DNA of 64,000 bases from a virus (IMGVR_UViG_3300035454_000933:154-64153), one strand, 5' to 3'. Numbered from the stretch's first letter, positions 1 through 64,000 are shown. Made by a program: numbers and translations. The notes: generated by a model from the letters alone, not told the origin.

Positions 1-261
1 GTCCGCCTGCCTGATCTGCGCCTCGTGCGCCATTCGATGCCCGTGCGGGTCGCCACCAGGGAACGCTGACGAAATCAGCGCCTTGATCTGGGAGTACTGC
101 TGCTCCATGTGCCCGACCATCTTCGACTCGTGCTCTTCCAGGGCGGACCCCACGGCGCGCTCGATCAACAATTCGACCCGGTCTTCGGACACGCCTTTTT
201 GCGAAGGTGGCGGGCAAAATTCGGCTTCGCTCAAAACGGACCCCTGGTGATCAACGAACAT
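1..261 (-). CDS. Partial conserved phage protein (runs off the window), possibly lysis-cassette associated
   Basis: Manual translation MFVDHQGSVLSEAEFCPPPSQKGVSEDRVELLIERAVGSALEEHESK...SAFPGGDPHGHRMAHEAQIRQAD; late promoter motif at 281-287; an in-frame ATG 12 nt upstream is also possible. Confidence 0.6.
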   Translation of the reverse strand, partial: MFVDHQGSVLSEAEFCPPPSQKGVSEDRVELLIERAVGSALEEHESKMVGHMEQQYSQIKALISSAFPGGDPHGHRMAHEAQIRQAD

Positions 262-265
262 GGAA

Positions 266-287
266 GACCCCATTCTCATGTCACGAC
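266..287 (-). promoter_or_regulatory. Late promoter motif GTCGTGA-CAT-GAGAAT
   Basis: Matches the recurrent consensus. Confidence 0.6.
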
Positions 288-307
288 GAACGGCTTGATA
301 CAGCCTG

Positions 308-847
308 TTACTGGCCGGCTGGCGCGGGGTAGTTCGGGATCTTGCCGATCGCCTCGCTGCCCAGCGTGCCCGTCGAGTCGATGCCGTACCGCCCAGTGCT
401 GCCGATCTCGCGGCCGAACTCCAGGTAGGTGGCGTTGTCGCTGGCGCGCATTTCCCGCTGCGTGCGGTTGTTGTCCAGCGCCACATCACGCCCGAACTTC
501 ACGCCCAACCAGCCGCGCGCCTCGCGCGAAATCGAAACGGCCTGCTCCAGTGGGTCCGGCGGCATGTAGTAGCCGCCACCGTTGCCCTGGCCACCACCAC
601 CGGTGGCCGCGGACTTGATGGCGTCGGCCTGCACCGCAGAGCCCGCCATGGCGCGCCCGACGTCGCTGTTGGACTTGGCCAGCTCCTGCACGGCCTTCCA
701 CTTTTCGATATCGGCCTTGGCCTGCCACTTCGACGCCGCGATGCGGGCGCTGGCCTGCTTCTCGACGATCAGCGCAGCGTTCGGCGCTGAGCAACCGACC
801 ATAAAAAACGCCACGGAGGCGAGGAAGGCGTAGAAAAAGCGTCGCAT
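308..847 (-). CDS. Predicted lipoprotein, function unknown (179 aa)
   Basis: MRRFFYAFLASVAFFMVG|C signal II lipobox; SD AAAGGAG upstream. Confidence 0.7.
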   Translation of the reverse strand: MRRFFYAFLASVAFFMVGCSAPNAALIVEKQASARIAASKWQAKADIEKWKAVQELAKSNSDVGRAMAGSAVQADAIKSAATGGGGQGNGGGYYMPPDPLEQAVSISREARGWLGVKFGRDVALDNNRTQREMRASDNATYLEFGREIGSTGRYGIDSTGTLGSEAIGKIPNYPAPAGQ

Positions 848-867
848 GAAAGCTCCTTTGAAAAAAC

Positions 868-1536
868 TCAGATAGCCGCTTGGCGCAGCGCCAGACGGAA
901 GCGCACCACCTCGATCGTGTCGACCATGTCGGCGCCGGCAGCGATCACCAGGTCGGGTGAGGTGGTGGCCGTGTAGGCGGAAGCCAACAGCTTGACCCCG
1001 TTCAAGAACACCATGATGGAGCCCGGCGCGTAGCCACCGGTGACGGTGAACGCCGTCTGAGCATCGGCTGTCGGCACGATGAGCACCGAGTCGAAGGCTA
1101 TGCCGAGCGCGGCGCTGTCCAGCTTGGACTTGTCGGATGCAGACATGAACCCAGCGACGGAATCCGTGGCGACGGCGTGCGCAGATCCACCGGATCCGGT
1201 GTGGTCGAACAGCAGACCGATGTTGTCCTTCAGCGCGTCAACGATTTCCTGCAAGGTGTCGAAGTCAGGGTCATCAGACGCCAACAGAACATCAATGGCC
1301 GCCAGCGCGGTGTCGACCGCCTCCAGATGCGTTCCGTGCGTTGCCAACGTGGATGCGTTGGCGCCCAGAGCGTCAACGATGGCCTGCACGGACGCCAGCA
1401 ACGGTTCGTCGCTGGACAGCACGGCGTCTATGGCGGTTAGCGCGGCGCGCAGCCGCAGGACGTCGTCCTCCAGGGGGTTGTCCTGGTGCGGAAGTGGCAG
1501 GTCAATGCCGGGCGTGCGATCGTCGATGACTGCCAT
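868..1536 (-). CDS. Tail fibre/baseplate-associated protein (222 aa)
   Basis: N-terminus DDRTPGIDLPLPHQDNPLEDDVLRLRAALTAID and DFDTLQEIVDAL resemble tail-fibre head segments; coupled to the upstream baseplate genes. Confidence 0.55.
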   Translation of the reverse strand: MAVIDDRTPGIDLPLPHQDNPLEDDVLRLRAALTAIDAVLSSDEPLLASVQAIVDALGANASTLATHGTHLEAVDTALAAIDVLLASDDPDFDTLQEIVDALKDNIGLLFDHTGSGGSAHAVATDSVAGFMSASDKSKLDSAALGIAFDSVLIVPTADAQTAFTVTGGYAPGSIMVFLNGVKLLASAYTATTSPDLVIAAGADMVDTIEVVRFRLALRQAAI

Positions 1537-1538
1537 GA

Positions 1539-2744
1539 TCAGATCGTCATGAAGCGCAGGTTCTTGACCCGCGGGCGCGCCGCCGTGTTGCCGGTCAGGT
1601 TCAGCTTGATCTGCACCATCGCCTCGGTCACGCCGGTCACCTCGTGCGTGATCTCGTAGAAGCCGTTGTCGCCAGGCGCCGAGCCCACGAACGGCACCGT
1701 AGCCCAGGTGTCGCCGACGTCAGCCCCCTTGAACTGCACACCGACCGACGAGCCGCCGGGGATCAGGGCGTCGAAGATGACCTTCACGCGCACACCGGTT
1801 CCGCCTTTGATGGCGCGCGACACGTAGCTGTCGGTGCCGTTGACCGTGCCGACGATCAGCTCGGTACCCGGGAAAAGGGATGGGCCCAGGTCGGCGTCGC
1901 CGAACATGCGCGCCGTCACGGTCACGTTGCCGGTGACGGGAGCCGCCAGGCGCACCGGCTGGCCGCTGGACACCGTCACCACCTGGCCACCAGGGATGGA
2001 CAGCTGGAACTGCACGCTGGTCTGCGAGCCGGGCTCATCGACCAGGGCCGACACCATGAGGTCGGTCGCGTTGACCACCGCCACGGTGCCGAGCACGACG
2101 CTCTTGTCGGACTGCGTGTAGACGGCGCGGTGCAGGCGGAAGGTGAGGTCGCGATCCTGGTGCGGCGTCCAGGTCGCGTTGTTGCTCGACGACAGCAGCA
2201 CACCCACGGTGTAGGGTTGGCTGGTCACCCAGCGCTGGTTCACGCGGTCGAATTTTCCCAGCTCGGCCATGCGCAGCTCGGAGACAGCGTCGTCGCACAT
2301 CGCCACCAGGGCGTACTGCGTGTTGGCGAACAAGAAAATGGGCGCCGGGAAGGTCAGGCGAGTGTGCGCCGTCAGCGTGCTGATGTCGGCCGGCTTGACG
2401 CGGACCTCACCGATCACACCGGACGCCGGAACACCGCTCTCGACCTCGCGGATTTGCACGATGATGTCCGAGTCACCCTTGGCCTTGAACCACAGGTCGA
2501 CGGCGCTGATCTGGCAGGCGGCATCCAGGCTGAAGGTCTGCGCCAGCGGGTCGAAGAAGGTCTGGCGCACGGTGCTGATGATGCGCCGGACTTCGGACAC
2601 GACGGTTCCGGAACCGGTGAACGTGGCCGCACCATGGGAGCCACCAGCGCCGACGAACGACACGCGCTTGGTGCCCGCCGGGACGTTGGCAGGAATCGTG
2701 ATCTTCCCGTTGATAACGCCGTTGGCGTCTGCGATCAAAGGCAT
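1539..2744 (-). CDS. Virion structural protein resembling the C-terminal part of DUF4815-type baseplate proteins (401 aa)
   Basis: DPLAQTFSL, ISAVDLWF and WTPHQDRDLTFRL motifs; follows the 648-aa gene. Confidence 0.65.
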   Translation of the reverse strand: MPLIADANGVINGKITIPANVPAGTKRVSFVGAGGSHGAATFTGSGTVVSEVRRIISTVRQTFFDPLAQTFSLDAACQISAVDLWFKAKGDSDIIVQIREVESGVPASGVIGEVRVKPADISTLTAHTRLTFPAPIFLFANTQYALVAMCDDAVSELRMAELGKFDRVNQRWVTSQPYTVGVLLSSSNNATWTPHQDRDLTFRLHRAVYTQSDKSVVLGTVAVVNATDLMVSALVDEPGSQTSVQFQLSIPGGQVVTVSSGQPVRLAAPVTGNVTVTARMFGDADLGPSLFPGTELIVGTVNGTDSYVSRAIKGGTGVRVKVIFDALIPGGSSVGVQFKGADVGDTWATVPFVGSAPGDNGFYEITHEVTGVTEAMVQIKLNLTGNTAARPRVKNLRFMTI

Positions 2745-2759
2745 TTTGAGTCCTTGGAA

Positions 2760-4706
2760 TTAAACCGTTGCGGTGACAGGGATTCCGTCGAAAGTGACGC
2801 TCTGCAGTACCTCGCCGGCGCCGAAGCCATTGATCTGGAAAGAGAGCTGGATCTGGCGCAGGAACTCGGCCGGTGCGTTTTGTGAGGACAGCAACACCAC
2901 GGTGTTCGATGTGTCGGTCCAAAACCGGTTGGCGCCGTGCCAGCCAGGGGCGAAGCCGACGATGCGCTGCGTGATGGCAGAAGCCCAAGTCGTCTGGATG
3001 TCGGTCCAGCGATCGATGGCCGGTGTGAGCCGCACGGCGGCCGGCAACGGGTCGAACGCCATGTAAGGGTTGACCTTCATGAAGCCGGTCTGCGAGATCT
3101 GCTGCAGGACCACGCCCAGGGTATGCGCCATGCCGGTCTCGACGGTCACGTCGGCCGATGGGATCTCGACTTTAGAGACGGTCACGGACAGCGTGAGTTC
3201 ACCTTCGAAGATGGCGGCATCGTTGACGACTCCGGCATCGCGCAGCGTGTCATCGAGGAACGGGTCAACGAAAAGGCCCTTTTTCTGGATGGCCTCTTTC
3301 AGGTTCGCCGAGCTCTCCAGTCGCTGCTGCGAGATCAGGCCCAGCATGTAGTCGATGCGGCCGTTGAGCTGAGCCAGGTCCTGCATGGGCACCACGCGAA
3401 CACCGTCGTTGGACAGCGTGCGCGTGACGCGCCAGTTCTGCTGCACGGTGGCCAGAACCAGAAGGTCGCGCGGCACCGTTGGGACGATCGGGTTCCAGTC
3501 GGCGCTCACACCCTTGATCCAGGTGAACATGCCGTCTGGCGTCATCACCAGGCGGTCGAAGCGCGGCAGCTTCTGGCGGTAGGTCACCAGCACCAGGGAG
3601 TCCACCACGGCGCCGGTGACGGTGAATCCGTCGTCGTCAACAGCGGTTGGGGTGATGGTCTGGATGTGGCGGTAGGTCGCGGTGTAGGTCGAGCCCGTGG
3701 CCGGCTCCGGGCCCGCCAGGCTCCAGTCCACCTGGCCGGCGGTCAACTGGTAGTCGACGCCGGCCACGTAGGTCGTGCCACCCTGGACGATGGAGACGAT
3801 CTGCAGCACCGACGTGTCGGGCAGCGGGTCCATGGCGCCAACAAATCCGCCGTGCGTGATCGTGACGGTCTTCTGCGCGGTGATCGCCACCTCGATGATG
3901 TCGTTGATCGGGCCGCGGTCGACGTTGATTCGCTGCGAGGCGACCGTGGTGCTGATGTGCGGCTCGTTGCCGATCAGCTTCGTGTCGGGCGCCGCGGCGT
4001 ACACCAGGCGGCGCGATGTGGTCTGCTCGACGCCGAAGCCGTTCACGCGAGCCCGGCCCTCGGCCACGGTGTAGACCTGCTCACCGGTCACCAGGTCGTC
4101 GGACTGCTGCACAGTGAGGCCGGACACCACGTAGGTGCCGCCCGCGCTGTCGCGGTCGTAGCGCGCCAGGGACTGGGTGAATGCGTCCAGGTTCGGCGGC
4201 ACTTCCTTGGCGGTCAGGCTGCCGTCCTCGACGGTGTAGACCGGGAAGAAGTCGCCCGACTGACCGTCGCCGGCATAGCCCCAGCTCGGCTCGATCTTCA
4301 TGCGGCCGGCACCCGGCTCCTGGTAGTTGCGCGTCAGGCTGGCTGGGTCGCGGAGCTCCGGGTCGTCGATCTCCGTCACAGCGGTGGTGGACAGGTAGAT
4401 GCCGATGGCCACGATGCCGGTGGTGGCGATCGTGAAGGTGGCCGACGGGATGCCGCGCACGGCGCCGCGCAGGTAGACGGCGCCGGACTCGCAGCGCACG
4501 ATACCGGTGTTCGCATCGACCACGGCGCGGGCGTCGCGCACGATGTCGCCATCCTTGAACAGCGCGTCACCGATGCCTTTGAGGCGCGTGCGCAGAGCGG
4601 TCTGCACCTCGTTGAGCTCGGCCGACTGCAGCACGTAGCCGGCGCGGAACAGGTGCGCCTCGTAGTTCTTGCTCTCGTCGAAACGATCGTAGTGTCCGGT
4701 GATCAT
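2760..4706 (-). CDS. DUF4815-like baseplate/tail structural protein (648 aa)
   Basis: N-terminal HYDRFDESKNYEAHLFRAGYVLQSAELNEVQ; later GLFVDPFLDD. Confidence 0.75.
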   Translation of the reverse strand: MITGHYDRFDESKNYEAHLFRAGYVLQSAELNEVQTALRTRLKGIGDALFKDGDIVRDARAVVDANTGIVRCESGAVYLRGAVRGIPSATFTIATTGIVAIGIYLSTTAVTEIDDPELRDPASLTRNYQEPGAGRMKIEPSWGYAGDGQSGDFFPVYTVEDGSLTAKEVPPNLDAFTQSLARYDRDSAGGTYVVSGLTVQQSDDLVTGEQVYTVAEGRARVNGFGVEQTTSRRLVYAAAPDTKLIGNEPHISTTVASQRINVDRGPINDIIEVAITAQKTVTITHGGFVGAMDPLPDTSVLQIVSIVQGGTTYVAGVDYQLTAGQVDWSLAGPEPATGSTYTATYRHIQTITPTAVDDDGFTVTGAVVDSLVLVTYRQKLPRFDRLVMTPDGMFTWIKGVSADWNPIVPTVPRDLLVLATVQQNWRVTRTLSNDGVRVVPMQDLAQLNGRIDYMLGLISQQRLESSANLKEAIQKKGLFVDPFLDDTLRDAGVVNDAAIFEGELTLSVTVSKVEIPSADVTVETGMAHTLGVVLQQISQTGFMKVNPYMAFDPLPAAVRLTPAIDRWTDIQTTWASAITQRIVGFAPGWHGANRFWTDTSNTVVLLSSQNAPAEFLRQIQLSFQINGFGAGEVLQSVTFDGIPVTATV

Positions 4707-4718
4707 GTGAGAGGATCC

Positions 4719-5201
4719 TTAGAAGGTAACGACGAACTCGAACGTCTGGCGCACGCTGGCGCTGCGTTCGAATTTCTGGATGTGCTCGATCACCAGCAGC
4801 TGACCCATGGCATCGACCTCGGCCGGCGTGAAGTACATCTGGCCGCCAGGCAGCAGCGGGTCGGTGATGGTGCCAACGAACACACCCAGCTCGCGGATCG
4901 TGCTGGTCGGCGCGTCGGTGAAGTCGAAGGCGAAGCGCATGTAGAGGTGCTTCGTCGGGTCCACAGACTCCGTGAAGCGCCCAGTCGGCACGATGATCTC
5001 GCCGGCCACGTCGGGCTCGCAGTATTGGGTGTAGGCCGCCTTGCGCAGGCCGATCAGGTTCAGCAGCCCGGTGGCGGCGATGGACTCGGCCACGGGGACG
5101 GTGTCCCAGGCTGCGTCGCCGGAGCCCCAGCCCAAGTGCAGAGGCTGGGATTTGACCGACGTCGCCATGGCGATGCGGCCGGAGTTGGTGAGGATTGCCA
5201 T
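4719..5201 (-). CDS. Baseplate/tail-fibre attachment protein (160 aa)
   Basis: MAILTNSGRIAMA...LHLGWGSGDAAW...TIRELGVF; position in the tail module. Confidence 0.65.
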   Translation of the reverse strand: MAILTNSGRIAMATSVKSQPLHLGWGSGDAAWDTVPVAESIAATGLLNLIGLRKAAYTQYCEPDVAGEIIVPTGRFTESVDPTKHLYMRFAFDFTDAPTSTIRELGVFVGTITDPLLPGGQMYFTPAEVDAMGQLLVIEHIQKFERSASVRQTFEFVVTF

Positions 5202-5222
5202 GAGTGACCCTGTTTGAAGCTC

Positions 5223-5244
5223 CGGGTCATTTTGGCGTCACGAC
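5223..5244 (-). promoter_or_regulatory. Late promoter motif GTCGTGA-CGC-CAAAAT (leadered)
   Basis: Intergenic, 36 nt before ATG 5201. Confidence 0.7.
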
Positions 5245-5291
5245 GACTGTGGATGCGATCATGCCGTCGGCGGCGCGGATGGTGAGGAAGG

Positions 5292-5579
5292 TCATACAAC
5301 AACCCCAATCCGTTCCGCTATTTGGCTGATAGCCAGCCGCGCTTGAACGCAAGATTTCACAAGGCCAATCTCTGCAGCGCCCGCCTCAATGATGGCAGAC
5401 GTTTGATTCATGACAGCTTCGCTGCACTTTTCAGCAATAGGCTCAGACCCAGGCCCATCAGTTGCAGAGCATAACAAGCTCGACATTTTCTCCAATGCCT
5501 GGCGCATGCCCTCGATAGCCTCAACTGTCAGATTCCCGCTGCCGAGATTCAAAATGGACTCGTAAACAGACATTTTCAT
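5292..5579 (-). CDS. Hypothetical protein (95 aa)
   Basis: ORF immediately after the 246-aa gene; less GC-rich codon usage than flanking genes. Confidence 0.45.
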   Translation of the reverse strand: MKMSVYESILNLGSGNLTVEAIEGMRQALEKMSSLLCSATDGPGSEPIAEKCSEAVMNQTSAIIEAGAAEIGLVKSCVQARLAISQIAERIGVVV

Positions 5580-5582
5580 CCT

Positions 5583-6323
5583 TTATGAAACGGCATATTT
5601 GCTGCGCATGGCGGTCATCATTGCCTGCGCCAGCGCCTGATGTGCGACCCAGATGTTCTCTGCAAAGAAATGCAACTCGAACATATGGCAGAATAAGTCG
5701 GTGATCTGCGTCAGGTTGGTTGGCAGGCCATCCATGTCACCGAAGCGCGCCCCAAACTTTCCAGACCCGACAGCAACGGAGTTCCCACTCGTCGTTCCGG
5801 AAGCCGCCGCTGTTTCTGTGATGGCCACCCCGTTGCTGGTCGAGTAGCCCTTGCGCGTCTGCTGGTCCGTCGCGAAGCCAACCACGACGAGATCGTCATT
5901 GTTTCGAGACTGAGTAGCTTGCAATACACCTGATGGTGTCCTCCAGTTAACGCTGCGTGCCCCGCTGAAATGCGAAAGACTCAATTGCCCGTTGCTGGAC
6001 AAAGTGACTGCGTCGTCAAACAAGATCGGGTATCGACTGATAGTCGATCCGGTCGCGAGCACCGGCTTCAAGATAGCGACGACCGATCCCATCCATGGCA
6101 CAGGAATTTGGAATCGCCCATGAAAGGTGTTGTCCAACGTAACGCCTCGCCGCCCATTAATCGTGGCAAAAACAGGCGTCCCTGCCGTAATTGACAAGTC
6201 AGCGCGCTGCCCATAGCCGGAAAGATCGCGAAACGTTTTGGTCGAGGCGTCGTAGAAAATTTCGCTTTCGTCAGAGAAGCGGTAGCCCTGCACATAAGAC
6301 GGTACTTCAAAAGGAAAAGTCAT
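5583..6323 (-). CDS. Tailspike-associated beta-rich protein, possibly lectin-like (246 aa)
   Basis: Start overlaps the stop of the esterase tailspike; beta-strand-rich composition. Confidence 0.55.
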   Translation of the reverse strand: MTFPFEVPSYVQGYRFSDESEIFYDASTKTFRDLSGYGQRADLSITAGTPVFATINGRRGVTLDNTFHGRFQIPVPWMGSVVAILKPVLATGSTISRYPILFDDAVTLSSNGQLSLSHFSGARSVNWRTPSGVLQATQSRNNDDLVVVGFATDQQTRKGYSTSNGVAITETAAASGTTSGNSVAVGSGKFGARFGDMDGLPTNLTQITDLFCHMFELHFFAENIWVAHQALAQAMMTAMRSKYAVS

Positions 6324-8473
6324 CAGACAGCCCTCACTTCATCAAAAACCTGCGGGGCCGCCCAAACGCGGTTCACGTAGGTGTGGGTTAGAATTGACGG
6401 CCAGCCCTCGCCTTGGGCGCGAACAAGGGAACCTGGAAGATTTTCAGGCCCAACTTTAAGGCTTCCGTCGGTCGTCTGCGATGCAATCCGCAGAACCTGT
6501 TGGCTGATCAGCCCGACCGGCGCAGAAGCCAATGTTCCCCGCACCTTCCAGCCCTCATAAACCACGGCGGTGATACCGATTTGCGCACCGTTGTCGAACC
6601 ACTCAAACCCATCCTCAGCTAAAGCCGTGTTCAGGTTCTGACCGACATTTAGCGTCGTGTCGCGCTCGACCGGGCCTGAGAACGTCGCCACGAACTGAGT
6701 GCCGCTCAGTGTCACGTCTGTAATATGCAGAGCGCCCCATCGCTTGCCATCCTCGGCATAGGACCGAAGTGCACGTCCAACCGCCTCGCCGCGCTGAATG
6801 TAGCCCTCCTGTGTCGGGTGCACTCGATCAGATCCAGTCGGCCATTGGTAGATGCCGCCAAAATCAATCCCGCCAGGCAAATCGCGGGCAAGACGTCTGA
6901 TTGCTTCTCTGATTTCAGCGTAGGTCAGGCCCGCTATCGTGCCGGGTGCGGGAGATGTGAACACGATGGGGGCAACATAGCCTGGCTTGCGCATCGCTTG
7001 GGCCGCATAAAGCTGAGCTCGACCGTAATATTCGACACCCAGATCATAGTAATCCTGCTCTGTCGTGCCCTCTGAAGCGTTTGCTTCTCCGTGCGCGGTG
7101 TAGAACATCACCTCTGGGTCGAACCCATCCGCCAACGCCAACGCGCAAAGACGTTGCAGAATCGCCCACAGATTCGTCGCCGGCCCGCCAGTCATAAGCA
7201 CTTGCAAGGACCGTGCGCCGATGGCAACGCTACCAATATAGACACTGGCGAACTTGCCACCGATGATGGTGTTGACCACGCCGACCATGGGCGTCTGAGC
7301 CGTGCGTTCCTCGAAGTCGACAACAGACGCCAACTCCGACCAGTGCCCAACGTGGGTGGCGTTGGCCGCAAAGAACTGCCAGTTCGTGATGCTTGCCCCA
7401 CCAAACGGCATCTTGGCTACAGGGGCACCCCTTGTTGCGACAATCGCATTGCGCGGCGCATTGAGCGATTGCCCGAGCAGCACCACGACGGCCGCTTTGG
7501 GGCGTGTCGAGCCAGCCGTGCGGAGCCTGTCCAGATACCGCTGGCGCCTTGTCCCGAACTCAATAGCCTCTTGCACCGGAGCCGAAGCGGGGTACCGTGC
7601 AAGCTCCGTCGCTGTCGTGCTGTTGGTCCTGGCGTACCGGATGATTTCGTTTGCCCCAACAACCTGAAATTGCTGACCGTCTGCGGTGACGGCAAGACCT
7701 GCCGCTGTGGTTGTGTACACCAGAGCGTTGACCGTGGCCGCATCACGGGCAGCCTGCGCCACCGCCGAAGCCGTCTCGGCCGCCGTGCGCGCCACAACAG
7801 CGGCTGCGCGCTCAGCGGTAGAGGTGCCGGCAGCCTCGACCGCGGTAACCGCCTGCGCGGAAGCCTGCGCGGCAGCAGACAGCGTGGCGTCGAGCGCCTC
7901 CTGCACGGGCGCCAGCGACGTGGCGCCGGCATCCTCGATCTCGGCCACCTTGGTGGCGGCCAGGCTTGATATTGCTGCCGCGGCGGTGGACGATGTGGCC
8001 ACGAAGCTGTCGCGAGCCACAACAGCAGCCGAAGCCGCGTTCACCGCCGTCGTGGCCGCAGTGGTGGCGTCTGACGCCTTCTGCTGAGTGGTGGTCTGCG
8101 CCTGGTAGGCGTAGGTCGCGGCATTGCTGGCCTGCAGCTGGGCCGCATCAGCGCCGGTGCGCGCCTGCTCGGCCAGCGCCTGGGCTGCCAGCGCGGCGTT
8201 CTTGTGCGCCAGCGCGGCGGCAGCGTTGACGGATGATGAGCCGGCAGCGGCCTCGGCGACAGCGATCTGCCCCAGGGCCTGGTCGGCTTTTCCGTCAGCA
8301 CCAAGCGCCACGCCAGCGGCGGCCTCGGTTGCAGCCTTCAGGAACGCCGTGCGATCGGCAAGCTGCTTGGCCTGGACGTTGATGACGCCGTCGGGGCCGC
8401 CAAGGACGGCGTCATCGGTTTCAATCTGGTCAACGGTTGGCGTCCAGACGGCGGACTCTGGCAGGTTGGACAT
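6323..8473 (-). CDS. Tailspike/fibre with C-terminal SGNH-type (sialate O-acetylesterase-like) domain (716 aa from ATG 8473)
   Basis: Anchor N-terminus shared with the 556-aa spike; Ala-rich coiled stalk; SGNH blocks LLGQSLN, AHGEAN, DRVHP. Confidence 0.75.
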   Translation of the reverse strand: MSNLPESAVWTPTVDQIETDDAVLGGPDGVINVQAKQLADRTAFLKAATEAAAGVALGADGKADQALGQIAVAEAAAGSSSVNAAAALAHKNAALAAQALAEQARTGADAAQLQASNAATYAYQAQTTTQQKASDATTAATTAVNAASAAVVARDSFVATSSTAAAAISSLAATKVAEIEDAGATSLAPVQEALDATLSAAAQASAQAVTAVEAAGTSTAERAAAVVARTAAETASAVAQAARDAATVNALVYTTTAAGLAVTADGQQFQVVGANEIIRYARTNSTTATELARYPASAPVQEAIEFGTRRQRYLDRLRTAGSTRPKAAVVVLLGQSLNAPRNAIVATRGAPVAKMPFGGASITNWQFFAANATHVGHWSELASVVDFEERTAQTPMVGVVNTIIGGKFASVYIGSVAIGARSLQVLMTGGPATNLWAILQRLCALALADGFDPEVMFYTAHGEANASEGTTEQDYYDLGVEYYGRAQLYAAQAMRKPGYVAPIVFTSPAPGTIAGLTYAEIREAIRRLARDLPGGIDFGGIYQWPTGSDRVHPTQEGYIQRGEAVGRALRSYAEDGKRWGALHITDVTLSGTQFVATFSGPVERDTTLNVGQNLNTALAEDGFEWFDNGAQIGITAVVYEGWKVRGTLASAPVGLISQQVLRIASQTTDGSLKVGPENLPGSLVRAQGEGWPSILTHTYVNRVWAAPQVFDEVRAV

Positions 8474-8496
8474 GGTCTGACTCAAATATTGGACTG

Positions 8497-8518
8497 AGGC
8501 CGATCATGGCATCACGAC
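8497..8518 (-). promoter_or_regulatory. Late promoter motif GTCGTGA-TGC-CATGAT (leadered)
   Basis: Intergenic, before the esterase tailspike. Confidence 0.65.
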
Positions 8519-8552
8519 GCCGACGCCCGGCACACGCCTCTGGACGCACCAC

Positions 8553-10223
8553 TCACGCCGGAGCGACGGTCGACACCGTGCCGCTTTGACCCCGGTATTT
8601 CAGGACGCCAGCCTCCACGTACAGCACGCCACCGACCGGGTTGACCGTGGGAGCGGCGTCGACATTGCGAATTTCAAAGGCCCGATCTTTTGTGAATTTG
8701 GCGGCCTCAATTGAAGTCCCGGCGCGGCACACCATGACGGTCAAGCCGATGTCGTTTGCAAAGTCTGAATCCCTGCTGGACCGAAACCCCGCCCATTTCG
8801 CCAGGGCGCCGATGGCGCTGCGAAATCCAGCCCTGATGTCGATCGCCGATGGTGCGACGTTGTCGCTGTCATCCCGGTGTACAACATCCAGTCCAGAAAC
8901 CGTTGAAACCGAGTCGTACTCGCCCTGGATCGAGGCCAACCGCCCGCCGTTGAACGAGAACATGTTGCCGCCGAGTTGAACCGGAGCGGCCGAGCCGGCG
9001 GCAGAAATGATGATCGTTGAATTTAGTTGCTCAGCATCGCTCGGAGCCAGCACGCCGCCAATCGCGTTGTTGATGCAGGTGCCGACAATCTGGCTCGTGC
9101 TTGGGTATGCGGTATCAAACGAAATGCCGTGCTGCTGGGTGAAGCGCAAGCCTGCCGATGTGGTTGACGTGAAGCCGACCAGACAAAGCCCGCGAAGGTT
9201 GTAGTCTGAGTTGTTGATGTGGATGCCGGCAACGCCGTTGGAATCGGCCAGAAGACCAGATCCGACAGAGTCGCTGCTGCTGATGGCAAAGTGGAACCCG
9301 TATCGGGCGTTTTCCTGCGCTTCGCAGCCAACCAACTGATTCCTGCCGAACTGCACAAAAAAACCATCGGAGAGCGTCGAGGCTTCGCCGCAGTAGAAAG
9401 CCTTGCACCCAACCAACTTGTTGTTGCTGCCTGAAATGAAGAAGCCGTGGTAACCACCGCCAGTGGTTGCCGCGGTGCAGGCGAAAATAAAATTGTCCGA
9501 GCCGTTGATACGGAATCCATGGCCGGCTTGCGGGTCACGGACGCAGACATTCAACAACCGAATTTCCCGCCCGGATTCAATATTTACGCCGTTTTGAGCC
9601 GGGTAATAAACGAACACATTCTCGACGGTGTTGTGTGAGTCGTTGTATTCCAGGCTCAAAGATAGCGGTGACGTACCTGGGTTGATGACGATGCCGTCAC
9701 CTGACGTTTGCTGACTGCAGTCCAGAAACAGGTCTGAAATCACAGAAGCATCGCTGCCCGTCAGAAATGACAGCAGGTTGCCAGCGCCGCCGCGGTGTTT
9801 GATGATGGACTTGTTGCCTGCGCCAAACAGGCGAACCCTCGGCGGGATCGAAACAGGGCCGGACAGAACAACACCTGGCGGAACATAAACCGCGCCGGCC
9901 GTATTGAGTGCGGCCTGAATAAATGCTGTGCAATCAAGAGTCGAAGTGCCGGCCAGAATGGCGGCGTGCTCGGACACCGGGATGTAGTCCAGAACACTCA
10001 CGGACTCCCGCATCTTGCCCTGCACGGACCGCACCACGGCGCCCGCACCAGCCGGCTGGAACCCGACCTTGTCGGCGCCACCGGGCCCCGCCAGCAGCGC
10101 CGTGCGGTTCGCCAGCTGCTGCGCCTGCCGGTTGGCGGTGCCGCCGGCCCCACCGAGCACGCGGTCCGTGAGTTCGATCTGGGTGATGCTGTCCCAGCCG
10201 GGTGTTTCGTTCAAATTTGCCAT
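8553..10223 (-). CDS. Tailspike with pectate-lyase-like beta-helix, putative polysaccharide depolymerase (556 aa)
   Basis: VSVLDY...LDCTAFIQAALNTAGAVYVPPG...VRLFGAG start of a beta-helix; repeated GF.I.GS.N coils; SD GAGG. Confidence 0.8.
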   Translation of the reverse strand: MANLNETPGWDSITQIELTDRVLGGAGGTANRQAQQLANRTALLAGPGGADKVGFQPAGAGAVVRSVQGKMRESVSVLDYIPVSEHAAILAGTSTLDCTAFIQAALNTAGAVYVPPGVVLSGPVSIPPRVRLFGAGNKSIIKHRGGAGNLLSFLTGSDASVISDLFLDCSQQTSGDGIVINPGTSPLSLSLEYNDSHNTVENVFVYYPAQNGVNIESGREIRLLNVCVRDPQAGHGFRINGSDNFIFACTAATTGGGYHGFFISGSNNKLVGCKAFYCGEASTLSDGFFVQFGRNQLVGCEAQENARYGFHFAISSSDSVGSGLLADSNGVAGIHINNSDYNLRGLCLVGFTSTTSAGLRFTQQHGISFDTAYPSTSQIVGTCINNAIGGVLAPSDAEQLNSTIIISAAGSAAPVQLGGNMFSFNGGRLASIQGEYDSVSTVSGLDVVHRDDSDNVAPSAIDIRAGFRSAIGALAKWAGFRSSRDSDFANDIGLTVMVCRAGTSIEAAKFTKDRAFEIRNVDAAPTVNPVGGVLYVEAGVLKYRGQSGTVSTVAPA

Positions 10224-10245
10224 GTTGGTGTCCTCAATGGGTGGA

Positions 10246-11859
10246 TTAAGCAGGGGTGTCGGTGCGCGTCATGCCGGCCACGCGCCAGTCGGGACGCCAC
10301 GGGATGGGGCCCCAGACGGCGAGCAATGGGGTGTCGGTGTTGAAGCCGCTGTAGGAGACGCTGCCGGCGTAGCTCGTGGAGCCGTCGAAATACTGGTTGT
10401 CCGGGCTGACCCAGGTCCGCAACGGGTAGGCTGGCGTGCTGGTGAAGGCGCGGTACTCGACGTTGGCCATGTCGAGCGCCGTGGGGGTGAAGTCCCACTC
10501 CAGCAGGTCGCCGTGCGCGTCCGTTGTGACCAGCTCCACCAGCTCCGTGACGACGACGGCCTCGTAGTGAGACAGGAACATCTCATCTGAGAGGATGGCG
10601 TCCGGCTCAAACTCGACGCGCTGGGCGCCGCGCGAGAAGATGAAGTTCTCGTCGCCAGACGCCGGGCCTTCTGACAGCACGATGCTGGCCATGGCGATAT
10701 TTTGGGCCGGCGCGATCTGCTGGTGGGTCTGCAGGCCGACATGGACCCCGTCGGCGCGATCGCCGTAGGACCCCTCGCCGTCGTAGTGGTGCACGCCGTC
10801 GTAGTGGATGATCGACACCAGAGACGACACCGACCAGTCGTGGCGCGCCACCGGGTGGTTGATGATCGGAGGCTCGTCGTCCAGGCGAAGAATGCCCAGC
10901 ACCTGGTTGTTGAAACCAAAATTGGCGAAGCTGCGCAGCTCCGTCATCCCCCAATCGATGCTGTACTCGACCGGCGGCGACACCTGCACGTGGCGCGCGT
11001 CGAAATCGATCCGCGGCGCGTAGATCTCGATACCGGCGGCCTTGTTGCGCTCGACGTGCGGGTAGACGTCGGCCCAGCGCGTGCCCGGGCGACCGACGGG
11101 CTGGATCACATGGTAGGTGTAGTAGCGGCCATCCTGCAGGTGGTCGACGTCCGACAGGCGCGAGTCGTTGAGCAGGAACATGCGCTTCCATGGCTCGTCG
11201 ATGGTGACGTCGAAGCCGGTGGCGTCGTGGATGGCCTCTTCGATGGCAAAGCCGTTGACGCGGTGCCGGAAGACTTCCTGCGGGATGCGGTCCTGCAAGG
11301 CGCCGTCGGCCTCGCCGCTGCGACGCGGCACGCCGTAGATGCTGGCCCAGACGTCTAGCCATTCGCCCTCGGCCTGAGTGAGGATCATCTGGCGCAGGGC
11401 CTGGCCGATCTGGTACTCGGCCAGGCTCAGCTCGCCGGCATACGCGCTCAGCAGCGCCCATAGCACCGAGGTGTAGACGGTCAGGTGGTCGCCGTTGGAC
11501 AGGTCCTGATCGCCACTGCCTTCGGTGAGCGTGTGCGCGGCGCGCGCGGAGAGAACGTCGTCTTCGAAGACGACATCATGGCCGTCTGCGCGCAAGGCGT
11601 TTGCGAGCTGCCCCAGGGTCTGCCCCATGAGGTCGTACTCGCGCGTGGTCGACCCCCAGTCGTACAGCCCGTTGAACGTCTCCGTCCCATCGAACACCTG
11701 CGACTGCCCAGTGGTCACCAGCAGCTTGCCGTCTGCCACCACCCAGGTCAGGCCGTTGTGGTTGCGAACGCGCAGCGCGAGCTCGGTACCCGGCGCCTTG
11801 TCAAAGACGGCGCTGTGCGGGTACTTCAGCAGGCGCTGCAGGGTGGTCGCTGCGGTCAT
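10246..11859 (-). CDS. Baseplate wedge protein, gpI-like extended (537 aa)
   Basis: QAEGEWLDVWASIYGVPRRSGEADGALQDRI motif; follows baseplate J. Confidence 0.7.
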   Translation of the reverse strand: MTAATTLQRLLKYPHSAVFDKAPGTELALRVRNHNGLTWVVADGKLLVTTGQSQVFDGTETFNGLYDWGSTTREYDLMGQTLGQLANALRADGHDVVFEDDVLSARAAHTLTEGSGDQDLSNGDHLTVYTSVLWALLSAYAGELSLAEYQIGQALRQMILTQAEGEWLDVWASIYGVPRRSGEADGALQDRIPQEVFRHRVNGFAIEEAIHDATGFDVTIDEPWKRMFLLNDSRLSDVDHLQDGRYYTYHVIQPVGRPGTRWADVYPHVERNKAAGIEIYAPRIDFDARHVQVSPPVEYSIDWGMTELRSFANFGFNNQVLGILRLDDEPPIINHPVARHDWSVSSLVSIIHYDGVHHYDGEGSYGDRADGVHVGLQTHQQIAPAQNIAMASIVLSEGPASGDENFIFSRGAQRVEFEPDAILSDEMFLSHYEAVVVTELVELVTTDAHGDLLEWDFTPTALDMANVEYRAFTSTPAYPLRTWVSPDNQYFDGSTSYAGSVSYSGFNTDTPLLAVWGPIPWRPDWRVAGMTRTDTPA

Positions 11860-12947
11860 AGCGGTGTCGCGGTGAACGTGCCGGGCACCAGGGCCTCATT
11901 GATCCCGCACTCAAAGTTGCTGTTCCCCGTCGGAACGATGGATAGCACGCCGGGCGCGGCCAGCATTGCCTCGACCAGGGTCCCGAGGTAGAGCGTGTCG
12001 CCTGGAGCGACGGAGCGAATCTGGGCCGAGAAAATGTCGCCCAGCGACTGGATTACGGCCGGCGTCATCGTCAGGCCGGCGCGCATTTCGACAGACACAA
12101 CCAGGGGCACCGCGCGCTCGACCATGGACAGCACGTCCACACGAACGCCAGCCGCCCGGTACCCGGTGGTGACGCCGGATACCGCATCACGTTTGCCGTC
12201 GATCCGGGTCTGCCCGTCGGCCAGCAGGGCTGCGCTGGCTGTTCCGATGTTCGAGTAGAGGTAGATGTAGACCCGACCGGCCTGCTCATCTATGCCGATG
12301 CGTGTCACGTACTCGGTGGCCACGCCATTTCCGTCCAGCACGGATGCCAGACGAGCGGCGTAGCGCACGGCCACCAGCGTGCCGCGGCTCAACGACTGCA
12401 CGTATTCGGCGAAGCGGGCCTCGCGCTCGGCAAAGGACTCGACGTCGCGCCCGTTGCTGATGGGCAGGTTGCTGACCGTGTAGCCAAGGCCGAAGATGGA
12501 GGCGTCGTCGATGGCGCCGGCCGCGATATTGCCAACCAGGCCGGCAACCGTGTGCGCCACCGGGATGGTGATCTGCGTGCTGCCCTGCAGCCAGGTCAGG
12601 GCCTGTGTGGACACGTAGACGCGGCCATCGGCGGCCGTGAACTCCGTGCCGAGCGGTATCACCGTGTTGGCGCTCAACGGGGTGGCAGAGGACACACTGA
12701 CGTAGCCGGTGGCGTAGGCAGCGGGCAGCTGGTCGAAGCCGAAGCTGAGGAACGTCGAAACCGGGATGGCCTCTCTCAGCCCCAGGAACATCTGCAGATA
12801 CAGCTCTTCGATCTCGACCGCTGGCGCCTCCATGATGGTCCGCGCCACGCTGCCAGGCTGGAAGTCTGTGATCTTCCGTGTCGCCGATCTGGCGTGATTG
12901 ATCTCACTCGCTACGATCGACGCAAAATCTTTGATCTGGAACGCCAT
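11856..12947 (-). CDS. Baseplate J-like protein (363 aa)
   Basis: ITDFQPGSVARTIMEA, GNIAAGAI, GRDVESFAEREARF...LSRGT. Confidence 0.85.
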   Translation of the reverse strand: MAFQIKDFASIVASEINHARSATRKITDFQPGSVARTIMEAPAVEIEELYLQMFLGLREAIPVSTFLSFGFDQLPAAYATGYVSVSSATPLSANTVIPLGTEFTAADGRVYVSTQALTWLQGSTQITIPVAHTVAGLVGNIAAGAIDDASIFGLGYTVSNLPISNGRDVESFAEREARFAEYVQSLSRGTLVAVRYAARLASVLDGNGVATEYVTRIGIDEQAGRVYIYLYSNIGTASAALLADGQTRIDGKRDAVSGVTTGYRAAGVRVDVLSMVERAVPLVVSVEMRAGLTMTPAVIQSLGDIFSAQIRSVAPGDTLYLGTLVEAMLAAPGVLSIVPTGNSNFECGINEALVPGTFTATPL

Positions 12948-12950
12948 TAC

Positions 12951-13571
12951 TCAATCCTCGCCGAGTGAAACATCAACCACGCCACCATCGATGGCGACAG
13001 CGCGGGCCGTGACGCGAACAGCATCACCAACCACCTCGGCGCGCGAGAAATCGACACGAGCGACCCGGAAATCGGACGCCAGAGAGGCTTTCACGTACTG
13101 GGCACCCATGAGGCCAGCCGCCGGACCGTTCACCGTTCCCAGGAGGCGCCAGATGCGGCAGCCATACTCCGGATGCCTGCGCGCCTGGCCACGTGGCGTG
13201 ATGATGACGTGCGTGAGCTGCTGGCGCAGGTTGTCAGCACCCGTGAGAACCGACAGGTCGCCCGCCCCATCGTCGGAGAGCTGCTTGTTCGCGAGAGCGC
13301 AATCGCGCTCGTAGACCGCTGAGCGATCAGGGGAGTCGGCGGTGAAGCCGACAGGAGACGGGACCTTGATCAGAGAACCGGCCAGCAGCACGCCATCGCC
13401 GGCCAGCTGATCGTTGCCGGTGATATAAGGGTGCCGCAGGTTGTTGATCCACACCAGCTGCGGCCAGCGGTTCGCGTCGCCCAGCTCGCGCGACGCCACC
13501 GCCTGCAGGTCGTCTCCGCGGTGCGTTTGCGCCAGCCGGTAGGCCGGCATTTTCTGGGTGAACTCGCTCAC
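12951..13571 (-). CDS. LysM-like + gp25/gpW-like baseplate wedge protein (206 aa)
   Basis: GDDLQAVASRELGDANRWPQLVWINNL; TPRGQARRHPEYGC. Confidence 0.75.
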   Translation of the reverse strand: MSEFTQKMPAYRLAQTHRGDDLQAVASRELGDANRWPQLVWINNLRHPYITGNDQLAGDGVLLAGSLIKVPSPVGFTADSPDRSAVYERDCALANKQLSDDGAGDLSVLTGADNLRQQLTHVIITPRGQARRHPEYGCRIWRLLGTVNGPAAGLMGAQYVKASLASDFRVARVDFSRAEVVGDAVRVTARAVAIDGGVVDVSLGED

Positions 13572-14746
13572 AGCGACACCCCCTCGGCGATGATCTGCGA
13601 GTGGCGCGCGATCTCAGAAAACGACATGGGCGAGAGCACGGGATCCATGGTAGCCAGCATAGCGATGCTGGCCAGCGCCTCGCTCGTGACCTTGCCAACT
13701 CCGTCGAACTCGATCGCCGCAAAGGTGTTCGTCCCAGCAAACCGGCTGGCGGGCCTGCCGCCTGTGGTCGACGAGCAGCCGGACGAGCCGTACAGAGGCG
13801 AATAGTCCTCGTAGTTCTGGCGGTCGCGCAGACTGTTCGAGAACAGGCACAGCACCGTGTTGAAGTGCGACGCGACGCGACCCAGCTCCGCCATGGTGAC
13901 GGTGGGCAGCAGCGTGATGGCGGTGAGCGTGCGCAGGATGTTCGTGCCCACGCGAGCCAGGTCAGCGGCGATCCTCGCCTGCGGGCTGGACGCACCGACC
14001 GAGAAGTTGCTGGCGCCTCGAATGGCGTCACCCGCGGCCCGGAAGGCGTTCACAGCGAGAGCAAGAAGCCGCATGATGGCGGACGATGCCGTGACCAGGT
14101 CCATCGATAGCAGCGCCAGCGCCCGACGGATCAGCGCCTCCAGGTCGAACAGGAGCCAGCCGTCCAGAGCGTCCAGCTCCATGTCCAGGCTTCCAAGCCC
14201 GGCCTGGAAGCCTCCGTACTCCGGCGGCGTGACGCGCGGGATATCGATCTCCGGTGCCGTGGCCTGCAGCGAGATGTTGTACTGGTAGAGCAGCGGCCGC
14301 GACTTGGACCGGCGAAGCACGAACTGGGTCGGGATCACCGAGTAGGCAAAGCCGTCGAGCATGTCGACAAACAGCAGCTGCACCAAGCTCGGGTCCATGC
14401 CGCGCTCGATGGCCTGTTGCTGAGCTTCCGGGAAGTCGTGCGCGACCAGCTGGTTCAGCGCGTCGAACGCCTGGGCGCCATCCATACCGGATCCGTTGGC
14501 GTAGCGCCAGCCGGTGTGCCCGGCGATCGTCAGGCTCGGCAGTCCCTCACCGAACGAATCCACCCATCCGGACACCGACCGGCCAATGGTCTGGTGCACG
14601 GTCGCGCGCAAAGGCTCGGACCGGCTGAGGTCTTCAGGCCGGACCGATAGGGTGACAGGCGGACGCAAAGCCCCGGCATCGTCCAGCACGAACGAGATAG
14701 GACGGACGCCCGCTCGTTGGTCTGTTGGCGCGGGTTTGGCGAGCAT
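13568..14746 (-). CDS. Tail tube initiator/baseplate hub-associated protein (392 aa)
   Basis: Position; LSVRPEDLSRSEP...TVHQT...WVDSFGEG...TIAGHTG...RSKSRPLLYQYNI; late promoter directly upstream. Confidence 0.6.
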   Translation of the reverse strand: MLAKPAPTDQRAGVRPISFVLDDAGALRPPVTLSVRPEDLSRSEPLRATVHQTIGRSVSGWVDSFGEGLPSLTIAGHTGWRYANGSGMDGAQAFDALNQLVAHDFPEAQQQAIERGMDPSLVQLLFVDMLDGFAYSVIPTQFVLRRSKSRPLLYQYNISLQATAPEIDIPRVTPPEYGGFQAGLGSLDMELDALDGWLLFDLEALIRRALALLSMDLVTASSAIMRLLALAVNAFRAAGDAIRGASNFSVGASSPQARIAADLARVGTNILRTLTAITLLPTVTMAELGRVASHFNTVLCLFSNSLRDRQNYEDYSPLYGSSGCSSTTGGRPASRFAGTNTFAAIEFDGVGKVTSEALASIAMLATMDPVLSPMSFSEIARHSQIIAEGVSL

Positions 14747-14768
14747 GCACCCATTCTGACGTCACGAC
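14747..14768 (-). promoter_or_regulatory. Late promoter GTCGTGA-CGT-CAGAAT-N6-ATG (leaderless)
   Basis: Exact spacing. Confidence 0.75.
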
Positions 14769-14770
14769 GA

Positions 14771-15571
14771 TCAAGGTCCCGATGGTGGCTCGACACCCCC
14801 ACCGCCGACGTCTCCGCCACCCGTGTCGCCGCCAGAATCCCCTCCACCAGTCGGCGTCGGCGGCAGCGTGGAGGAATAACCGAACATGACGCCCGGGTGC
14901 ACGTGCGTGGCCAGGCTGACGTTTTGGCCGATCACGTCGCCCTGGGCCACGATCTGCCCCGTGACCGCCAGCAGCGGTGTATCGAAGTTGATCTGCTCGG
15001 CCTTCACGTCGACCGTGCTCTCGGTTTCCAGCGTGACCTTGCCATCAGGGGCCATGGTGAGCGTCATGACGCCGCCGGCCATGCCAATCCGGATGTTCAC
15101 CTGCTTGTCAGTGTTGCGGTCCGTGGCCAGGCTCTCGTCGAAGTTCTTGCCGGCGTAGTCCACCACATCCGGGCTCTCGCCGATGCGGATATAGGTGCCG
15201 CTCGGGTGGACCACCTGGATGTTGCCGTCCCCATCAATCGACGTGGCAACATCCGACTGGTGGCGCGAAAACCGCATCTTCGGGTCAGCGAACGTCATCT
15301 GGTTGATTTGCGGGAACAGGAACCCGACGACCACCGGGACGTCACCGGCGAACTCGACCAGCGCGACCATGTCCTGACCGTCCGGCTTGGTGATATCCCA
15401 CTTGTTCTTTTTCTCGGGCACGGCCGGAAGGTCCACCGTCCCGGTGCGTGCGCTGGCACTGTTGGACATGACCTGCACGCCGACAAGCCGACGGCCGTCG
15501 GACATGACCAGGTCAACAGAGTGATCCTCTGGGTGGGTTGCCACCACAATACCGCGCCTCATGCCGTCCAC
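14771..15571 (-). CDS. Baseplate spike, gpV-like (266 aa)
   Basis: N-terminal OB-like segment, beta-helix repeats, SLATHVHPGV metal-binding tip motif. Confidence 0.8.
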   Translation of the reverse strand: MDGMRRGIVVATHPEDHSVDLVMSDGRRLVGVQVMSNSASARTGTVDLPAVPEKKNKWDITKPDGQDMVALVEFAGDVPVVVGFLFPQINQMTFADPKMRFSRHQSDVATSIDGDGNIQVVHPSGTYIRIGESPDVVDYAGKNFDESLATDRNTDKQVNIRIGMAGGVMTLTMAPDGKVTLETESTVDVKAEQINFDTPLLAVTGQIVAQGDVIGQNVSLATHVHPGVMFGYSSTLPPTPTGGGDSGGDTGGGDVGGGGVEPPSGP

Positions 15572-17088
15572 CCTCCGTCGCGACGCGACTGCTCAGCCAA
15601 CCACGGAGACTCGCTGCCGCCACCCATCTGGGCGCGCTCCACGAAGCCGGTACCGCGCTCAAACGTCAGGGTGGTGATGTAGCCCTGGAAAGGCTGAAAC
15701 TCGTGGTCCACCTGAACAATGTAGGCCTCGAACATCATGCGCCCCTTGACGAAAAGGGCGTAGTCGCCAGCCCTCGCCAGGTCAGTCTCACCGTCGCGCA
15801 CTTGGCCGCCCTTCACGCGGGCCGTTCCGTTTTCAAAGACCACGTTGTCGCGGTTCATTTCGATCATGATCCGGCGGCGCTTGTCGATCCACGCCTCCTG
15901 CAGGTCGGAGCGCTCGGTCTGAACATCCTCCGGCTGGCCGCTGGTCATGGACTTGACCTCGTCGCCCGCCTGCTGGGTGTGAGCGTACATCGGCCGCACG
16001 CCGTAATACTTCACGGCGGCGTTCGGGTATTCCTTGAGCGACACCTTCTCGTCATCCTTGGGGATGCTGGCCAGCTTTCTCTGCATGTCATCGATCAGGT
16101 CAAATCGCGAGTTGTTCACCCAGAAGAAGTTCGCCACGTTGGCGTCCGATCGCGCCACGGGCAGCGACTGAATGTCGTCGTCGTAGATGGTGCAATAGAC
16201 CGGATCCGGCGCGTCGTCCTGAATTTTCCGGCTTTTCGCGCCCGCCGGCTTGGTGATGTGAAGCGCGGGCACCGGGCGGTAGACGACGTGCACGCCGTCC
16301 TCGCGGTCCTCGGTGTAGAGCTCGTTCCAGACGCCCACGTCGCCGTGCAGCTTCAGGATATCGAAGATCGAACCCTCCATCTGTTGGTAGCTGTTGTTCA
16401 CCACGCCGTGCGCGACCGCGATGCTGTCTCCGGTCTGCAGCTTGCGCGGCATCGGCGAGTTTTTCGGGATCAGGCCGTCCAGGTGCGGGTTGATGATCTT
16501 CTCGATCATGGTGCGGACGAACTCACCCGCCTTCATGGCGTTGGCCGCCTGGATGCCGAACATTTCCCACAGGCCGAAGTTCGTGAGCAGGGACTGGCCC
16601 TCGGCGTAGGCCGCCAGGTAGAGCACCTGGAACGTCTGCCAGATTTTCCCGTAGTCCTGGCCCGTCACCACGACCTGGCGCACGGGTTGCCCGTTTTCGG
16701 ACACGCCATCGGGGCGCTCGATGCGCGAGACGAATCCACGCATGACGATCGGCAGCACGGACGGCGGCGCTCCGGTGCCGCCCCACATCCGAATCTCGAT
16801 CATGTCCATGGGCTCAACCAGGCCGTAGATCGACTCCAGCTCACCGCCCCAGACCGAGTGCTTCTCGGCCTTGTCGGCGAACGTGATCACGAAGCCGCCG
16901 GACGGCTCCCTGACGGACTTCGATGTCCGGACCGAGCTGCGATCGTTCAGGAACGGCGTTAGGTCGATGAACTCATCCTTCCCGGCGTAGCGCTCGGACA
17001 CCGCGGTTTGACCGTCCACCGCCGTGCGGCTGATGGTCTTGTAAAGCCGAGCGGATATCTGCGGCAGGGCGCTCTTGTAGGTGGGCAT
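15559..17088 (-). CDS. Baseplate hub protein (509 aa)
   Basis: Position between tape measure and spike; VVVTGQDYGKI; C-terminal AYIVQVDHEF...TTLTFERG. Confidence 0.7.
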   Translation of the reverse strand: MPTYKSALPQISARLYKTISRTAVDGQTAVSERYAGKDEFIDLTPFLNDRSSVRTSKSVREPSGGFVITFADKAEKHSVWGGELESIYGLVEPMDMIEIRMWGGTGAPPSVLPIVMRGFVSRIERPDGVSENGQPVRQVVVTGQDYGKIWQTFQVLYLAAYAEGQSLLTNFGLWEMFGIQAANAMKAGEFVRTMIEKIINPHLDGLIPKNSPMPRKLQTGDSIAVAHGVVNNSYQQMEGSIFDILKLHGDVGVWNELYTEDREDGVHVVYRPVPALHITKPAGAKSRKIQDDAPDPVYCTIYDDDIQSLPVARSDANVANFFWVNNSRFDLIDDMQRKLASIPKDDEKVSLKEYPNAAVKYYGVRPMYAHTQQAGDEVKSMTSGQPEDVQTERSDLQEAWIDKRRRIMIEMNRDNVVFENGTARVKGGQVRDGETDLARAGDYALFVKGRMMFEAYIVQVDHEFQPFQGYITTLTFERGTGFVERAQMGGGSESPWLAEQSRRDGGWTA

Positions 17089-17091
17089 GGG

Positions 17092-19992
17092 TTACCAGCC
17101 TCCGGATGCGCCAAACGGGCGGGCGGGAGCGACGCGGGTGGACACCGGCGCCTGGGGTTTTTGCAGCAGGCGCATGGCCTCCGGGCTGAGATCGAGGCGC
17201 ACCGACATCTCCCCGGACAGCGGGCCGTTGGCGCCAGCGCGCTGCGACATGCCGCCCGACGGCACCGTGGACGGCTTGGGCACCAGGTCAGGGGCGTCAA
17301 CGCCAGCGATCGGTCGCCGGTGCTCGCCGGAATTGAACGCCAGATTGGGGTCTGTCGCCTTGCCGTCCTTCAGCACCTCGTAGTGCAGGTGAGAGCCGGT
17401 GGACCGACCGGTGCTTCCGACCTTCCCGATCACCTGCCCGGCCTTGACGTTTTCGCCGACCTTGACGCCGTTGCTCTTGTTGTGGGCGTAGCGCGTCACC
17501 GAGCCGTCGGCGTGCCGAATCTCGATCACGTTGCCATATCCACCCTTGCTCATGCCAGAGCGCGTCACCTCGCCATCGGCTGTGGCCTGGATCGACGTGC
17601 CAAGGGGTGCGGCAAAGTCAATGCCGTTGTGGTTCTTGCGCTGTCCTGTGATCGGGTGGATCCGAGAACCGAAGCCGCTGGACACCCGGGAGCCACCGGT
17701 GGTGTAGCTGCGGCCACCCGACTCGGAAGCCGCGCCAGCGCTGACGCCCAGGCGCCCCAGGCGAGCTGTCTCTGCGGTCGACTGCAGGGAAGCGTTCACC
17801 ACCGGAAGCGGGGACCCCTGATCGCGCATCGCCTTGACGTCCTTCTCCAGCTCGGTGTTCGCGTCCTTCAGCGCCTTGGCCTCTTCCCCTTTCAGTCGAA
17901 TGACGTCAAGGCGGGCCTTCTCTTCGGCTGCGAACAGCTGCTCGGTCAGCTCCTGGATGCGCTTTTGCTTTCCGGCCTTGTCCTCCGCCGACATGGATCC
18001 GTCATCGCGACGCAGCTCGTTGAGGATCTTCTCTCGATCGGCACGGATCCCGCCCGGCGCAGAGGCTGCGTCCTTGAGGTTGGCGGCATACGTGCCCTTG
18101 ATTCCGGAAATACGGTCCTGGCCCTCCAGTCGCATCACCTCTTCCATGATCTGCTTGGGCGACTTCTCTCCCTTGCCTGCGATGTGCATGATGCCCAGCC
18201 GCATGCTGTTCATGAGCGGCACCATCTTGTCCGCGATGCTGGTTTTGATGTTGTCGAGCGCGTTCTTGCTGTCGCGGATATCCGAACCGGTGGTGCGCTC
18301 CTGGTCGTACTGGGCCGTCAGCTTGGCCAGAATGTCCTTCTGCTCGCTCTCGGTCCCTCCAGCCATCACCTGGCTGAGCGCCAGCTTGTCGGACTGGCTG
18401 ACGTCGTCACGCCCGAGCAGGCTCCGCGCCAGCGACTGGCGATCGGAGCCCGAGCCATAGAGCGCCTTCGACATATTCCCGATGCCGGTACCGGACAGCT
18501 TGCCCAGGTCGCCGTACTGCTGCATTTCGCCGATTTCGTTCGGCTTGATGCTGAGCATCGTCATGGCCTGATTGATGCCGATACCCAGGTGGTTGGCTGT
18601 GGCCTGGGCGAGAAGGCCCGGGTTGCCTCCGTACTGGCGCCGCAGCATGGACAGCGACTCCTGCAGGAAAGTCTTGTTTCCGCCAGGACCTTTGATGCCG
18701 AAGCGGCTGGCCGCGCTGCCTTCTCCGAACATGCTGTCGTTGGTCGCGAACGCGCCGCCCTCGCGCATGATCTGGGTCTGAATGGGGTCCAGCCCCATAC
18801 GAGAACCGACCTGGGCGGTGAAGAACTGCGACGCCTCACCCTTCGAGCCGCCACCAGACAGGCTGGAATTCACGCGCGACAGCATGGCTGCGGCGCCCGT
18901 CGGATCCAGACCGGCCACGCCGGAGCCGACCATGGCCGAATACATACCCGCGTACCCGGCGACGTTGGCCACGCCCATGTTGCTGCGGGTCTGGGATGTG
19001 GCAAAGCCGCCGATCGCCTCCATGACCTCTTCGGCCTTGGCGAAGGCCCCGGACTTGCCGATGGTTTCACCCAGCAGCATGGCGAAGCGCCGGCTCTCCT
19101 GGGTGTTGGAGGTCACGCCGACGCCACGCATCTGCCCCATGACGCCCACGCCCTGGGACGGGTCCAGGCCGTAGGCGCGGGACATCCCGACGCCGACACC
19201 CAGCTCGCCGGACAGGCTCTTGAATTGGTCGCTGGACAGGTTGCCCAGCTTGGCAAACTGCGTCGCGAGCTGTCCAGCCTCGGCGTAGGTGATCTTCAGA
19301 TTGTCGGCGCCGCCGTGCACAACGGCCTTCAGGGCGTCGAACGAGACGTTCACATCGCCCAGCGTGCGCTTCAGGCGATCGAGGGCAACCGCGTTGTCCT
19401 CGGCCTTTCCGATGTTCTCCGTGGCTGCACCGACGATCTTACCGATGCCCAGCGCCAGCATGCCGCCCATGAGGCCCATGAGGCCCGCGCCAAAGCCTGC
19501 AGACATGCCGGTGCCCAGTGCACCAGCGGCAACCCCTCCAGCAGGCCCAGCGGCCCGCATTCCGGCCTGCGCAGCACCGGTGGCCACGCCGGCCCATGGC
19601 GAGCCAGCGGGACCGGGTGGGGGCCGCGGGCCACCACCACCACCACCGCCAGCCTGGCCAGAGAAATGCGGCCCGACCGAGTACTCGAACACCTTGCGCA
19701 TCTGGCGCGCGCGCGAGTTCGGGTCCGGATACAGGCTGTCCCAGTCAAGGCCCAGCATGTTCTTGCCGCCCTGCCCCGTGGCCTTCATGCGCTTGTTCAG
19801 GTCGCCATTGATCCGCAGGAGCTGCTCGAACCGCTTCACCACCTTGTCCAGATCCTGGATGGTGGTGTTGCTCACGGGCTTGAACTGGACCTTATTCGCC
19901 TGGGCGATCTTTTGCCCCATGGCATTGATCTGCTGCTCGACCGCGCCCGGGTCGAATTGCGCCTCTACACCGATCCCGATTTTGTTTGTCAT
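17092..19992 (-). CDS. Tape measure protein with C-terminal M23 peptidase (966 aa)
   Basis: Gly/Ala-rich helical body; M23 motifs HNGIDF, TRYAHN, STGSHLHYEV. Confidence 0.9.
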   Translation of the reverse strand: MTNKIGIGVEAQFDPGAVEQQINAMGQKIAQANKVQFKPVSNTTIQDLDKVVKRFEQLLRINGDLNKRMKATGQGGKNMLGLDWDSLYPDPNSRARQMRKVFEYSVGPHFSGQAGGGGGGGPRPPPGPAGSPWAGVATGAAQAGMRAAGPAGGVAAGALGTGMSAGFGAGLMGLMGGMLALGIGKIVGAATENIGKAEDNAVALDRLKRTLGDVNVSFDALKAVVHGGADNLKITYAEAGQLATQFAKLGNLSSDQFKSLSGELGVGVGMSRAYGLDPSQGVGVMGQMRGVGVTSNTQESRRFAMLLGETIGKSGAFAKAEEVMEAIGGFATSQTRSNMGVANVAGYAGMYSAMVGSGVAGLDPTGAAAMLSRVNSSLSGGGSKGEASQFFTAQVGSRMGLDPIQTQIMREGGAFATNDSMFGEGSAASRFGIKGPGGNKTFLQESLSMLRRQYGGNPGLLAQATANHLGIGINQAMTMLSIKPNEIGEMQQYGDLGKLSGTGIGNMSKALYGSGSDRQSLARSLLGRDDVSQSDKLALSQVMAGGTESEQKDILAKLTAQYDQERTTGSDIRDSKNALDNIKTSIADKMVPLMNSMRLGIMHIAGKGEKSPKQIMEEVMRLEGQDRISGIKGTYAANLKDAASAPGGIRADREKILNELRRDDGSMSAEDKAGKQKRIQELTEQLFAAEEKARLDVIRLKGEEAKALKDANTELEKDVKAMRDQGSPLPVVNASLQSTAETARLGRLGVSAGAASESGGRSYTTGGSRVSSGFGSRIHPITGQRKNHNGIDFAAPLGTSIQATADGEVTRSGMSKGGYGNVIEIRHADGSVTRYAHNKSNGVKVGENVKAGQVIGKVGSTGRSTGSHLHYEVLKDGKATDPNLAFNSGEHRRPIAGVDAPDLVPKPSTVPSGGMSQRAGANGPLSGEMSVRLDLSPEAMRLLQKPQAPVSTRVAPARPFGASGGW

Positions 19993-19996
19993 GGCT

Positions 19997-20290
19997 TCAG
20001 CTCAGTGTTTCCCAGTCTTCGCCACCGGCGCCGATCTGGGATGCGACCTCATCCGGGTCAAAATCGTCGTCAGAGAACTCGTCCTCTGCCGCCTTCGGAT
20101 CGTCGAGATACATGTGGGCAAAGTAATCGACGCGCATTTCATCTTCGGTGGCCGCCAGGTATCTCGGATCGGTGGCCGTCAGCCCATACTTTCGGCGGAA
20201 CCAGAATCGAAGCGACCTGGATAGCTCAAGACCCCGGGACCTGGCTGTCGACCGATCGTCCGCGTCGAAAAGAGCGCTCCTTGTCGACAA
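19997..20290 (-). CDS. Tail assembly chaperone extension (gpGT-like second ORF, probably reached by frameshift)
   Basis: Overlaps the 3' end of the chaperone ORF in the +1 frame; only a TTG start; directly precedes tape measure. Confidence 0.6.
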   Translation of the reverse strand: MSTRSALFDADDRSTARSRGLELSRSLRFWFRRKYGLTATDPRYLAATEDEMRVDYFAHMYLDDPKAAEDEFSDDDFDPDEVASQIGAGGEDWETLS

Positions 20291-20570
20291 GCTCGGTGTA
20301 GACCTTGTTCAGGCGCGCGTAGACGTCTTCATCGAGCGGATCGAGTTCCTCCAGAACCCAACCTTCCGGTGCGCGCACGGTGAGCACCTTCAACGCAGAA
20401 AGCCAACCGCAGACAGCCTGCAGCCAGGACGTTGGCTCAACACCGTCGATCATGCGGGCGAACTCCACCTGGATGGCGATCTCGTCGGCCATCTGGCGGC
20501 GGGCAAAGGTGAACTGGCCAACGCCTTCGACAGGCACGTTGAAGTCGGACAGGTTCGGTGCACGGGACAT
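20226..20570 (-). CDS. Tail assembly chaperone, gpG-like (114 aa from ATG 20570)
   Basis: Between tube and tape measure; SD GGGAGA; acidic. Confidence 0.75.
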   Translation of the reverse strand: MSRAPNLSDFNVPVEGVGQFTFARRQMADEIAIQVEFARMIDGVEPTSWLQAVCGWLSALKVLTVRAPEGWVLEELDPLDEDVYARLNKVYTELVDKERSFRRGRSVDSQVPGS

Positions 20571-20590
20571 GGTTTCTCTCCTTGGGAAAT

Positions 20591-20623
20591 GAAAAAGGCC
20601 ATCCACCAAACCGGTGGACGGCC
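20591..20623 (-). terminator. Intrinsic terminator after the tail tube gene
   Basis: GGCCGTCCACC-GGTTT-GGTGGATGGCC-TTTTT, with a G-U pair valid only on the minus strand. Confidence 0.7.
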
Positions 20624-20644
20624 TCTATTCTGCGGTCACGAATG

Positions 20645-21067
20645 TCAGACCGCTCGACCGGTCACGTCCAGGGCGTTGAATTGTCCACTGGTCACGATGA
20701 TCTGATGGGCGTTCACATCGATGTCGCCGCTGGCGTAGGAAACACCCACGTACTTGCGCAGCAGCTTCCCGTCGTTCTTGGAGTAAATCTCCAGATCGAA
20801 GACCAGGCCGCGCAGGGCCGCGTCGCCGTTTTCCAGAGCGATACCGGCTTCGAGCATGGCGCCCTTGATCAGGACCATCTGCTGCACGCTCAGCGAGTGG
20901 CGCGCCATGGTGGGCACGTACTCCTGGACATGGATATCGCCGATTCCGCTGGCGGGCTCCGGACTGTAATCGTCGTTGGCGCGCACCGAGCGCACGAGGC
21001 CCAGCTGGATGCCATCGAATACCACGGCAACTCGGTTGCCGCTGCGGGTTTTGACGTTCGTCTTCAT
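20645..21067 (-). CDS. Tail tube protein (140 aa)
   Basis: Directly after sheath; PEPASGIGDIHVQEYVP. Confidence 0.85.
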   Translation of the reverse strand: MKTNVKTRSGNRVAVVFDGIQLGLVRSVRANDDYSPEPASGIGDIHVQEYVPTMARHSLSVQQMVLIKGAMLEAGIALENGDAALRGLVFDLEIYSKNDGKLLRKYVGVSYASGDIDVNAHQIIVTSGQFNALDVTGRAV

Positions 21068-21078
21068 TCAAGGCTCCT

Positions 21079-22797
21079 TTAAGCGGCCGATGCGCCGGTG
21101 AACGGCACGGCGTAGATCGTGGCCAGCACGTAGTTGACGGGGATCACGGGCGAGCATTCGAACTCGACGCGAAGCACATCACCCTCCAGTGAGGCCTTGA
21201 TGTTGCGCCACGCCGGGTTCGCGTCGTTGCCAGCCAGGACACCAGGGCCCTGCGGTTCGGCGCGCGCCAGCTCGCGCAGAGTGGACTCGGCGATGCTGAT
21301 GGCGCGAGACAGCACCAGGGGGTTGGCCTTCTGCCCGCGCAGGGCGTCCAGGGCTTCGCGCACGTTGCGAGCGGTGAAGTCCAGCGCGACACCGGTCGAC
21401 TGCTCGACGCGGTTGTAGTTGTCATTGACCAGCCAGGTGCTGATCGATTTCACCACCTTGTACCCGGCCTCGGTGTTTTCCAGGCACAACACACCACCCA
21501 GGATCAGCATGTCGGTGTCGGTCGGGTTGCGCAGATCGCGCTCCAGGCCGCGCACCTTGATGGTCTTGTTGGTCAGCGGGGTGCCGGGGTTCACGCCGGA
21601 GAACATGCCGGCCAGCAGGGCCGCCGAGATGTAGGGCGGGAACAGCGCCAGCTTGCCGGCGGCGTCGTAGTTGTAGTGGCCCAGGTGCACCAGCGACGTG
21701 CGGTCGCTGTTCAGAGCCTTGGCGGCGTCGATCGCCTGCAGGTCGGTCGTGCCGGCCGCCGTGCCGCAGATCGCGCGGCGCTCCTTGAGGCCGATGTTCG
21801 ACATGTACGACACGTGGGCGTCGGCCAGGGCGTGGATGGCCGGGTCGCCGGAAACCGGCGTCACCCACTGCACATCAACTCCTTGGAGCGCCTCGAACGA
21901 AGCAGACCAGTCGTCGAAGGTCGTGGTGCCATCGCTGCCGCCGGTCAAGAACGTGAACGGGGTCACAGCGGGCTTGGCGCCAGCGCCGGTAACTCGAGCG
22001 GCGTTGAGGAAGCCCTCGCCAGCACCGTTGAACCAATCCACGGCGGCCTGCAGGTCACCGCGGACCACGTAGGCGGCCGTCTTCACGTCCTGGGCCACGG
22101 TGACGTGATCGAGGGCGCTTGGCGTGGCCTTGGTGCCGTTGCGGTCCAGCGCCGAGGCGGTGAAGTCGGTCACGGCGTTGATGCGGTCCACCAGATCCTG
22201 CACGGTGGGGAACTCGGCCAGCGTGATGGTGGCCACCGGAGTGCCGGTGGGGGCGCTGAGCACCAGGGTGGTGTCGTTGACCGTCAGGGTCGCGGAGGCC
22301 AGGGCGCCGGTGTAGTGCACAGAGAAGGCACGCCGGGCGACGTTGTCCTGGCTGTAGTAGTTCTGGCCCTGTTGAACGGTCAGGCGCAGGCCGTCGATGC
22401 TGGCAGCCTCGGCCTTGTATTTCACCTGGTTCTGGCCCAGGCCGTAGTTGGTCGAAGTCAGGTTGATGACGTCGGCGGCCGCGGCGTTCTTGAGCACACC
22501 GGTCGCGCGGGTGGCCGGGTTGACGCGAACGGCAACAACAGACTGCGGTCCGCCGGTCTGAGCGCTCGGGTCGAACGCGGCCAAGACGGCGTCGAGCAGC
22601 TCGCCGGACACCAGCTCGCGCTGGGCTTCCTGCGGGCTGCCGAAACGCAGGGCCGTCTTCGGGGCGCCTGCTGCGGAACGACCCACCAGCGCAACCACGT
22701 TGCCGACCGACAGGTTCTGGTAGCGCATGGCGTCGTCGTTGACGACGGACGCGGTGGCGGGCGAAACAATCAAGCGCCCATTGAAAAATACAGCCAT
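21079..22797 (-). CDS. Tail sheath protein (572 aa)
   Basis: MAVFFNGRL...SPATASVV; FGSPQEAQRELVSGELLDA; C-terminal VIPVNYVLATI. Confidence 0.9.
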   Translation of the reverse strand: MAVFFNGRLIVSPATASVVNDDAMRYQNLSVGNVVALVGRSAAGAPKTALRFGSPQEAQRELVSGELLDAVLAAFDPSAQTGGPQSVVAVRVNPATRATGVLKNAAAADVINLTSTNYGLGQNQVKYKAEAASIDGLRLTVQQGQNYYSQDNVARRAFSVHYTGALASATLTVNDTTLVLSAPTGTPVATITLAEFPTVQDLVDRINAVTDFTASALDRNGTKATPSALDHVTVAQDVKTAAYVVRGDLQAAVDWFNGAGEGFLNAARVTGAGAKPAVTPFTFLTGGSDGTTTFDDWSASFEALQGVDVQWVTPVSGDPAIHALADAHVSYMSNIGLKERRAICGTAAGTTDLQAIDAAKALNSDRTSLVHLGHYNYDAAGKLALFPPYISAALLAGMFSGVNPGTPLTNKTIKVRGLERDLRNPTDTDMLILGGVLCLENTEAGYKVVKSISTWLVNDNYNRVEQSTGVALDFTARNVREALDALRGQKANPLVLSRAISIAESTLRELARAEPQGPGVLAGNDANPAWRNIKASLEGDVLRVEFECSPVIPVNYVLATIYAVPFTGASAA

Positions 22798-22808
22798 GTG
22801 GACCTCGC

Positions 22809-23024
22809 TTAAACAGGCGTTTTACGGAATTGCTCGAAGCGCTCTTCGAAAGCAGCGGTGGAGTCCTTCAGGCGGCCGGCTGTGCGCTCGGTGTACTCGA
22901 AGGCGGACAGAAGCTCCGGGCGGCGCACCGTCTCGGAGAGGCGTTGGCAAAACTCGTTCAGCGTGAGCTGGACAGTCTCGACAACGACAACGGCGGCTGG
23001 TGCCGGGCTTGCGGTTTTGCTCAT
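22809..23024 (-). CDS. Small hypothetical protein (71 aa)
   Basis: ATGA-coupled to the upstream gene, SD AGGAG. Confidence 0.65.
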   Translation of the reverse strand: MSKTASPAPAAVVVVETVQLTLNEFCQRLSETVRRPELLSAFEYTERTAGRLKDSTAAFEERFEQFRKTPV

Positions 23025-23857
23025 GGGACAATGGCTCCTGAAATGATTTCACGAACAGAGCCGGTCGCGCTTCCGACGCGGACCGGGGCGATGCATGTGA
23101 AGTTGCACATCACCTGGAAAAGGGGCGCAGGGTACTCGCCGCTCACGGCGTCCACATCCTGCTGATTCAGGCTCACTTGCTCCCAGCCTTTGCTGGAGAA
23201 CACCGGGATATTTCCGATCACCAGGCGCCGAATAGCCTTGCGCAGCTCGATGCGCTCGTCGCTGTTGAGCGACCACCCGACCACGGTCACCTTGACGCTG
23301 GCAAGCCAACCCTCCGACTCTTCGAAGGACCCATCGAAATCGTCGATCAGATCGCCGGTGATATCGTCGCCGATGCCACGGATCGAATCGTCCTCACTCT
23401 CAAGATGCACCGTCACCAACGGGAACGTGAGCCCTTGCTCCAGGGACGGTGTGGCCGTGTAGACCGGGATGTACCCGAGCTCATGCACCAGGTTCCCGCG
23501 TTGCGCCTCAACCAGAAGGCCTGCCTCCAGTCGCTCGCGCAGGAAAGAGAGCACGTCGGTGGTGGTTTCCTCGTAGATCGCAGACGGGGTGCCGTGGGCC
23601 GTGGGGCCGGCCGTCCAGGTCACGCCGTCGGTGGTGTAGAACGGGCGGTAGAACGCCATCACCTCGTTCTGCAGGAAACTCGTATCGACCACCAGGCGAT
23701 CGGAACCCTCGTAGACCACGGCCGCCGTGGCGTCGTCGTGGCCAGAAAATGCATCCGATCCTTTGCGCAGAGCCTTCCACCGAACGGCGCCGGCCGGCGG
23801 TTCAAAGAACAGCCGGAGCGCGTTACCGATGTGGAGAGGCTGCACCATTGCGATCAT
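23021..23857 (-). CDS. Tail completion/terminator-like protein (278 aa)
   Basis: Position before sheath; PLVTVHLESE; late promoter 15 nt upstream. Confidence 0.6.
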   Translation of the reverse strand: MIAMVQPLHIGNALRLFFEPPAGAVRWKALRKGSDAFSGHDDATAAVVYEGSDRLVVDTSFLQNEVMAFYRPFYTTDGVTWTAGPTAHGTPSAIYEETTTDVLSFLRERLEAGLLVEAQRGNLVHELGYIPVYTATPSLEQGLTFPLVTVHLESEDDSIRGIGDDITGDLIDDFDGSFEESEGWLASVKVTVVGWSLNSDERIELRKAIRRLVIGNIPVFSSKGWEQVSLNQQDVDAVSGEYPAPLFQVMCNFTCIAPVRVGSATGSVREIISGAIVP

Positions 23858-23879
23858 GGTCGGATTTTGGCGTCACGAC
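23858..23879 (-). promoter_or_regulatory. Late promoter GTCGTGA-CGC-CAAAAT-N6-ATG (leaderless)
   Basis: Exact spacing. Confidence 0.75.
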
Positions 23880-23886
23880 GCGAGCA

Positions 23887-23908
23887 GGCGTGACGGCACA
23901 CTGACAAC
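23887..23908 (+). promoter_or_regulatory. Late promoter GGCGTGA-CGG-CACACT-N6-ATG (leaderless, divergent)
   Basis: Same architecture on the opposite strand. Confidence 0.75.
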
Positions 23909-24781
23909 ATGAGCACGCTGAGCTACAACATCACATTGAACGCCGGGTCGCAGCTCGACCTTGCCGCAGGCATCAACGCCCAGGTCCTGCCGCTTTTGAG
24001 CCAGGCGGTGAAAGCCGTAGCCAAGCAGGCGACAGCGGACTGGCAGGAGGCGGTCTACAAAGCCAAACTGTGGAGCGGTGAGAAAGACGCCTACGCGAAG
24101 TCCATCAGCTGGCGCATGACGGGCGACTTCAGCGCCATGATCGAAGCCGACTACCAAAACGCGGCAGCGATCGAAACCGGCCGGTCGCCGCGCGACATGA
24201 AGAAGATGCTGGACACCAGCACCAAAGTGCGCCGCACCACGGATGGGCGCCGGTTCTTGGTCATCCCCATGCGCCACAACACACCCGGCAACACGGCGCA
24301 CGCCAAAGCCATGCCGGCGGCCGTTCACGCGCTGGCCAAGCAGATGACGCCGAGCCGGGTGACGGCCATGGGCAAACGTGAGTCCGGCGAGGTTGTGTCA
24401 CTCAGCCCGAGCTACGGTATGAGCAAGGGTCGCCCAAACGCGAACTATCTGTCGGACACGAAGACGAAGCAGCACTACCTGGTGGCCAGCAGGACCTACG
24501 CCTGGGGCGATCGCATGACGAAGGCCGCCCTGCGCGAGGCCGGCGTCGAAGCGTCCACGGCGAAGCGGTACGCCGGCATGGTCAAGATGGACACCAGCAC
24601 GCCGGGCGGAGGCAAGTCGTCGAGCTTTTTGACGTTTCGGATCATGATGGACGGCCAGACCGGCAAGTGGATCGTGCCCGCCCAGCCGGGCCTGTACCTG
24701 GCTCGCAACGTGGCTCAGAAGATGCAACCCAAGGCGATGGCCGCATTTGCGGCCGCGGTCAAGAAGACCGTCAGCGGCTGA
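23909..24781 (+). CDS. Neck/tail-completion protein, loosely HK97 gp10-like (290 aa)
   Basis: Plus-strand gene in the neck block with its own late promoter; AAAIETGRSPRDMKKML; FLTFRIM; WIVPAQPG. Confidence 0.65.
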   Translation: MSTLSYNITLNAGSQLDLAAGINAQVLPLLSQAVKAVAKQATADWQEAVYKAKLWSGEKDAYAKSISWRMTGDFSAMIEADYQNAAAIETGRSPRDMKKMLDTSTKVRRTTDGRRFLVIPMRHNTPGNTAHAKAMPAAVHALAKQMTPSRVTAMGKRESGEVVSLSPSYGMSKGRPNANYLSDTKTKQHYLVASRTYAWGDRMTKAALREAGVEASTAKRYAGMVKMDTSTPGGGKSSSFLTFRIMMDGQTGKWIVPAQPGLYLARNVAQKMQPKAMAAFAAAVKKTVSG

Positions 24782-25415
24782 ACAGGTCGAAGTTTCGTAC
24801 CACAACGCGCTTTGGCAGGCGCATGCCGCTGTGCTCGTTGCGGTCGCTGGGGAAGTCGCCCCAGACGAAGTACTCAGGGTGCTTCGTGCCCGTCATCGAG
24901 TACGAAACGCCCGCGGGCGGCTCACCAACACCGCCGACCCAGGACGGCCGGCCGTCGGTACCGATTACGGGCAGCGAGCCTTCAACGATCAGCCGAGTGG
25001 TCGGGTGCAGCCAGAAGCACCGCGTCACGCTCGCCACCTTGAAATTCAGGCGCTCAGCCGGGTGCCCACGCACCAGTGGCTGGCTGAACACGTCGGACGA
25101 ATTGAGAGAGGTCACACGGTCATACGCGCCGGCATCCCACAGAGGGCTGGCCTGGGGGATGGTCAGCACCATGTCGCCGGCCTCCCACATTCCCATCTGC
25201 GCCCACTGCATCTGCACCTTCTGACCGGCCACTCCGGCCACCGTCTCCACCGGGTCATCCCAGATTCGACCTTTGCCAGAGCACAGGGCGTGCTTGGGGT
25301 CTGGCGCGCCAGACTGCGGGTTCACGCAGGCGCACGCAAAGCTGCGGCGCCAGAGCAGCTGCTGGCCGATGTTGGCCAGGTGGGTGTCGAAAGCTGCGGC
25401 TTTGAAGCGCATCAC
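24771..25415 (-). CDS. Neck/head-completion protein (214 aa)
   Basis: FACAC...ALCSGKG motif; coupled to the 358-aa gene. Confidence 0.65.
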   Translation of the reverse strand: MMRFKAAAFDTHLANIGQQLLWRRSFACACVNPQSGAPDPKHALCSGKGRIWDDPVETVAGVAGQKVQMQWAQMGMWEAGDMVLTIPQASPLWDAGAYDRVTSLNSSDVFSQPLVRGHPAERLNFKVASVTRCFWLHPTTRLIVEGSLPVIGTDGRPSWVGGVGEPPAGVSYSMTGTKHPEYFVWGDFPSDRNEHSGMRLPKRVVVRNFDLFSR

Positions 25416-26488
25416 ATCACCATCATGCGAATGCCGTGGATCCGCGCGACTAGGCCTCCGTTGCTGCCCGATCCGTTCATGATGGCGTCGACAGCGTCGC
25501 GGTACTTCGCGGCGTCAACGCTCATCGACTGGGACAGGCCGTCCGCGCTGATGCTGCCAGACTGCGGCATGAAGCCATCCTCCACGATCTTTACCACCGC
25601 CAGCTTGATCACCGCGTCGATCAGGTCCGGGTACTCGGTGGCCACGTTGGACAGGCCAGCGATGTAATCCAGGTCCACCGTGAACGGGAGGGTCTTCCCG
25701 CCAGACAGAGAACTCATGAACAAGCCGCCAAGCAGGGTCTGGTAGGCGGTCCCGGTGGGCACCAGCTGCACGTGGCCATAGCGCAGGTCCGCGCGAATCC
25801 AGTCGGCAGGCACATCGACTATGGTCTGCTGGGGAGAAGGGTAGACGAACTTCATGCCCACGATCGACTGCACCGGCTTTTGGCGTGTGACGATGTAGCC
25901 CCACTTGTCGCCACTGAAGTTGTCCGGGTTGTAGTCGTAGGCCGGATCCACGTCCCATGGCATTCCGACAGGCAGAGACTCCAGCTGCTCGGGCGTCGGC
26001 TGGCGCGGAAAGAACCGCGTGGGGCGAAGCGGCACGCGCAGGGTGTGCCGCACCTCGGCCTCGGCGGCCAGCAGTTTGTCCCACAGGAAGTCATCGCTCA
26101 GAGCCACATCCGGCATGGCGCCCGCGGCGGCCAGCGCCAGGCGATCGCGCCGCAGCTTGGCGATCACCACATCCCGGATGAACAGGTCGGAGCGCACGAT
26201 GGTGTCGGCGTCCTCGACTTGCACTTCGAACAAGCGCGATCCGAACGCACCAGACACGCGCAGCAGGTGCTCGCCTACCGCCAGCGCGGCCGTGACGGCG
26301 CCGGCGATCGTCACCGTGACGGAACCAGGGGCAGATCCCAGGGCCGCCGTGACAGCCGCGCCGGTGGGCAGGCCATCCACAGACAGCAAGGACGCGGCAA
26401 CAGCGCCAGACACCGGGACTGGCGCTCCGTTGGCCGCCACGACCAAAGAGATCGAGGCGTCCTGGTTCTTGATGATGGTGTTGCTCAT
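25412..26488 (-). CDS. Head-tail adaptor/neck protein (358 aa)
   Basis: WDKLLAAEAEVRHTL; VDLDYIAG; SGSISADGLSQS; late promoter 15 nt upstream. Confidence 0.7.
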   Translation of the reverse strand: MSNTIIKNQDASISLVVAANGAPVPVSGAVAASLLSVDGLPTGAAVTAALGSAPGSVTVTIAGAVTAALAVGEHLLRVSGAFGSRLFEVQVEDADTIVRSDLFIRDVVIAKLRRDRLALAAAGAMPDVALSDDFLWDKLLAAEAEVRHTLRVPLRPTRFFPRQPTPEQLESLPVGMPWDVDPAYDYNPDNFSGDKWGYIVTRQKPVQSIVGMKFVYPSPQQTIVDVPADWIRADLRYGHVQLVPTGTAYQTLLGGLFMSSLSGGKTLPFTVDLDYIAGLSNVATEYPDLIDAVIKLAVVKIVEDGFMPQSGSISADGLSQSMSVDAAKYRDAVDAIMNGSGSNGGLVARIHGIRMMVM

Positions 26489-26510
26489 GGCGTCAATTTT
26501 TGATCACAAC
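26489..26510 (-). promoter_or_regulatory. Late promoter variant GTTGTGA-TCA-AAAATT-N6-ATG
   Basis: One mismatch, exact spacing. Confidence 0.6.
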
Positions 26511-26538
26511 AGAAAAGCCGCCATCAGCGACCAGGGCA

Positions 26539-26760
26539 TCAGGCCGTGGCGATAGCGCCGGAGGTGCGCAAGCTCAAGACCAGCGCATCGAACTCGGCCT
26601 TGGTTGGGTTGGCGCCAGCGGCCACAGCGACGGCGGCGCCCTGCTTCACCAGGCCCGGCTTGGCTTCGGTGGCATCGTCCAGCATGTCGCCGAGCTTCAC
26701 CTTGGCAAGACCCGGGGTGGCGTTGTTGAGCAGGTGTTTCTGTTCGGCGGTCAGGGACAT
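26539..26760 (-). CDS. Head fibre/decoration-like protein (73 aa)
   Basis: AAVAVAAGANPTKAEFDALVLSLRTSG resembles head-fibre C-termini; SD GGAG. Confidence 0.6.
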   Translation of the reverse strand: MSLTAEQKHLLNNATPGLAKVKLGDMLDDATEAKPGLVKQGAAVAVAAGANPTKAEFDALVLSLRTSGAIATA

Positions 26761-26792
26761 GATGGGCTCCAGAATTTTGGGGTAGAACTACG

Positions 26793-26814
26793 GCGTTCAT
26801 TCTGACATCACGAC
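26793..26814 (-). promoter_or_regulatory. Late promoter GTCGTGA-TGT-CAGAAT (leadered, SD GGAG)
   Basis: Directly downstream of a terminator. Confidence 0.7.
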
Positions 26815-26818
26815 GAAG

Positions 26819-26842
26819 AAAGCCACCTCCTGGTGGCTTTTT
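26819..26842. terminator. Probable bidirectional intrinsic terminator
   Basis: AAAGCCACC-TCCT-GGTGGCTTTTT. Confidence 0.65.
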
Positions 26843-26851
26843 CCATTTGGG

Positions 26852-27434
26852 CCGGTGTCAGAACACCGAGTCTTCGCTTTCGCCGTCCACGGGGCCGTCA
26901 GCGGCCTTGCCATCGGGCTCGCTGGCGTCGGATGCGGTCGTTTTGTCGGTGTACTCACACACCAGCGCGGGATTCACAGCCTTAGAATCCGCACACAGAG
27001 AATCAAACGCGGCCCGCTCGCGCATCGCAGCGGTGTGGTTCCAGTCGGCAATCCCGGCGATCAACCCGAGCACCAGACAGCCAGCGGCACCACTGCCGCC
27101 AGTGGCAACAACGATGCCCACGCAGAAATTGTTCGCAGTCGGTCCCCAGCCTGTAGCGGATAGCGCCCGGTGCATGTCTGCCCGCTCCACGGGATCTTCG
27201 AGGCCATCGGCGTAGTAGAGCAAGCCGGCTTTGATCGGCAGCACGGCCAGCCCCAGCGGGTTGGCTTCCTTTACGCCGTCGATGGTCAGGACGAGGGCTG
27301 TGCTGATGACGTCCGCAGCCTGCCCTTGCATCGCCCGGTCCTGCAGCTCGTCGGCCTGTGCTGACGCGCAGCACAGCAGCAGCGCCAGTGCGGCGGCCTT
27401 CATGCCGCAACCCAGACCGGTGTCAGAACACCGA
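26852..27434. repeat. 18-bp direct repeat CCGGTGTCAGAACACCGA at 26852-26869 and 27417-27434
   Basis: Exact match read from the sequence; each copy spans the stop codon of the gene it ends and contains the inverted repeat CGGTGT/ACACCG. Confidence 0.85.
26858..27403 (-). CDS. Secreted/membrane protein with signal peptide (181 aa from ATG 27403)
   Basis: MKAAALALLLCCASAQA|DE; hydrophobic segments. Confidence 0.6.
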   Translation of the reverse strand: MKAAALALLLCCASAQADELQDRAMQGQAADVISTALVLTIDGVKEANPLGLAVLPIKAGLLYYADGLEDPVERADMHRALSATGWGPTANNFCVGIVVATGGSGAAGCLVLGLIAGIADWNHTAAMRERAAFDSLCADSKAVNPALVCEYTDKTTASDASEPDGKAADGPVDGESEDSVF

Positions 27435-27875
27435 TTCATCATCAACGCCACCAGCGGCCGTGGCATCAGCCTTCTCGGTGGCATCCGTCTCCGCATCGGC
27501 TGCAGCGGGTTCAGCGGCAGTATCTGGTGCTGGTGCTGGTGCTGGTGCTGGCGCGGAGGCAGGAGTCGGTGCCTTCTTGGCGGCCGGCTGCTTGGCCGAT
27601 TTTGCGGCAGCCTTCTCGGCTGCAGCGGCCTTGGACGCGGCGGCCTTCTTGGCGGCTTCATCGGCCGCGCGTTGCGCTTCCTCGGCCTCTTCCGCTTTTA
27701 CACGGGCGTCCTCTTCCGGGTCCACCTGGTACAGCTCGTAGCCAGGGATCGCCACGAAGGTCTGGGCTTGGTCGTCGCTCAGATCGACGGACAGAACGCC
27801 GTGATCGTGGGGCTCGAAGTCCACGCCGTTGATGCAGGTGGATGCGTTGGGAAGGGTGCAGAGAACACGGGGCAT
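27423..27875 (-). CDS. Ala/Lys/Pro-rich protein downstream of the capsid gene (150 aa from ATG 27875)
   Basis: SD AAGGAG; MPRVLCTLPNASTCINGVDF then low-complexity tail. Confidence 0.7.
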   Translation of the reverse strand: MPRVLCTLPNASTCINGVDFEPHDHGVLSVDLSDDQAQTFVAIPGYELYQVDPEEDARVKAEEAEEAQRAADEAAKKAAASKAAAAEKAAAKSAKQPAAKKAPTPASAPAPAPAPAPDTAAEPAAADAETDATEKADATAAGGVDDESVF

Positions 27876-27893
27876 GAATGACTCCTTGGGATG

Positions 27894-27926
27894 AAAGAAA
27901 ACCAAGCCCTCTCGCGAAGGCTTGGT
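27894..27926 (-). terminator. Intrinsic terminator after the major capsid gene
   Basis: ACCAAGCCTTC-GCGA-GAGGGCTTGGT followed by a T-rich tract. Confidence 0.75.
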
Positions 27927-27948
27927 CTATCGGATCAGCTCACGCCGA

Positions 27949-29451
27949 TCAGTTGAACGGCTTCCAGCGCGCGGTCTTCGGCAGGATGTTCTTGATCACG
28001 CCGTGGTGCTTCGGCTTGGTCACGCGCAGGTAGCCGAACAGGAACTGGAACCAGCTCACCACCGGGACGCCGCCCACACCGAACGGCAGGGGGATCTTGG
28101 TCATGGGCTGGAACTGGCGCCAGCCGATCGCGTCAGCGCCCTTGCCCAGGTTGAGCAGGGGGACCTTCACGGTGCCGGGAATGTCGCGGTTCAGGTCCAC
28201 GTAGACGGTCGAGGCACCGGTGCGAGGCACCATGCACATCAGACGCAGGTCGTCGGTCCCGTTGGTGCCGTTCAGGCGGCCGCGGTAGATGGCGTAACCG
28301 GTTTCCAGGCCAGAGCCGGAAACGGTGATGGTCAGCGTCACTTTCTCGCCCGCGGCCACAGCCACCTGGGCCGACTTCAGGATGGTCGACTGACCCTGAC
28401 CCTGGCCACCCACACCGGCGACGGCGTAGTAGTAGTTGCCGGCGCGAGGGGCGGTGAACTGGCTGGCTGCGTCGGCAGCAGGGACACCGGCGACAGCCGC
28501 GGGCTTGAAGCCGTTGTTGGCGGTAGCCATGGCGGGCTGAGACAGCTCGAAGGGCTTGGACATCACGAACTGGTCGTGGTGCAGGAACGTGTCGATGTTG
28601 GTCTTCAGCACGCCTTCGGTGAGCTGAATGCCTTGCACGTGGCCGCCGATGCTCAGCGTCTGGCCTTGCTGGCTGGACCAACGGAACGCAGGGTCAAGAC
28701 CCATGTTCAGATCGGTCTGCACGGCGGTGGGCATGAACACGTCGGTCACGCGGCCCCACGAACCGTAGTCGTAGACGCTGGCGTTGATCTTGGCGAAGGG
28801 CTCCACGCTGTCCAGCGGCAGGGCCTGCATGTCGATCACGTTCGACTCGCTCATCAGGCCGGCAGCGATCTCGTTGTCGATCTGGGCAAAGATGCCGTCG
28901 AACTCGGTGGGGCAGACCTTGGAGTTGCCGTAAAACAGCAGGTACTCGGCATCGGTCATCAGCTGCAGGGCGCCGTTGCGCTCTTCGACGCTGGTGGCCT
29001 CGACGATGTTCTTGCCGATGTTGAGCACGTAGCCGACCTGACGCAGGGTCATCAGGAACTTGACCAGGCCCACTTCACGGCTGTACTCGCCCTGCGCAGC
29101 GCGGACAACGCCCATCTGCGTGTTGGTCGAGCCACCCAGGAAGCCGCCGATACCGGTCTGACGGGTGTACTCGTCGACGATGTTGGTGGCGTTGGTCTGT
29201 GCCAGGCGCTTGAACAGCACGAAGTGCTCCTGCTCCTGGATCGTGGTCTTCATGGCCGTGTCCAGCGACTGCACGCCCAAGGCGCCGCCACCGGTCAGGT
29301 TCGAGACGTCAGTCTCGTAGTTGCTGGCTTCCAGTGCCTTTTTCAGGTCACCGAGAGCGTCCAGCGCGCCACCGTGGGAGCCGCCCAGCGAGGGCATTGC
29401 CCCGCCCGGTGCCATTCCGGCGAATTGTTGCATCAGGGCTTGAGCGTCCAT
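27949..29451 (-). CDS. Major capsid protein, SPO1/Twort-type (500 aa)
   Basis: LKKALEASNY...GGGALGVQSLD parallels the A511/Twort ALKSFTTGYG...GALRREFLD N-terminus; position after protease and scaffold; SD GAGG. Confidence 0.85.
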   Translation of the reverse strand: MDAQALMQQFAGMAPGGAMPSLGGSHGGALDALGDLKKALEASNYETDVSNLTGGGALGVQSLDTAMKTTIQEQEHFVLFKRLAQTNATNIVDEYTRQTGIGGFLGGSTNTQMGVVRAAQGEYSREVGLVKFLMTLRQVGYVLNIGKNIVEATSVEERNGALQLMTDAEYLLFYGNSKVCPTEFDGIFAQIDNEIAAGLMSESNVIDMQALPLDSVEPFAKINASVYDYGSWGRVTDVFMPTAVQTDLNMGLDPAFRWSSQQGQTLSIGGHVQGIQLTEGVLKTNIDTFLHHDQFVMSKPFELSQPAMATANNGFKPAAVAGVPAADAASQFTAPRAGNYYYAVAGVGGQGQGQSTILKSAQVAVAAGEKVTLTITVSGSGLETGYAIYRGRLNGTNGTDDLRLMCMVPRTGASTVYVDLNRDIPGTVKVPLLNLGKGADAIGWRQFQPMTKIPLPFGVGGVPVVSWFQFLFGYLRVTKPKHHGVIKNILPKTARWKPFN

Positions 29452-29505
29452 TTTTGTGGTCCTCTAAATTGCGAGTTTGAAAGTTGCGGTTGCGGTGGGA
29501 ACTGG

Positions 29506-30174
29506 TTACTTGGCGCGCGCAACGCTCGCCAGAATTTCGGTCGGGATCTGGTGGCGCTCACGCAGGCAGACACTGATGGTGTTCAGCTGCACACCGCTGA
29601 TCAGATCCTGATCGTAGGCCGCGTTGGCCTTGGCCATCAGATCGGCCGGGCCTGCGGCGGCGTCAGCGGCAGCCGCGGACTTCGCCATGGTCGAGCCGAC
29701 GTCGGGCTTCTCGGTCACCACCAGGGTGCTCTTGCGGCCGCGACCTTGAGCGGACATGGAGGCCACCTGGTCGCTCAGCGACTTGATCAGGTCGCCCTGC
29801 TTCTTCATGGTGCCGGCGATGGCGCCCAGGCCTTTGGCCAAAACGCTGTCAACGCCGTCCAGGCGTGCCACAAGGGACTTCACGAATTCGGTGGCGTCCA
29901 GCACCTGGTGCTCGTTGCCTTCTTCGTCGGATGCCATCATGGACTTGCCGAAAGGCGTTTCGCCTTCCTTCTTGGCGCCCGCGGCAGCCGCGGCAGCAGC
30001 GATCGCTGCGTCATCGCCGCCTTCTTCGCCGGCACCAGGAGCGCCGCCTTCGCCGCCATCCTCGTCCTCGTCGTCTTCGACAACGGGGGCGTCAGCAATC
30101 GCTTTTGCCAAGGTGTCGGCATCGCCGTCGATCTTGCCGAGTTCAGCAAGCAGCTCGTTAAATTGCGTGGTCAT
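29506..30174 (-). CDS. Capsid scaffold protein (222 aa)
   Basis: Acidic coiled-coil protein between protease and capsid genes; repeated K|S/A/G sites. Confidence 0.75.
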   Translation of the reverse strand: MTTQFNELLAELGKIDGDADTLAKAIADAPVVEDDEDEDGGEGGAPGAGEEGGDDAAIAAAAAAAGAKKEGETPFGKSMMASDEEGNEHQVLDATEFVKSLVARLDGVDSVLAKGLGAIAGTMKKQGDLIKSLSDQVASMSAQGRGRKSTLVVTEKPDVGSTMAKSAAAADAAAGPADLMAKANAAYDQDLISGVQLNTISVCLRERHQIPTEILASVARAK

Positions 30175-31056
30175 TCAATTGCTCCGTTTCGATAGACCTT
30201 TTTTCAGATCGCGGAGAAAGCGATCCACCCATTCGGCTGCCTCGTCAGGAGACAGGCCAAAACTTTTCTGGCTGTAGGCCGTCATGGCCTCGGCGTTCAC
30301 GCCGCGCAGCCGGTGTTCACGGACCGCCTTCGAAAGGCGATCCCGAAAATCAAAGTATGACGTCACGCCGGTATCGAGGGACTGAGCCCCAAGAGCGGCG
30401 CCGCCAGTTTTTGCGGAAGCATCGGTGACGTAGGACGCCTCCAGCGCTTTCGTCAGATCAAAGCCTCCAGCGCTCCAGGACTTCGCCAGCACGCCGAACG
30501 GCATCGTGGCGACACCGCCAACGGTCTGGTTCACCGGCTGCTGGGAGACTGCGATGTTGGTCCAGCGGACCTTGCTCACGACGCCGACCTTGCTGCCCGA
30601 CTTGGGGTCGATGCGGTCAGACTTCGCCAGCACCTTGCCGCCAACGCTGGGGTACCAGCGCCGCGGCGGGTTCAGCTTGGTCATGGAATCCCAGACCATG
30701 TTCGCGCGCTCGGAAAGCGGGGTGTCGCCCGTGAACAGCTGCGCCTTCACAAAGGTGGACTTGCCGTCAATGCGGACGTCAACCGGCGTGCCAATCTCCC
30801 ACATTTCTGGATCCCGGATATCCAACATCTTAGCCACGGCCGGCATGGACTTGTGGTCGATGTCGATGTTACCGAAGCGCAGATAGTGCGACGCCGACTC
30901 TTCCAGAGCCTTCGCCAGCACAATCTCGTTTTGCTGGTCCTTGGCCTCGTTGGCCGCCTCCAGGTAGATGAACCGGTTCCGGCCCTCCTGCGCAGGCGTC
31001 GCCTTCAGCATGCATTCGATGCTGAGGTATTCCGGCAGGTGGGCGAGTTGATCCAT
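30175..31056 (-). CDS. Prohead protease (293 aa)
   Basis: FIYLEAANEAKDQQNEIV, GNIDIDH, YPSVGGKV; position. Confidence 0.8.
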   Translation of the reverse strand: MDQLAHLPEYLSIECMLKATPAQEGRNRFIYLEAANEAKDQQNEIVLAKALEESASHYLRFGNIDIDHKSMPAVAKMLDIRDPEMWEIGTPVDVRIDGKSTFVKAQLFTGDTPLSERANMVWDSMTKLNPPRRWYPSVGGKVLAKSDRIDPKSGSKVGVVSKVRWTNIAVSQQPVNQTVGGVATMPFGVLAKSWSAGGFDLTKALEASYVTDASAKTGGAALGAQSLDTGVTSYFDFRDRLSKAVREHRLRGVNAEAMTAYSQKSFGLSPDEAAEWVDRFLRDLKKGLSKRSN

Positions 31057-31079
31057 GGGTGGGATTTTTTCGTCACGAC
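31057..31079 (-). promoter_or_regulatory. Late promoter GTCGTGA-CGA-AAAAAT-N7-ATG (protease/scaffold/capsid operon)
   Basis: 16-nt spacing, no SD. Confidence 0.75.
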
Positions 31080-31108
31080 GGCACGAGGGGTGCTCGAAGT
31101 GGAAAAAA

Positions 31109-31366
31109 TTATCGACCGAGCGCCTTCTCGGCCTTCGCGATCACCACGTGAAGATCGGCGCGCTCGCGAACCAGGTCCTCATAGCGTGACTGGGAAGCGT
31201 CCGGGGCGGACTCCAGTCCGGGTCGAAGCCGGGCGAGCGAGGCATCCACCTCGTCCAGGCGTTGGTGCGCCCGGTCCAGAATGCCGCGCTCGGCCTTTTC
31301 TGTTTCTCCGGCCAGCTTCGACAGGTCGGTGAGCTGGGCCCGGGTGTTCGAGATGTGACGTTTCAT
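31109..31366 (-). CDS. Hypothetical coiled-coil protein (85 aa)
   Basis: ORF between the SNF2-like gene and the protease gene. Confidence 0.55.
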   Translation of the reverse strand: MKRHISNTRAQLTDLSKLAGETEKAERGILDRAHQRLDEVDASLARLRPGLESAPDASQSRYEDLVRERADLHVVIAKAEKALGR

Positions 31367-31377
31367 GGGTGCACCAA

Positions 31378-34300
31378 TTAGAACAGGCCGGCTTGAGGCG
31401 TTGCCGAGGCTTGACGGCGCGCCTTGATGGCGCCGGCCAGGCCGGTGTCGTCCAGACCGTCCAGAGTTTCCGCCATCATGTCCTTGAGCGCGTACTTCTT
31501 GCGCAGCCTCTCGCGCGATCTCCGCTCTTCTGGGTGGTCGGCCTCCAGGTCGAGCAGCTCGATGGCGGACTTCTGGCCCAGGCGGTCGATGCGCTTGTTC
31601 CGCTGGCTGTGGGTCTTCGCCGTGTCTGGAATGTCGTGCTGGATCAGGTACCGGCCCGACTGCAGGTTCAAACCAACAGCCGCGGCGTCAGAGGCCACCA
31701 GGATATCGGCCTCCGGAGGTCCGCCACCGTCCGGGTTGAACATGCGGCGCTTGCGGTCCTTCTCCTTGGCGCCGTCCGACCCCGTGATCACCACGACACG
31801 CTTGCCGGCGGCCTCCAGCGCCTTGCGGTACTGCTCCACGCTCTCGCGGTTGCGCGCGAACACGATGCCCTGCTTGTCGGGGCGCGCCTGCACCAGCTTG
31901 AGCGCGTGCGCGACCTTGGCGTTGTCCGGGTGGCTGTTGATGATCCGGTTCATGGCCGAGGCGCGCAGAACACCAACGGCCTTCTGCAGCTGGGCGGCCA
32001 CGGCCTCGTGCTCTTCGTCGGGCACGCCAGCAAACGAGTTCGGAGACAAGGCCTTGATGGCCGCCACGTCGACCTTGCCGGCCTTCTGCGCCATCCGGGC
32101 CCGAGCCAGGTGTTTGTCCAGATCCCCTATCGCCTGATGCTGCCCAGCCGACAGCTGCACCAGCTCGCGTTTGCGCTCGCGCTGAATGTCCGGGGTGATA
32201 TCGGTGGGGAAAATGTAGCGCGCCATTTCCCGCTGCAGCGCGTTCTTGCTGGCGATGGTGTCAGCGCCATACCGGCGCATGAAAGCCGACCGATCGGCGT
32301 AGCGAACCGGGTCCATCTTGTGCAGCAGGGAGTGCACCTCGCTGGCATCGTTCTTCACCGGGTCGCCGCTGGCGTAGGTGTGGTACGGCGTGTGGTGCCC
32401 GGCGGCCTCGATCACGTTCGACAGCGAGGAATTCTCCTTGCCGGCGCGGTTCAGCGTGTCGTGCGCCTCGTCGACGAACGAGGCGTCGAAGTTGATGCCC
32501 TCCTTCTCCCAGGTCGAAGCGATCCACTCCTGGCGCTGCGCGGGCGTCATACCCTGCAGCTTGTCGGTCATTTCGTCTTCACTGATGCCCGCGTGCTGGG
32601 CGCCCAGGTGCACCATGTCGTCACGGAAGGACTGGTGCGTCATGACCGCGATATGGGTTCCGGCATCCTTGTAGGCGGCAATCCGATCGTCCCGATTGGC
32701 GCCAGGCTGGATATGGGTCTTGAACTTGCCTGGCTCCAGCAGGCGCAGCGCCTCGCCGTTGAACTGACCCTGCACCACCGACGGCACCAGCATGATGGAG
32801 CGCTTGATCTTGCCCTGGCTGGCCAGGTGCGCGTGCGCGCCCAGCATCATGTTGGTCTTGCCGGATCCAGCCCCAGCGGCCAGGCCCATGCGCTTGTTGG
32901 CGTCCAGGTACTTGATGGCGCGCTGCTGGGCGGCGTACTTGCCGGACATGCTGATGCCCCAGAGCTTCGTGGGCTGCCCGGGTTTGAAGTTGGCTCCGAC
33001 GTGCTCCATCATGCCGGCGATCTGCCGCTCGACCACGTGGCCGACCGTGTGGCGCTCGTCAGCACCCAGTTTGTGTTCAACCGGCGCATCGCTACCGCCG
33101 TTGTTGCTCAAATTCTCGTCTTCTTGAGACGCAAAGAAGCCCATCTGGGCCTGCTCCATGGCAGCCTGCTCCTTCTGGGCCGCCTCGATCTTGTCGGCCA
33201 CCGCGCCGCTGGCGTACTTGCCTCCAACCCGGTTGCGCAACCGATCGATCAGATCCTTGTCCTTGGCCTGGCGCGCTTCGCGAGCAGCAGGATCCACAGC
33301 GTCCAGGTGGTTCAGGTTGTTCCTGATGGTCCTCTTGCCCAGCTTGATCGGATTGGCCGGATTCAGCTTGTTGTGGGTTTCAACGAACGACGACGCCACG
33401 CGCGAGCGGATCACGTCCTGGACGGCCTCGTAGGCGCGCTCGTTGCCGCCCATGGTCTTGAGGTACTTCGACCAGGTCAGCGAGCTGGCGTTCAGCTTGG
33501 CCGACAGGTTGTCGCGGTGGCTGCGCCAGTCCTGCCAGTCGGGGTTCGGCACGGTGTCGCCGAACATATCGGTGGACTCCTTCTCGGGCTCCGATCCGAT
33601 GTGGTCTTCAAGCTCCTTGCGCATGGCGCCGGCCGAAGCGTCCTCCTTCGCGATGTTGCGATAGAAGAACTCACGCAGGGCCGACTGGTCCTTGTGCTCC
33701 AGTTCACCGATCTGCTTGTACGCTGCGGTGGCCTCTGGAGTCTCAGCCAAAGCCCGGTGCAGGGCGTCCACCGAGTGCTGATCCACGGCCACCTTCTGGC
33801 GGTTGAGCGTGGTGCGCTGGCCGCCCAGGCTGGTCACGTGATCATCGGCGTACTTCTCGAAGATCGGGTCCAGGTCCTCGGCGCGCTGCTGCTTGCCGTC
33901 GGCGCCCTTGAGTGGCGCCACCTCGTCGAGCGCCTTCCGATAGTCCTCGGTCCGGTCGAAGCCGACCTTCTGGAAGAAGGCCGCCGACTGCACATCGGCC
34001 AGGATATCCACCGGGCTGTCCCCGTCCGCCGCGCGCGCGCCGATGTAGGTGCGAAGCGAGGCAGACAGATCCGCGCTGGGCTGGAACGGCTGCGCCAGGC
34101 GATCGGCGACACCGGCCTTCACGTCCATGACCAGGTCCGGGCGATTGGCTACGCCCTGCGGCAGCCAGCCGTCCTCGTCCTGCTTGCCGGAAACGATATC
34201 GAGGTTGCGGCGGATTTGCTGCAGGTCCTGGTGTGATGTGGGTCGGGCCAGGCGAAGCATGCCGGCGTGGTTGATGGTGAGGAATGTGTTCGAGCCGTCA

Positions 34301-35931
34301 CGCTCGAGCGAATAGTCGCCCGGCATCAGGCCGATCGCGCGCGCCTGAACCACGGCTGAGTCCAGCGCCATGTTGCCGAGTGAGGTGTGGAAGTCGCCGT
34401 CGCCCGGGCCCTTCATGGCCATGACGAGAGCGGCATTGGCCTCCATTTCACCCAGGGCCTGCCCCAGGATGCGCTGGGCGTCACCGACCGCGGCGCGGCG
34501 GCGCGCGTTCAGCTCCTGCGCCACTGACAGCTCGGCGCCCGTCTGGGCCTCGTCGGAAACCTCGATCGCCTTGGCTGCATCGGTCAGGTCGCGGGCTTTC
34601 TTCAGCGCCTCGGTGCTGGCGACCATGTAGTGGTTCATGTGCCAGTCCTGGACGCCATCGGCCACGCTCTGCACGTCCTCGGCGGGCATGTCCGCGTGGA
34701 TCCGGCGGGCCAGCACCTGGGCGGCGCCGGCCACACCGAGCACGTCGACAACGGATCGGTCGACCAGCGCATCACCGCCGACGGCCAGCGCCAGCGCGTT
34801 GATGCTGTTGTAGGCGCCGACACCGATGTGGCCGCCCAGCGTCTCGCTCGGGTTGGCCCCGGCGATCTTTCCGACCTCGGACAGGAATGCCCGGGTTTGC
34901 ACGGTGCGCAGGTCGGACGCTAGGTCCTCCTTCACGGCGTCATCGACATCGTCGCTGGCCGACAGAACAAACGCCTTCGGCTCAACGGTGGCCGCGGCAT
35001 CAATCTCGGCGTTTGCGTCGCGCGCGGCGCGCTCGATCTGCTGCAGGCGTTTACCCAGCTTGACCAGGTCCAGCGCGTCCTGGGCGGACATGAGGCTCGC
35101 ATCGGCCGTCGGGGCGGCTGGCTCCTTGATGCCCTCCAGCTCGGCCTTGATGGCCGCGGCGGCGCCGCCGTTCTTCTTGAACGCGGCCAGCAGCTGCTCG
35201 GGCGACTTGGCGGCCTGGACCTCCTGCTCCAGAACGGCCGGGGTGAGGCCGGCCGCTTCGGCGCGACCCTTGTAGTCGGCCTGGAAGCCGAGCCCCGAGG
35301 TCAACGGCTTGACCGGGTCAATGTCCTGAACGGACAGCTGGTCCGGGTCGTCGCTGGACAGCGGCAGCTCTCCGATACCGGCGTCAGCGCGCAACGCGGC
35401 ATCGGCCACCAGGCGCTCGCGGCTTTGCTTCACGGCGTCCTTGGCCTTGCCGAGCAGGTCGCGGTGGAACTTATCCTGCACCTTGGCGCGCGCGCCTTCG
35501 GACAGGTGCTCGTAGTCCTCGGCCGGGAATTCCAGCTCAGCGGGATCCCAACCGGCTCGCTTGGCGACCTCCTGGATCAGCCCGAGCTCGGCGGCCTTGC
35601 GTTGCTCGTGCACGGCCTTGCGGGCTTCCTGCTTCGCGCCGTGAACACCGGACGCCTTGTCGGCCGCGATCTGATCCTGGCGCGCGGCCCGCTTCTTGCC
35701 AGCCGACGCCTTGGCCTCTTCTTTGTAGGTGGAATGGGACTTGACGCCGCGCAGTTTGAGGTAGTTCAAGCTGCCGCCGGCACCACCCACCACGCGAGCG
35801 GTACCGTCCGGCTGCGGCTCGATGAGCAGCGGCTGCCCCTTGGACCCCGGCCCGTTCGGGCGGACTGTGATCCAGTGGGCCCCTTCAGGGATGGAGTCGG
35901 CCTTGATGAACAGGCGTGGGATTTGCGGCAT
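31378..35931 (-). CDS. Large head-associated protein with C-terminal SNF2/SF2 helicase-like domain (1517 aa)
   Basis: Walker A AAGAGSGKT, FVDEAH, SGDPVKND, ASDAAAVGLNLQ, SQRNKRIDRLGQ. Confidence 0.85.
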   Translation of the reverse strand: MPQIPRLFIKADSIPEGAHWITVRPNGPGSKGQPLLIEPQPDGTARVVGGAGGSLNYLKLRGVKSHSTYKEEAKASAGKKRAARQDQIAADKASGVHGAKQEARKAVHEQRKAAELGLIQEVAKRAGWDPAELEFPAEDYEHLSEGARAKVQDKFHRDLLGKAKDAVKQSRERLVADAALRADAGIGELPLSSDDPDQLSVQDIDPVKPLTSGLGFQADYKGRAEAAGLTPAVLEQEVQAAKSPEQLLAAFKKNGGAAAAIKAELEGIKEPAAPTADASLMSAQDALDLVKLGKRLQQIERAARDANAEIDAAATVEPKAFVLSASDDVDDAVKEDLASDLRTVQTRAFLSEVGKIAGANPSETLGGHIGVGAYNSINALALAVGGDALVDRSVVDVLGVAGAAQVLARRIHADMPAEDVQSVADGVQDWHMNHYMVASTEALKKARDLTDAAKAIEVSDEAQTGAELSVAQELNARRRAAVGDAQRILGQALGEMEANAALVMAMKGPGDGDFHTSLGNMALDSAVVQARAIGLMPGDYSLERDGSNTFLTINHAGMLRLARPTSHQDLQQIRRNLDIVSGKQDEDGWLPQGVANRPDLVMDVKAGVADRLAQPFQPSADLSASLRTYIGARAADGDSPVDILADVQSAAFFQKVGFDRTEDYRKALDEVAPLKGADGKQQRAEDLDPIFEKYADDHVTSLGGQRTTLNRQKVAVDQHSVDALHRALAETPEATAAYKQIGELEHKDQSALREFFYRNIAKEDASAGAMRKELEDHIGSEPEKESTDMFGDTVPNPDWQDWRSHRDNLSAKLNASSLTWSKYLKTMGGNERAYEAVQDVIRSRVASSFVETHNKLNPANPIKLGKRTIRNNLNHLDAVDPAAREARQAKDKDLIDRLRNRVGGKYASGAVADKIEAAQKEQAAMEQAQMGFFASQEDENLSNNGGSDAPVEHKLGADERHTVGHVVERQIAGMMEHVGANFKPGQPTKLWGISMSGKYAAQQRAIKYLDANKRMGLAAGAGSGKTNMMLGAHAHLASQGKIKRSIMLVPSVVQGQFNGEALRLLEPGKFKTHIQPGANRDDRIAAYKDAGTHIAVMTHQSFRDDMVHLGAQHAGISEDEMTDKLQGMTPAQRQEWIASTWEKEGINFDASFVDEAHDTLNRAGKENSSLSNVIEAAGHHTPYHTYASGDPVKNDASEVHSLLHKMDPVRYADRSAFMRRYGADTIASKNALQREMARYIFPTDITPDIQRERKRELVQLSAGQHQAIGDLDKHLARARMAQKAGKVDVAAIKALSPNSFAGVPDEEHEAVAAQLQKAVGVLRASAMNRIINSHPDNAKVAHALKLVQARPDKQGIVFARNRESVEQYRKALEAAGKRVVVITGSDGAKEKDRKRRMFNPDGGGPPEADILVASDAAAVGLNLQSGRYLIQHDIPDTAKTHSQRNKRIDRLGQKSAIELLDLEADHPEERRSRERLRKKYALKDMMAETLDGLDDTGLAGAIKARRQASATPQAGLF

Positions 35932-35953
35932 CCCAGCAGGATAAGGTCACGAC
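35932..35953 (-). promoter_or_regulatory. Late promoter GTCGTGA-CCT-TATCCT-N6-ATG
   Basis: Exact spacing; motif overlaps the MuF stop. Confidence 0.75.
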
Positions 35954-37101
35954 GCGCCCAGGATGGCCGCCAGCTCGGCCGCAAACTCAGGGTCATCACC
36001 AGGGTCAACGTCGCCACCAGCCAGCACCCAGCGGCCGCGGCAATGCGGGTGCACCAGGCCCGCGGGGATCCACCACATCTCGGCCGGGTCGCGCTCCACC
36101 AGCACATCCCCGACGCGCTTACGCGGGGACGCTGCGCGCCCGATGTTGTTCTTTCCGGGCCAGACCATGCGGTCCGGATCCTTCTTGGGGTGATCCGGCG
36201 AGACGACCTCGACCACCGCGCCGTCGATGCGCCGGCAGAACGCGCAGGCGCCGTCGTAGCGCTCCACGCGCTTGATCCGGGTCCCGGGCTTCAAGCTGGC
36301 GATGTAGCCCTGCAGCTGGGCTTCTCCGGCCTCCGTGACCGCGATCCGGCGCCAGTCCCGGTTCATGGCGCCGAACTCGTCGAGCAGCTTTGTCTCCAGG
36401 CTGTGGGACCCGGCGAGCGCCGAACCGAACGCCTGCTCTTCCAGGTGGGCGGCCACCACCACGCGCATGCGGTGGCGCGCGCTTTCGCTCAGCGCCCGAA
36501 CATTCTCGGCCACCCGCTGGCGCGCGAACGTGAGCACGTTGCCGGCAAGCGCGGACAGCGGGACGCCCATGGCCGACGACGACGGCAGAGAGGCCAGGAT
36601 GGCGTCGGCCTGCTTCAGCGTGGGCGGCTTTTCGAGGTTGGCCTGAACCTTGCCTAGCATGCTCGCCTTGGTGGCCAGCCAGTCGGCCTCGGCCAGCATG
36701 GCGTCGGCCGGAAGGTAGCTCTGCACCACGTACTCGATCGCGAGCATGTGGTCGTTCAGCGTCCACTGGGCCGGCGGCAGACTTTCGAGGTACAGGCGCG
36801 CCAGGGCGAGCTCCCCCTGCGACCAGTGCGACATGATCCCCGGTGGTGGCGCGGGCGCTGCAGCGGCGGTGTGATTGGCTCCCGACTTCCAGGCCAGGAA
36901 CTGCGTGCGGACGGCATCCAGGCGCATCAGGCCGCGCTCTGTGAATAGCTCGATCAGGCGGTGCACCAGGGGCGAGTCGTGCGGCTTCCAGATACCGTCC
37001 TTGCCGTGGTCGTGGCCATCCGAGAGGGCCTTGTACAAGCCCTCAAGGGTGTCGTTGGTGACGGACTCGGGAACGTTGATCAGGTCGAGGAATAAGCCCA
37101 T
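35947..37101 (-). CDS. MuF/SPP1 gp7-like head morphogenesis protein (384 aa)
   Basis: RDWRRIAVTEAGEA, DGACAFC, LVHPHCRGRW. Confidence 0.85.
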   Translation of the reverse strand: MGLFLDLINVPESVTNDTLEGLYKALSDGHDHGKDGIWKPHDSPLVHRLIELFTERGLMRLDAVRTQFLAWKSGANHTAAAAPAPPPGIMSHWSQGELALARLYLESLPPAQWTLNDHMLAIEYVVQSYLPADAMLAEADWLATKASMLGKVQANLEKPPTLKQADAILASLPSSSAMGVPLSALAGNVLTFARQRVAENVRALSESARHRMRVVVAAHLEEQAFGSALAGSHSLETKLLDEFGAMNRDWRRIAVTEAGEAQLQGYIASLKPGTRIKRVERYDGACAFCRRIDGAVVEVVSPDHPKKDPDRMVWPGKNNIGRAASPRKRVGDVLVERDPAEMWWIPAGLVHPHCRGRWVLAGGDVDPGDDPEFAAELAAILGAS

Positions 37102-37123
37102 GGCGGAAGTATGGGGTCACGAC
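37102..37123 (-). promoter_or_regulatory. Late promoter GTCGTGA-CCC-CATACT-N6-ATG
   Basis: Exact spacing. Confidence 0.75.
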
Positions 37124-37126
37124 AGC

Positions 37127-37201
37127 TGGAGCGGGCCGCGGGAATCGAACCCGCCTGGTCAGCTTGGAAGGCTGATGCCTGAACCGATCGGCCAGGCCCG
37201 C
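37127..37201 (-). tRNA. tRNA-Gly (anticodon TCC)
   Basis: Acceptor GCGGGCC/GGCCCGC, anticodon arm TCAGC-CTTCCAA-GCTGA, T arm GCGGG-TTCGATT-CCCGC, encoded CCA; 75 nt. Confidence 0.9.
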
Positions 37202-37912
37202 ATACAACGAAGCCCACCGAAGTGGGCCTCGCGGCTGGTTGCTGCCCAGCGCATCAGCTGCAGGACGACATTTCTGGGCCTGCGCACTTTTGCAGCTACC
37301 CCTTGCGGGGCGCATCACTCTACAGAGGTGAGTTGATGGTGCTGAGGACGATTCAGCGGCATCCAGCGCGCCCGGCGGTACTTTACATGCCACAAGGACG
37401 CCAGCTCGCGCGGCGCGCTGGTTCGGATAGCCTCGCGCCACCTACTGAGCGCACCCGAAGCAGGCCGATCCGGCAGCCCGCAACATCCTCGCTTCTCGGT
37501 TCGCGACCATCGTGGCGGCGCCCTATTGCGGATCCAGGATAGACAAGTCCCTTCTCGCTACTGCAGCAGGAGCGCCATCACGATGGCCCTACGCCCGTTT
37601 TGGTGGGCGGACGCAGGTCACCGTGTCGGGGTACGTCTCCCGCCCGGGCTTTCACCGTTCGTGTAGCTGCTCGTCCGTTGATGGACCACACACCCCAGAA
37701 GCTTGGGCCTTACCGCCGTGCTCGCCGCCCTACCAGCTCCGGCCCTTTCGGGTATCGCGGCTTGAGGACTGGGTCCGCACTCCTGCCCCACAAGGGGAGA
37801 CGTCACGCATGCCACAGCACACAGCAGTCTCGCGCTTCGGTGAGCCAACGGGCGAGGCCCCGAAAGGCCTCGCCGAATTGACACACAACCCGCGCTTCTC
37901 GGGGGGTTGTAT
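37202..37912 (-). ncRNA. Candidate large structured RNA between two tRNAs (GOLLD/ROOL-like context)
   Basis: About 710 nt with no credible CDS; cUUCGg, GCAA and GAAA tetraloop hairpins on the minus strand; nested long-range helices 37272-78/37694-700 and 37292-99/37663-70; 10-bp stem 37363-72/37412-21. Confidence 0.55.
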
Positions 37913-37989
37913 TGGTTGCGAGGGCCCGATTTGAACGGGCGACATTCTGGGTATGAACCAGACGCTCTACCAGGCTGAGCTACCACGCG
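37913..37989 (-). tRNA. tRNA-Met (CAT), initiator-like
   Basis: 77 nt, C1:A72 mismatch, anticodon arm TCTGG-TTCATAC-CCAGA, T arm, encoded CCA. Confidence 0.85.
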
Positions 37990-38245
37990 CCAATGGGAAC
38001 AGCCGGAAGCTGCTCTCATTGGCGGCCTGCAAGCAGGACCAATGCCCGGGTACGCTATCCGGGTCCGACGCATGGGCATGAAGCCCGATGGTGGACGGCA
38101 CACCACACCACATGGAGTGGATGCGATGTTAGCACCATCCCGACAATGGCCGCCTGGTGTTGCCACCATCCAACGGGCACTGGTGCCTGCGGTAGCGACG
38201 GCACCCATCGGGATGCATTGCTGCAAACCGACCCCGGGTCGCGCC
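37990..38245 (-). ncRNA. Second hairpin-rich block with no credible CDS, upstream of tRNA-Met
   Basis: Stems GCCAATG/CATTGGC (37989-38023), CCTG-CTTG-CAGG, CCCGATGG/CCATCGGG (38084-91/38205-12), GGTGCC/GGCACC. Confidence 0.45.
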
Positions 38246-38250
38246 GGAGG

Positions 38251-38272
38251 AAAAAATCCCGGCTTGCGCCGG
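38251..38272 (-). terminator. Possible terminator after the portal operon
   Basis: CCGGC-GCAA-GCCGG then GATTTTTT. Confidence 0.5.
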
Positions 38273-38284
38273 CCCTGCTGGGCT

Positions 38285-38629
38285 TCAGGGTGTTTTTTTG
38301 AGTCTAAGCTGTTCCTGCCGTGCTTCCGGCGGAATCCCAACAAAACGACGCCGGCCGGACGCATCCTGAACAATCAGACCGTCCTCGCCTTCCTCAATCA
38401 CGTGGTAGCGCTGCTCGGCGCGCTTCTTGTGCCCAGACAGGTGCTCCCAGCGGATCCGGTGCTGGGCGCCTTCGTGCTCCACCGTGCAGCCATGCTTGCC
38501 GGTGCAGACGACCTTGCCGGACACAGGCTGGCCCGATCGGTGGAAGAACACCTCATCACCCGCACTGGCGCGGTAGGCCCCAGCGGCGGCCTGCTGGCGC
38601 GCGTTCTTGGGAGCGTTGAAGTCGGCCAT
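38285..38629 (-). CDS. Hypothetical small beta-barrel-like protein coupled to portal (114 aa)
   Basis: Start overlaps the portal stop; AGDEVFF...GKVVCTGKHGCTV. Confidence 0.7.
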   Translation of the reverse strand: MADFNAPKNARQQAAAGAYRASAGDEVFFHRSGQPVSGKVVCTGKHGCTVEHEGAQHRIRWEHLSGHKKRAEQRYHVIEEGEDGLIVQDASGRRRFVGIPPEARQEQLRLKKTP

Positions 38630-40335
38630 TACGGCTCCACCGTGAACACCGGCAGGCCGAAGGACTTCTTCAGGCTGCCATCGTCGAACATCCCTTGTTC
38701 CTCTTGCCCAGCGTCGCCGCCAGGCGGGGCGCCAGTGGCGTCCTCGTCGTCGCCACCCACGCCAGGCGGAGGCTGTCCGCCGCCGGCCGTCGGGTCGCCG
38801 TAGTCCTCCTGCGAGGCCTGCTTGGACGCCTGGTACGCGCCAGAGAGCACAGGGTTCAGCGGCGCATCGCCGATATCGCCCTCAACCGCATCCAGGTTCA
38901 GGTGGGTCTTGCGGGCCTCGTTCCAGGTCATCAGGGTCTTGGCCTTGTCCCAGGTCGTCTCCGGCGATTCCTCGTCGAGCCCGGTCCAGCGGAAGCAGTA
39001 CTTGTCGCCGAACTCCGACACCACGTAATCCGAGAACACGTCCTCGAAGTGGGTCAGCAGCGGGCGCAGGCCTTTGTCCTTCGAGTTGACCAGCTTCTCT
39101 TCGGTGTCCGAGCCAGACAGAGACGACGTGCCCGCGGTGAAGGACTCGAAGTTGATCTCGTCCGGCGCGATGCCGTAGATCGCGCAGATGATCGACGTCA
39201 GGAACGTCATCCATTTGGCGAACATGATCTCGTTCACCTCGACGCCGAAGTTCTCGAAGGCGGCCTTGGACTCCTGATTTTTCGACACGAGCACCGGCAA
39301 CGTCCACGCGTTGTTGATGCCCTTGACCATGGCATTCCAATAGCGCTTGAAGGCGGCCATGTCCTGCTCGGCGTAGTCGCCGGTCAGGTGCAGCAAGCCC
39401 TTGGGGATGCTGTTCGAGTCGAAATAGCGCGTGTTGTAGGTGAAGGCGTTCAGGAAGCCGGTGACGACGCGCACCAGCAGCTCGACCTCGGACAGGCCGT
39501 AGCCGCCCACCATCACGTCGGTGCGCGGATTGCGCGGCACGTAGATCAGGTCGTCGAAGGTGTAGGCGGCCCGGATGTTCCCGTCGACCACCTGCAGGGC
39601 GAATATCTCGTCGTCGCCCTGGTAGCCGATCTCGTTGGCCAGCCGGATGGTCGCACCGTCCACGGCGTACATGCCGTCGATGCCCATCGCCTTGTTGCGC
39701 TTGTACTCCGTCTCGATCGGCGCGCTGTCCATGGTGAGGCTGTCGCGCACCAGCTTCGCCATGAGGCCGGAGAAGTTGTCGCGCTTGAGGCGCGCGCGCT
39801 GCCGCGGGTTCTTTTCCCAGCCGCAGTGCGTGAAGAAGTCCTGCAGGAGCGCCACCGACTGGTGCTCATCTGTCCCCAATTTTTCGTTCGGGTCCTTCAG
39901 GGCGATCTTGAAGCCCGGGCCCTTGCCGCCGTCGGCCACGCGACAAAAGCGCTTGACCTGGCGGATCCGCGTGAAGACCACCGCAGACAGGATGGGGGTC
40001 TGATCGACCATGCCGCGCAGCATGTCGAAGGACATGGAGCTCCAGCGGTCGCGCCACTCCCCCATGGCGTTGCCATACGTGTCGTTGATGTGGACCGACT
40101 GCATGCCGGCCTTGCCGCGCTCGACCGCCCGGGACGGGAACGGGATCACGTTCGCGCGCGACAACGACTTCGCAAAATCCTGCTCAGCGTAGCTCTCGCG
40201 CATGTACTCGATGATGGGCGCCATGTCCTGCACCGAGGACGGCATGGCGTCCTGCTGCGCCTCTCGGAGCGCATCGACGCGCTCGTCTTGGGGGGCGCCA
40301 TCAGCGTGGGCAACAGAAAGTGCAGTTTCAGCCAT
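38629..40335 (-). CDS. Portal protein (568 aa)
   Basis: YIPRNPR-like YVPRNPRTDV, GYGLSEVE, IPKGLLHL, FGVxP-like YGIAPDEINF, KDKGLRPLL. Confidence 0.9.
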   Translation of the reverse strand: MAETALSVAHADGAPQDERVDALREAQQDAMPSSVQDMAPIIEYMRESYAEQDFAKSLSRANVIPFPSRAVERGKAGMQSVHINDTYGNAMGEWRDRWSSMSFDMLRGMVDQTPILSAVVFTRIRQVKRFCRVADGGKGPGFKIALKDPNEKLGTDEHQSVALLQDFFTHCGWEKNPRQRARLKRDNFSGLMAKLVRDSLTMDSAPIETEYKRNKAMGIDGMYAVDGATIRLANEIGYQGDDEIFALQVVDGNIRAAYTFDDLIYVPRNPRTDVMVGGYGLSEVELLVRVVTGFLNAFTYNTRYFDSNSIPKGLLHLTGDYAEQDMAAFKRYWNAMVKGINNAWTLPVLVSKNQESKAAFENFGVEVNEIMFAKWMTFLTSIICAIYGIAPDEINFESFTAGTSSLSGSDTEEKLVNSKDKGLRPLLTHFEDVFSDYVVSEFGDKYCFRWTGLDEESPETTWDKAKTLMTWNEARKTHLNLDAVEGDIGDAPLNPVLSGAYQASKQASQEDYGDPTAGGGQPPPGVGGDDEDATGAPPGGDAGQEEQGMFDDGSLKKSFGLPVFTVEP

Positions 40336-40357
40336 TTACCCAGTGTGCCGTCACGAC
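40336..40357 (-). promoter_or_regulatory. Late promoter GTCGTGA-CGG-CACACT-N6-ATG (portal)
   Basis: Exact spacing; shares CGTGACGGCACACTG with the 23889 site. Confidence 0.75.
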
Positions 40358-40420
40358 GAAAGCGGTTGACTGAACGCCAGGTGTTGCAACAAAATTGCAG
40401 CATCACCAACCGAGAGCCGC

Positions 40421-40540
40421 ATGAACAAAAGAGAAATGACCCCTTCCGAGCGCATGAAAGAACGCGTGCGCGACGTCCTGCTCGCGATCACGATCGGATT
40501 CGGGGTCGCCTGGTGGTTGGCCAGCTGGTCGGCCGCCTGA
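40421..40540 (+). CDS. Small single-pass membrane peptide (39 aa), convergent with terL
   Basis: MNKREMTPSERMKERVRDVLLAITIGFGVAWWLASWSAA; possible TTGACT-N18-CAAAAT promoter upstream. Confidence 0.5.
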   Translation: MNKREMTPSERMKERVRDVLLAITIGFGVAWWLASWSAA

Positions 40541-43159
40541 TCAGGCAAACAGCATGCAACCCGGGTCCGTGTGGCGGACCAGGATGTTGTCGCGCTCCGA
40601 GCAGCGGCCAGCCTCATACGCGGTGCACTTGCCACAGGTGCCATCCCGCATCACCAGCCTGGCATCCTCCATCAACGCGCCAACGACGGGCGTGTAGGCC
40701 TCCAGCGCCTTCTGAACCGACGTCTCCTTCGGTTTTTCCTCCACCGGCAAGATGAAGGTGTTTGTGCCGTAGGCCCGGGCCCAGGCCACGTCGCACAGCA
40801 TGTTGGCGTAGCTGGTGTGCGGGTCGATGCCGACCTTCACCACCCGGCGCTTGAACTTGCGCTCTTCCTCGTCCTTCTCGGCCACCAGGGCGGTGCGCGT
40901 GAAGTGCAGGAACGCCAGGTCTTTGCAGACCGCCCGCATTTCGCGCTTGCCCTTTTCGAGCACCTCCTGCACCAGGGCGGACGGGTCCGGGAACAGGCAA
41001 TGCGTTTTCTGGAACCGGCCCATCGACACCTGCATGCACTTGTACTGGTCGAGCGTGACAGTGAACTGATCGCGAGCCTCATCGGTGGTCCGGCGGTCGC
41101 TGGCGTCCTGCTTCGGGGTGTCGCCCCAGCGGATCATGTCGCCTTCCATGTTGCCGTAGCCGGCCAGAAACACCTTGCCGTGGTGCCGGCGCGCAAAGGA
41201 CTTGGCGCTGTCGTAGTTGGGCAGCGTCTCCACCACGCAGCACTGGACGCCGTAGATCTCCATCAGCTCGTCGCACCGGCGCCAGGGCGACGCGTCCGGA
41301 TCCTGTGGCGTGGGCGAGATGTAGATGTACTCCAGGTGGATGGTCGCCTGGCGGCCGTCAGGCATGCGCTCCTTGATGATGGCCACGATGAAATTGCCCA
41401 TCTGGTCCAGCCCCATGAACGTGCCCTTGGCGGAGAGCTTCCACATCAGGCCAGCGGCCATGCCGGCGGCAGCGCAGGCGTTCAGAATCTCCAGGTTGAC
41501 CGGGACCTGGGATGGGTCGGTATAGGGCTTGCCCAGCTTCCGGTTGAAGAAGTTCTTCATGTCGTCGGCGTTGTGGTACGCCTCGATGATCTCGCGCGGT
41601 GAGATCGTCGGTGACAGGAACTGGGGGTAGTGCACGGAGCGGATCTCGGCGTCCGGGTTTTTGGCAATCCACTCGCCGTCCTGCGGATCGTCGATCCAGC
41701 CCGAGCAGCTGACGCACCGGTACCGGTACTCACCCAGAGCGACGGCCTTTCCACGGTTCACGCGGCGCGGCGCATCCGGGTCGTAGCCGATGCACTCCGG
41801 GAAGTGCTCATCGAGCACCTGCAGGTGGCCACAGCACGGGCAGCGCGTGTGGAACTGGTGTTGGGTGCCGCGCTTGAACCACCAGTGGATATCCGAATCC
41901 GGCCAGTTGGCCGTGGAGCCCATCAGGGTGTAGCGCAGCTCCGACGCGGACATACGCTCGCGGACCTTCTCCATGTCCGCGATCGCCATCTCCTGCACCT
42001 CGTCGAACGAGATGATGTCCATGGGAAACGACTCGGTCGCCGTCTTGCCGGTGGTCCAGAGGAAGTGGAAGCGCGACGTGCCCATGTTGCGGATCAGCAC
42101 GTTGCCCTCGCCACCCCGGGTGCCGGTGGCCTGCTTGTCGGTCATGAGCGTGTAGACTTCCGGGATGGTCCGGACGATCGGCATGAAGCGCTCCGATGAC
42201 TTGCCAGAGGCCAGCATCTGAGACGGCATGAACATGCCGATCTTGGCCGGCGCGAAGCGCAGCGCCAGGTAGAGCATGGCCAGCATTTCAAACACCGTGA
42301 AGCCCACCTGGGTGCACTTCATGATCACGTCGACACGACCGAACGCCTCGGCGAGCGTGGACGGGATCAGGTCGTAGATGAACCGCATGGCCGGACGGTT
42401 CGACAGCGTGAACGGGTGGCCGTCCACCTTCAGACCGCTGGCCTCCAGGCGCTCGCACCACCCGAGGAATGTCTCACCGGTCAGCAGGGTCTGCTGCTCG
42501 GGGGTGAGCTCGACGGCGTGCTCCAGGAACTCGGCGCCAAAGCGCTGCTGGTACTCCAGGTCGCCAGCCGACTCGGCGGCCTTGCGAGTTTCCTCCGGCA
42601 GGTGCGGATTTTGCAGGCTGTCGAGCTGGTGGGACGCCCACTCCGGGTCCCGCAGACCCAGGCGCCAGACCTTGTAAAACCCGTTCTGCTTTCCGTAGGC
42701 GCCGGACAGGATCCACGCCGACCCGTTGTGCACGCGCAGGGCCGGGCTGAGCACGTCGAACCAGACGTCGTCGAAAGACTCGATGTGGCGCGCGTCATCG
42801 ACCACGATCAGGGCGTACTGCTCGAAGACCTCCTGCTTTTCCTCCAGGCTGTAGAAATCGATGATGCCACCAGACGTCAGCTCGATGCGGCGCGTGTTCA
42901 CCCGGCGCTTGATCAGCGGGTCGATCGCGCGCATGACGCGGCGCCGGACCTCCACCATGTCGTCGTCGGTGGCCGCAAAGAAGGCCACCGGCCGCTTGCC
43001 GACCAGGGCGCCGCGTTTGGACGTGAGAAGGACGTCGATGCCCAGGGTGGTCTTGCCGCCCTGCTCCCCCATGGCCACCGCATTGAAACGCTTCGATCCG
43101 TCAATCGCCTGCTTCTGGGCGTCGTGGAGGGTGGGTAGGGTGATGCGAACTTGGGCCAT
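40541..43159 (-). CDS. terL: Terminase large subunit, GpA-type, with an extra N-terminal degenerate terminase ATPase domain (872 aa)
   Basis: Second domain IMKCTQVGFT and ISFDEVQEM, Zn motif CPCC...CVSC, nuclease MGLDQ; first domain MGEQGGKTT and IVVDDA. Confidence 0.85.
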   Translation of the reverse strand: MAQVRITLPTLHDAQKQAIDGSKRFNAVAMGEQGGKTTLGIDVLLTSKRGALVGKRPVAFFAATDDDMVEVRRRVMRAIDPLIKRRVNTRRIELTSGGIIDFYSLEEKQEVFEQYALIVVDDARHIESFDDVWFDVLSPALRVHNGSAWILSGAYGKQNGFYKVWRLGLRDPEWASHQLDSLQNPHLPEETRKAAESAGDLEYQQRFGAEFLEHAVELTPEQQTLLTGETFLGWCERLEASGLKVDGHPFTLSNRPAMRFIYDLIPSTLAEAFGRVDVIMKCTQVGFTVFEMLAMLYLALRFAPAKIGMFMPSQMLASGKSSERFMPIVRTIPEVYTLMTDKQATGTRGGEGNVLIRNMGTSRFHFLWTTGKTATESFPMDIISFDEVQEMAIADMEKVRERMSASELRYTLMGSTANWPDSDIHWWFKRGTQHQFHTRCPCCGHLQVLDEHFPECIGYDPDAPRRVNRGKAVALGEYRYRCVSCSGWIDDPQDGEWIAKNPDAEIRSVHYPQFLSPTISPREIIEAYHNADDMKNFFNRKLGKPYTDPSQVPVNLEILNACAAAGMAAGLMWKLSAKGTFMGLDQMGNFIVAIIKERMPDGRQATIHLEYIYISPTPQDPDASPWRRCDELMEIYGVQCCVVETLPNYDSAKSFARRHHGKVFLAGYGNMEGDMIRWGDTPKQDASDRRTTDEARDQFTVTLDQYKCMQVSMGRFQKTHCLFPDPSALVQEVLEKGKREMRAVCKDLAFLHFTRTALVAEKDEEERKFKRRVVKVGIDPHTSYANMLCDVAWARAYGTNTFILPVEEKPKETSVQKALEAYTPVVGALMEDARLVMRDGTCGKCTAYEAGRCSERDNILVRHTDPGCMLFA

Positions 43160-43180
43160 GTCTCATTATTTTCTCACGAC
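43160..43180 (-). promoter_or_regulatory. Late promoter GTCGTGA-GAA-AATAAT-N5-ATG (terL)
   Basis: 14-nt spacing. Confidence 0.7.
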
Positions 43181-43203
43181 AAAAAGCCCGCGCTCGGCGG
43201 GCT
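43181..43203 (-). terminator. Intrinsic terminator abutting the terL promoter
   Basis: AGCCCGC-CGAGC-GCGGGCT-TTTT. Confidence 0.65.
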
Positions 43204-43221
43204 CTTGGAATTGGGGACAGA

Positions 43222-44133
43222 TTACTTGAGCAGGTCAGCGTCGATCACGAGCATGGACTTCTGCATCGGGGCCGGCTTCTTGGCGCCGCTCACAAAATCC
43301 AGCTTGGTGGGGTGGAAGTTGCCGCCCGACGCGGTTCGGACCTGCGGGCCATGGTGGTCCACGACCTCGTGGGTCTTGCCGGAGCCGTCCTTCACCGTGT
43401 CGCCCTTGCGGAAGTACTTCCCATAGGCCTTGTGCTCTTCGTGCCCGACGTCGCCTTCGGCTGGTGGGATGTAGTCGCCTGCGCCCGCTGGCTTTTTTGC
43501 GGCCGGCTTCTTGGCGCCACCATGAGCGCCAGACGCATACGCATGCTTCAGGGCGTGCTTGAGCAAACCCTTGCTCACCTCTTTGAAGTCCTCTCGATCA
43601 CTACCGACCGTGTCCAGTGAATCGAACTGGCCGAAGTGTTTCCCCGCCTCAGCGACGACACCGTCGCGGTGCGTGCCGCCATTCGAGTGACCAGCGCCAG
43701 CGTCGTAGGCGTGATGCAGTGCGGCCTTCAGGCCGGATTTTCCAGTGTCCACGAAGTCCTCGCGATCGCTTCCAACCTCATCGAACGAGTCGAGCCCGAG
43801 GTGCTTCTTGGCTGCGGCGCTGATTGACTCGTCCATGTGCGCGCCCTTGCCAGTCTGGGAGACGTGGTTCAGCGCGGCGGAGTGGCGATCGGCGACGCCC
43901 TTGTCCTGCAGGATCACGTGGTTCTTGCCGTCCGGCTCCTTGATCTGGTGGCCGCCGTGCTTGAACGGGGCGACGCTGTAGCCGCCGGCCGGCTTCTTTT
44001 CAGAGCCTCCATGCATGCCCCAGGCAGGCTTCGGCTTCGCGGCCTGGCGCTTGTCGTCGTGGGCAGCGACAAAGGCTCCGTCCTTGCGCGTGAAGCCCTG
44101 AATGTGGGCCTTGAGTACCAGCTTCTTGTCCAT
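43222..44133 (-). CDS. Putative head cargo protein with tandem DUF6900-like repeat (303 aa)
   Basis: N-terminal LVLK|AHIQGFTRKDG; two copies of KH(L/F)G.(F)DS.D.VGSDREDF......LK.AL.HAY..GA. Confidence 0.7.
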   Translation of the reverse strand: MDKKLVLKAHIQGFTRKDGAFVAAHDDKRQAAKPKPAWGMHGGSEKKPAGGYSVAPFKHGGHQIKEPDGKNHVILQDKGVADRHSAALNHVSQTGKGAHMDESISAAAKKHLGLDSFDEVGSDREDFVDTGKSGLKAALHHAYDAGAGHSNGGTHRDGVVAEAGKHFGQFDSLDTVGSDREDFKEVSKGLLKHALKHAYASGAHGGAKKPAAKKPAGAGDYIPPAEGDVGHEEHKAYGKYFRKGDTVKDGSGKTHEVVDHHGPQVRTASGGNFHPTKLDFVSGAKKPAPMQKSMLVIDADLLK

Positions 44134-44151
44134 GACGACTCCAGAGGAAAT

Positions 44152-44173
44152 GACGGCAGTGTAGGGTCACGAC
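44152..44173 (-). promoter_or_regulatory. Late promoter GTCGTGA-CCC-TACACT (leadered, SD GGAG)
   Basis: Intergenic, before the 303-aa gene. Confidence 0.7.
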
Positions 44174-44174
44174 G

Positions 44175-44516
44175 TCAGATCAGGCTGCCATTGTGCCGCG
44201 AGTACGGCGGCGACGGCTGCAGGCGGGCGTGCTGGTGCCAGAAGCTGGCGTAGGCGTCATGCAGCTTGCGATCGCGCACCGAGTTCTTGAAGTTGTCGTA
44301 GTCCACGGTCATGACCGCCACCATCATGGCCTCGCCGACTTCGGTGCGCGGCACCACGGCGCGGAACTGGTAGTCGGTGCCGATCCGGCTGATCACCTTT
44401 GCGCGAGGAAACACGCGCTCGATATCGCCGGGGCGACGGGCGCGCACCAGCAGCTCATCGGGGCCGCACTCCTTGTCGACGATCGACAGGAACGCATCAT
44501 TCATACAGATCCACAT
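44175..44516 (-). CDS. Conserved hypothetical protein (113 aa)
   Basis: LLVRARR...TDYQFRA...DYDNFKNSV...AYASFW; SD GGAG. Confidence 0.75.
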   Translation of the reverse strand: MWICMNDAFLSIVDKECGPDELLVRARRPGDIERVFPRAKVISRIGTDYQFRAVVPRTEVGEAMMVAVMTVDYDNFKNSVRDRKLHDAYASFWHQHARLQPSPPYSRHNGSLI

Positions 44517-44550
44517 AACATCACTCCAGCAGGTTTAAGGTGGGGTGATG

Positions 44551-44573
44551 TTACATCAACAATTTTGTTGATG
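44551..44573. promoter_or_regulatory. Palindromic operator-like site CATCAACAA-TT-TTGTTGATG
   Basis: Perfect 9-bp inverted repeat (44554-44573) in the AT-rich gap upstream of the 113-aa gene. Confidence 0.5.
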
Positions 44574-44586
44574 GTGTTTTTTCGTT

Positions 44587-45375
44587 CTAGAACAATGACT
44601 TACCAGCCGACCACTTGCCGGGCGGTGGCTCCGGCTTCTTGGGTGCTGGCCCAGCGCCGATAGCCTCCGCAACGGGATGGTCGGCCCATCCGTTGAGTAG
44701 GTCGTACAGGTGCGACTTGGGCGCCAGGTGCACCGCCTGAGACTCCCAACCCATGGTTGTCGGGTCCCCGCCGACGCGGCGCGCGCGGTACATGCGGGCC
44801 ACCGAGGTGGTGCGATCGAAGTCCCCGACAAAGCCGGTGATCTCGATCTTCAGGCCGGTCTCTTCAAAGGCCTCCTTGATGGCGTTGGCCTGCAGGGACA
44901 GGCCCGCCTCAGCCGTGCCTTTGGGGAATGTGGCGTGGTAGCCGCCGAACTGGTTCGTGGGCGCCGTGAGCCACACGCGGCCGTCCGGCTCTTCGATGAT
45001 GACGCCAGCGCCGATCGACTTTCCGGGCTTGGTCACCAGGGGCGGCTCGGCCAGGTCGTCCATGACGCCATCGACGTAGTCCCAGCCTTCGGCCGTGGTC
45101 GGGTGGTCGCGCCAGGCGGTGAAGCTGACGCCGTTCAGGCGCGCGGGCACATCACCACCGGGCACGAAGGTGGCCACGGCTTCGGGGTTGTCCCAGGTGC
45201 TGTGTGCCGACGGGTGGCTGGGCTTCTTGATCAGCACCGGCTTGCCGTTGTCCCCGAGTGCCGGGTGGTCGTGTGATTCAGGCGCGGGCTCCCCGCCGAC
45301 CCGTTCATACGGCCGCACGTAGTGCTCGCCCCGCATGTGGCCTTTGACGTGGGCCTTGGCCAGGTCTTCAATCAT
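44587..45375 (-). CDS. NUDIX hydrolase with N-terminal cargo-like extension (262 aa)
   Basis: Nudix box GTAEAGLSLQANAIKEAFEETGL (E7 to L and R15 to K variant); N-terminus LAK|AHVKGHMRGEHYVRPY. Confidence 0.85.
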   Translation of the reverse strand: MIEDLAKAHVKGHMRGEHYVRPYERVGGEPAPESHDHPALGDNGKPVLIKKPSHPSAHSTWDNPEAVATFVPGGDVPARLNGVSFTAWRDHPTTAEGWDYVDGVMDDLAEPPLVTKPGKSIGAGVIIEEPDGRVWLTAPTNQFGGYHATFPKGTAEAGLSLQANAIKEAFEETGLKIEITGFVGDFDRTTSVARMYRARRVGGDPTTMGWESQAVHLAPKSHLYDLLNGWADHPVAEAIGAGPAPKKPEPPPGKWSAGKSLF

Positions 45376-45866
45376 CGCACCCCCAGGATCAGGTTCGCTG
45401 TGTCTTGCAGCATGGCCTCCAGCGCGGCCTTGACGTCGTCATCACCCATCTGGCCGTCCTCGTGCTGCACCGCCAGATCCACGATCGACGAAGCAACCGT
45501 GGTGAACAGGAGTAGGCCCGGGTCATCGACGCCAGGCGTTTCTGGCACGACGAGCTTGATGCGGCGGCCCAGCCGGTCCGGGCTGTTCCAGGGAAGCGGC
45601 GAGTACCGCGGATCCGCGCCCATGACCACATGACCGTACTCGGCAGCGAGGTCCCGGATCTGCTCGATCGCTTTCTCGTTGGACAGTGTGTCAGCGTTGT
45701 AGGCGCGGCGCACACCGACGACCTGCTGCGCGAACTCGGACACCAGCGCGCTGACAACGTCCGGGTCGCCGAGCGACGGGCGCTGGCCCGGCGGCTTGAA
45801 GCCCAGGTCTTCCTCGCGGCCGCGCTCGGCGGCGCGGGAAGCTTCATCGTTGTTCGGTTCCATCAT
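45372..45866 (-). CDS. Hypothetical acidic protein coupled to the ART gene, candidate inhibitor (164 aa)
   Basis: TGATG overlap with the 1798-aa gene stop and ATGA overlap with the NUDIX gene. Confidence 0.7.
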   Translation of the reverse strand: MMEPNNDEASRAAERGREEDLGFKPPGQRPSLGDPDVVSALVSEFAQQVVGVRRAYNADTLSNEKAIEQIRDLAAEYGHVVMGADPRYSPLPWNSPDRLGRRIKLVVPETPGVDDPGLLLFTTVASSIVDLAVQHEDGQMGDDDVKAALEAMLQDTANLILGVR

Positions 45867-48800
45867 CAAATCCCCAGGTCAGGCGGCAACATCAGGATCT
45901 CCAGCTCCAGGCGCTGGGCCCCTGGGTTCCCGTGCTCTTCATCCGGAACCATTTTTTTGGACAGTATAACGAAGCGGGCATTTGGTAAAGTCGTTACCTC
46001 CTTCTCGCCAGCGAAGCCTCCAGACCCGAAGGACTCGACCGCCTTTGCCCCCTTGGCATAGACGACCTTCACCCGGTGGGTGCCGAAGCCCTTCGTGGCC
46101 GTCGGGCTGTAGCTTGTGCACATCGGGCCCGTGGCCTGGAACACCGTGCCGTCCTTGGCGGACATGATGTGCTCCAGCATCTGGGGCGACATTTTCTGCC
46201 AGCGGTACAGGCAGGTGCCCTCCGGCATCGCCGTGGCGTGCGCCAGCGCGGCCTGGGCCACGTCCTTGAGCAAGTTCCCCTGGTGGTCCTGGCTCTTGCC
46301 GTCTCGGAACAGGTCGTTGTAGGAGCCCGACGACTGGACCGAGGAAATGAAGTGCTTCGCCAGCTTCGAAGCCGACTTGTACTTGGCCTTGGCTGCTTCG
46401 ACCGCCGTGGTGGTGTAGTTGCTCAGCACCTTGGGCTTGAAATTCCCCGGCGCGCCGATCGCCCCAAGCGCCACCCAGAAGCCGAGCTTCTCGTTGCTTT
46501 GGACCTTGGCGACCGTGGTGCCGAACGGCTTCGGGGGGAACGCGGCGTTCAGGGCGGCCAGGGAGCCGACGTCGGTCGATCGGAAGACCTTCAGCGGCTG
46601 CGGCGGGTTCGCCACCTCGTCGAGCACCTGCAGCAAGTCCTGCTGGTACTGCAGCACGTGCTTGGACGGGTGCTTCGACACCGGTAGCATTTTCCCGGTC
46701 GGCTCGCCGGTGTCCTTGTTGACCTCCTGGAATTTGAAGTCGGCCAGCGCAACCATGTTGCCGGTGGCCGCAAGGCTGCGCATCGCCTGCTCGACGGCCT
46801 CGTTGCTCTTGTTGACGTGAGGCTTGGAGCTCAACCCGACGCCCGCCCCGTTCCAATTCGAGAAGTCGTGCACCTTGGGCAGCGACGCCGGGTTGATCGG
46901 CAGGGCCGTCGGGTCGAGCGCCTTCTTCGGCGGCTTGGCGGCCTTCGGGAAGCGTGCGATCAGGTCGTTCTTGCGCGCGATCAGCGTGTCGGCCATGGCC
47001 TTCTTCTGCGCCTCGGTACCGGGACCGTGGTCGAAAACCAGGGCGCGAATGGCCGAGTCGTCGATGGCCGCCACCTTCGCCACGCTGGCGGTCAGGTCGG
47101 CCACGGTCATCTTGCCGAACACGGCCGCCGACTTCGGGTTCAGCTTGGCGTCGCGCAGGGTGTCGATCTCGTCGACCTTGGGGCCGAATGGCTTCTTTGC
47201 GCCCTGGGCGCGGTACTCCAGCGAGCCACCCGCATCGACGCGGTGGGCCTTGCCGTCGGGCCCGATCTGGCAGTTGTCGAGCGCCAGGCCGATCACGTCC
47301 CAGTTTCCGAGCCAGGCGTCCACCGCGAAGCCGGCGTGCACACCTTCGACCTTTGCGAGCGCAGTGGCGCTGCTCGCCGGCTTAATGTTGACCCACTTCG
47401 ACGCGATGCCGACCTTGCCCGCCTTCGTGACCAGCTGCGCATCCTGGCTGGACAGTCCGGCCAGAGCGTAGAGCTTGGCGGCCAGCACCTCGCTCTTGGC
47501 GGTGTCGGCGTCGTTGGGGAATTTGCAGTACCACTCCTGGCCGGTCGGGTCCTTGAATTTGCCGCCCGGGTTCGAGCCGCCCTGCTTGCCGGTCTGCGCC
47601 CAGGCGTCCATGGCGGGCGCCGCGGCCGTCGTGCTCGAAGCGGAAGACCCGGCGCCAGGCATGTCCGAGGCGCTGAACGAAGGGTCGAGCTTTTGCAGCA
47701 TGTGCAGCGGCGGCACGGTGTGGCCCGCGGCCGACATCTTCTGCACCAGCTCCTGCAGGGTGGTCGCTTGAGCTGCCGGATCCCCGGTGTTGGCCTGCAT
47801 GCTGGCCTCGTCGTGGTACTCGGCGCCCATGCTGGGCTCGAAGGCCACCAGGCCCTCGTGGTTGCCGATGGTCCCAGCGCCACTGAAACCCGGGTCGTTC
47901 GGGCTGTGGACCCAATCGCCAGCGCCGTCGTCGCCGGTCTGCATCTTCACCCAGTGGCCGTCCTTGAGGATGAGCATGCCGTCGGCGCCCATCTTCGTGT
48001 CGCCTTCTTTCGGTCCCTGCTGCGCATCGGCGTCGTGCTCGTGCGTGCCGTATCCCTGGTACGTGTAGCCGTTGGCCGACTTCTGCTTGATCAGCGTCGT
48101 CTTCATGGCGGCCGCGGCCTGCGGGGAAGCCAGGTGCTTGACCGTCGTCTGCTGGGTCCCGCCGATCTTCCCGTACTCGGTCTTCAGCGTGGACCCATGC
48201 ACCGACACCGACCACGACTTGCTGTGCGTGCCGGTGGTGTTGTGGAAGACCTGCGAGGCCACGCTGATCTTGGCCGGCTCGACCGGCTCCGACATTTTGT
48301 GCCGGACGATCAGCTTCTTGATGTGCGCGAGCATCGGCTTGGAGAGCTGCAGCTTCGACATGCTCTCCAGGTTTTCGAGCGTCAGGTTGTTGAGCGCCGC
48401 CTTCTCGTCTTCAGAGAGAGGCTTGATCATCTTCTCGATGTGCGCCTTGACCTCTGGCTTCAGGCTGCCGACCTCCAGCATCTCCTGCAGGTCGGATATA
48501 TCCAGGCTCTCCAGCGACTCCAGCACAGACGGGTGCACGCCTACCGGCTTCCCGGACAGCGCCCAACCGTGAAGGTTGTGCACCTTCTCTGTGGCCAGCT
48601 GCAGGGACGCATCGAACTCGTCGTCGGCCATCGACGAAACGTCTCCGGCGATGTTGCTCTGAATGGCGTCGTTGAACGCCTCCATGGCGGTGTCTGGATC
48701 CGAGTCCTCCAGGGCCGCGTAGGCTTCGGCCTGCTCCTTGGTGGGTTGCTTGCCGGCGGCCATGGCGGCCTTCCAGCCGTTGAACGCTTCGTTTGCCGCG

Positions 48801-51262
48801 GGCTCCGGAGAAGCGGCGTCGGCAGCCGTCGGCACGTGCGCCACGCCCAGGGCGGCCAGCGCGTCGGCGCCGTATTTGTGCCAGGCCTGGGCGTCCTTGT
48901 TGTCTGACCCAGCCAGATGCTGGGTGTTTTCCTGCAGGGTGGCGATGTCCTTGTTTTTGAAGGCGTCCACCATGACGGAGCCCGTCAGATTGAAATGCGA
49001 CGTCACCGGCGGTACCGGTGGGGTTTTGCTCAAGTACGCCAGCGCCGCGGCGGCGTAGGCATGAGCCGCCTTGGCGCCAGCGGACTCCAGGCCATCGGCC
49101 AGCGTCTGGTGGTCATCAATTTTTGCGACGTTGCCACTGTTCAGAGCCTGCTCGATATCGTCGATCACCTCAGACCAGTGAACCGAGACGAGGCCGGTCG
49201 GCTTCGCTGGCTTCGAGCTGGTGGGCTCCGTGGCCACGGCCGCGGTAGCGCCAGGCTCGCCCAGGCCGGCGAGCGCGGTCTGCGCGAGAAGAACCTGCTT
49301 CTTGGCGTAGGTCTGCTTGGCTGCACCCTTGGCGTCGATGAACGCCTGCAGGCCGGCCGTGTCGCCAGCGAAGGCCATGGCCTCGATCTTGGCGACCGCG
49401 GCGTTGTGGCTCTTGGCGTTGGTGTTCGCGTCCGGCAGCTTCTGCTTGTACCAGGGGATCGACTGCAGGTTCTGCAGCTGCTGGGACGAGAGGGTGCTGG
49501 TGGACGGCGCCGCAGGCGACATGGTCACGTTGCCCGGTACCGGAGCCACATCGGCCAGGACCTTGGCCACATTGGCCTGCACGCCAGGCTTCAGGCTGGA
49601 CCACGGAACCTTTGCAACGGCATGCGCGGTGGTGTTCGGGATGCCGGTGGCCGTGGCGTAGACCGACGGGTCGCTGGCGGCCAGGTACTGCGCCTTTTTT
49701 CCCCAGGACAGGCCGTCCCACTGGTACCCGACCGAACCGGCGGCTGGCGGGGCCTCGCCGCCCTGCTTCACCCAGTGCCCGTCCTTCAACACCAGGGTGC
49801 CGCCGTCGGCGCCGGGTTTTGTGTCGCCCTCCTTGGGGCCGCTTGCCGACCACTGCATCAGGCTCCCGCCGTCGCTCGTGGCGGGCGCGCCGGAGTGCAC
49901 GAAGCCCTGCTTCTCGTAGAAGCCGACAGCGTCCTTGGTGGCGTAGAGCTTGATCGGCAGGTCGCCATAGCTGGCGAATTTCTTGGCCTCGGCCAGAAGC
50001 TGGGTGCCAGCACCCTTGTCCACGGAACCGATGTGGTGCACCTCGACGCTGTCGCCGGTCTTGCCGAACGCGATCGCCGCGGTCACCTTGCCGCCGGAAT
50101 CCTTGATGACGAACTTGTTCTCGTAGTTAGAGAACAGCGCGTTGTTGATCTCTTCAACAGCGGCGGCCGGGCCAGGCTTGATCAGCTTTTGGAGCTCGAC
50201 GGCTTCCGTGATGCCGTCCCCGACGAACTGCGGGCCGGTTGCAGGGGCAGCGGCAGGAGCCGGTGCCGGCTTCGCCCCACCCTTGGCGTGCTCCAGCGCC
50301 GCGGCGTGCAGGGCCACGAGCTTCTTGCTGTTGGGCGTCTTGCCATGCCACATCTTCTTGTGCGGCTCGGCGGCGTCCTGCACCACCTGGACGTTACCGG
50401 CGTTGGCGTGGTCGATGATCTTCTGGGCCGTCTTCTCGTAGAGGGCCTTCACGCCGGTGACGGTCTTGCCCTCCTGGAAGGTGGGCATCTGCAGCGGGGC
50501 TGCGGTGGGCGCCGTGACCGGCTCCGGTGCCGGCGCCTCCGGCTTGAACTGCTCGGGCGCCTTCGCCACCAGGTGCATGCCGAACTTCTCAGCCAGCACC
50601 TTCTGCGCAGCGATCGCCTTCTCGCCAAAGTCCGCAGCGTCGAAGGCCTCCTGCTCGTCGTCGCCGTTGTTCAGCGCCAGCACGAAGCCGTCGACCTTGT
50701 CGTCCAAGCTGGCGGGCAGCGCGCCCTTGAGCGCGAGAGCGAGGCCGGCGTAGCCGCCCAACCCCTGCACCTCGGTTGGCTCGGCAGCGGTCGCAGCCGG
50801 CGCCGTGTTGGCCTCTCCGGACACTGCGCCATGGGTACCAGCCTTCTGGCCTGGTTTGACCATGTGTGGGCTGCCGTACAGACCGAGGATGTGGTTTGCG
50901 ATCTTGGCCAGCTTCTGGGAATAAGAATTCGTGCCGTAGCCCGCGCCCAGAATGGCGGCCACGTTACCTGTGTCAGACCACTCCTTCAGTTTTGCCAGCG
51001 CGCCGTTGAAGGTCTTGGCGTTGACGTTCGAGTCCGGGATCTTGAGGGCATCCAGCATCTCCGGCGTGAAGTGCGGAGACGGCACCACTGCGTGCGATTG
51101 GGGTGCGTGAGCGACTGGTGCTCCTTTGGGGGCGGGCTTGTCGTCGTGAAGTTTGTGCCAGCGGCCGTTGTAGAGGTAATGCTTCCCCGAGTGCTTGAAC
51201 TTGCCCTCGTGAACGATGGACTTCAGCAATAGGACGAGGCGTGGGGATTGATTGGCGGCCAT
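45866..51262 (-). CDS. Polyvalent protein: GNAT + WGR + HipA/PI3-4-kinase-like + R-S-E ADP-ribosyltransferase (1798 aa)
   Basis: GNAT DKGAGTQLL and AVGFYEKQGF; WGR KSWSVSVHGSTLKTEYGKIGG; kinase GGSNPGG, WYCK, KSEVLA, DAWLGNWD, DN, RVDAG; ART LYR, CTS, EKE. Confidence 0.85.
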   Translation of the reverse strand: MAANQSPRLVLLLKSIVHEGKFKHSGKHYLYNGRWHKLHDDKPAPKGAPVAHAPQSHAVVPSPHFTPEMLDALKIPDSNVNAKTFNGALAKLKEWSDTGNVAAILGAGYGTNSYSQKLAKIANHILGLYGSPHMVKPGQKAGTHGAVSGEANTAPAATAAEPTEVQGLGGYAGLALALKGALPASLDDKVDGFVLALNNGDDEQEAFDAADFGEKAIAAQKVLAEKFGMHLVAKAPEQFKPEAPAPEPVTAPTAAPLQMPTFQEGKTVTGVKALYEKTAQKIIDHANAGNVQVVQDAAEPHKKMWHGKTPNSKKLVALHAAALEHAKGGAKPAPAPAAAPATGPQFVGDGITEAVELQKLIKPGPAAAVEEINNALFSNYENKFVIKDSGGKVTAAIAFGKTGDSVEVHHIGSVDKGAGTQLLAEAKKFASYGDLPIKLYATKDAVGFYEKQGFVHSGAPATSDGGSLMQWSASGPKEGDTKPGADGGTLVLKDGHWVKQGGEAPPAAGSVGYQWDGLSWGKKAQYLAASDPSVYATATGIPNTTAHAVAKVPWSSLKPGVQANVAKVLADVAPVPGNVTMSPAAPSTSTLSSQQLQNLQSIPWYKQKLPDANTNAKSHNAAVAKIEAMAFAGDTAGLQAFIDAKGAAKQTYAKKQVLLAQTALAGLGEPGATAAVATEPTSSKPAKPTGLVSVHWSEVIDDIEQALNSGNVAKIDDHQTLADGLESAGAKAAHAYAAAALAYLSKTPPVPPVTSHFNLTGSVMVDAFKNKDIATLQENTQHLAGSDNKDAQAWHKYGADALAALGVAHVPTAADAASPEPAANEAFNGWKAAMAAGKQPTKEQAEAYAALEDSDPDTAMEAFNDAIQSNIAGDVSSMADDEFDASLQLATEKVHNLHGWALSGKPVGVHPSVLESLESLDISDLQEMLEVGSLKPEVKAHIEKMIKPLSEDEKAALNNLTLENLESMSKLQLSKPMLAHIKKLIVRHKMSEPVEPAKISVASQVFHNTTGTHSKSWSVSVHGSTLKTEYGKIGGTQQTTVKHLASPQAAAAMKTTLIKQKSANGYTYQGYGTHEHDADAQQGPKEGDTKMGADGMLILKDGHWVKMQTGDDGAGDWVHSPNDPGFSGAGTIGNHEGLVAFEPSMGAEYHDEASMQANTGDPAAQATTLQELVQKMSAAGHTVPPLHMLQKLDPSFSASDMPGAGSSASSTTAAAPAMDAWAQTGKQGGSNPGGKFKDPTGQEWYCKFPNDADTAKSEVLAAKLYALAGLSSQDAQLVTKAGKVGIASKWVNIKPASSATALAKVEGVHAGFAVDAWLGNWDVIGLALDNCQIGPDGKAHRVDAGGSLEYRAQGAKKPFGPKVDEIDTLRDAKLNPKSAAVFGKMTVADLTASVAKVAAIDDSAIRALVFDHGPGTEAQKKAMADTLIARKNDLIARFPKAAKPPKKALDPTALPINPASLPKVHDFSNWNGAGVGLSSKPHVNKSNEAVEQAMRSLAATGNMVALADFKFQEVNKDTGEPTGKMLPVSKHPSKHVLQYQQDLLQVLDEVANPPQPLKVFRSTDVGSLAALNAAFPPKPFGTTVAKVQSNEKLGFWVALGAIGAPGNFKPKVLSNYTTTAVEAAKAKYKSASKLAKHFISSVQSSGSYNDLFRDGKSQDHQGNLLKDVAQAALAHATAMPEGTCLYRWQKMSPQMLEHIMSAKDGTVFQATGPMCTSYSPTATKGFGTHRVKVVYAKGAKAVESFGSGGFAGEKEVTTLPNARFVILSKKMVPDEEHGNPGAQRLELEILMLPPDLGI

Positions 51263-51284
51263 CCCCGCATTGTTGGATCACGAC
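51263..51284 (-). promoter_or_regulatory. Late promoter GTCGTGA-TCC-AACAAT-N6-ATG (polyvalent protein)
   Basis: Exact spacing. Confidence 0.75.
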
Positions 51285-51295
51285 GATGTGGGTCG

Positions 51296-51961
51296 TCAGA
51301 GTAAATGCGTCCGCTTGGTGCTCTTCTTGATGTTGTCGACACTCCACAAAGGCCGCAGGTTCGTGAAGTGGTTCAGCGCAAGCACATCGGCCTCAGTCGT
51401 CGCCGTGGCCAGCGCCACGATGTGGTCGACGTGCCAGAGCGACCGGTTGGTCCAGGTCATGCCGGGCAAGAACTGGCGCTCGATGTGGGCCGCAAATTCA
51501 GGCCAGGAGCACCCAAGAACCAGACTCGTCTTGGAGGCCTTCTTGTACCCGTTCCGCCTTAGCGCATTTCCGAGCAAGGCTCGCACACGATGAGAAAGGC
51601 AGAAGACCGCGTCACTTGCCCGTCGTTTTGCTGACCGCTCGTTCTTTTTAGCGAGTATTTGCGGCTTTCGCTTCAGGTAGTCGATCCGCTTTTGAAGCGC
51701 AATTTTTTCTCGATTTTCACGTCGATAAACCGATCTAGACAGCAAAATTTTCTCTCGATTCTTGCGTCGGTACTCGGCTGATCCGTTAATTTTTTTTGCC
51801 GGGTCACTCTTGTGGTCAGCCTTCTGAAGAATGCGAGAGCACTCACGGCACTGGCCGCTTCCTGTAAACCGCTCAACAACGTGCCCGCGAATGCATGGCC
51901 TCCCAGTAAAATATCTCGTGAGCTCACGCTTTCTGGCTTCAGCCCGAGTGATGATTTCCAT
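51296..51961 (-). CDS. HNH homing-endonuclease-like protein (221 aa)
   Basis: YFTGRPCIRGH...CREC; WHVDHIVALA...NHFTNLRPLW..DNIKK; lower GC than neighbours. Confidence 0.8.
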   Translation of the reverse strand: MEIITRAEARKRELTRYFTGRPCIRGHVVERFTGSGQCRECSRILQKADHKSDPAKKINGSAEYRRKNREKILLSRSVYRRENREKIALQKRIDYLKRKPQILAKKNERSAKRRASDAVFCLSHRVRALLGNALRRNGYKKASKTSLVLGCSWPEFAAHIERQFLPGMTWTNRSLWHVDHIVALATATTEADVLALNHFTNLRPLWSVDNIKKSTKRTHLL

Positions 51962-52055
51962 ACCTGTCCAAGGATGAGTCCTGATGAACAGCGCGGCTGG
52001 CGATGGACTAGACCGCCGGGGTGCCCCCCTTGCCGCGCCGAGTCACCAGTTTACA

Positions 52056-52367
52056 TCACGACGCCCGCTTGACCTGCGCCCCTCGTCCGGTCGGCCGGAT
52101 CACCACGCCCAGGCCCGGGACCTTGAACGGCTTGTTCTTCAGCTGGTGGGCCTCGGTCTTGGTCAGACCCTTGCCCTCCCAGACGTAGTCCGGGTACCGC
52201 TTGTTGAAGCGCTTGGCCTTGCGCTCGGCCTTGAGCACCGACGGGTACTCGCGGTAGATCATCTGCCGGCCAGGATCCTGGGACGGCCAGCCCGGCAGGT
52301 GCACGAGCAGGTAGCCGAATTTCTTCGGCGGCTTCTTGGGCTTTGGCTCAGCCTGCGGATCGGCCAT
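52056..52367 (-). CDS. Basic hypothetical protein (about 103 aa)
   Basis: ORF from ATG 52367, overlapping the upstream gene. Confidence 0.5.
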   Translation of the reverse strand: MADPQAEPKPKKPPKKFGYLLVHLPGWPSQDPGRQMIYREYPSVLKAERKAKRFNKRYPDYVWEGKGLTKTEAHQLKNKPFKVPGLGVVIRPTGRGAQVKRAS

Positions 52368-52593
52368 GGGCCAGCCCCTTCTGGTACCACGACACAGCCG
52401 ATCCATCGGCCCAGCCGCGGCAGTTCCGGCACTCGTAGCGCGCTGACAGATTGCCTGGCTGCAGAGGACCGAAGTCGTGCCCAGGGCATGCGTCCAGCTT
52501 GGCGTGGTTGGCTTTGACCGCGTCCCAGATGCCGAGCAGGGCCTCGCGCCGCAGGCCGGTGACCGAACTGAGCGTGTCGACGCTGTCGGCCAT
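52348..52593 (-). CDS. Small Cys/His protein (about 81 aa)
   Basis: LDACPGHDF...YECRNCRG. Confidence 0.6.
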   Translation of the reverse strand: MADSVDTLSSVTGLRREALLGIWDAVKANHAKLDACPGHDFGPLQPGNLSARYECRNCRGWADGSAVSWYQKGLAHGRSAG

Positions 52594-52654
52594 CAGACCA
52601 CCAGAACCCAGAAGGGCACGGTCCACCACATCCACATGTACATGGGGTAGATCA

Positions 52655-53086
52655 TCAGGCTGGGCTCGAACTTTGTGACCAACCCTGGATGACGGAGGCT
52701 TCAGCCACGCACTCAGCGGAATGGCTGACGCCGTCGGTCGCGCCGCAGCGATCGCCTTGGCACGCAGGAACGGCCGTGGCCACCTGGTAGGGCATCCACT
52801 CGCAGTAGCGGCCGACCGGCTTGCCGTCGAGATCGACAGCGGGCTCCTCGCCTGGCTGCAGCAGCGTGCACGACAGCACCGGGAACTGGCGGCCCATGAT
52901 GTCGGTGACCAGCACGTTGATCATGCGGTCGCCCCAAACGCTGATGACGGTGGCGTCCAGCGGCTGGCGATTCGTGGTGTCGGTCGGATCGCTTGCGGTC
53001 TGCATGGGAACTGGCCCGGTCTGGTCGCTCTTGCTTGGTCGATACCAGACCTTGCGGCCGACGGTGGGGGTGATGACACGGGACAT
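52655..53086 (-). CDS. Hypothetical phage protein (about 143 aa)
   Basis: TPTVGRKVWY...PLDATVISVW...INVLVTD...YCEWMPYQ; SD GGAG before ATG 53086. Confidence 0.7.
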   Translation of the reverse strand: MSRVITPTVGRKVWYRPSKSDQTGPVPMQTASDPTDTTNRQPLDATVISVWGDRMINVLVTDIMGRQFPVLSCTLLQPGEEPAVDLDGKPVGRYCEWMPYQVATAVPACQGDRCGATDGVSHSAECVAEASVIQGWSQSSSPA

Positions 53087-53175
53087 AAGCACTCCAGGTA
53101 GCTCCAGCAGGCGGCTGGCTCGCATTCACTCAATCGCCGCCACCAGCCGAAACCGGAAAGGCGTCCGACGGGCGG

Positions 53176-53604
53176 TCAGGCGCCAGCGGCAGCGGCGACG
53201 TCCACCGGGTCGGTATCGCCGGCCACGGTGCCAGCAATGGCCGCGACGTTGAGCAGCGCCGCGCGCGCCGCGATCATGTCCTCGGCCTGCTTCATCAGGC
53301 CCACGATGTGTTGGGCGTGCGGGTCGCCAGCGGCCGCGGCCGCCTCGACAGCACCAGCGGCGCCGGGCACGTCGAAGCCGAACTTCACCGCCTGCACCGA
53401 TGTGCCGGCCGGCAGGAACTCGGCGTCCCAGGTGACCGGCAGCATGTCCTCGCCACCCTCGCCCTCGGGCCGCACGCCGTCGATCTGGATCGGCGGCACC
53501 GACGACACGAAGCGGCCGTCACCGACGTGCACGAAGGATGCCGCGCCACCGGTTGGCAGCGAGACGGACAGGGCGGCGCCCCGGGGCAGTTTGAAAGAGA
53601 ACAT
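53176..53604 (-). CDS. Hypothetical protein (142 aa)
   Basis: SD AAGGA; AT-rich upstream gap with TACAAT/TAAAAT. Confidence 0.65.
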   Translation of the reverse strand: MFSFKLPRGAALSVSLPTGGAASFVHVGDGRFVSSVPPIQIDGVRPEGEGGEDMLPVTWDAEFLPAGTSVQAVKFGFDVPGAAGAVEAAAAAGDPHAQHIVGLMKQAEDMIAARAALLNVAAIAGTVAGDTDPVDVAAAAGA

Positions 53605-53643
53605 GGCGAGTCCTTGTTGCGTTAAAAATTTTATTGTATCAGC

Positions 53644-55086
53644 TCAAAAAGGCTGATCGTCGTCTTCAGCAACAGGGGCCGCAGCCGGCGCCTCGGAGCG
53701 CACCTCGTCGTCGCGCGGGAACAGCTCGCCGGTCTCCGCGTGCACCGCGCGCCGGCCGGTCAACATTTCCCAGCGCCGCACCGCCACATCAACAAATTTG
53801 GGGTCGAGGTCGCACACGCGGGCGATCAGGCCCATGCGATCGGCCATGATCAGCGTGGTGCCGGAGCCCGAGAACTGGTCGATCACGATATCGCCCGGGC
53901 GGCTGCTGGGCTTGGCCAGCTTCTCCCACAGGCCCACCGGCTTGGTGGTCGGGTGCAGCTCGGAGCGTGCCGGCTTGTCGTGGTAGATCACGGACCCTGG
54001 CGCCTCTTCGATGGTCGCCTGCCCGTCCACGATCAGCACCGTGTCGCCCACCGTGATGGCCCAGCGCCCGTCGCTGAGCTGGCGCACCGGCCCGTGCTCG
54101 CCGTACTCGACGACTGTCGTGCGCTTGCGGCCGCCATACCAGCGGTGCGCGGCTCCCGGCTTCCACCCGTAGAGGATCGGCTCGTGCTGCCACTGGTAGT
54201 CGCTGCGCCCCAGCACCAGGGAGTTCTTGCGCCAGATGAGGCAGCCCGAGAGCTTGAAGCCGGCGTCGCGGAACGTCGATCGGAAGTTCAGCCCCTCGGT
54301 GTCGGCGTGCGCCACATACACCGGTGCGCCCGGCTTCATGATGCCGAACATGGTCTGGTACGCCGCCAGCAGGAAGGCCCGGAACTCGGCGTCCTTCATG
54401 CTGTCGTTTTTGATCTTGCCCGCCAGCGCCGACTCATAGTCCACGTTGTACGGCGGGTCGGTGATGCACAGGTCGGCCAGCTCCCCTTGCATCATCCGGT
54501 CCCAGAACTCGGCGGACAGCGAGTCGCCGCAACCCACGCGGTGCGGGCCGCACTGCCAGATATCGCCCTCGCGGCTGTGGGGCACGTCGGGCACGGGCGG
54601 GACGGCGTCCGGGTCACCACCGGCGCCCTCGTCCTCTTCCTCCATGCCCTCAAACAGCTTGGCCAGGTCTTCCTCGGCAAAGCCGGTGTACGCCTCCAGG
54701 TCGAAGCCGCCAGCCCGCAGGTCGTCGGTTTCCAACTTCAGCATGTCCAGATCCCAGGCCGCGCCGAACGCGTCCGGGCTGCGGTTGTCCCAGATGACCT
54801 GGGCGCGCCGCTCCTCGTCGGACAGGTGCGACAGGTCGATCGCCGGTACCCGCTTCAGACCGATCTTCTTGGCCGCCAGGATCCGGCCATGCTCAGCCAG
54901 GATGACACCGTCCGCCACCAGGATCGGGCTGGTGAAGCCCACCCGCTGCATGTTGGCGGCCAGCGCCTCGATCTGGGCCGGCGGGTGGGTCTTCGAGTTG
55001 CGCGCATACGGCAACACCTCGTCGACCAGCACCATCTTGATCTCGCTGGGCAGGCGCACGCCAGCGTCGAGTTCGTGCGCGCCCAT
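53644..55086 (-). CDS. ParB-like N-terminus + N4/N6 DNA methyltransferase (480 aa)
   Basis: PYARNSKTH...GFTSPIL...EHGR; TDPPYNV; HPTTKPV; DQFSGSGTT. Confidence 0.9.
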   Translation of the reverse strand: MGAHELDAGVRLPSEIKMVLVDEVLPYARNSKTHPPAQIEALAANMQRVGFTSPILVADGVILAEHGRILAAKKIGLKRVPAIDLSHLSDEERRAQVIWDNRSPDAFGAAWDLDMLKLETDDLRAGGFDLEAYTGFAEEDLAKLFEGMEEEDEGAGGDPDAVPPVPDVPHSREGDIWQCGPHRVGCGDSLSAEFWDRMMQGELADLCITDPPYNVDYESALAGKIKNDSMKDAEFRAFLLAAYQTMFGIMKPGAPVYVAHADTEGLNFRSTFRDAGFKLSGCLIWRKNSLVLGRSDYQWQHEPILYGWKPGAAHRWYGGRKRTTVVEYGEHGPVRQLSDGRWAITVGDTVLIVDGQATIEEAPGSVIYHDKPARSELHPTTKPVGLWEKLAKPSSRPGDIVIDQFSGSGTTLIMADRMGLIARVCDLDPKFVDVAVRRWEMLTGRRAVHAETGELFPRDDEVRSEAPAAAPVAEDDDQPF

Positions 55087-55760
55087 CAGAAGTCGTCCTC
55101 TGGCTCGGCGTCGGAGCCCACACCCATGTCGCCCGTGCCCATGTCCGGCGGCGCAATGATGCCCCGGGCCTCGGACGGCACCGAGCGTTCAACCAGCACC
55201 GCGGTCGGCGCGTCCCCGGTCTTGGCCTCGGTCGTGATCCCGTAGGCCCGGCACTCGCCCGCCTGGACCAGCGAGAGCGTCTCGGCCGTGATCTTCGCCA
55301 GCTTCGCCATCTCGAAGGCGGCCGGAATGTCCGCGGTCGGACCCGACGCCTTCTTGATCGCGTTGTAGGCGATGTTGCGCGGCGCCGACCACTCGGTGCG
55401 GTGCCGGTCGATCACCCGGGCGCGCGCGCTGACCGCCTCGTCACGCGAGTACTCCGCAGCAGCCTCGGCCGCGGCCGTGGTGTCATCAAGGGGTTTGCCT
55501 AGTTCGCTCATTTTGCGTTTGAAGTTGTCGGCCAAGGTGCCGGCACGGGACGACATATCCCGAATACCGACCTTCGCCTTTTTCCAGCTCTGCAGCCGAT
55601 GCCAGCGCCGCACCCAGTACGTCGGGCACCCGACCTCAGCGCCCACCGACTCCAGCGTCGAGTAGGGCTGACCCTCGAAAATAACGCGCGCCGCGGCCAT
55701 GATCTCCATGGACGGCTCCGGGCCGTAGCGCGCGATCGGTTCACCTGCAATTCTTCCCAT
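55086..55760 (-). CDS. Putative terminase small subunit (224 aa)
   Basis: N-terminal HTH-like segment (TLESVGAEVGCPTYWVRRW..LQSW); late promoter 15 nt upstream; precedes the ParB-methylase as terS often does. Confidence 0.55.
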   Translation of the reverse strand: MGRIAGEPIARYGPEPSMEIMAAARVIFEGQPYSTLESVGAEVGCPTYWVRRWHRLQSWKKAKVGIRDMSSRAGTLADNFKRKMSELGKPLDDTTAAAEAAAEYSRDEAVSARARVIDRHRTEWSAPRNIAYNAIKKASGPTADIPAAFEMAKLAKITAETLSLVQAGECRAYGITTEAKTGDAPTAVLVERSVPSEARGIIAPPDMGTGDMGVGSDAEPEDDF

Positions 55761-55782
55761 GGCGCAATCTTACGTTCACGAC
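55761..55782 (-). promoter_or_regulatory. Late promoter GTCGTGA-ACG-TAAGAT-N6-ATG (putative terS)
   Basis: Exact spacing; last copy before the early region. Confidence 0.75.
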
Positions 55783-56009
55783 GGCATGCGCCACGCGAGC
55801 AGCGCCACCACCGACACCGACACGGCGATCGGCAGCAGCAAGGCCGCGGTGAGGACGGGCGCGCCAGCCAGGACGGCGGCGCAGGCGACGGACACCCAGA
55901 CGATGGCGGCCCACAGGACGGCGGAGAACCAGTGCATGGACGCAGGATCCGGCGCGCGGTCCTGCTCCGATAGGCGTGAACGCGGGAATTTGATGATGGT
56001 GGCGGACAT
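55776..56009 (-). CDS. Small membrane protein (about 77 aa)
   Basis: Two hydrophobic helices; start uncertain. Confidence 0.45.
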   Translation of the reverse strand: MSATIIKFPRSRLSEQDRAPDPASMHWFSAVLWAAIVWVSVACAAVLAGAPVLTAALLLPIAVSVSVVALLAWRMPS

Positions 56010-56019
56010 AGGAGGTAGG

Positions 56020-56307
56020 TCAAGCAAGGGACAGGTAAGCAGCGGCGGCAGCCAGCACGTCGCCATGACAGGGAAGCGGGGCGCAGCAGCAGCAGAGGTC
56101 GCGGCCGTGAAGCTCGCGCACCAGCTGGCCGAAGCCGGGCCGGGCCTGGATCTCGCGCCACAGCCAGCGCCGGTACCGGGCCACCACCTCGGCACGGTCG
56201 CCATCGCGGCCGACAACGAACGGGTTGCCCCAGGGCGAGCCGCGCATGATGTTGACGGCGCCGGGCGGAACGCGGCCACCGTGGTGGTGCTTGTTCAGGA
56301 CGGTCAT
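56020..56307 (-). CDS. DUF4326-like protein (about 95 aa)
   Basis: RGSPWGNPF...ELHGRDLCCCCAPLPCHGDVL. Confidence 0.8.
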   Translation of the reverse strand: MTVLNKHHHGGRVPPGAVNIMRGSPWGNPFVVGRDGDRAEVVARYRRWLWREIQARPGFGQLVRELHGRDLCCCCAPLPCHGDVLAAAAAYLSLA

Positions 56308-56518
56308 GGCGCGGCCACACCGGCGGGCGCCGGAGCCCGAAACTCGTTGCACTCAGCCCACGACGGACCGAGGTCGTTGAAGGCGTAGCGCCCGATGTGC
56401 CAGCCCGGCATGTCTCGCCACAGCTGGGACTGCTTGTTGCGGATCTGGGCACCTGGCACGGCCGACAGCGGCGTGGTCCGCAGCGGGTGGCCCGCGGGAA
56501 GGGTGTGGAGCAGGACGG

Positions 56519-56773
56519 TCACCGGCGGCTCCGGGACGCACGCAGCCGGGCCAAGACCTTGAACGGCCAGAGCAGCGACCAGGCCGCGATCACCCAGCAA
56601 ACACCCAGGACAGCGGACGCGGCCAGCACCACCAGCCCAAGATCCCGGGAGTCAGCACCGGTCATCACGCGCCACAGGTCGCGCCACTCGCTGGATGGCT
56701 CGAACAGCAAGTCGCTGAAGAACAGCGCCAGACCAAAGCACAGGTAGAGCCCCACGGCGTCGACCACGTTCAT
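56519..56773 (-). CDS. Small membrane protein (84 aa)
   Basis: ATGA coupling; two hydrophobic helices, LLWP motif. Confidence 0.55.
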   Translation of the reverse strand: MNVVDAVGLYLCFGLALFFSDLLFEPSSEWRDLWRVMTGADSRDLGLVVLAASAVLGVCWVIAAWSLLWPFKVLARLRASRSRR

Positions 56774-57246
56774 GCGCCACCCCATGCAGCGCGGGCCGAT
56801 GTGCGGCGCTTGGGCGGGGCGGGCGGGCGGCACGCGGCGAAGAAGGCCATAGCCAGCTGCGCAGCGCTCGATAGGCGGTCCGGCAGCAGCAGCCCATCAT
56901 CCGCGCCCGCTAAGCCACGCGAAGCCACGATAAGCCACGCGACCGCCCACAGCGCCGTCACCAGCAGCCAGACCCACGTCAGCAGCATCCGGTACATCGA
57001 CCACGCACCAAACATCGCCATCAGCAACGGGGACAGCGACACCAGCAAGGCCAAAGGGACAAACACTAGCAGTGTCACCGCCAGCGGCCAGGCCCAGCCG
57101 CGCAGCACGCCGGACATGACCAGCAGCAGGAACGCGAGCACCGACGACTGCTGCACCCACCACATCGGCTGGCGCTGCGACAGGTTGACCACCGGCTGGA
57201 ACACGCGAGCCAGCAGGAAGGCATCGAGGCGGAGGAACGGGTTCAT
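56770..57246 (-). CDS. Multi-pass membrane protein (158 aa)
   Basis: ATGA coupling; four hydrophobic segments. Confidence 0.6.
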   Translation of the reverse strand: MNPFLRLDAFLLARVFQPVVNLSQRQPMWWVQQSSVLAFLLLVMSGVLRGWAWPLAVTLLVFVPLALLVSLSPLLMAMFGAWSMYRMLLTWVWLLVTALWAVAWLIVASRGLAGADDGLLLPDRLSSAAQLAMAFFAACRPPAPPKRRTSARAAWGGA

Positions 57247-57506
57247 GGCTTGGGTTGAGGTGGAGGGGGAAGGGTGTAGTCGCCGTCGTAGCGCGGGCCC
57301 AGCGGGACGAGGTCACCGGCGTCGATCGCCTCCAGCACCCACTCGCGCAGGCCGCAGCGACCAACGCGAGGAGCAACCGGCATGACCAGGCAGTCGCGCG
57401 GATCAACGCGGTAGAGCGCACGCAGTTCGCCCGCCGAGACGTGGTGCAGCTGCCCGTCGCGCGCTGAGCGGACCGGGCCCGGGCATAGGACGTAGCGGGC
57501 GGTCAT
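57243..57506 (-). CDS. Hypothetical protein (87 aa)
   Basis: MTARYVLCPGPVRSARDGQLHHV; ATGA coupling at both ends. Confidence 0.65.
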   Translation of the reverse strand: MTARYVLCPGPVRSARDGQLHHVSAGELRALYRVDPRDCLVMPVAPRVGRCGLREWVLEAIDAGDLVPLGPRYDGDYTLPPPPQPKP

Positions 57507-57847
57507 GGCCTGCGAGCCCACGGCGCAACCCAGCCAAGACCACCGGCGCGCCATGGGCAGGCAACCCAGAAGCCGATGGCGACGCGCGGGAAGTCGGGGT
57601 CGCGCAGGCTCATGCGGCCAGCCGACCAGCCCAGGCCATCCCGAGGGCGGCCGAAGAAGAAGCGGAAGCCCATCCAGCGCAACAGGCGCCCGAGCAGGAG
57701 CCAGGCGACAACCACCATGGTGAGAGGCCACAGCAGCGAGAGCCAGAACGCGGTCCGGGCGTCGGTGTCGTCGTGCCAGGCAGCCCAGGCCAGCGTCGCA
57801 AAGCCGGCGGCCAGGTAGATGGCGGCGTAGGCGGCAGGGTTGGTCAC
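57503..57847 (-). CDS. Membrane protein (114 aa)
   Basis: ATGA-type coupling; LLWP motif, two hydrophobic helices. Confidence 0.55.
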   Translation of the reverse strand: MTNPAAYAAIYLAAGFATLAWAAWHDDTDARTAFWLSLLWPLTMVVVAWLLLGRLLRWMGFRFFFGRPRDGLGWSAGRMSLRDPDFPRVAIGFWVACPWRAGGLGWVAPWARRP

Positions 57848-58143
57848 GGCAGGACGACGGGGTCAACCCGGTAGAAGCCGCGGACGTTCAGCACGTTGCG
57901 AAGGCCGCGACGCGCGCGCTTGGCGTCAGCGGCGGCCATGCGCTCCAGGCCGGCAGGGGAGCGGTCGAAGCGGGCGGGGCCAGCATGGGCGCGGCGCGGG
58001 GTGAAGCGCGGCAGAGGCATCGGCCAGGAGCTGCGGCGCACAGGGGTGGCCTGCTCGGCGGCGACAGCGTGCACGCCAGCGCCAGCCAGGACGGTGGCGG
58101 CCATGAGGGAAGCGGAGGCAAGGGAAAGCGAGGATTTGCGCAT
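57844..58143 (-). CDS. Hypothetical basic protein (99 aa)
   Basis: ORF in a coupled chain. Confidence 0.5.
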   Translation of the reverse strand: MRKSSLSLASASLMAATVLAGAGVHAVAAEQATPVRRSSWPMPLPRFTPRRAHAGPARFDRSPAGLERMAAADAKRARRGLRNVLNVRGFYRVDPVVLP

Positions 58144-58155
58144 GGTGAGGCGGGA

Positions 58156-58755
58156 TCAGTGGTTGAAGGCGGCCGCGGCAAGAGCCACGCCGATGAAAAA
58201 GCCCGCGGTGATCCACTCGTGGTAGACCTCCCACAGGCGGCGAAGACGGGACGGGGCAGCCGGGCGCGCAGGGCGATCGGGGTAGACCAGGGCCATCTGA
58301 TCGAGGAACTCGCGGGCGGAGATCAGCTCGCGGACCAGGCTGGAGTCCGTGCGCAGGACCGGGCCCAGCGCGGCGGGCATGGGCGCGAAGAACGGGTGGT
58401 TGGGCACGGGGTCGCCGACATGGGCGGGCGCAGACGGGTCGGGGTAGACGACGTCGATGGCGGGTTTGCCAAGCGGGCCGACGTAGAACGCGCCAGGGGC
58501 GATGGCGGCCAGCTCCGATACGGTAGGGCGATGGGCGCGGTAGACATGGCTTCCGGCGAAGAGGTGATCCAGCTCGGGCGCCCGTTCGAGGCGGCCACCG
58601 ATGACAGGCAGCGAGCGAGCCAGGACGGCCATGTCGGCATCGGACAGGCGGACGGCCGACGCGTCGACAAGCCCCGTATGCGCAGACCGAGGCGGCACCG
58701 GGTCAGCAGGGGAAGCGGCCACGATGGGCGCGGCGGGGTGAAGGGCATCAAGCAT
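58156..58755 (-). CDS. Hypothetical protein with C-terminal transmembrane helix (about 199 aa)
   Basis: Pro/Ala-rich; ends WITAGFFIGVALAAAAFNH. Confidence 0.55.
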   Translation of the reverse strand: MLDALHPAAPIVAASPADPVPPRSAHTGLVDASAVRLSDADMAVLARSLPVIGGRLERAPELDHLFAGSHVYRAHRPTVSELAAIAPGAFYVGPLGKPAIDVVYPDPSAPAHVGDPVPNHPFFAPMPAALGPVLRTDSSLVRELISAREFLDQMALVYPDRPARPAAPSRLRRLWEVYHEWITAGFFIGVALAAAAFNH

Positions 58756-59068
58756 CGGTGGTCTCCGGGGTTTCAGCAGCAAGGCGGTCCTGGCGGGCGT
58801 GCCACATTTCCATGATCACGGCCTCCAGCCGACGGCGGTACTCGGCACCGAACACGGCCTCGCGCTTGGCGAGGTGGGCCTGGCGGGTTTCGCGGTCGAC
58901 CATGGAGAGCACCCAGACGGCCTCCTCATGGCGCAGCCGGGTTTCCTCCTTCCAGGCTGGGCACCAGGTGCAGACGACGGCGCCGGTGAGCAGGGTCACG
59001 GTTTCGGCGTCGGTCTCCAGGCGCGCGCAGCCGGCGCATTCGGTGGCGGGGGTTTGAGTTGAGGGCAT
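58748..59068 (-). CDS. Hypothetical protein with Cys pairs (106 aa)
   Basis: CAGC...VVCTWCPAW. Confidence 0.6.
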   Translation of the reverse strand: MPSTQTPATECAGCARLETDAETVTLLTGAVVCTWCPAWKEETRLRHEEAVWVLSMVDRETRQAHLAKREAVFGAEYRRRLEAVIMEMWHARQDRLAAETPETTDA

Positions 59069-59080
59069 ACAGCGAAAATT

Positions 59081-59836
59081 TTACAGCATAGCCAGCAGCT
59101 CGGGCGCCGCATTCACGACGGGCGCAACAGCTGGACCCATGGTGGCCAGGTCGATGATGCCGAACGCCTGCGGTGACTCGCCACCGGACATCCAGGCGCC
59201 CGTGTCGAGGAACAGCACGTTACCCAGCGCTGCGATGGCGTTCACGACCGTGTGTCCGACCACGACGACGGCCACACCTTTGACGTCGGAGCGATCGCCC
59301 TGCTCGACGCGGCGCCGCGACCACATGGCCATGTCCCGGACGTGATCGGCCTCGAAGCCTTCCCCGGTCAGCAGCAGGTCGGTGAAGTCGCGCCAGTCGG
59401 CCAGCGGGCAGTCGGCATGCACCAGGCCGACCAGGCCATGGGCGGTTTCCACCTCGATGGCCACCGGCAACGCCCCGAAGGCGTCGATGAAGGGCAGGCG
59501 CTCGGGCGGCGTCATGCCGATGAACCAGGCGCCACCGTTGGCGGCATACAGGCCCGCGTCGCAGGAGCCGGCCGCGTAGTCGAGCGCCATGGCCTCGTGG
59601 TTGCCTTTGACGGCATGAAGCCGATCCAGCCACGCAAGCGCCTGGGCGGACTCCGGGCCGCGGTCCACCAGGTCGCCCACCGAGAACAGGCGATCGCCCG
59701 CGCCATGGTTGAACCCGACGGCATCCAGAGCGGCCTGCAGCTTGGTGAAGCACCCGTGCACGTCGCCCACCACCAGGTCGCGCCCGGCGGTGTTGCGGGT
59801 AAAGCGGCGGACCTGAGAAAGCGCTGATTTGCTCAA
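59081..59836 (-). CDS. Metallophosphoesterase, lambda NinI/PrpA-like Ser/Thr protein phosphatase (251 aa)
   Basis: VGDVHGC, VGDLVDRGPES, KGNHE, VGHT, LDTGA. Confidence 0.9.
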   Translation of the reverse strand: MSKSALSQVRRFTRNTAGRDLVVGDVHGCFTKLQAALDAVGFNHGAGDRLFSVGDLVDRGPESAQALAWLDRLHAVKGNHEAMALDYAAGSCDAGLYAANGGAWFIGMTPPERLPFIDAFGALPVAIEVETAHGLVGLVHADCPLADWRDFTDLLLTGEGFEADHVRDMAMWSRRRVEQGDRSDVKGVAVVVVGHTVVNAIAALGNVLFLDTGAWMSGGESPQAFGIIDLATMGPAVAPVVNAAPELLAML

Positions 59837-59927
59837 AATTTTTCCTTCATTGCGCCCTATGCGCGCCCTAAAACCTGAAAACTCGCGTAAGTCTTTGATT
59901 TATAACGGTTGACGCCCAGATTAGAAA

Positions 59928-60299
59928 TCAGGGTGCGACCTGCGCGGCCACGAAAAGCGAGGGGAAATCCGACGACGGCGCCGGGTTGGGTTGACAGCGG
60001 ATCCCAGCGTCAACGAAGCCCGTCGGGGCGCCCGGGCGGCGCAGCTGCAGGCCACACGAGCACAGCACGCCAGGCGTCGGCCCCGTCGCCGTCGCGCCGC
60101 AGTTGGTGCAGGCGTAGACCACCAGGCCAGGCGCACCAGGCGTCGACGCCAGGCGGCCGAAGCAATGGCGGCACACATGCGGCTCAAGCGTCCACGTCGC
60201 GTCTGGGGCTCCGGGCCGCGCGCGCGATTTTTTTATCGGGGACAGATCCCCGGCGCGCACTTGCGGCATATCTCCGGCTCCGTTATCGCATTCCGGCAT
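59928..60299 (-). CDS. Zn-binding hypothetical protein (123 aa)
   Basis: HVCRHCFGR, YACTNCG, LCSCG. Confidence 0.65.
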   Translation of the reverse strand: MPECDNGAGDMPQVRAGDLSPIKKSRARPGAPDATWTLEPHVCRHCFGRLASTPGAPGLVVYACTNCGATATGPTPGVLCSCGLQLRRPGAPTGFVDAGIRCQPNPAPSSDFPSLFVAAQVAP

Positions 60300-60792
60300 A
60301 TATCCGCCCCTTTCCCAACCCGAACACGACCCGCGTCGACGAATCCCTCAAGACCTCCACGACGATCTCCAGCACCGAAGCCGTGAGCCCCCGTTCCACG
60401 ACCGACACCCGGTCACCTCTGCGCACACACACCCGTCTGCGCTCCAACGCCGGATGGTTCAGCGGCGCCTTGCCCCTGGCATTCCGACCGCGGATCCACT
60501 CGTACTCACGATTTTTGCAGGACACGCAAACGTTCCCGCCGATCAACCGCATGCCCTGCCGATGACACCGGGAGCAGATCGCAACCCCCCTGAGAGGGCT
60601 CGCCGTCGAATCCGCACGCCCCGCATGCTGAGCCCCAATCGAGCAGCCCCGACACCGATCGCCGGGCGCCGACTTCTCCCACATCAACGCGCAGGTGCTG
60701 ACCTGCAAAGACGCCGACAACCGGTCACACCGGAACAGCAGCCGACCGGGGAGCAAATCATTCGAGTGGTACTCGACACCTTCAGCGCGCAT
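60283..60792 (-). CDS. Zn-finger protein (169 aa)
   Basis: CRGCSIG, ICSRCH, VCVSCKNR; SD GGAG. Confidence 0.7.
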   Translation of the reverse strand: MRAEGVEYHSNDLLPGRLLFRCDRLSASLQVSTCALMWEKSAPGDRCRGCSIGAQHAGRADSTASPLRGVAICSRCHRQGMRLIGGNVCVSCKNREYEWIRGRNARGKAPLNHPALERRRVCVRRGDRVSVVERGLTASVLEIVVEVLRDSSTRVVFGLGKGRIYAGMR

Positions 60793-60911
60793 AGAAGCTC
60801 CGTGGGGGAATACGGGCAGATTCTATGCCGAGAATGCATCACGACGTAACAAAAACGCGGGAGTTGTACGTGGGCAACGGTATAATACAAATTCAACCAA
60901 CCGGAGCAACC

Positions 60912-61304
60912 ATGGCCACATTTCTGAACACCCCCGCCGACATGACCCCCGAGGTCTTGACCACCGACAGCGAGTTCGTCATCCGCCACTGCACCCGAGA
61001 GCAAGCCCAGGCCCTCGCCACCCAGTACGGCATGCAGACCCTCCCCTGCTTCGGATCCACCGGTCACCGCCTCTGGTCCAAAGCCAAGGTGCGCGTCTTC
61101 AACTCACCAGGCCGACCTGCAGACGACGAGACGACCCGCCTGATCGCACTCGACGTTGGCCAGGACCTGACCCTGCCTCTGGGCCAGCGCAGCGTTCAGG
61201 TGCTGCGCAACAAAGCCACCCGGATCAGCCGCAAGACCGCCCGCACCTACAGGACCAGCAGCGTGTGCCCCGAGGGCTTTGTGGTCATCACCCGGACGGC
61301 ATAG
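60912..61304 (+). CDS. Hypothetical early protein (130 aa from ATG 60912)
   Basis: SD GGAG; TATAAT at about 60881 upstream. Confidence 0.7.
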   Translation: MATFLNTPADMTPEVLTTDSEFVIRHCTREQAQALATQYGMQTLPCFGSTGHRLWSKAKVRVFNSPGRPADDETTRLIALDVGQDLTLPLGQRSVQVLRNKATRISRKTARTYRTSSVCPEGFVVITRTA

Positions 61305-61346
61305 CCGGGGCTGGCCGGCAGCCCACGAAGCTGCCACCGAAGCAGC

Positions 61347-61730
61347 GTAACGGTGTAACGAGCCCAAACGCCACCGTTACGGAAACCGTTACGGCATTTT
61401 CTTCAACAAAATCAACACTCTATATATATTATGTAACGATGTAACGATATATATATAGGATAACCCCCTACGATACCAGTATTATATTATGTTATATAAC
61501 ACATATAATATAACACCCCTTCCCTTATTGGCTGTACCCCTCAAAAACCGTTACATCGTTACGTTCCGGGAAATCGCATGCGCCGCAACAGGTTTTCCCG
61601 TTACAAACCCGTTACGCCAGCGTTACACCGTTACAAACCAGGTGCACGGCCAGATCGTTACAAAAACCGTTACAACCTTTGCGCCGCAACGCATTTTGAC
61701 CGTTACACCGCGGGCGCTGCGTCCCGTTAC
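61347..61730. repeat. Iteron-like CGTTAC/GTAACG array (16 copies) around an AT-rich core; probable replication origin
   Basis: GTAACG at 61347, 61355, 61433, 61441; CGTTAC at 61375, 61387, 61549, 61557, 61599, 61610, 61621, 61629, 61656, 61668, 61701, 61725; AT-rich 61400-61515. Confidence 0.7.
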
Positions 61731-61827
61731 GGTCTGGCCACGCGAGGCATACCCGACTGGGGCGTGGGGCCTAGCGCCTGCATCAAAAATCTTGCCGCAT
61801 AATCAAATCACGCCACCGGAGAACCCC

Positions 61828-62055
61828 ATGCACGCCACCATCCCCCAGGCCACCATTACGGCCTTGACCCAGATCCCGAAGCCCCTCAACGACCTCGGGT
61901 CTGGCTTCTTCTACACCACCAGCGACAACGGCACCGTCACGCTCTGGCACGCCAGCCGCGGCGACACCGAGGCCTGCCAGCTCGCCCAGCGCCACCCCGG
62001 CACCTCGGGCAAGGACGCCGCCACCATCGCCAACGACATGCTCCTGGGAGCCTGA
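61828..62055 (+). CDS. Hypothetical protein (75 aa)
   Basis: SD GGAG; MHATIPQATITAL. Confidence 0.65.
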   Translation: MHATIPQATITALTQIPKPLNDLGSGFFYTTSDNGTVTLWHASRGDTEACQLAQRHPGTSGKDAATIANDMLLGA

Positions 62056-62059
62056 CACC

Positions 62060-62602
62060 ATGCCCAACATCAGCCCACTCGAAGCCCGCATCATCCAAGT
62101 AGCGCGCGACAACGACACCCTCGCCGAGGTCTGCAACTTCATCGACTACGACCCCGACGTCGGCAGCGTCCCTGGCCACTGGCGCGTCCGCTGGCCCGTG
62201 TTCCTGGTGGCTAACACGTTGATGGCGCAGCAGTTCGCGCCGGAGGAACAAAAGCAGCCGAAGGCCGCGCCGGTGAAGGTCAAACTCACAAGGTTTCAGT
62301 ATTGCACCATGGCCCAGGTGATGCACCGTAGACGCGAGCAGGCCACCACCGAGGCCAGCGCCGACCGAATGAACCTGTTGCTCAGGATACTTCTCTCCAG
62401 CACCCACCAACCGGCGCACACATTCAGCTTTACCCCCCGACAAATCGACATCATCCAGGTCGAGGCCGAGCTGATCACAGAAGACCTTGAGCCAAAAGGC
62501 GCCGATGGTGGCAGGCTGAGAATGAGCATGCGCAACATGATCACGCGCATCAAGGCCGCCCGCCTCGCCCACATTTCAACCACCATCACCAGCAAGCCAT
62601 GA
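62060..62602 (+). CDS. Hypothetical protein (180 aa)
   Basis: SD GGAG; coupled chain. Confidence 0.65.
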   Translation: MPNISPLEARIIQVARDNDTLAEVCNFIDYDPDVGSVPGHWRVRWPVFLVANTLMAQQFAPEEQKQPKAAPVKVKLTRFQYCTMAQVMHRRREQATTEASADRMNLLLRILLSSTHQPAHTFSFTPRQIDIIQVEAELITEDLEPKGADGGRLRMSMRNMITRIKAARLAHISTTITSKP

Positions 62603-63000
62603 GCACAGACCTCTCCCACCTCACCATCGGCCAGACCGTGGCCCTTCGCGTCCGTGATGGCTGGACCATGCCAGGCCGACCACGCATCACGCACCGCCTG
62701 CTGGTCATCACCAAAATGACCGCAACCATGTTCGAGGCCCAGCACAGCAGCCGCACGATCAAGGTGCGCAAGAAGGACGGCAAGGTGACTGGCGAGGATT
62801 ACACCTACGTCATCGAAGCCACGCCAGAGATCATCGCCGCGTACCACGCCACCGCGGCTTTGATCGCCCGCGACCAGGCCGCCCAGCGCGCGTGCCAGGA
62901 CCTGATCGACCGGCCACTCCACCAACTCAAACTCAGCACCGAGCAGCTCGAAGCCCTGGGCAAGGCCTGGACCGAGATCAAAGCGATGGCCACACCATGA
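62599..63000 (+). CDS. Hypothetical protein (133 aa)
   Basis: ATGA coupling; LTIGQTVAL beta-barrel-like start. Confidence 0.65.
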   Translation: MSTDLSHLTIGQTVALRVRDGWTMPGRPRITHRLLVITKMTATMFEAQHSSRTIKVRKKDGKVTGEDYTYVIEATPEIIAAYHATAALIARDQAAQRACQDLIDRPLHQLKLSTEQLEALGKAWTEIKAMATP

Positions 63001-63245
63001 GCGCAGCCATCACAAAACTGACCCCCTGGTTCCCAGGCGACATGAATCCCGCGCGCCCAGGCGTGTACCAGCAGCGGGACGGATTCGGCCGAGAGATCGG
63101 CTACCAGCGCTGGGACGGATTCCGGTGGTACATCTGGTACCGGACACCACAAAAAGCAGCCGACAGCACCACGCCTGCAGCGCTCAGCGGCCAATTCAAA
63201 GACTGGCGAGGCCTCGCCCAACCCACCACCACCAGCAAACCATGA
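62997..63245 (+). CDS. Hypothetical phage protein (82 aa)
   Basis: KLTPWFPGDMNPARPGVYQ...WDGFRW...WRGL; ATGA coupling. Confidence 0.7.
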   Translation: MSAAITKLTPWFPGDMNPARPGVYQQRDGFGREIGYQRWDGFRWYIWYRTPQKAADSTTPAALSGQFKDWRGLAQPTTTSKP

Positions 63246-63448
63246 AGCGCCAAGACCTGCTCGCCCTGATCCGCGTCGCCGGCTACCACAACGACACGCG
63301 AGCCGGCGTGCGCCTGTTCACCGAGAACCGCATCAACCGCGAGGCCTACGACGCCGCGTGGCACGACGGCCAGAAGATGCGCGAGAAAGGCATGCGCTGC
63401 GCGTGCCCACAATGCAAGGCGGCCAACAACCCGCAGCCAGCACCATGA
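63242..63448 (+). CDS. Hypothetical protein (68 aa)
   Basis: ATGA coupling; RCACPQC. Confidence 0.65.
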   Translation: MKRQDLLALIRVAGYHNDTRAGVRLFTENRINREAYDAAWHDGQKMREKGMRCACPQCKAANNPQPAP

Positions 63449-63678
63449 GCCGGCAAAACTACATCTTCAGCCTCTGCCTACGAGTTGACGACCCCAAAGC
63501 CTTGCGCCGGGCCGCGATGGCGCGTCTCACCACCGAGGACGGCCTGCCAGAGCGCGATGCGCTGGAGCTGGTCGGCCCAAGCGACGCGCCCGACATCAGC
63601 GCATGCATCATCGCCTGCCTCGACCCAGGCAGCCTCAACGGCTGCAGCATCGACAACAGCAGCGCAGACGAGGCATAA
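63445..63678 (+). CDS. Hypothetical protein (77 aa)
   Basis: ATGA coupling. Confidence 0.6.
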   Translation: MSRQNYIFSLCLRVDDPKALRRAAMARLTTEDGLPERDALELVGPSDAPDISACIIACLDPGSLNGCSIDNSSADEA

Positions 63679-63762
63679 CCACACACGTCACTCAACCAAT
63701 AGACTTCAATCAAAATTGTTGCGGCATGATGGAGGCATCCACCACACCACCGGAGCCGCAAC

Positions 63763-63951
63763 ATGATCAAGATCCAAACCAGCATCGACCTGATGCACGC
63801 CCTCGCCGCAGCCCTCGACACCAAAGACATGGGCCTGGTCGACCACATCGAACGCCAGGTCGCTGACTGGATGCAGACCCAGGGCGCGCGCGTCGCGCAG
63901 ACCAACCTGATCGAGGCGGTGCGCAACGCCATCAACGAGATGATCGGCTGA
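63763..63951 (+). CDS. Hypothetical protein (62 aa)
   Basis: SD GGAG. Confidence 0.6.
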   Translation: MIKIQTSIDLMHALAAALDTKDMGLVDHIERQVADWMQTQGARVAQTNLIEAVRNAINEMIG

Positions 63952-63957
63952 GCGGCC

Positions 63958-64000
63958 ATGGCCACCACCTACACCTGCACCCGCTGCAACGGCACCGGCC
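63958..64000 (+). CDS. Partial Zn-ribbon protein (MATTYTCTRCNGTG...)
   Basis: CxxCxGxG motif; truncated by the window edge. Confidence 0.5.
   Translation, partial: MATTYTCTRCNGTG

Follow-up and report, generated by a model that had tools for sequence, protein, structure and literature searches.

Polyvalent proteins are large phage proteins that combine disparate enzymes in one chain, are encoded next to portal and terminase genes, and are predicted to travel into the cell with the phage DNA. They are known from computational work, in which ADP-ribosyltransferase (ART), kinase, and GNAT acetyltransferase domains are all listed and which also provides the framework for head-packaged ARTs (Iyer, Burroughs, Anand, de Souza, and Aravind 2017, PMC5512222; extended in PMC9503650). 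Neither PMC5512222 nor PMC9503650 mentions the WGR domain, and the published polyvalent kinase clade is of the Ser/Thr/Tyr type, lacks the C-lobe, and occurs in phages of the Verrucomicrobia-Chlamydia group and of Bacteroidetes, whereas the kinase described here is HipA_C/CtkA-like. The stretch of viral DNA analyzed in this work (64,000 nt of the IMG/VR contig IMGVR_UViG_3300035454_000933, positions 154-64153, hereafter the window) encodes a 1798-aa protein that fits this class (PMC5512222, PMC9503650). The class is recognized by at least two disparate domains in one phage chain and by a gene that lies with the portal-terminase packaging and late genes; here, three enzyme domains and a WGR domain are found in one chain, and the gene occupies that position.

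Several individual systems resemble parts of this protein. PARP1-3 likewise combine a WGR domain and an ADP-ribosyltransferase within one polypeptide; in PARPs, however, an H-Y-E catalytic domain is directly coupled to WGR, whereas here more than 500 residues, the kinase among them, separate WGR from an R-S-E ART. T4 Alt is a head-packaged and injected arginine-specific ART. It is comparable in its R-S-E class, in the predicted delivery route, and in the co-expression with structural genes, but it consists of one enzyme with a defined capsid-targeting sequence, to which the 1798-aa protein adds two enzymes and WGR. No T4-like phages occurred among the tblastn matches at E ≤ 1e-5, and there is no BLAST-level similarity to Alt. 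T7 gp0.7, likewise a phage kinase for which early phosphorylation of host proteins has been proposed, is not packaged but synthesized early from the incoming genome; T7-like phages were also absent from the tblastn matches at E ≤ 1e-5. In MuF (SPP1 gp7/Mu gpF) fusions the same kinase domain is located C-terminal to Phage_Mu_F: six out of six distant proteins with this kinase domain start with Phage_Mu_F, and one of them (L035) is a MuF, kinase, and ART fusion. In the 1798-aa protein, MuF is replaced by a different conserved N-terminal region. Finally, Helicobacter pylori CtkA (PDB 3AKJ/3AKK/3AKL), which is encoded by the mobile tfs3 ICE (PMC5536186), and the HipA family share with the phage kinase the Lys/Glu/Asp set and the L-G-N-x-D signature of the catalytic loop. 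The phage kinase differs from them in sequence (18% identity), in a catalytic loop that is three residues longer (D-x6-D-N), in forming part of a giant phage protein, and in having no HipB-type antitoxin partner.

A multi-enzyme phage protein and its genome setting

The gene (positions 45866..51262) lies on the minus strand, as do all features given below, and is intact, with 1798 codons translated and zero stops. The window derives from a contig (~70% complete) of a Dolphis/Mecenats66/ST4-like phage of ~90 kb. A preliminary description based on the sequence had proposed a 1798-aa protein with a GNAT domain at ~49880-50170 (residues 365-461), WGR at ~48060-48260, a HipA/PI3-4-kinase-like domain at ~46990-47610, and a C-terminal ART with R-S-ExE at ~45880-46400. 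All of them were recovered in these places by Pfam, profile, or fold match, and in the Foldseek check of the individual domains GNAT, kinase, and ART each matched solved members of the expected fold. The statement that no characterized protein combines GNAT, WGR, kinase, and arginine-type ART domains appears to be true as well, yet the protein has a large family in which all four domains occur together in 4 of the 247 sampled homologues.

Homologues with lengths of 1100-2500 aa number more than 243, many of them on contigs of ~90 kb. The kinase-ART core is present in over 240, with the N-terminal modules shuffled. Domain and region counts refer to the sample of 247, while the conservation of the catalytic residues of the kinase was derived from 55 sequences. 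Conservation within the family is highest in the C-terminal third with the kinase-ART core, and it is the helical N-terminal portion that varies and is shuffled. In the 1798-aa protein, ~60% of the chain is located outside the four assigned domains and consists of helical modules, connectors, the domain linking kinase and ART, and low-complexity linkers. The protein belongs to a large, uncharacterized family of polyvalent effectors that are probably delivered from the capsid.

The polyvalent gene is situated upstream of TerL and portal in the head/packaging block. The order on the one strand is polyvalent gene, 164-aa gene, NUDIX, 113-aa gene, DUF6900, TerL, portal, and, further along, SNF2 helicase, protease, and major capsid protein; phage ST4 has the same gene order. 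Directly upstream of the polyvalent gene is a promoter-like motif (GTCGTGA-N4-A-N3-T, 51269..51284), which occurs 14 times on the minus strand where 0.41 copies are expected. Its end and the ATG at 51262 are separated by 6 nt, and the polyvalent mRNA would therefore be nearly leaderless. Further copies directly precede the TerL, portal, SNF2, protease, and DUF6900 genes, and the motif is also common to tail genes. Assigned from the accompanying genes alone, it is a putative late-gene motif. Downstream, the gene of an acidic 164-aa protein (45372..45866) is translationally coupled through a TGATG overlap. It is a conserved neighbor, with orthologues directly downstream in ST4, Jeremy, and six further loci (L004, L005, L010, L017, L018, and L024), and its product contains an invariant PWN motif and has no Pfam or PHROG match.

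Enzyme domains, WGR, and the N-terminal region

The atypical kinase domain (residues 1214-1443, 46934..47623) was delineated by an AF2 model (pLDDT 90.5), fold matches, and conservation. Its best fold match is H. pylori CtkA (Z 15.7, rmsd 3.3 Å over 207 residues; Foldseek E 1.7e-6), followed by CotH (13.9), MavQ (12.7), PI4KIIa (12.6), HipA (11.9), and HipT (10.2), and these bilobal matches each span about 190-210 residues. The Gly loop, Lys, αC Glu, GNWD, and xxDAG elements read from the sequence earlier form a complete and nearly invariant catalytic set, found as GGSNPGG, K1247, E1258, DAWLGNWD (D1322), D1329-N1330, and RVD1343-x-GG. Across the 55 sequences, K1247, E1258, D1322, and N1330 are 100% conserved, G1229, S1230, G1233, and D1343 are 96-98% conserved, and the D1315-D1322 stretch of the DAWLGNWD loop is invariant or above 90%. 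Pfam, PHROG, and NCBIfam models gave no match to the kinase domain of the 1798-aa protein. HipA_C (PF07804) matches 6 of the 55 relatives (best E 1.9e-5); the one match with a reported score, L031, has 21.4 bits and is below the 30.5-bit cut-off. The domain resembles HipA_C and is distantly related to it but lies outside the curated Pfam family because the 1798-aa protein has no PF07804 match at the gathering score. An assignment as HipA toxin-antitoxin kinase was rejected: Pfam detected no HipA_N or Couple_hipA domain in the protein, and beside the gene there is no antitoxin of the HipB/HipS type, its neighbors being the 164-aa protein, NUDIX, and DUF6900 genes. The kinase is predicted to act on proteins, with the caveat that protein, lipid, and small-molecule kinases cannot be told apart by fold likeness.

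An alpha/beta domain seen in the structure model (residues 1444-1610, 46433..46933) links the kinase to the ART domain and is conserved in about 220 of the 247 homologues; kinase, linker, and ART together comprise about 575 aa. The ART domain (residues 1611-1793, 45884..46432) has R1687 (LYRW), S1717 (CTSYS), and E1753-K-E1755 as its catalytic set, of which R1687, S1717, E1753, and E1755 are 90-100% conserved in about 21 close homologues. These motifs (Arg on beta-1, S-T-S, and E-x-E) align to those of VIP2. The family profile matches Lmo0066 (1.1e-12), VIP2 (5.4e-10), SpvB (1e-9), and Tre1 (5e-5), and the fold matches C3bot2 (Z 14.5) and VIP2 (Z 13.5), with Foldseek E values of about 2e-7. 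Pfam and PHROGs gave no match to this domain in the 1798-aa sequence itself, and PF03496 matches 14 relatives. Sequence motifs and model thus place the domain among the R-S-E ADP-ribosyltransferases (Alt/VIP2/C3 clade). Within this family, E-x-E marks the Arg-type enzymes and Q-x-E the Asn-specific C3 enzymes. Because the motif here is E-x-E, the domain is predicted to transfer mono-ADP-ribose to arginine in a protein target.

Residues 342-475 (49838..50239) form the GNAT domain. Pfam Acetyltransf_10 (PF13673) matches residues 379-466 with 24.5 bits against a cut-off of 23.6, a marginal match in sequence terms, and PF13508 and PF00583 stay under their cut-offs. The fold, in a part of the model with pLDDT 66-83, matches YjcF (1q2y; VIA) with Z 11.4 and rmsd 3.2 Å over 128 residues. 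In total, about 45 GNAT structures reach Z values of roughly 9 and above, and the Foldseek matches include Gcn5/PCAF/SpeG. The G-x-G loop that binds the acetyl-CoA pyrophosphate (G417-A-G419) and a C-terminal FYEKQGF are present, the first position of the loop being V, not Q/R. On the basis of motifs and model, we assign the domain to the GNAT acyltransferase superfamily, with acyl transfer as its predicted activity.

The WGR domain (residues 998-1077, 48032..48271) is matched by Pfam PF05406 at residues 1007-1069 (E 1.2e-7; 32.2 bits against a gathering score of 22) and occurs in 84 of the 247 homologues. It is closest to the bacterial 2ra8 type (Z 11.5, rmsd 1.3 Å over 71 residues, 31% identity; phmmer 6.5e-4). 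Bacterial proteins with this domain, 2ra8 included, are to our knowledge uncharacterized. The WGR of PARP1-3 binds nucleic acid, and by analogy the phage domain may bind nucleic acid or tether the protein to DNA.

At the N-terminus, an alignment of close homologues defined a conserved motif (residues 8-50, 51113..51241), which starts with a hydrophobic run ending LLLK|S, continues with a beta-hairpin (..YLYNGRWHK.., strands 28-31 and 34-37 in the structure model), and ends with DKPAPKGAPVAH. The region is covered in about 110-160 of the 247 homologues. The preliminary description had read it as a cargo tag common to the polyvalent, NUDIX, and DUF6900 proteins. The conserved motif stands, and the shared tag finds no statistical support in this protein: a HMM of the NUDIX-type tag matches the NUDIX protein (3e-15), the DUF6900 protein (9e-12), and the polyvalent homologues L023 (2.6e-9) and, weakly, L021, and gave no significant match to the N-terminus of the 1798-aa protein (E about 1). 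An L-x-K|A/S site is present at this N-terminus, and we conjecture that it is a candidate cleavage site.

A helical module follows in two copies, residues 64-135 (50858..51073, pLDDT above 90) and residues 600-670 (49253..49465), whose likeness has z = 13.3 against shuffles; the first is conserved in many homologues. The GPKEGDTK.GADG..L.LKDGHWVK repeat reported earlier is indeed found twice, at residues 475-499 (49766..49840), a small beta-meander connector with strands at 481-499 in the model, and at residues 1084-1107 (47942..48013). The all-helical region at residues 695-990 (48293..49180) is common to few of the sampled homologues, and a structure search with it gave no convincing match.

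Proposed delivery with the phage DNA and alternative explanations

The explanation we favor, with a probability of roughly 0.6, is a late polyvalent effector that is packaged into the capsid, injected with the DNA, and modifies host proteins early in infection with its three enzymes. The gene would be expressed late in a Dolphis/Mecenats66/ST4-like myovirus, and its product would be a family core of kinase, linker, and ART preceded by N-terminal modules swapped among phages, with Ala/Pro-rich linkers, small helical modules, and two beta-meander connectors joining the modules. Made alongside the head and packaging proteins, it would be built into the capsid, and the conserved N-terminal region would take the role that fusion to MuF, and possibly to portal, has for this cassette in other phages. 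After entry with the DNA, the three enzymes would modify host proteins within the first minutes of infection, leading to host takeover or disarmed defenses. We infer packaging and injection by analogy; injection from the head is plausible, if circumstantial, because of the shared promoter motif, the adjacency to TerL and portal, the MuF fusions, and the names of structural relatives, which in BFVD are portal, head-morphogenesis, and minor capsid protein and also a T4-type 'RNA polymerase ADP-ribosylase'.

These observations also speak against the unlikely case that the protein is an unpackaged cytoplasmic enzyme for host takeover or anti-defense, active only in the producing cell and placed by the packaging genes incidentally, in the way that T4 ModA/ModB and the T7 gp0.7 kinase act inside the cell that makes them. 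Consistent with such an enzyme, Pfam finds no MuF or portal domain in the 1798-aa protein (its close relatives also lack MuF), the N-terminus is not matched by the tag HMM of its neighbors, the literature searched contained no virion proteomics or functional data for any family member, and the coupled 164-aa gene and the NUDIX gene could modulate the enzyme in the producing cell. However, late synthesis would leave little time to reprogram that cell. The large share of the chain outside the assigned domains and the conservation of the first helical module could instead point to a structural internal-head or ejection protein, whose helical and linker regions serve as scaffold or trans-envelope conduit while the enzymes are accessory or vestigial. 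This is improbable, since the kinase-ART core with its invariant catalytic residues is the most conserved part and the helical N-terminal parts are the ones that vary. Still less credible is a weapon like the polymorphic toxins, directed against competing bacteria or phages, released by lysis or acting in superinfection exclusion, with the 164-aa protein as immunity factor. The toxin-immunity effectors Lmo0066 and Tre1 among the best solved relatives of the ART profile, the likeness of the kinase fold to the toxin kinases HipA and HipT, and the conserved small gene directly downstream fit this idea, but Pfam detects no secretion or Rhs/PAAR-type trafficking domain, the gene is part of a lytic-type morphogenesis block, and the variable end is N-terminal here, as opposed to C-terminal in polymorphic toxins (PMC5512222).

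Within the favored reading of an injected effector, a more specific version can be proposed tentatively, and we consider it doubtful in its entirety. The kinase, alone or with the ART, would be a widespread virion-delivered cassette that is loaded in the Dolphis-like lineage not through MuF but through a short N-terminal signal with an L-x-K|A/S prohead-protease site at its end, and WGR would keep the protein attached to the incoming end of the DNA. Variants of the signal may also load the NUDIX hydrolase, the DUF6900 protein, and the SNF2 helicase, and the whole may be a cargo system similar to the T4 CTS that delivers writers and erasers of posttranslational modifications. If the protein is injected, one phage protein would deliver three protein-modifying chemistries as the DNA enters, which would take the T4 Alt paradigm considerably further.

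Of wider relevance is the kinase module, carried by thousands of giant phage proteins: the domain was detected in 4608 representative clusters (50% identity) at E ≤ 1e-3, and no description of the module was found in the literature searched. Its substrates, once identified, could reveal a common, unstudied route of host takeover or anti-defense, and a model of the domain, currently left as 'hypothetical', would help annotators. The hypothesis is directly testable in the isolate phages with family members (ST4, Dolphis, Jeremy, Touem01, Mecenats66, and ECML-606-1); in isolate genomes, the homologues are annotated as "ADP-ribosyltransferase" or "hypothetical".

Domain architecture of the polyvalent protein

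The polyvalent gene (45866-51262, minus strand) translates into 1798 codons without interruption, and this open frame together with the domain searches bears out the observation made in the preliminary description of a single reading frame carrying several enzymatic domains. The GNAT acetyltransferase proposed there is matched by Pfam Acetyltransf_10 at residues 379-466 with a score barely over the cut-off. In an AF2 model of residues 1-1194 (mean pLDDT 76; 66-83 in the GNAT part), about 128 residues of this part superimpose on approximately 45 GNAT structures with Z scores of about 9-11.4, Foldseek matches it to Gcn5/PCAF/SpeG, and both the G-x-G pyrophosphate loop and an FYEKQGF motif can be read in the sequence, which together uphold the assignment. 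The WGR domain is supported by Pfam (E 1.2e-7, residues 1007-1069) and by fold comparison (Z 11.5, 1.3 A), and phmmer aligns it with the Bacteroides WGR protein 2ra8 (E 6.5e-4).

The 24-residue repeat noticed earlier indeed occurs in two copies, one after the GNAT and one after the WGR domain, and is predicted to fold as a three-stranded meander. A second repeat, absent from the preliminary description, is a helical module of about 70 residues (residues 64-135 and 600-670) with z = 13.3 when internal repeats are scored by Smith-Waterman alignment against shuffles. By the same procedure other look-alike helical segments showed no significant similarity to each other, this pair being the significant one, and self-BLAST of the protein detected no internal repeats. 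Two parts, the helical stretch 695-990 and the linker domain at 1444-1610, yielded no trustworthy structural match in searches with multi-domain models, whose hit lists were dominated by the four assigned domains.

Pfam, PHROGs, and NCBIfam run on the whole protein missed both the kinase and the ART. Since the kinase segment gave no phmmer match to PDB sequences and its family profile gave a chance-level match alone (4jw1, E 0.28), its identification required fold comparison. From IMG/VR, 76 loci encoding the kinase domain were collected, 54 of which were aligned with residues 1195-1798, and a structure model based on this alignment reached a pLDDT of 90.5. Residues 1214-1443 best match CtkA of H. 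pylori (Z 15.7, rmsd 3.3 A over 207 residues; Foldseek E 1.7e-6), followed by CotH, MavQ, PI4KIIa, HipA, Fam20, actin-fragmin kinase, and HipT. Among the 55 sequences, which share 27-70% identity, the GGSNPGG loop, K1247, E1258, DAWLGNWD (whose last D is D1322), D1329-N1330, and RVD1343-x-GG are invariant or nearly so; this is the set of residues that an active kinase should have. The earlier label "HipA/PI3-4-kinase-like" thus holds at superfamily level. Pfam HipA_C is found below threshold in six of the 55 relatives (best E 1.9e-5) and the nearest named Atlas clusters, to be taken as leads only, carry HipA_2 or PI3_PI4_kinase; the domain lies outside the curated HipA_C family.

The C-terminal ART with an R-S-ExE pattern is confirmed as well. 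By phmmer, its LYRW, S-T-S region, and EKE align with VIP2 at E 0.04, and the family profile matches Lmo0066 (E 1.1e-12) and VIP2 (E 5.4e-10) and also SpvB, VsdC, Vis, C3, Certhrax, CdtA, Tre1, and ExoS/T. Fold comparison gave Z scores up to 14.5, and R1687, S1717, E1753, and E1755 are kept in the close family. In this ART clade the E-x-E form goes with arginine-specific enzymes.

A conserved core with a shuffled N-terminal half

Searching with the whole protein retrieved over 243 relatives, which are 1100-2500 aa long and in many cases come from contigs of about 90 kb. Judged by coverage along the query, kinase, linker, and ART form a conserved C-terminal core (about 215-240 of the 247 homologues) behind a shuffled N-terminal half. 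WGR occurs in 84 of the 247, and jackhmmer detected GNAT in only five and all four domains in four (P0002, P0019, P0050, and P0176); some relatives carry PF18760 (ART-PolyVal) instead or show a PF03496 score. The kinase domain on its own retrieves 4608 representative clusters (50% identity, E <= 1e-3), and most of the best 150 are about 1000-3400 aa in length, some with several kinase copies. One metagenomic protein of 3416 aa (P0125) contains five kinase-like copies. A polyvalent protein with MuF and kinase-like domains (L036:5349-10364) shows a sub-threshold match to an intein splicing domain at residues 178-478 (PF14890, E 8e-6). Since a 1291-aa family member from Tardiphaga sp. (P0029) is encoded on a chromosome-sized bacterial contig of 6.63 Mb, some phages of its group may be integrated prophages.

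The window, with a G+C content of 60-70%, covers almost all of a viral contig of 64,153 bp that was judged to be about 70% complete. Its nearest cultured relatives are unstudied phages of about 86-95 kb, namely Aeromonas phage ST4, Pseudomonas phages Dolphis, Jeremy, and Touem01, Morganella phage Mecenats66, Yersinia phage fHe-Yen8-01, and Escherichia phage ECML-606-1, in whose genomes the homologue is labeled "ADP-ribosyltransferase" or "hypothetical protein". Mecenats66 is a myovirus, with Dolphis and Bordetella phage PHB04 as its closest relatives (PMC9503643).

Gene neighborhood and a promoter-like motif

On one strand, the polyvalent gene is followed by genes for a 164-aa protein, a NUDIX protein, a 113-aa protein, a DUF6900 protein, TerL, the portal, and, farther along, an SNF2-type helicase, prohead protease, and major capsid protein; the local order is identical in ST4. 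The 164-aa gene (45372-45866, minus) overlaps the polyvalent gene in a TGATG and is translationally coupled to it. Its acidic product has an invariant PWN motif and gave no family match, and its position is kept in at least eight related phages. It may act on the ART or the kinase as an inhibitor, chaperone, or immunity factor.

The motif GTCGTGA-N4-A-N3-T occurs in 14 minus-strand copies in the window compared with 0.41 expected (272-287, 5229-5244, 8503-8518, 14753-14768, 23864-23879, 26799-26814, 31064-31079, 35938-35953, 37108-37123, 40342-40357, 43165-43180, 44158-44173, 51269-51284, and 55767-55782). It lies a few bases upstream of the starts of structural and packaging genes (TerL, portal, protease, and tail genes) and also just upstream of the polyvalent ATG and the SNF2 and DUF6900 genes. 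It is a candidate phage-specific promoter that would yield nearly leaderless mRNAs, and its presence on both polyvalent and morphogenesis genes suggests that these are co-regulated.

N-terminal motifs and the case for virion delivery

The preliminary description had interpreted the protein as an injected effector bearing a cargo tag. This interpretation is supported in part: the domain identities stood, but a tag common to the protein and its NUDIX (44587-45375, minus) and DUF6900 (43222-44133, minus) neighbors is not supported. The latter two proteins do share an N-terminal motif of the form L-x-K-A-H-V-x-G-Y-x-R-x-D-G-T-x-V-x-P-H or L.KAH[VI].G[FH].R, which is conserved in their counterparts at many related loci. 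A tag HMM recovers both in the window (NUDIX 3e-15, DUF6900 9e-12) as well as polyvalent homologues from two related loci (L023, 2.6e-9; L021, 7e-3), but it does not match the polyvalent protein and its close relatives (E about 1). These proteins have a conserved N-terminus of their own, consisting of ..LLLK-S.., a G-Y-Y-L-L-N-G-R-W-H hairpin, and then DKPAPKGAP. The two forms are found at matching positions of homologous proteins and may therefore be functionally equivalent. At the N-termini of the polyvalent, NUDIX, and DUF6900 proteins there is a recurring L-x-K string with A or S as the next residue. The string is also part of DL[KT]K-ALEAS, which is present as DLKK|ALEAS near residue 36 of the major capsid protein (27949-29451, minus) and as DLTK|ALEAS near residue 201 of the prohead protease (30175-31056, minus). 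It is our conjecture that L-x-K|A/S is a cleavage site of the maturation protease.

The case for delivery of the polyvalent protein with the virion is circumstantial and has five parts. The gene lies beside those for TerL, portal, protease, and capsid, and it has the promoter-like motif in common with morphogenesis genes. All six proteins tested from more distant phages have this kinase domain fused to Phage_Mu_F, and one of them combines MuF, kinase, and ART. The names given to structural relatives in BFVD include portal, head-morphogenesis, and minor capsid protein, and also T4-type RNA polymerase ADP-ribosylase. Finally, it was from this context that Iyer et al. predicted polyvalent proteins and Alt/VIP2 ARTs to be packaged (PMC5512222, PMC9503650). 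A literature search found no relevant virion proteomics or functional work for Dolphis, PHB04, fHe-Yen8-01, or kinase-bearing polyvalent/MuF proteins. The main rival explanation, an intracellular enzyme that is not packaged, appears unlikely, and we favor an injected three-enzyme effector with a probability of about 0.6.

The protein fits both the concept of polyvalent proteins and the Alt paradigm. It differs from the polyvalent proteins described by the Aravind group in its WGR domain, which appears in neither survey (PMC5512222, PMC9503650), and in its kinase, as theirs belong to another clade. The 2017 survey, moreover, describes Alt/VIP2 ARTs as absent from the genuine polyvalent proteins it saw (PMC5512222).

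Further genes of the window deserve mention. The SNF2-type helicase (1517 aa; 31378-35931, minus; phrog_62, E 4e-188), encoded between the portal and prohead protease genes, may, like P1 DarB, be a packaged giant protein, the second one here; its N-terminus begins ..RLFIK|A... The large terminase (872 aa; 40541-43159, minus) has a GpA-type ATPase/nuclease from about residue 220 (phrog_675, E 4e-93; PF05876), and its residues 22-189 give another, weak terminase-like match (phrog_7579, E 4e-4). A 251-aa ORF (59081-59836, minus) starts with GDVHG...GDLVDRG, which, read by eye only, is the lambda-type signature of Ser/Thr phosphoprotein phosphatases; its product may be the kinase's counterpart.
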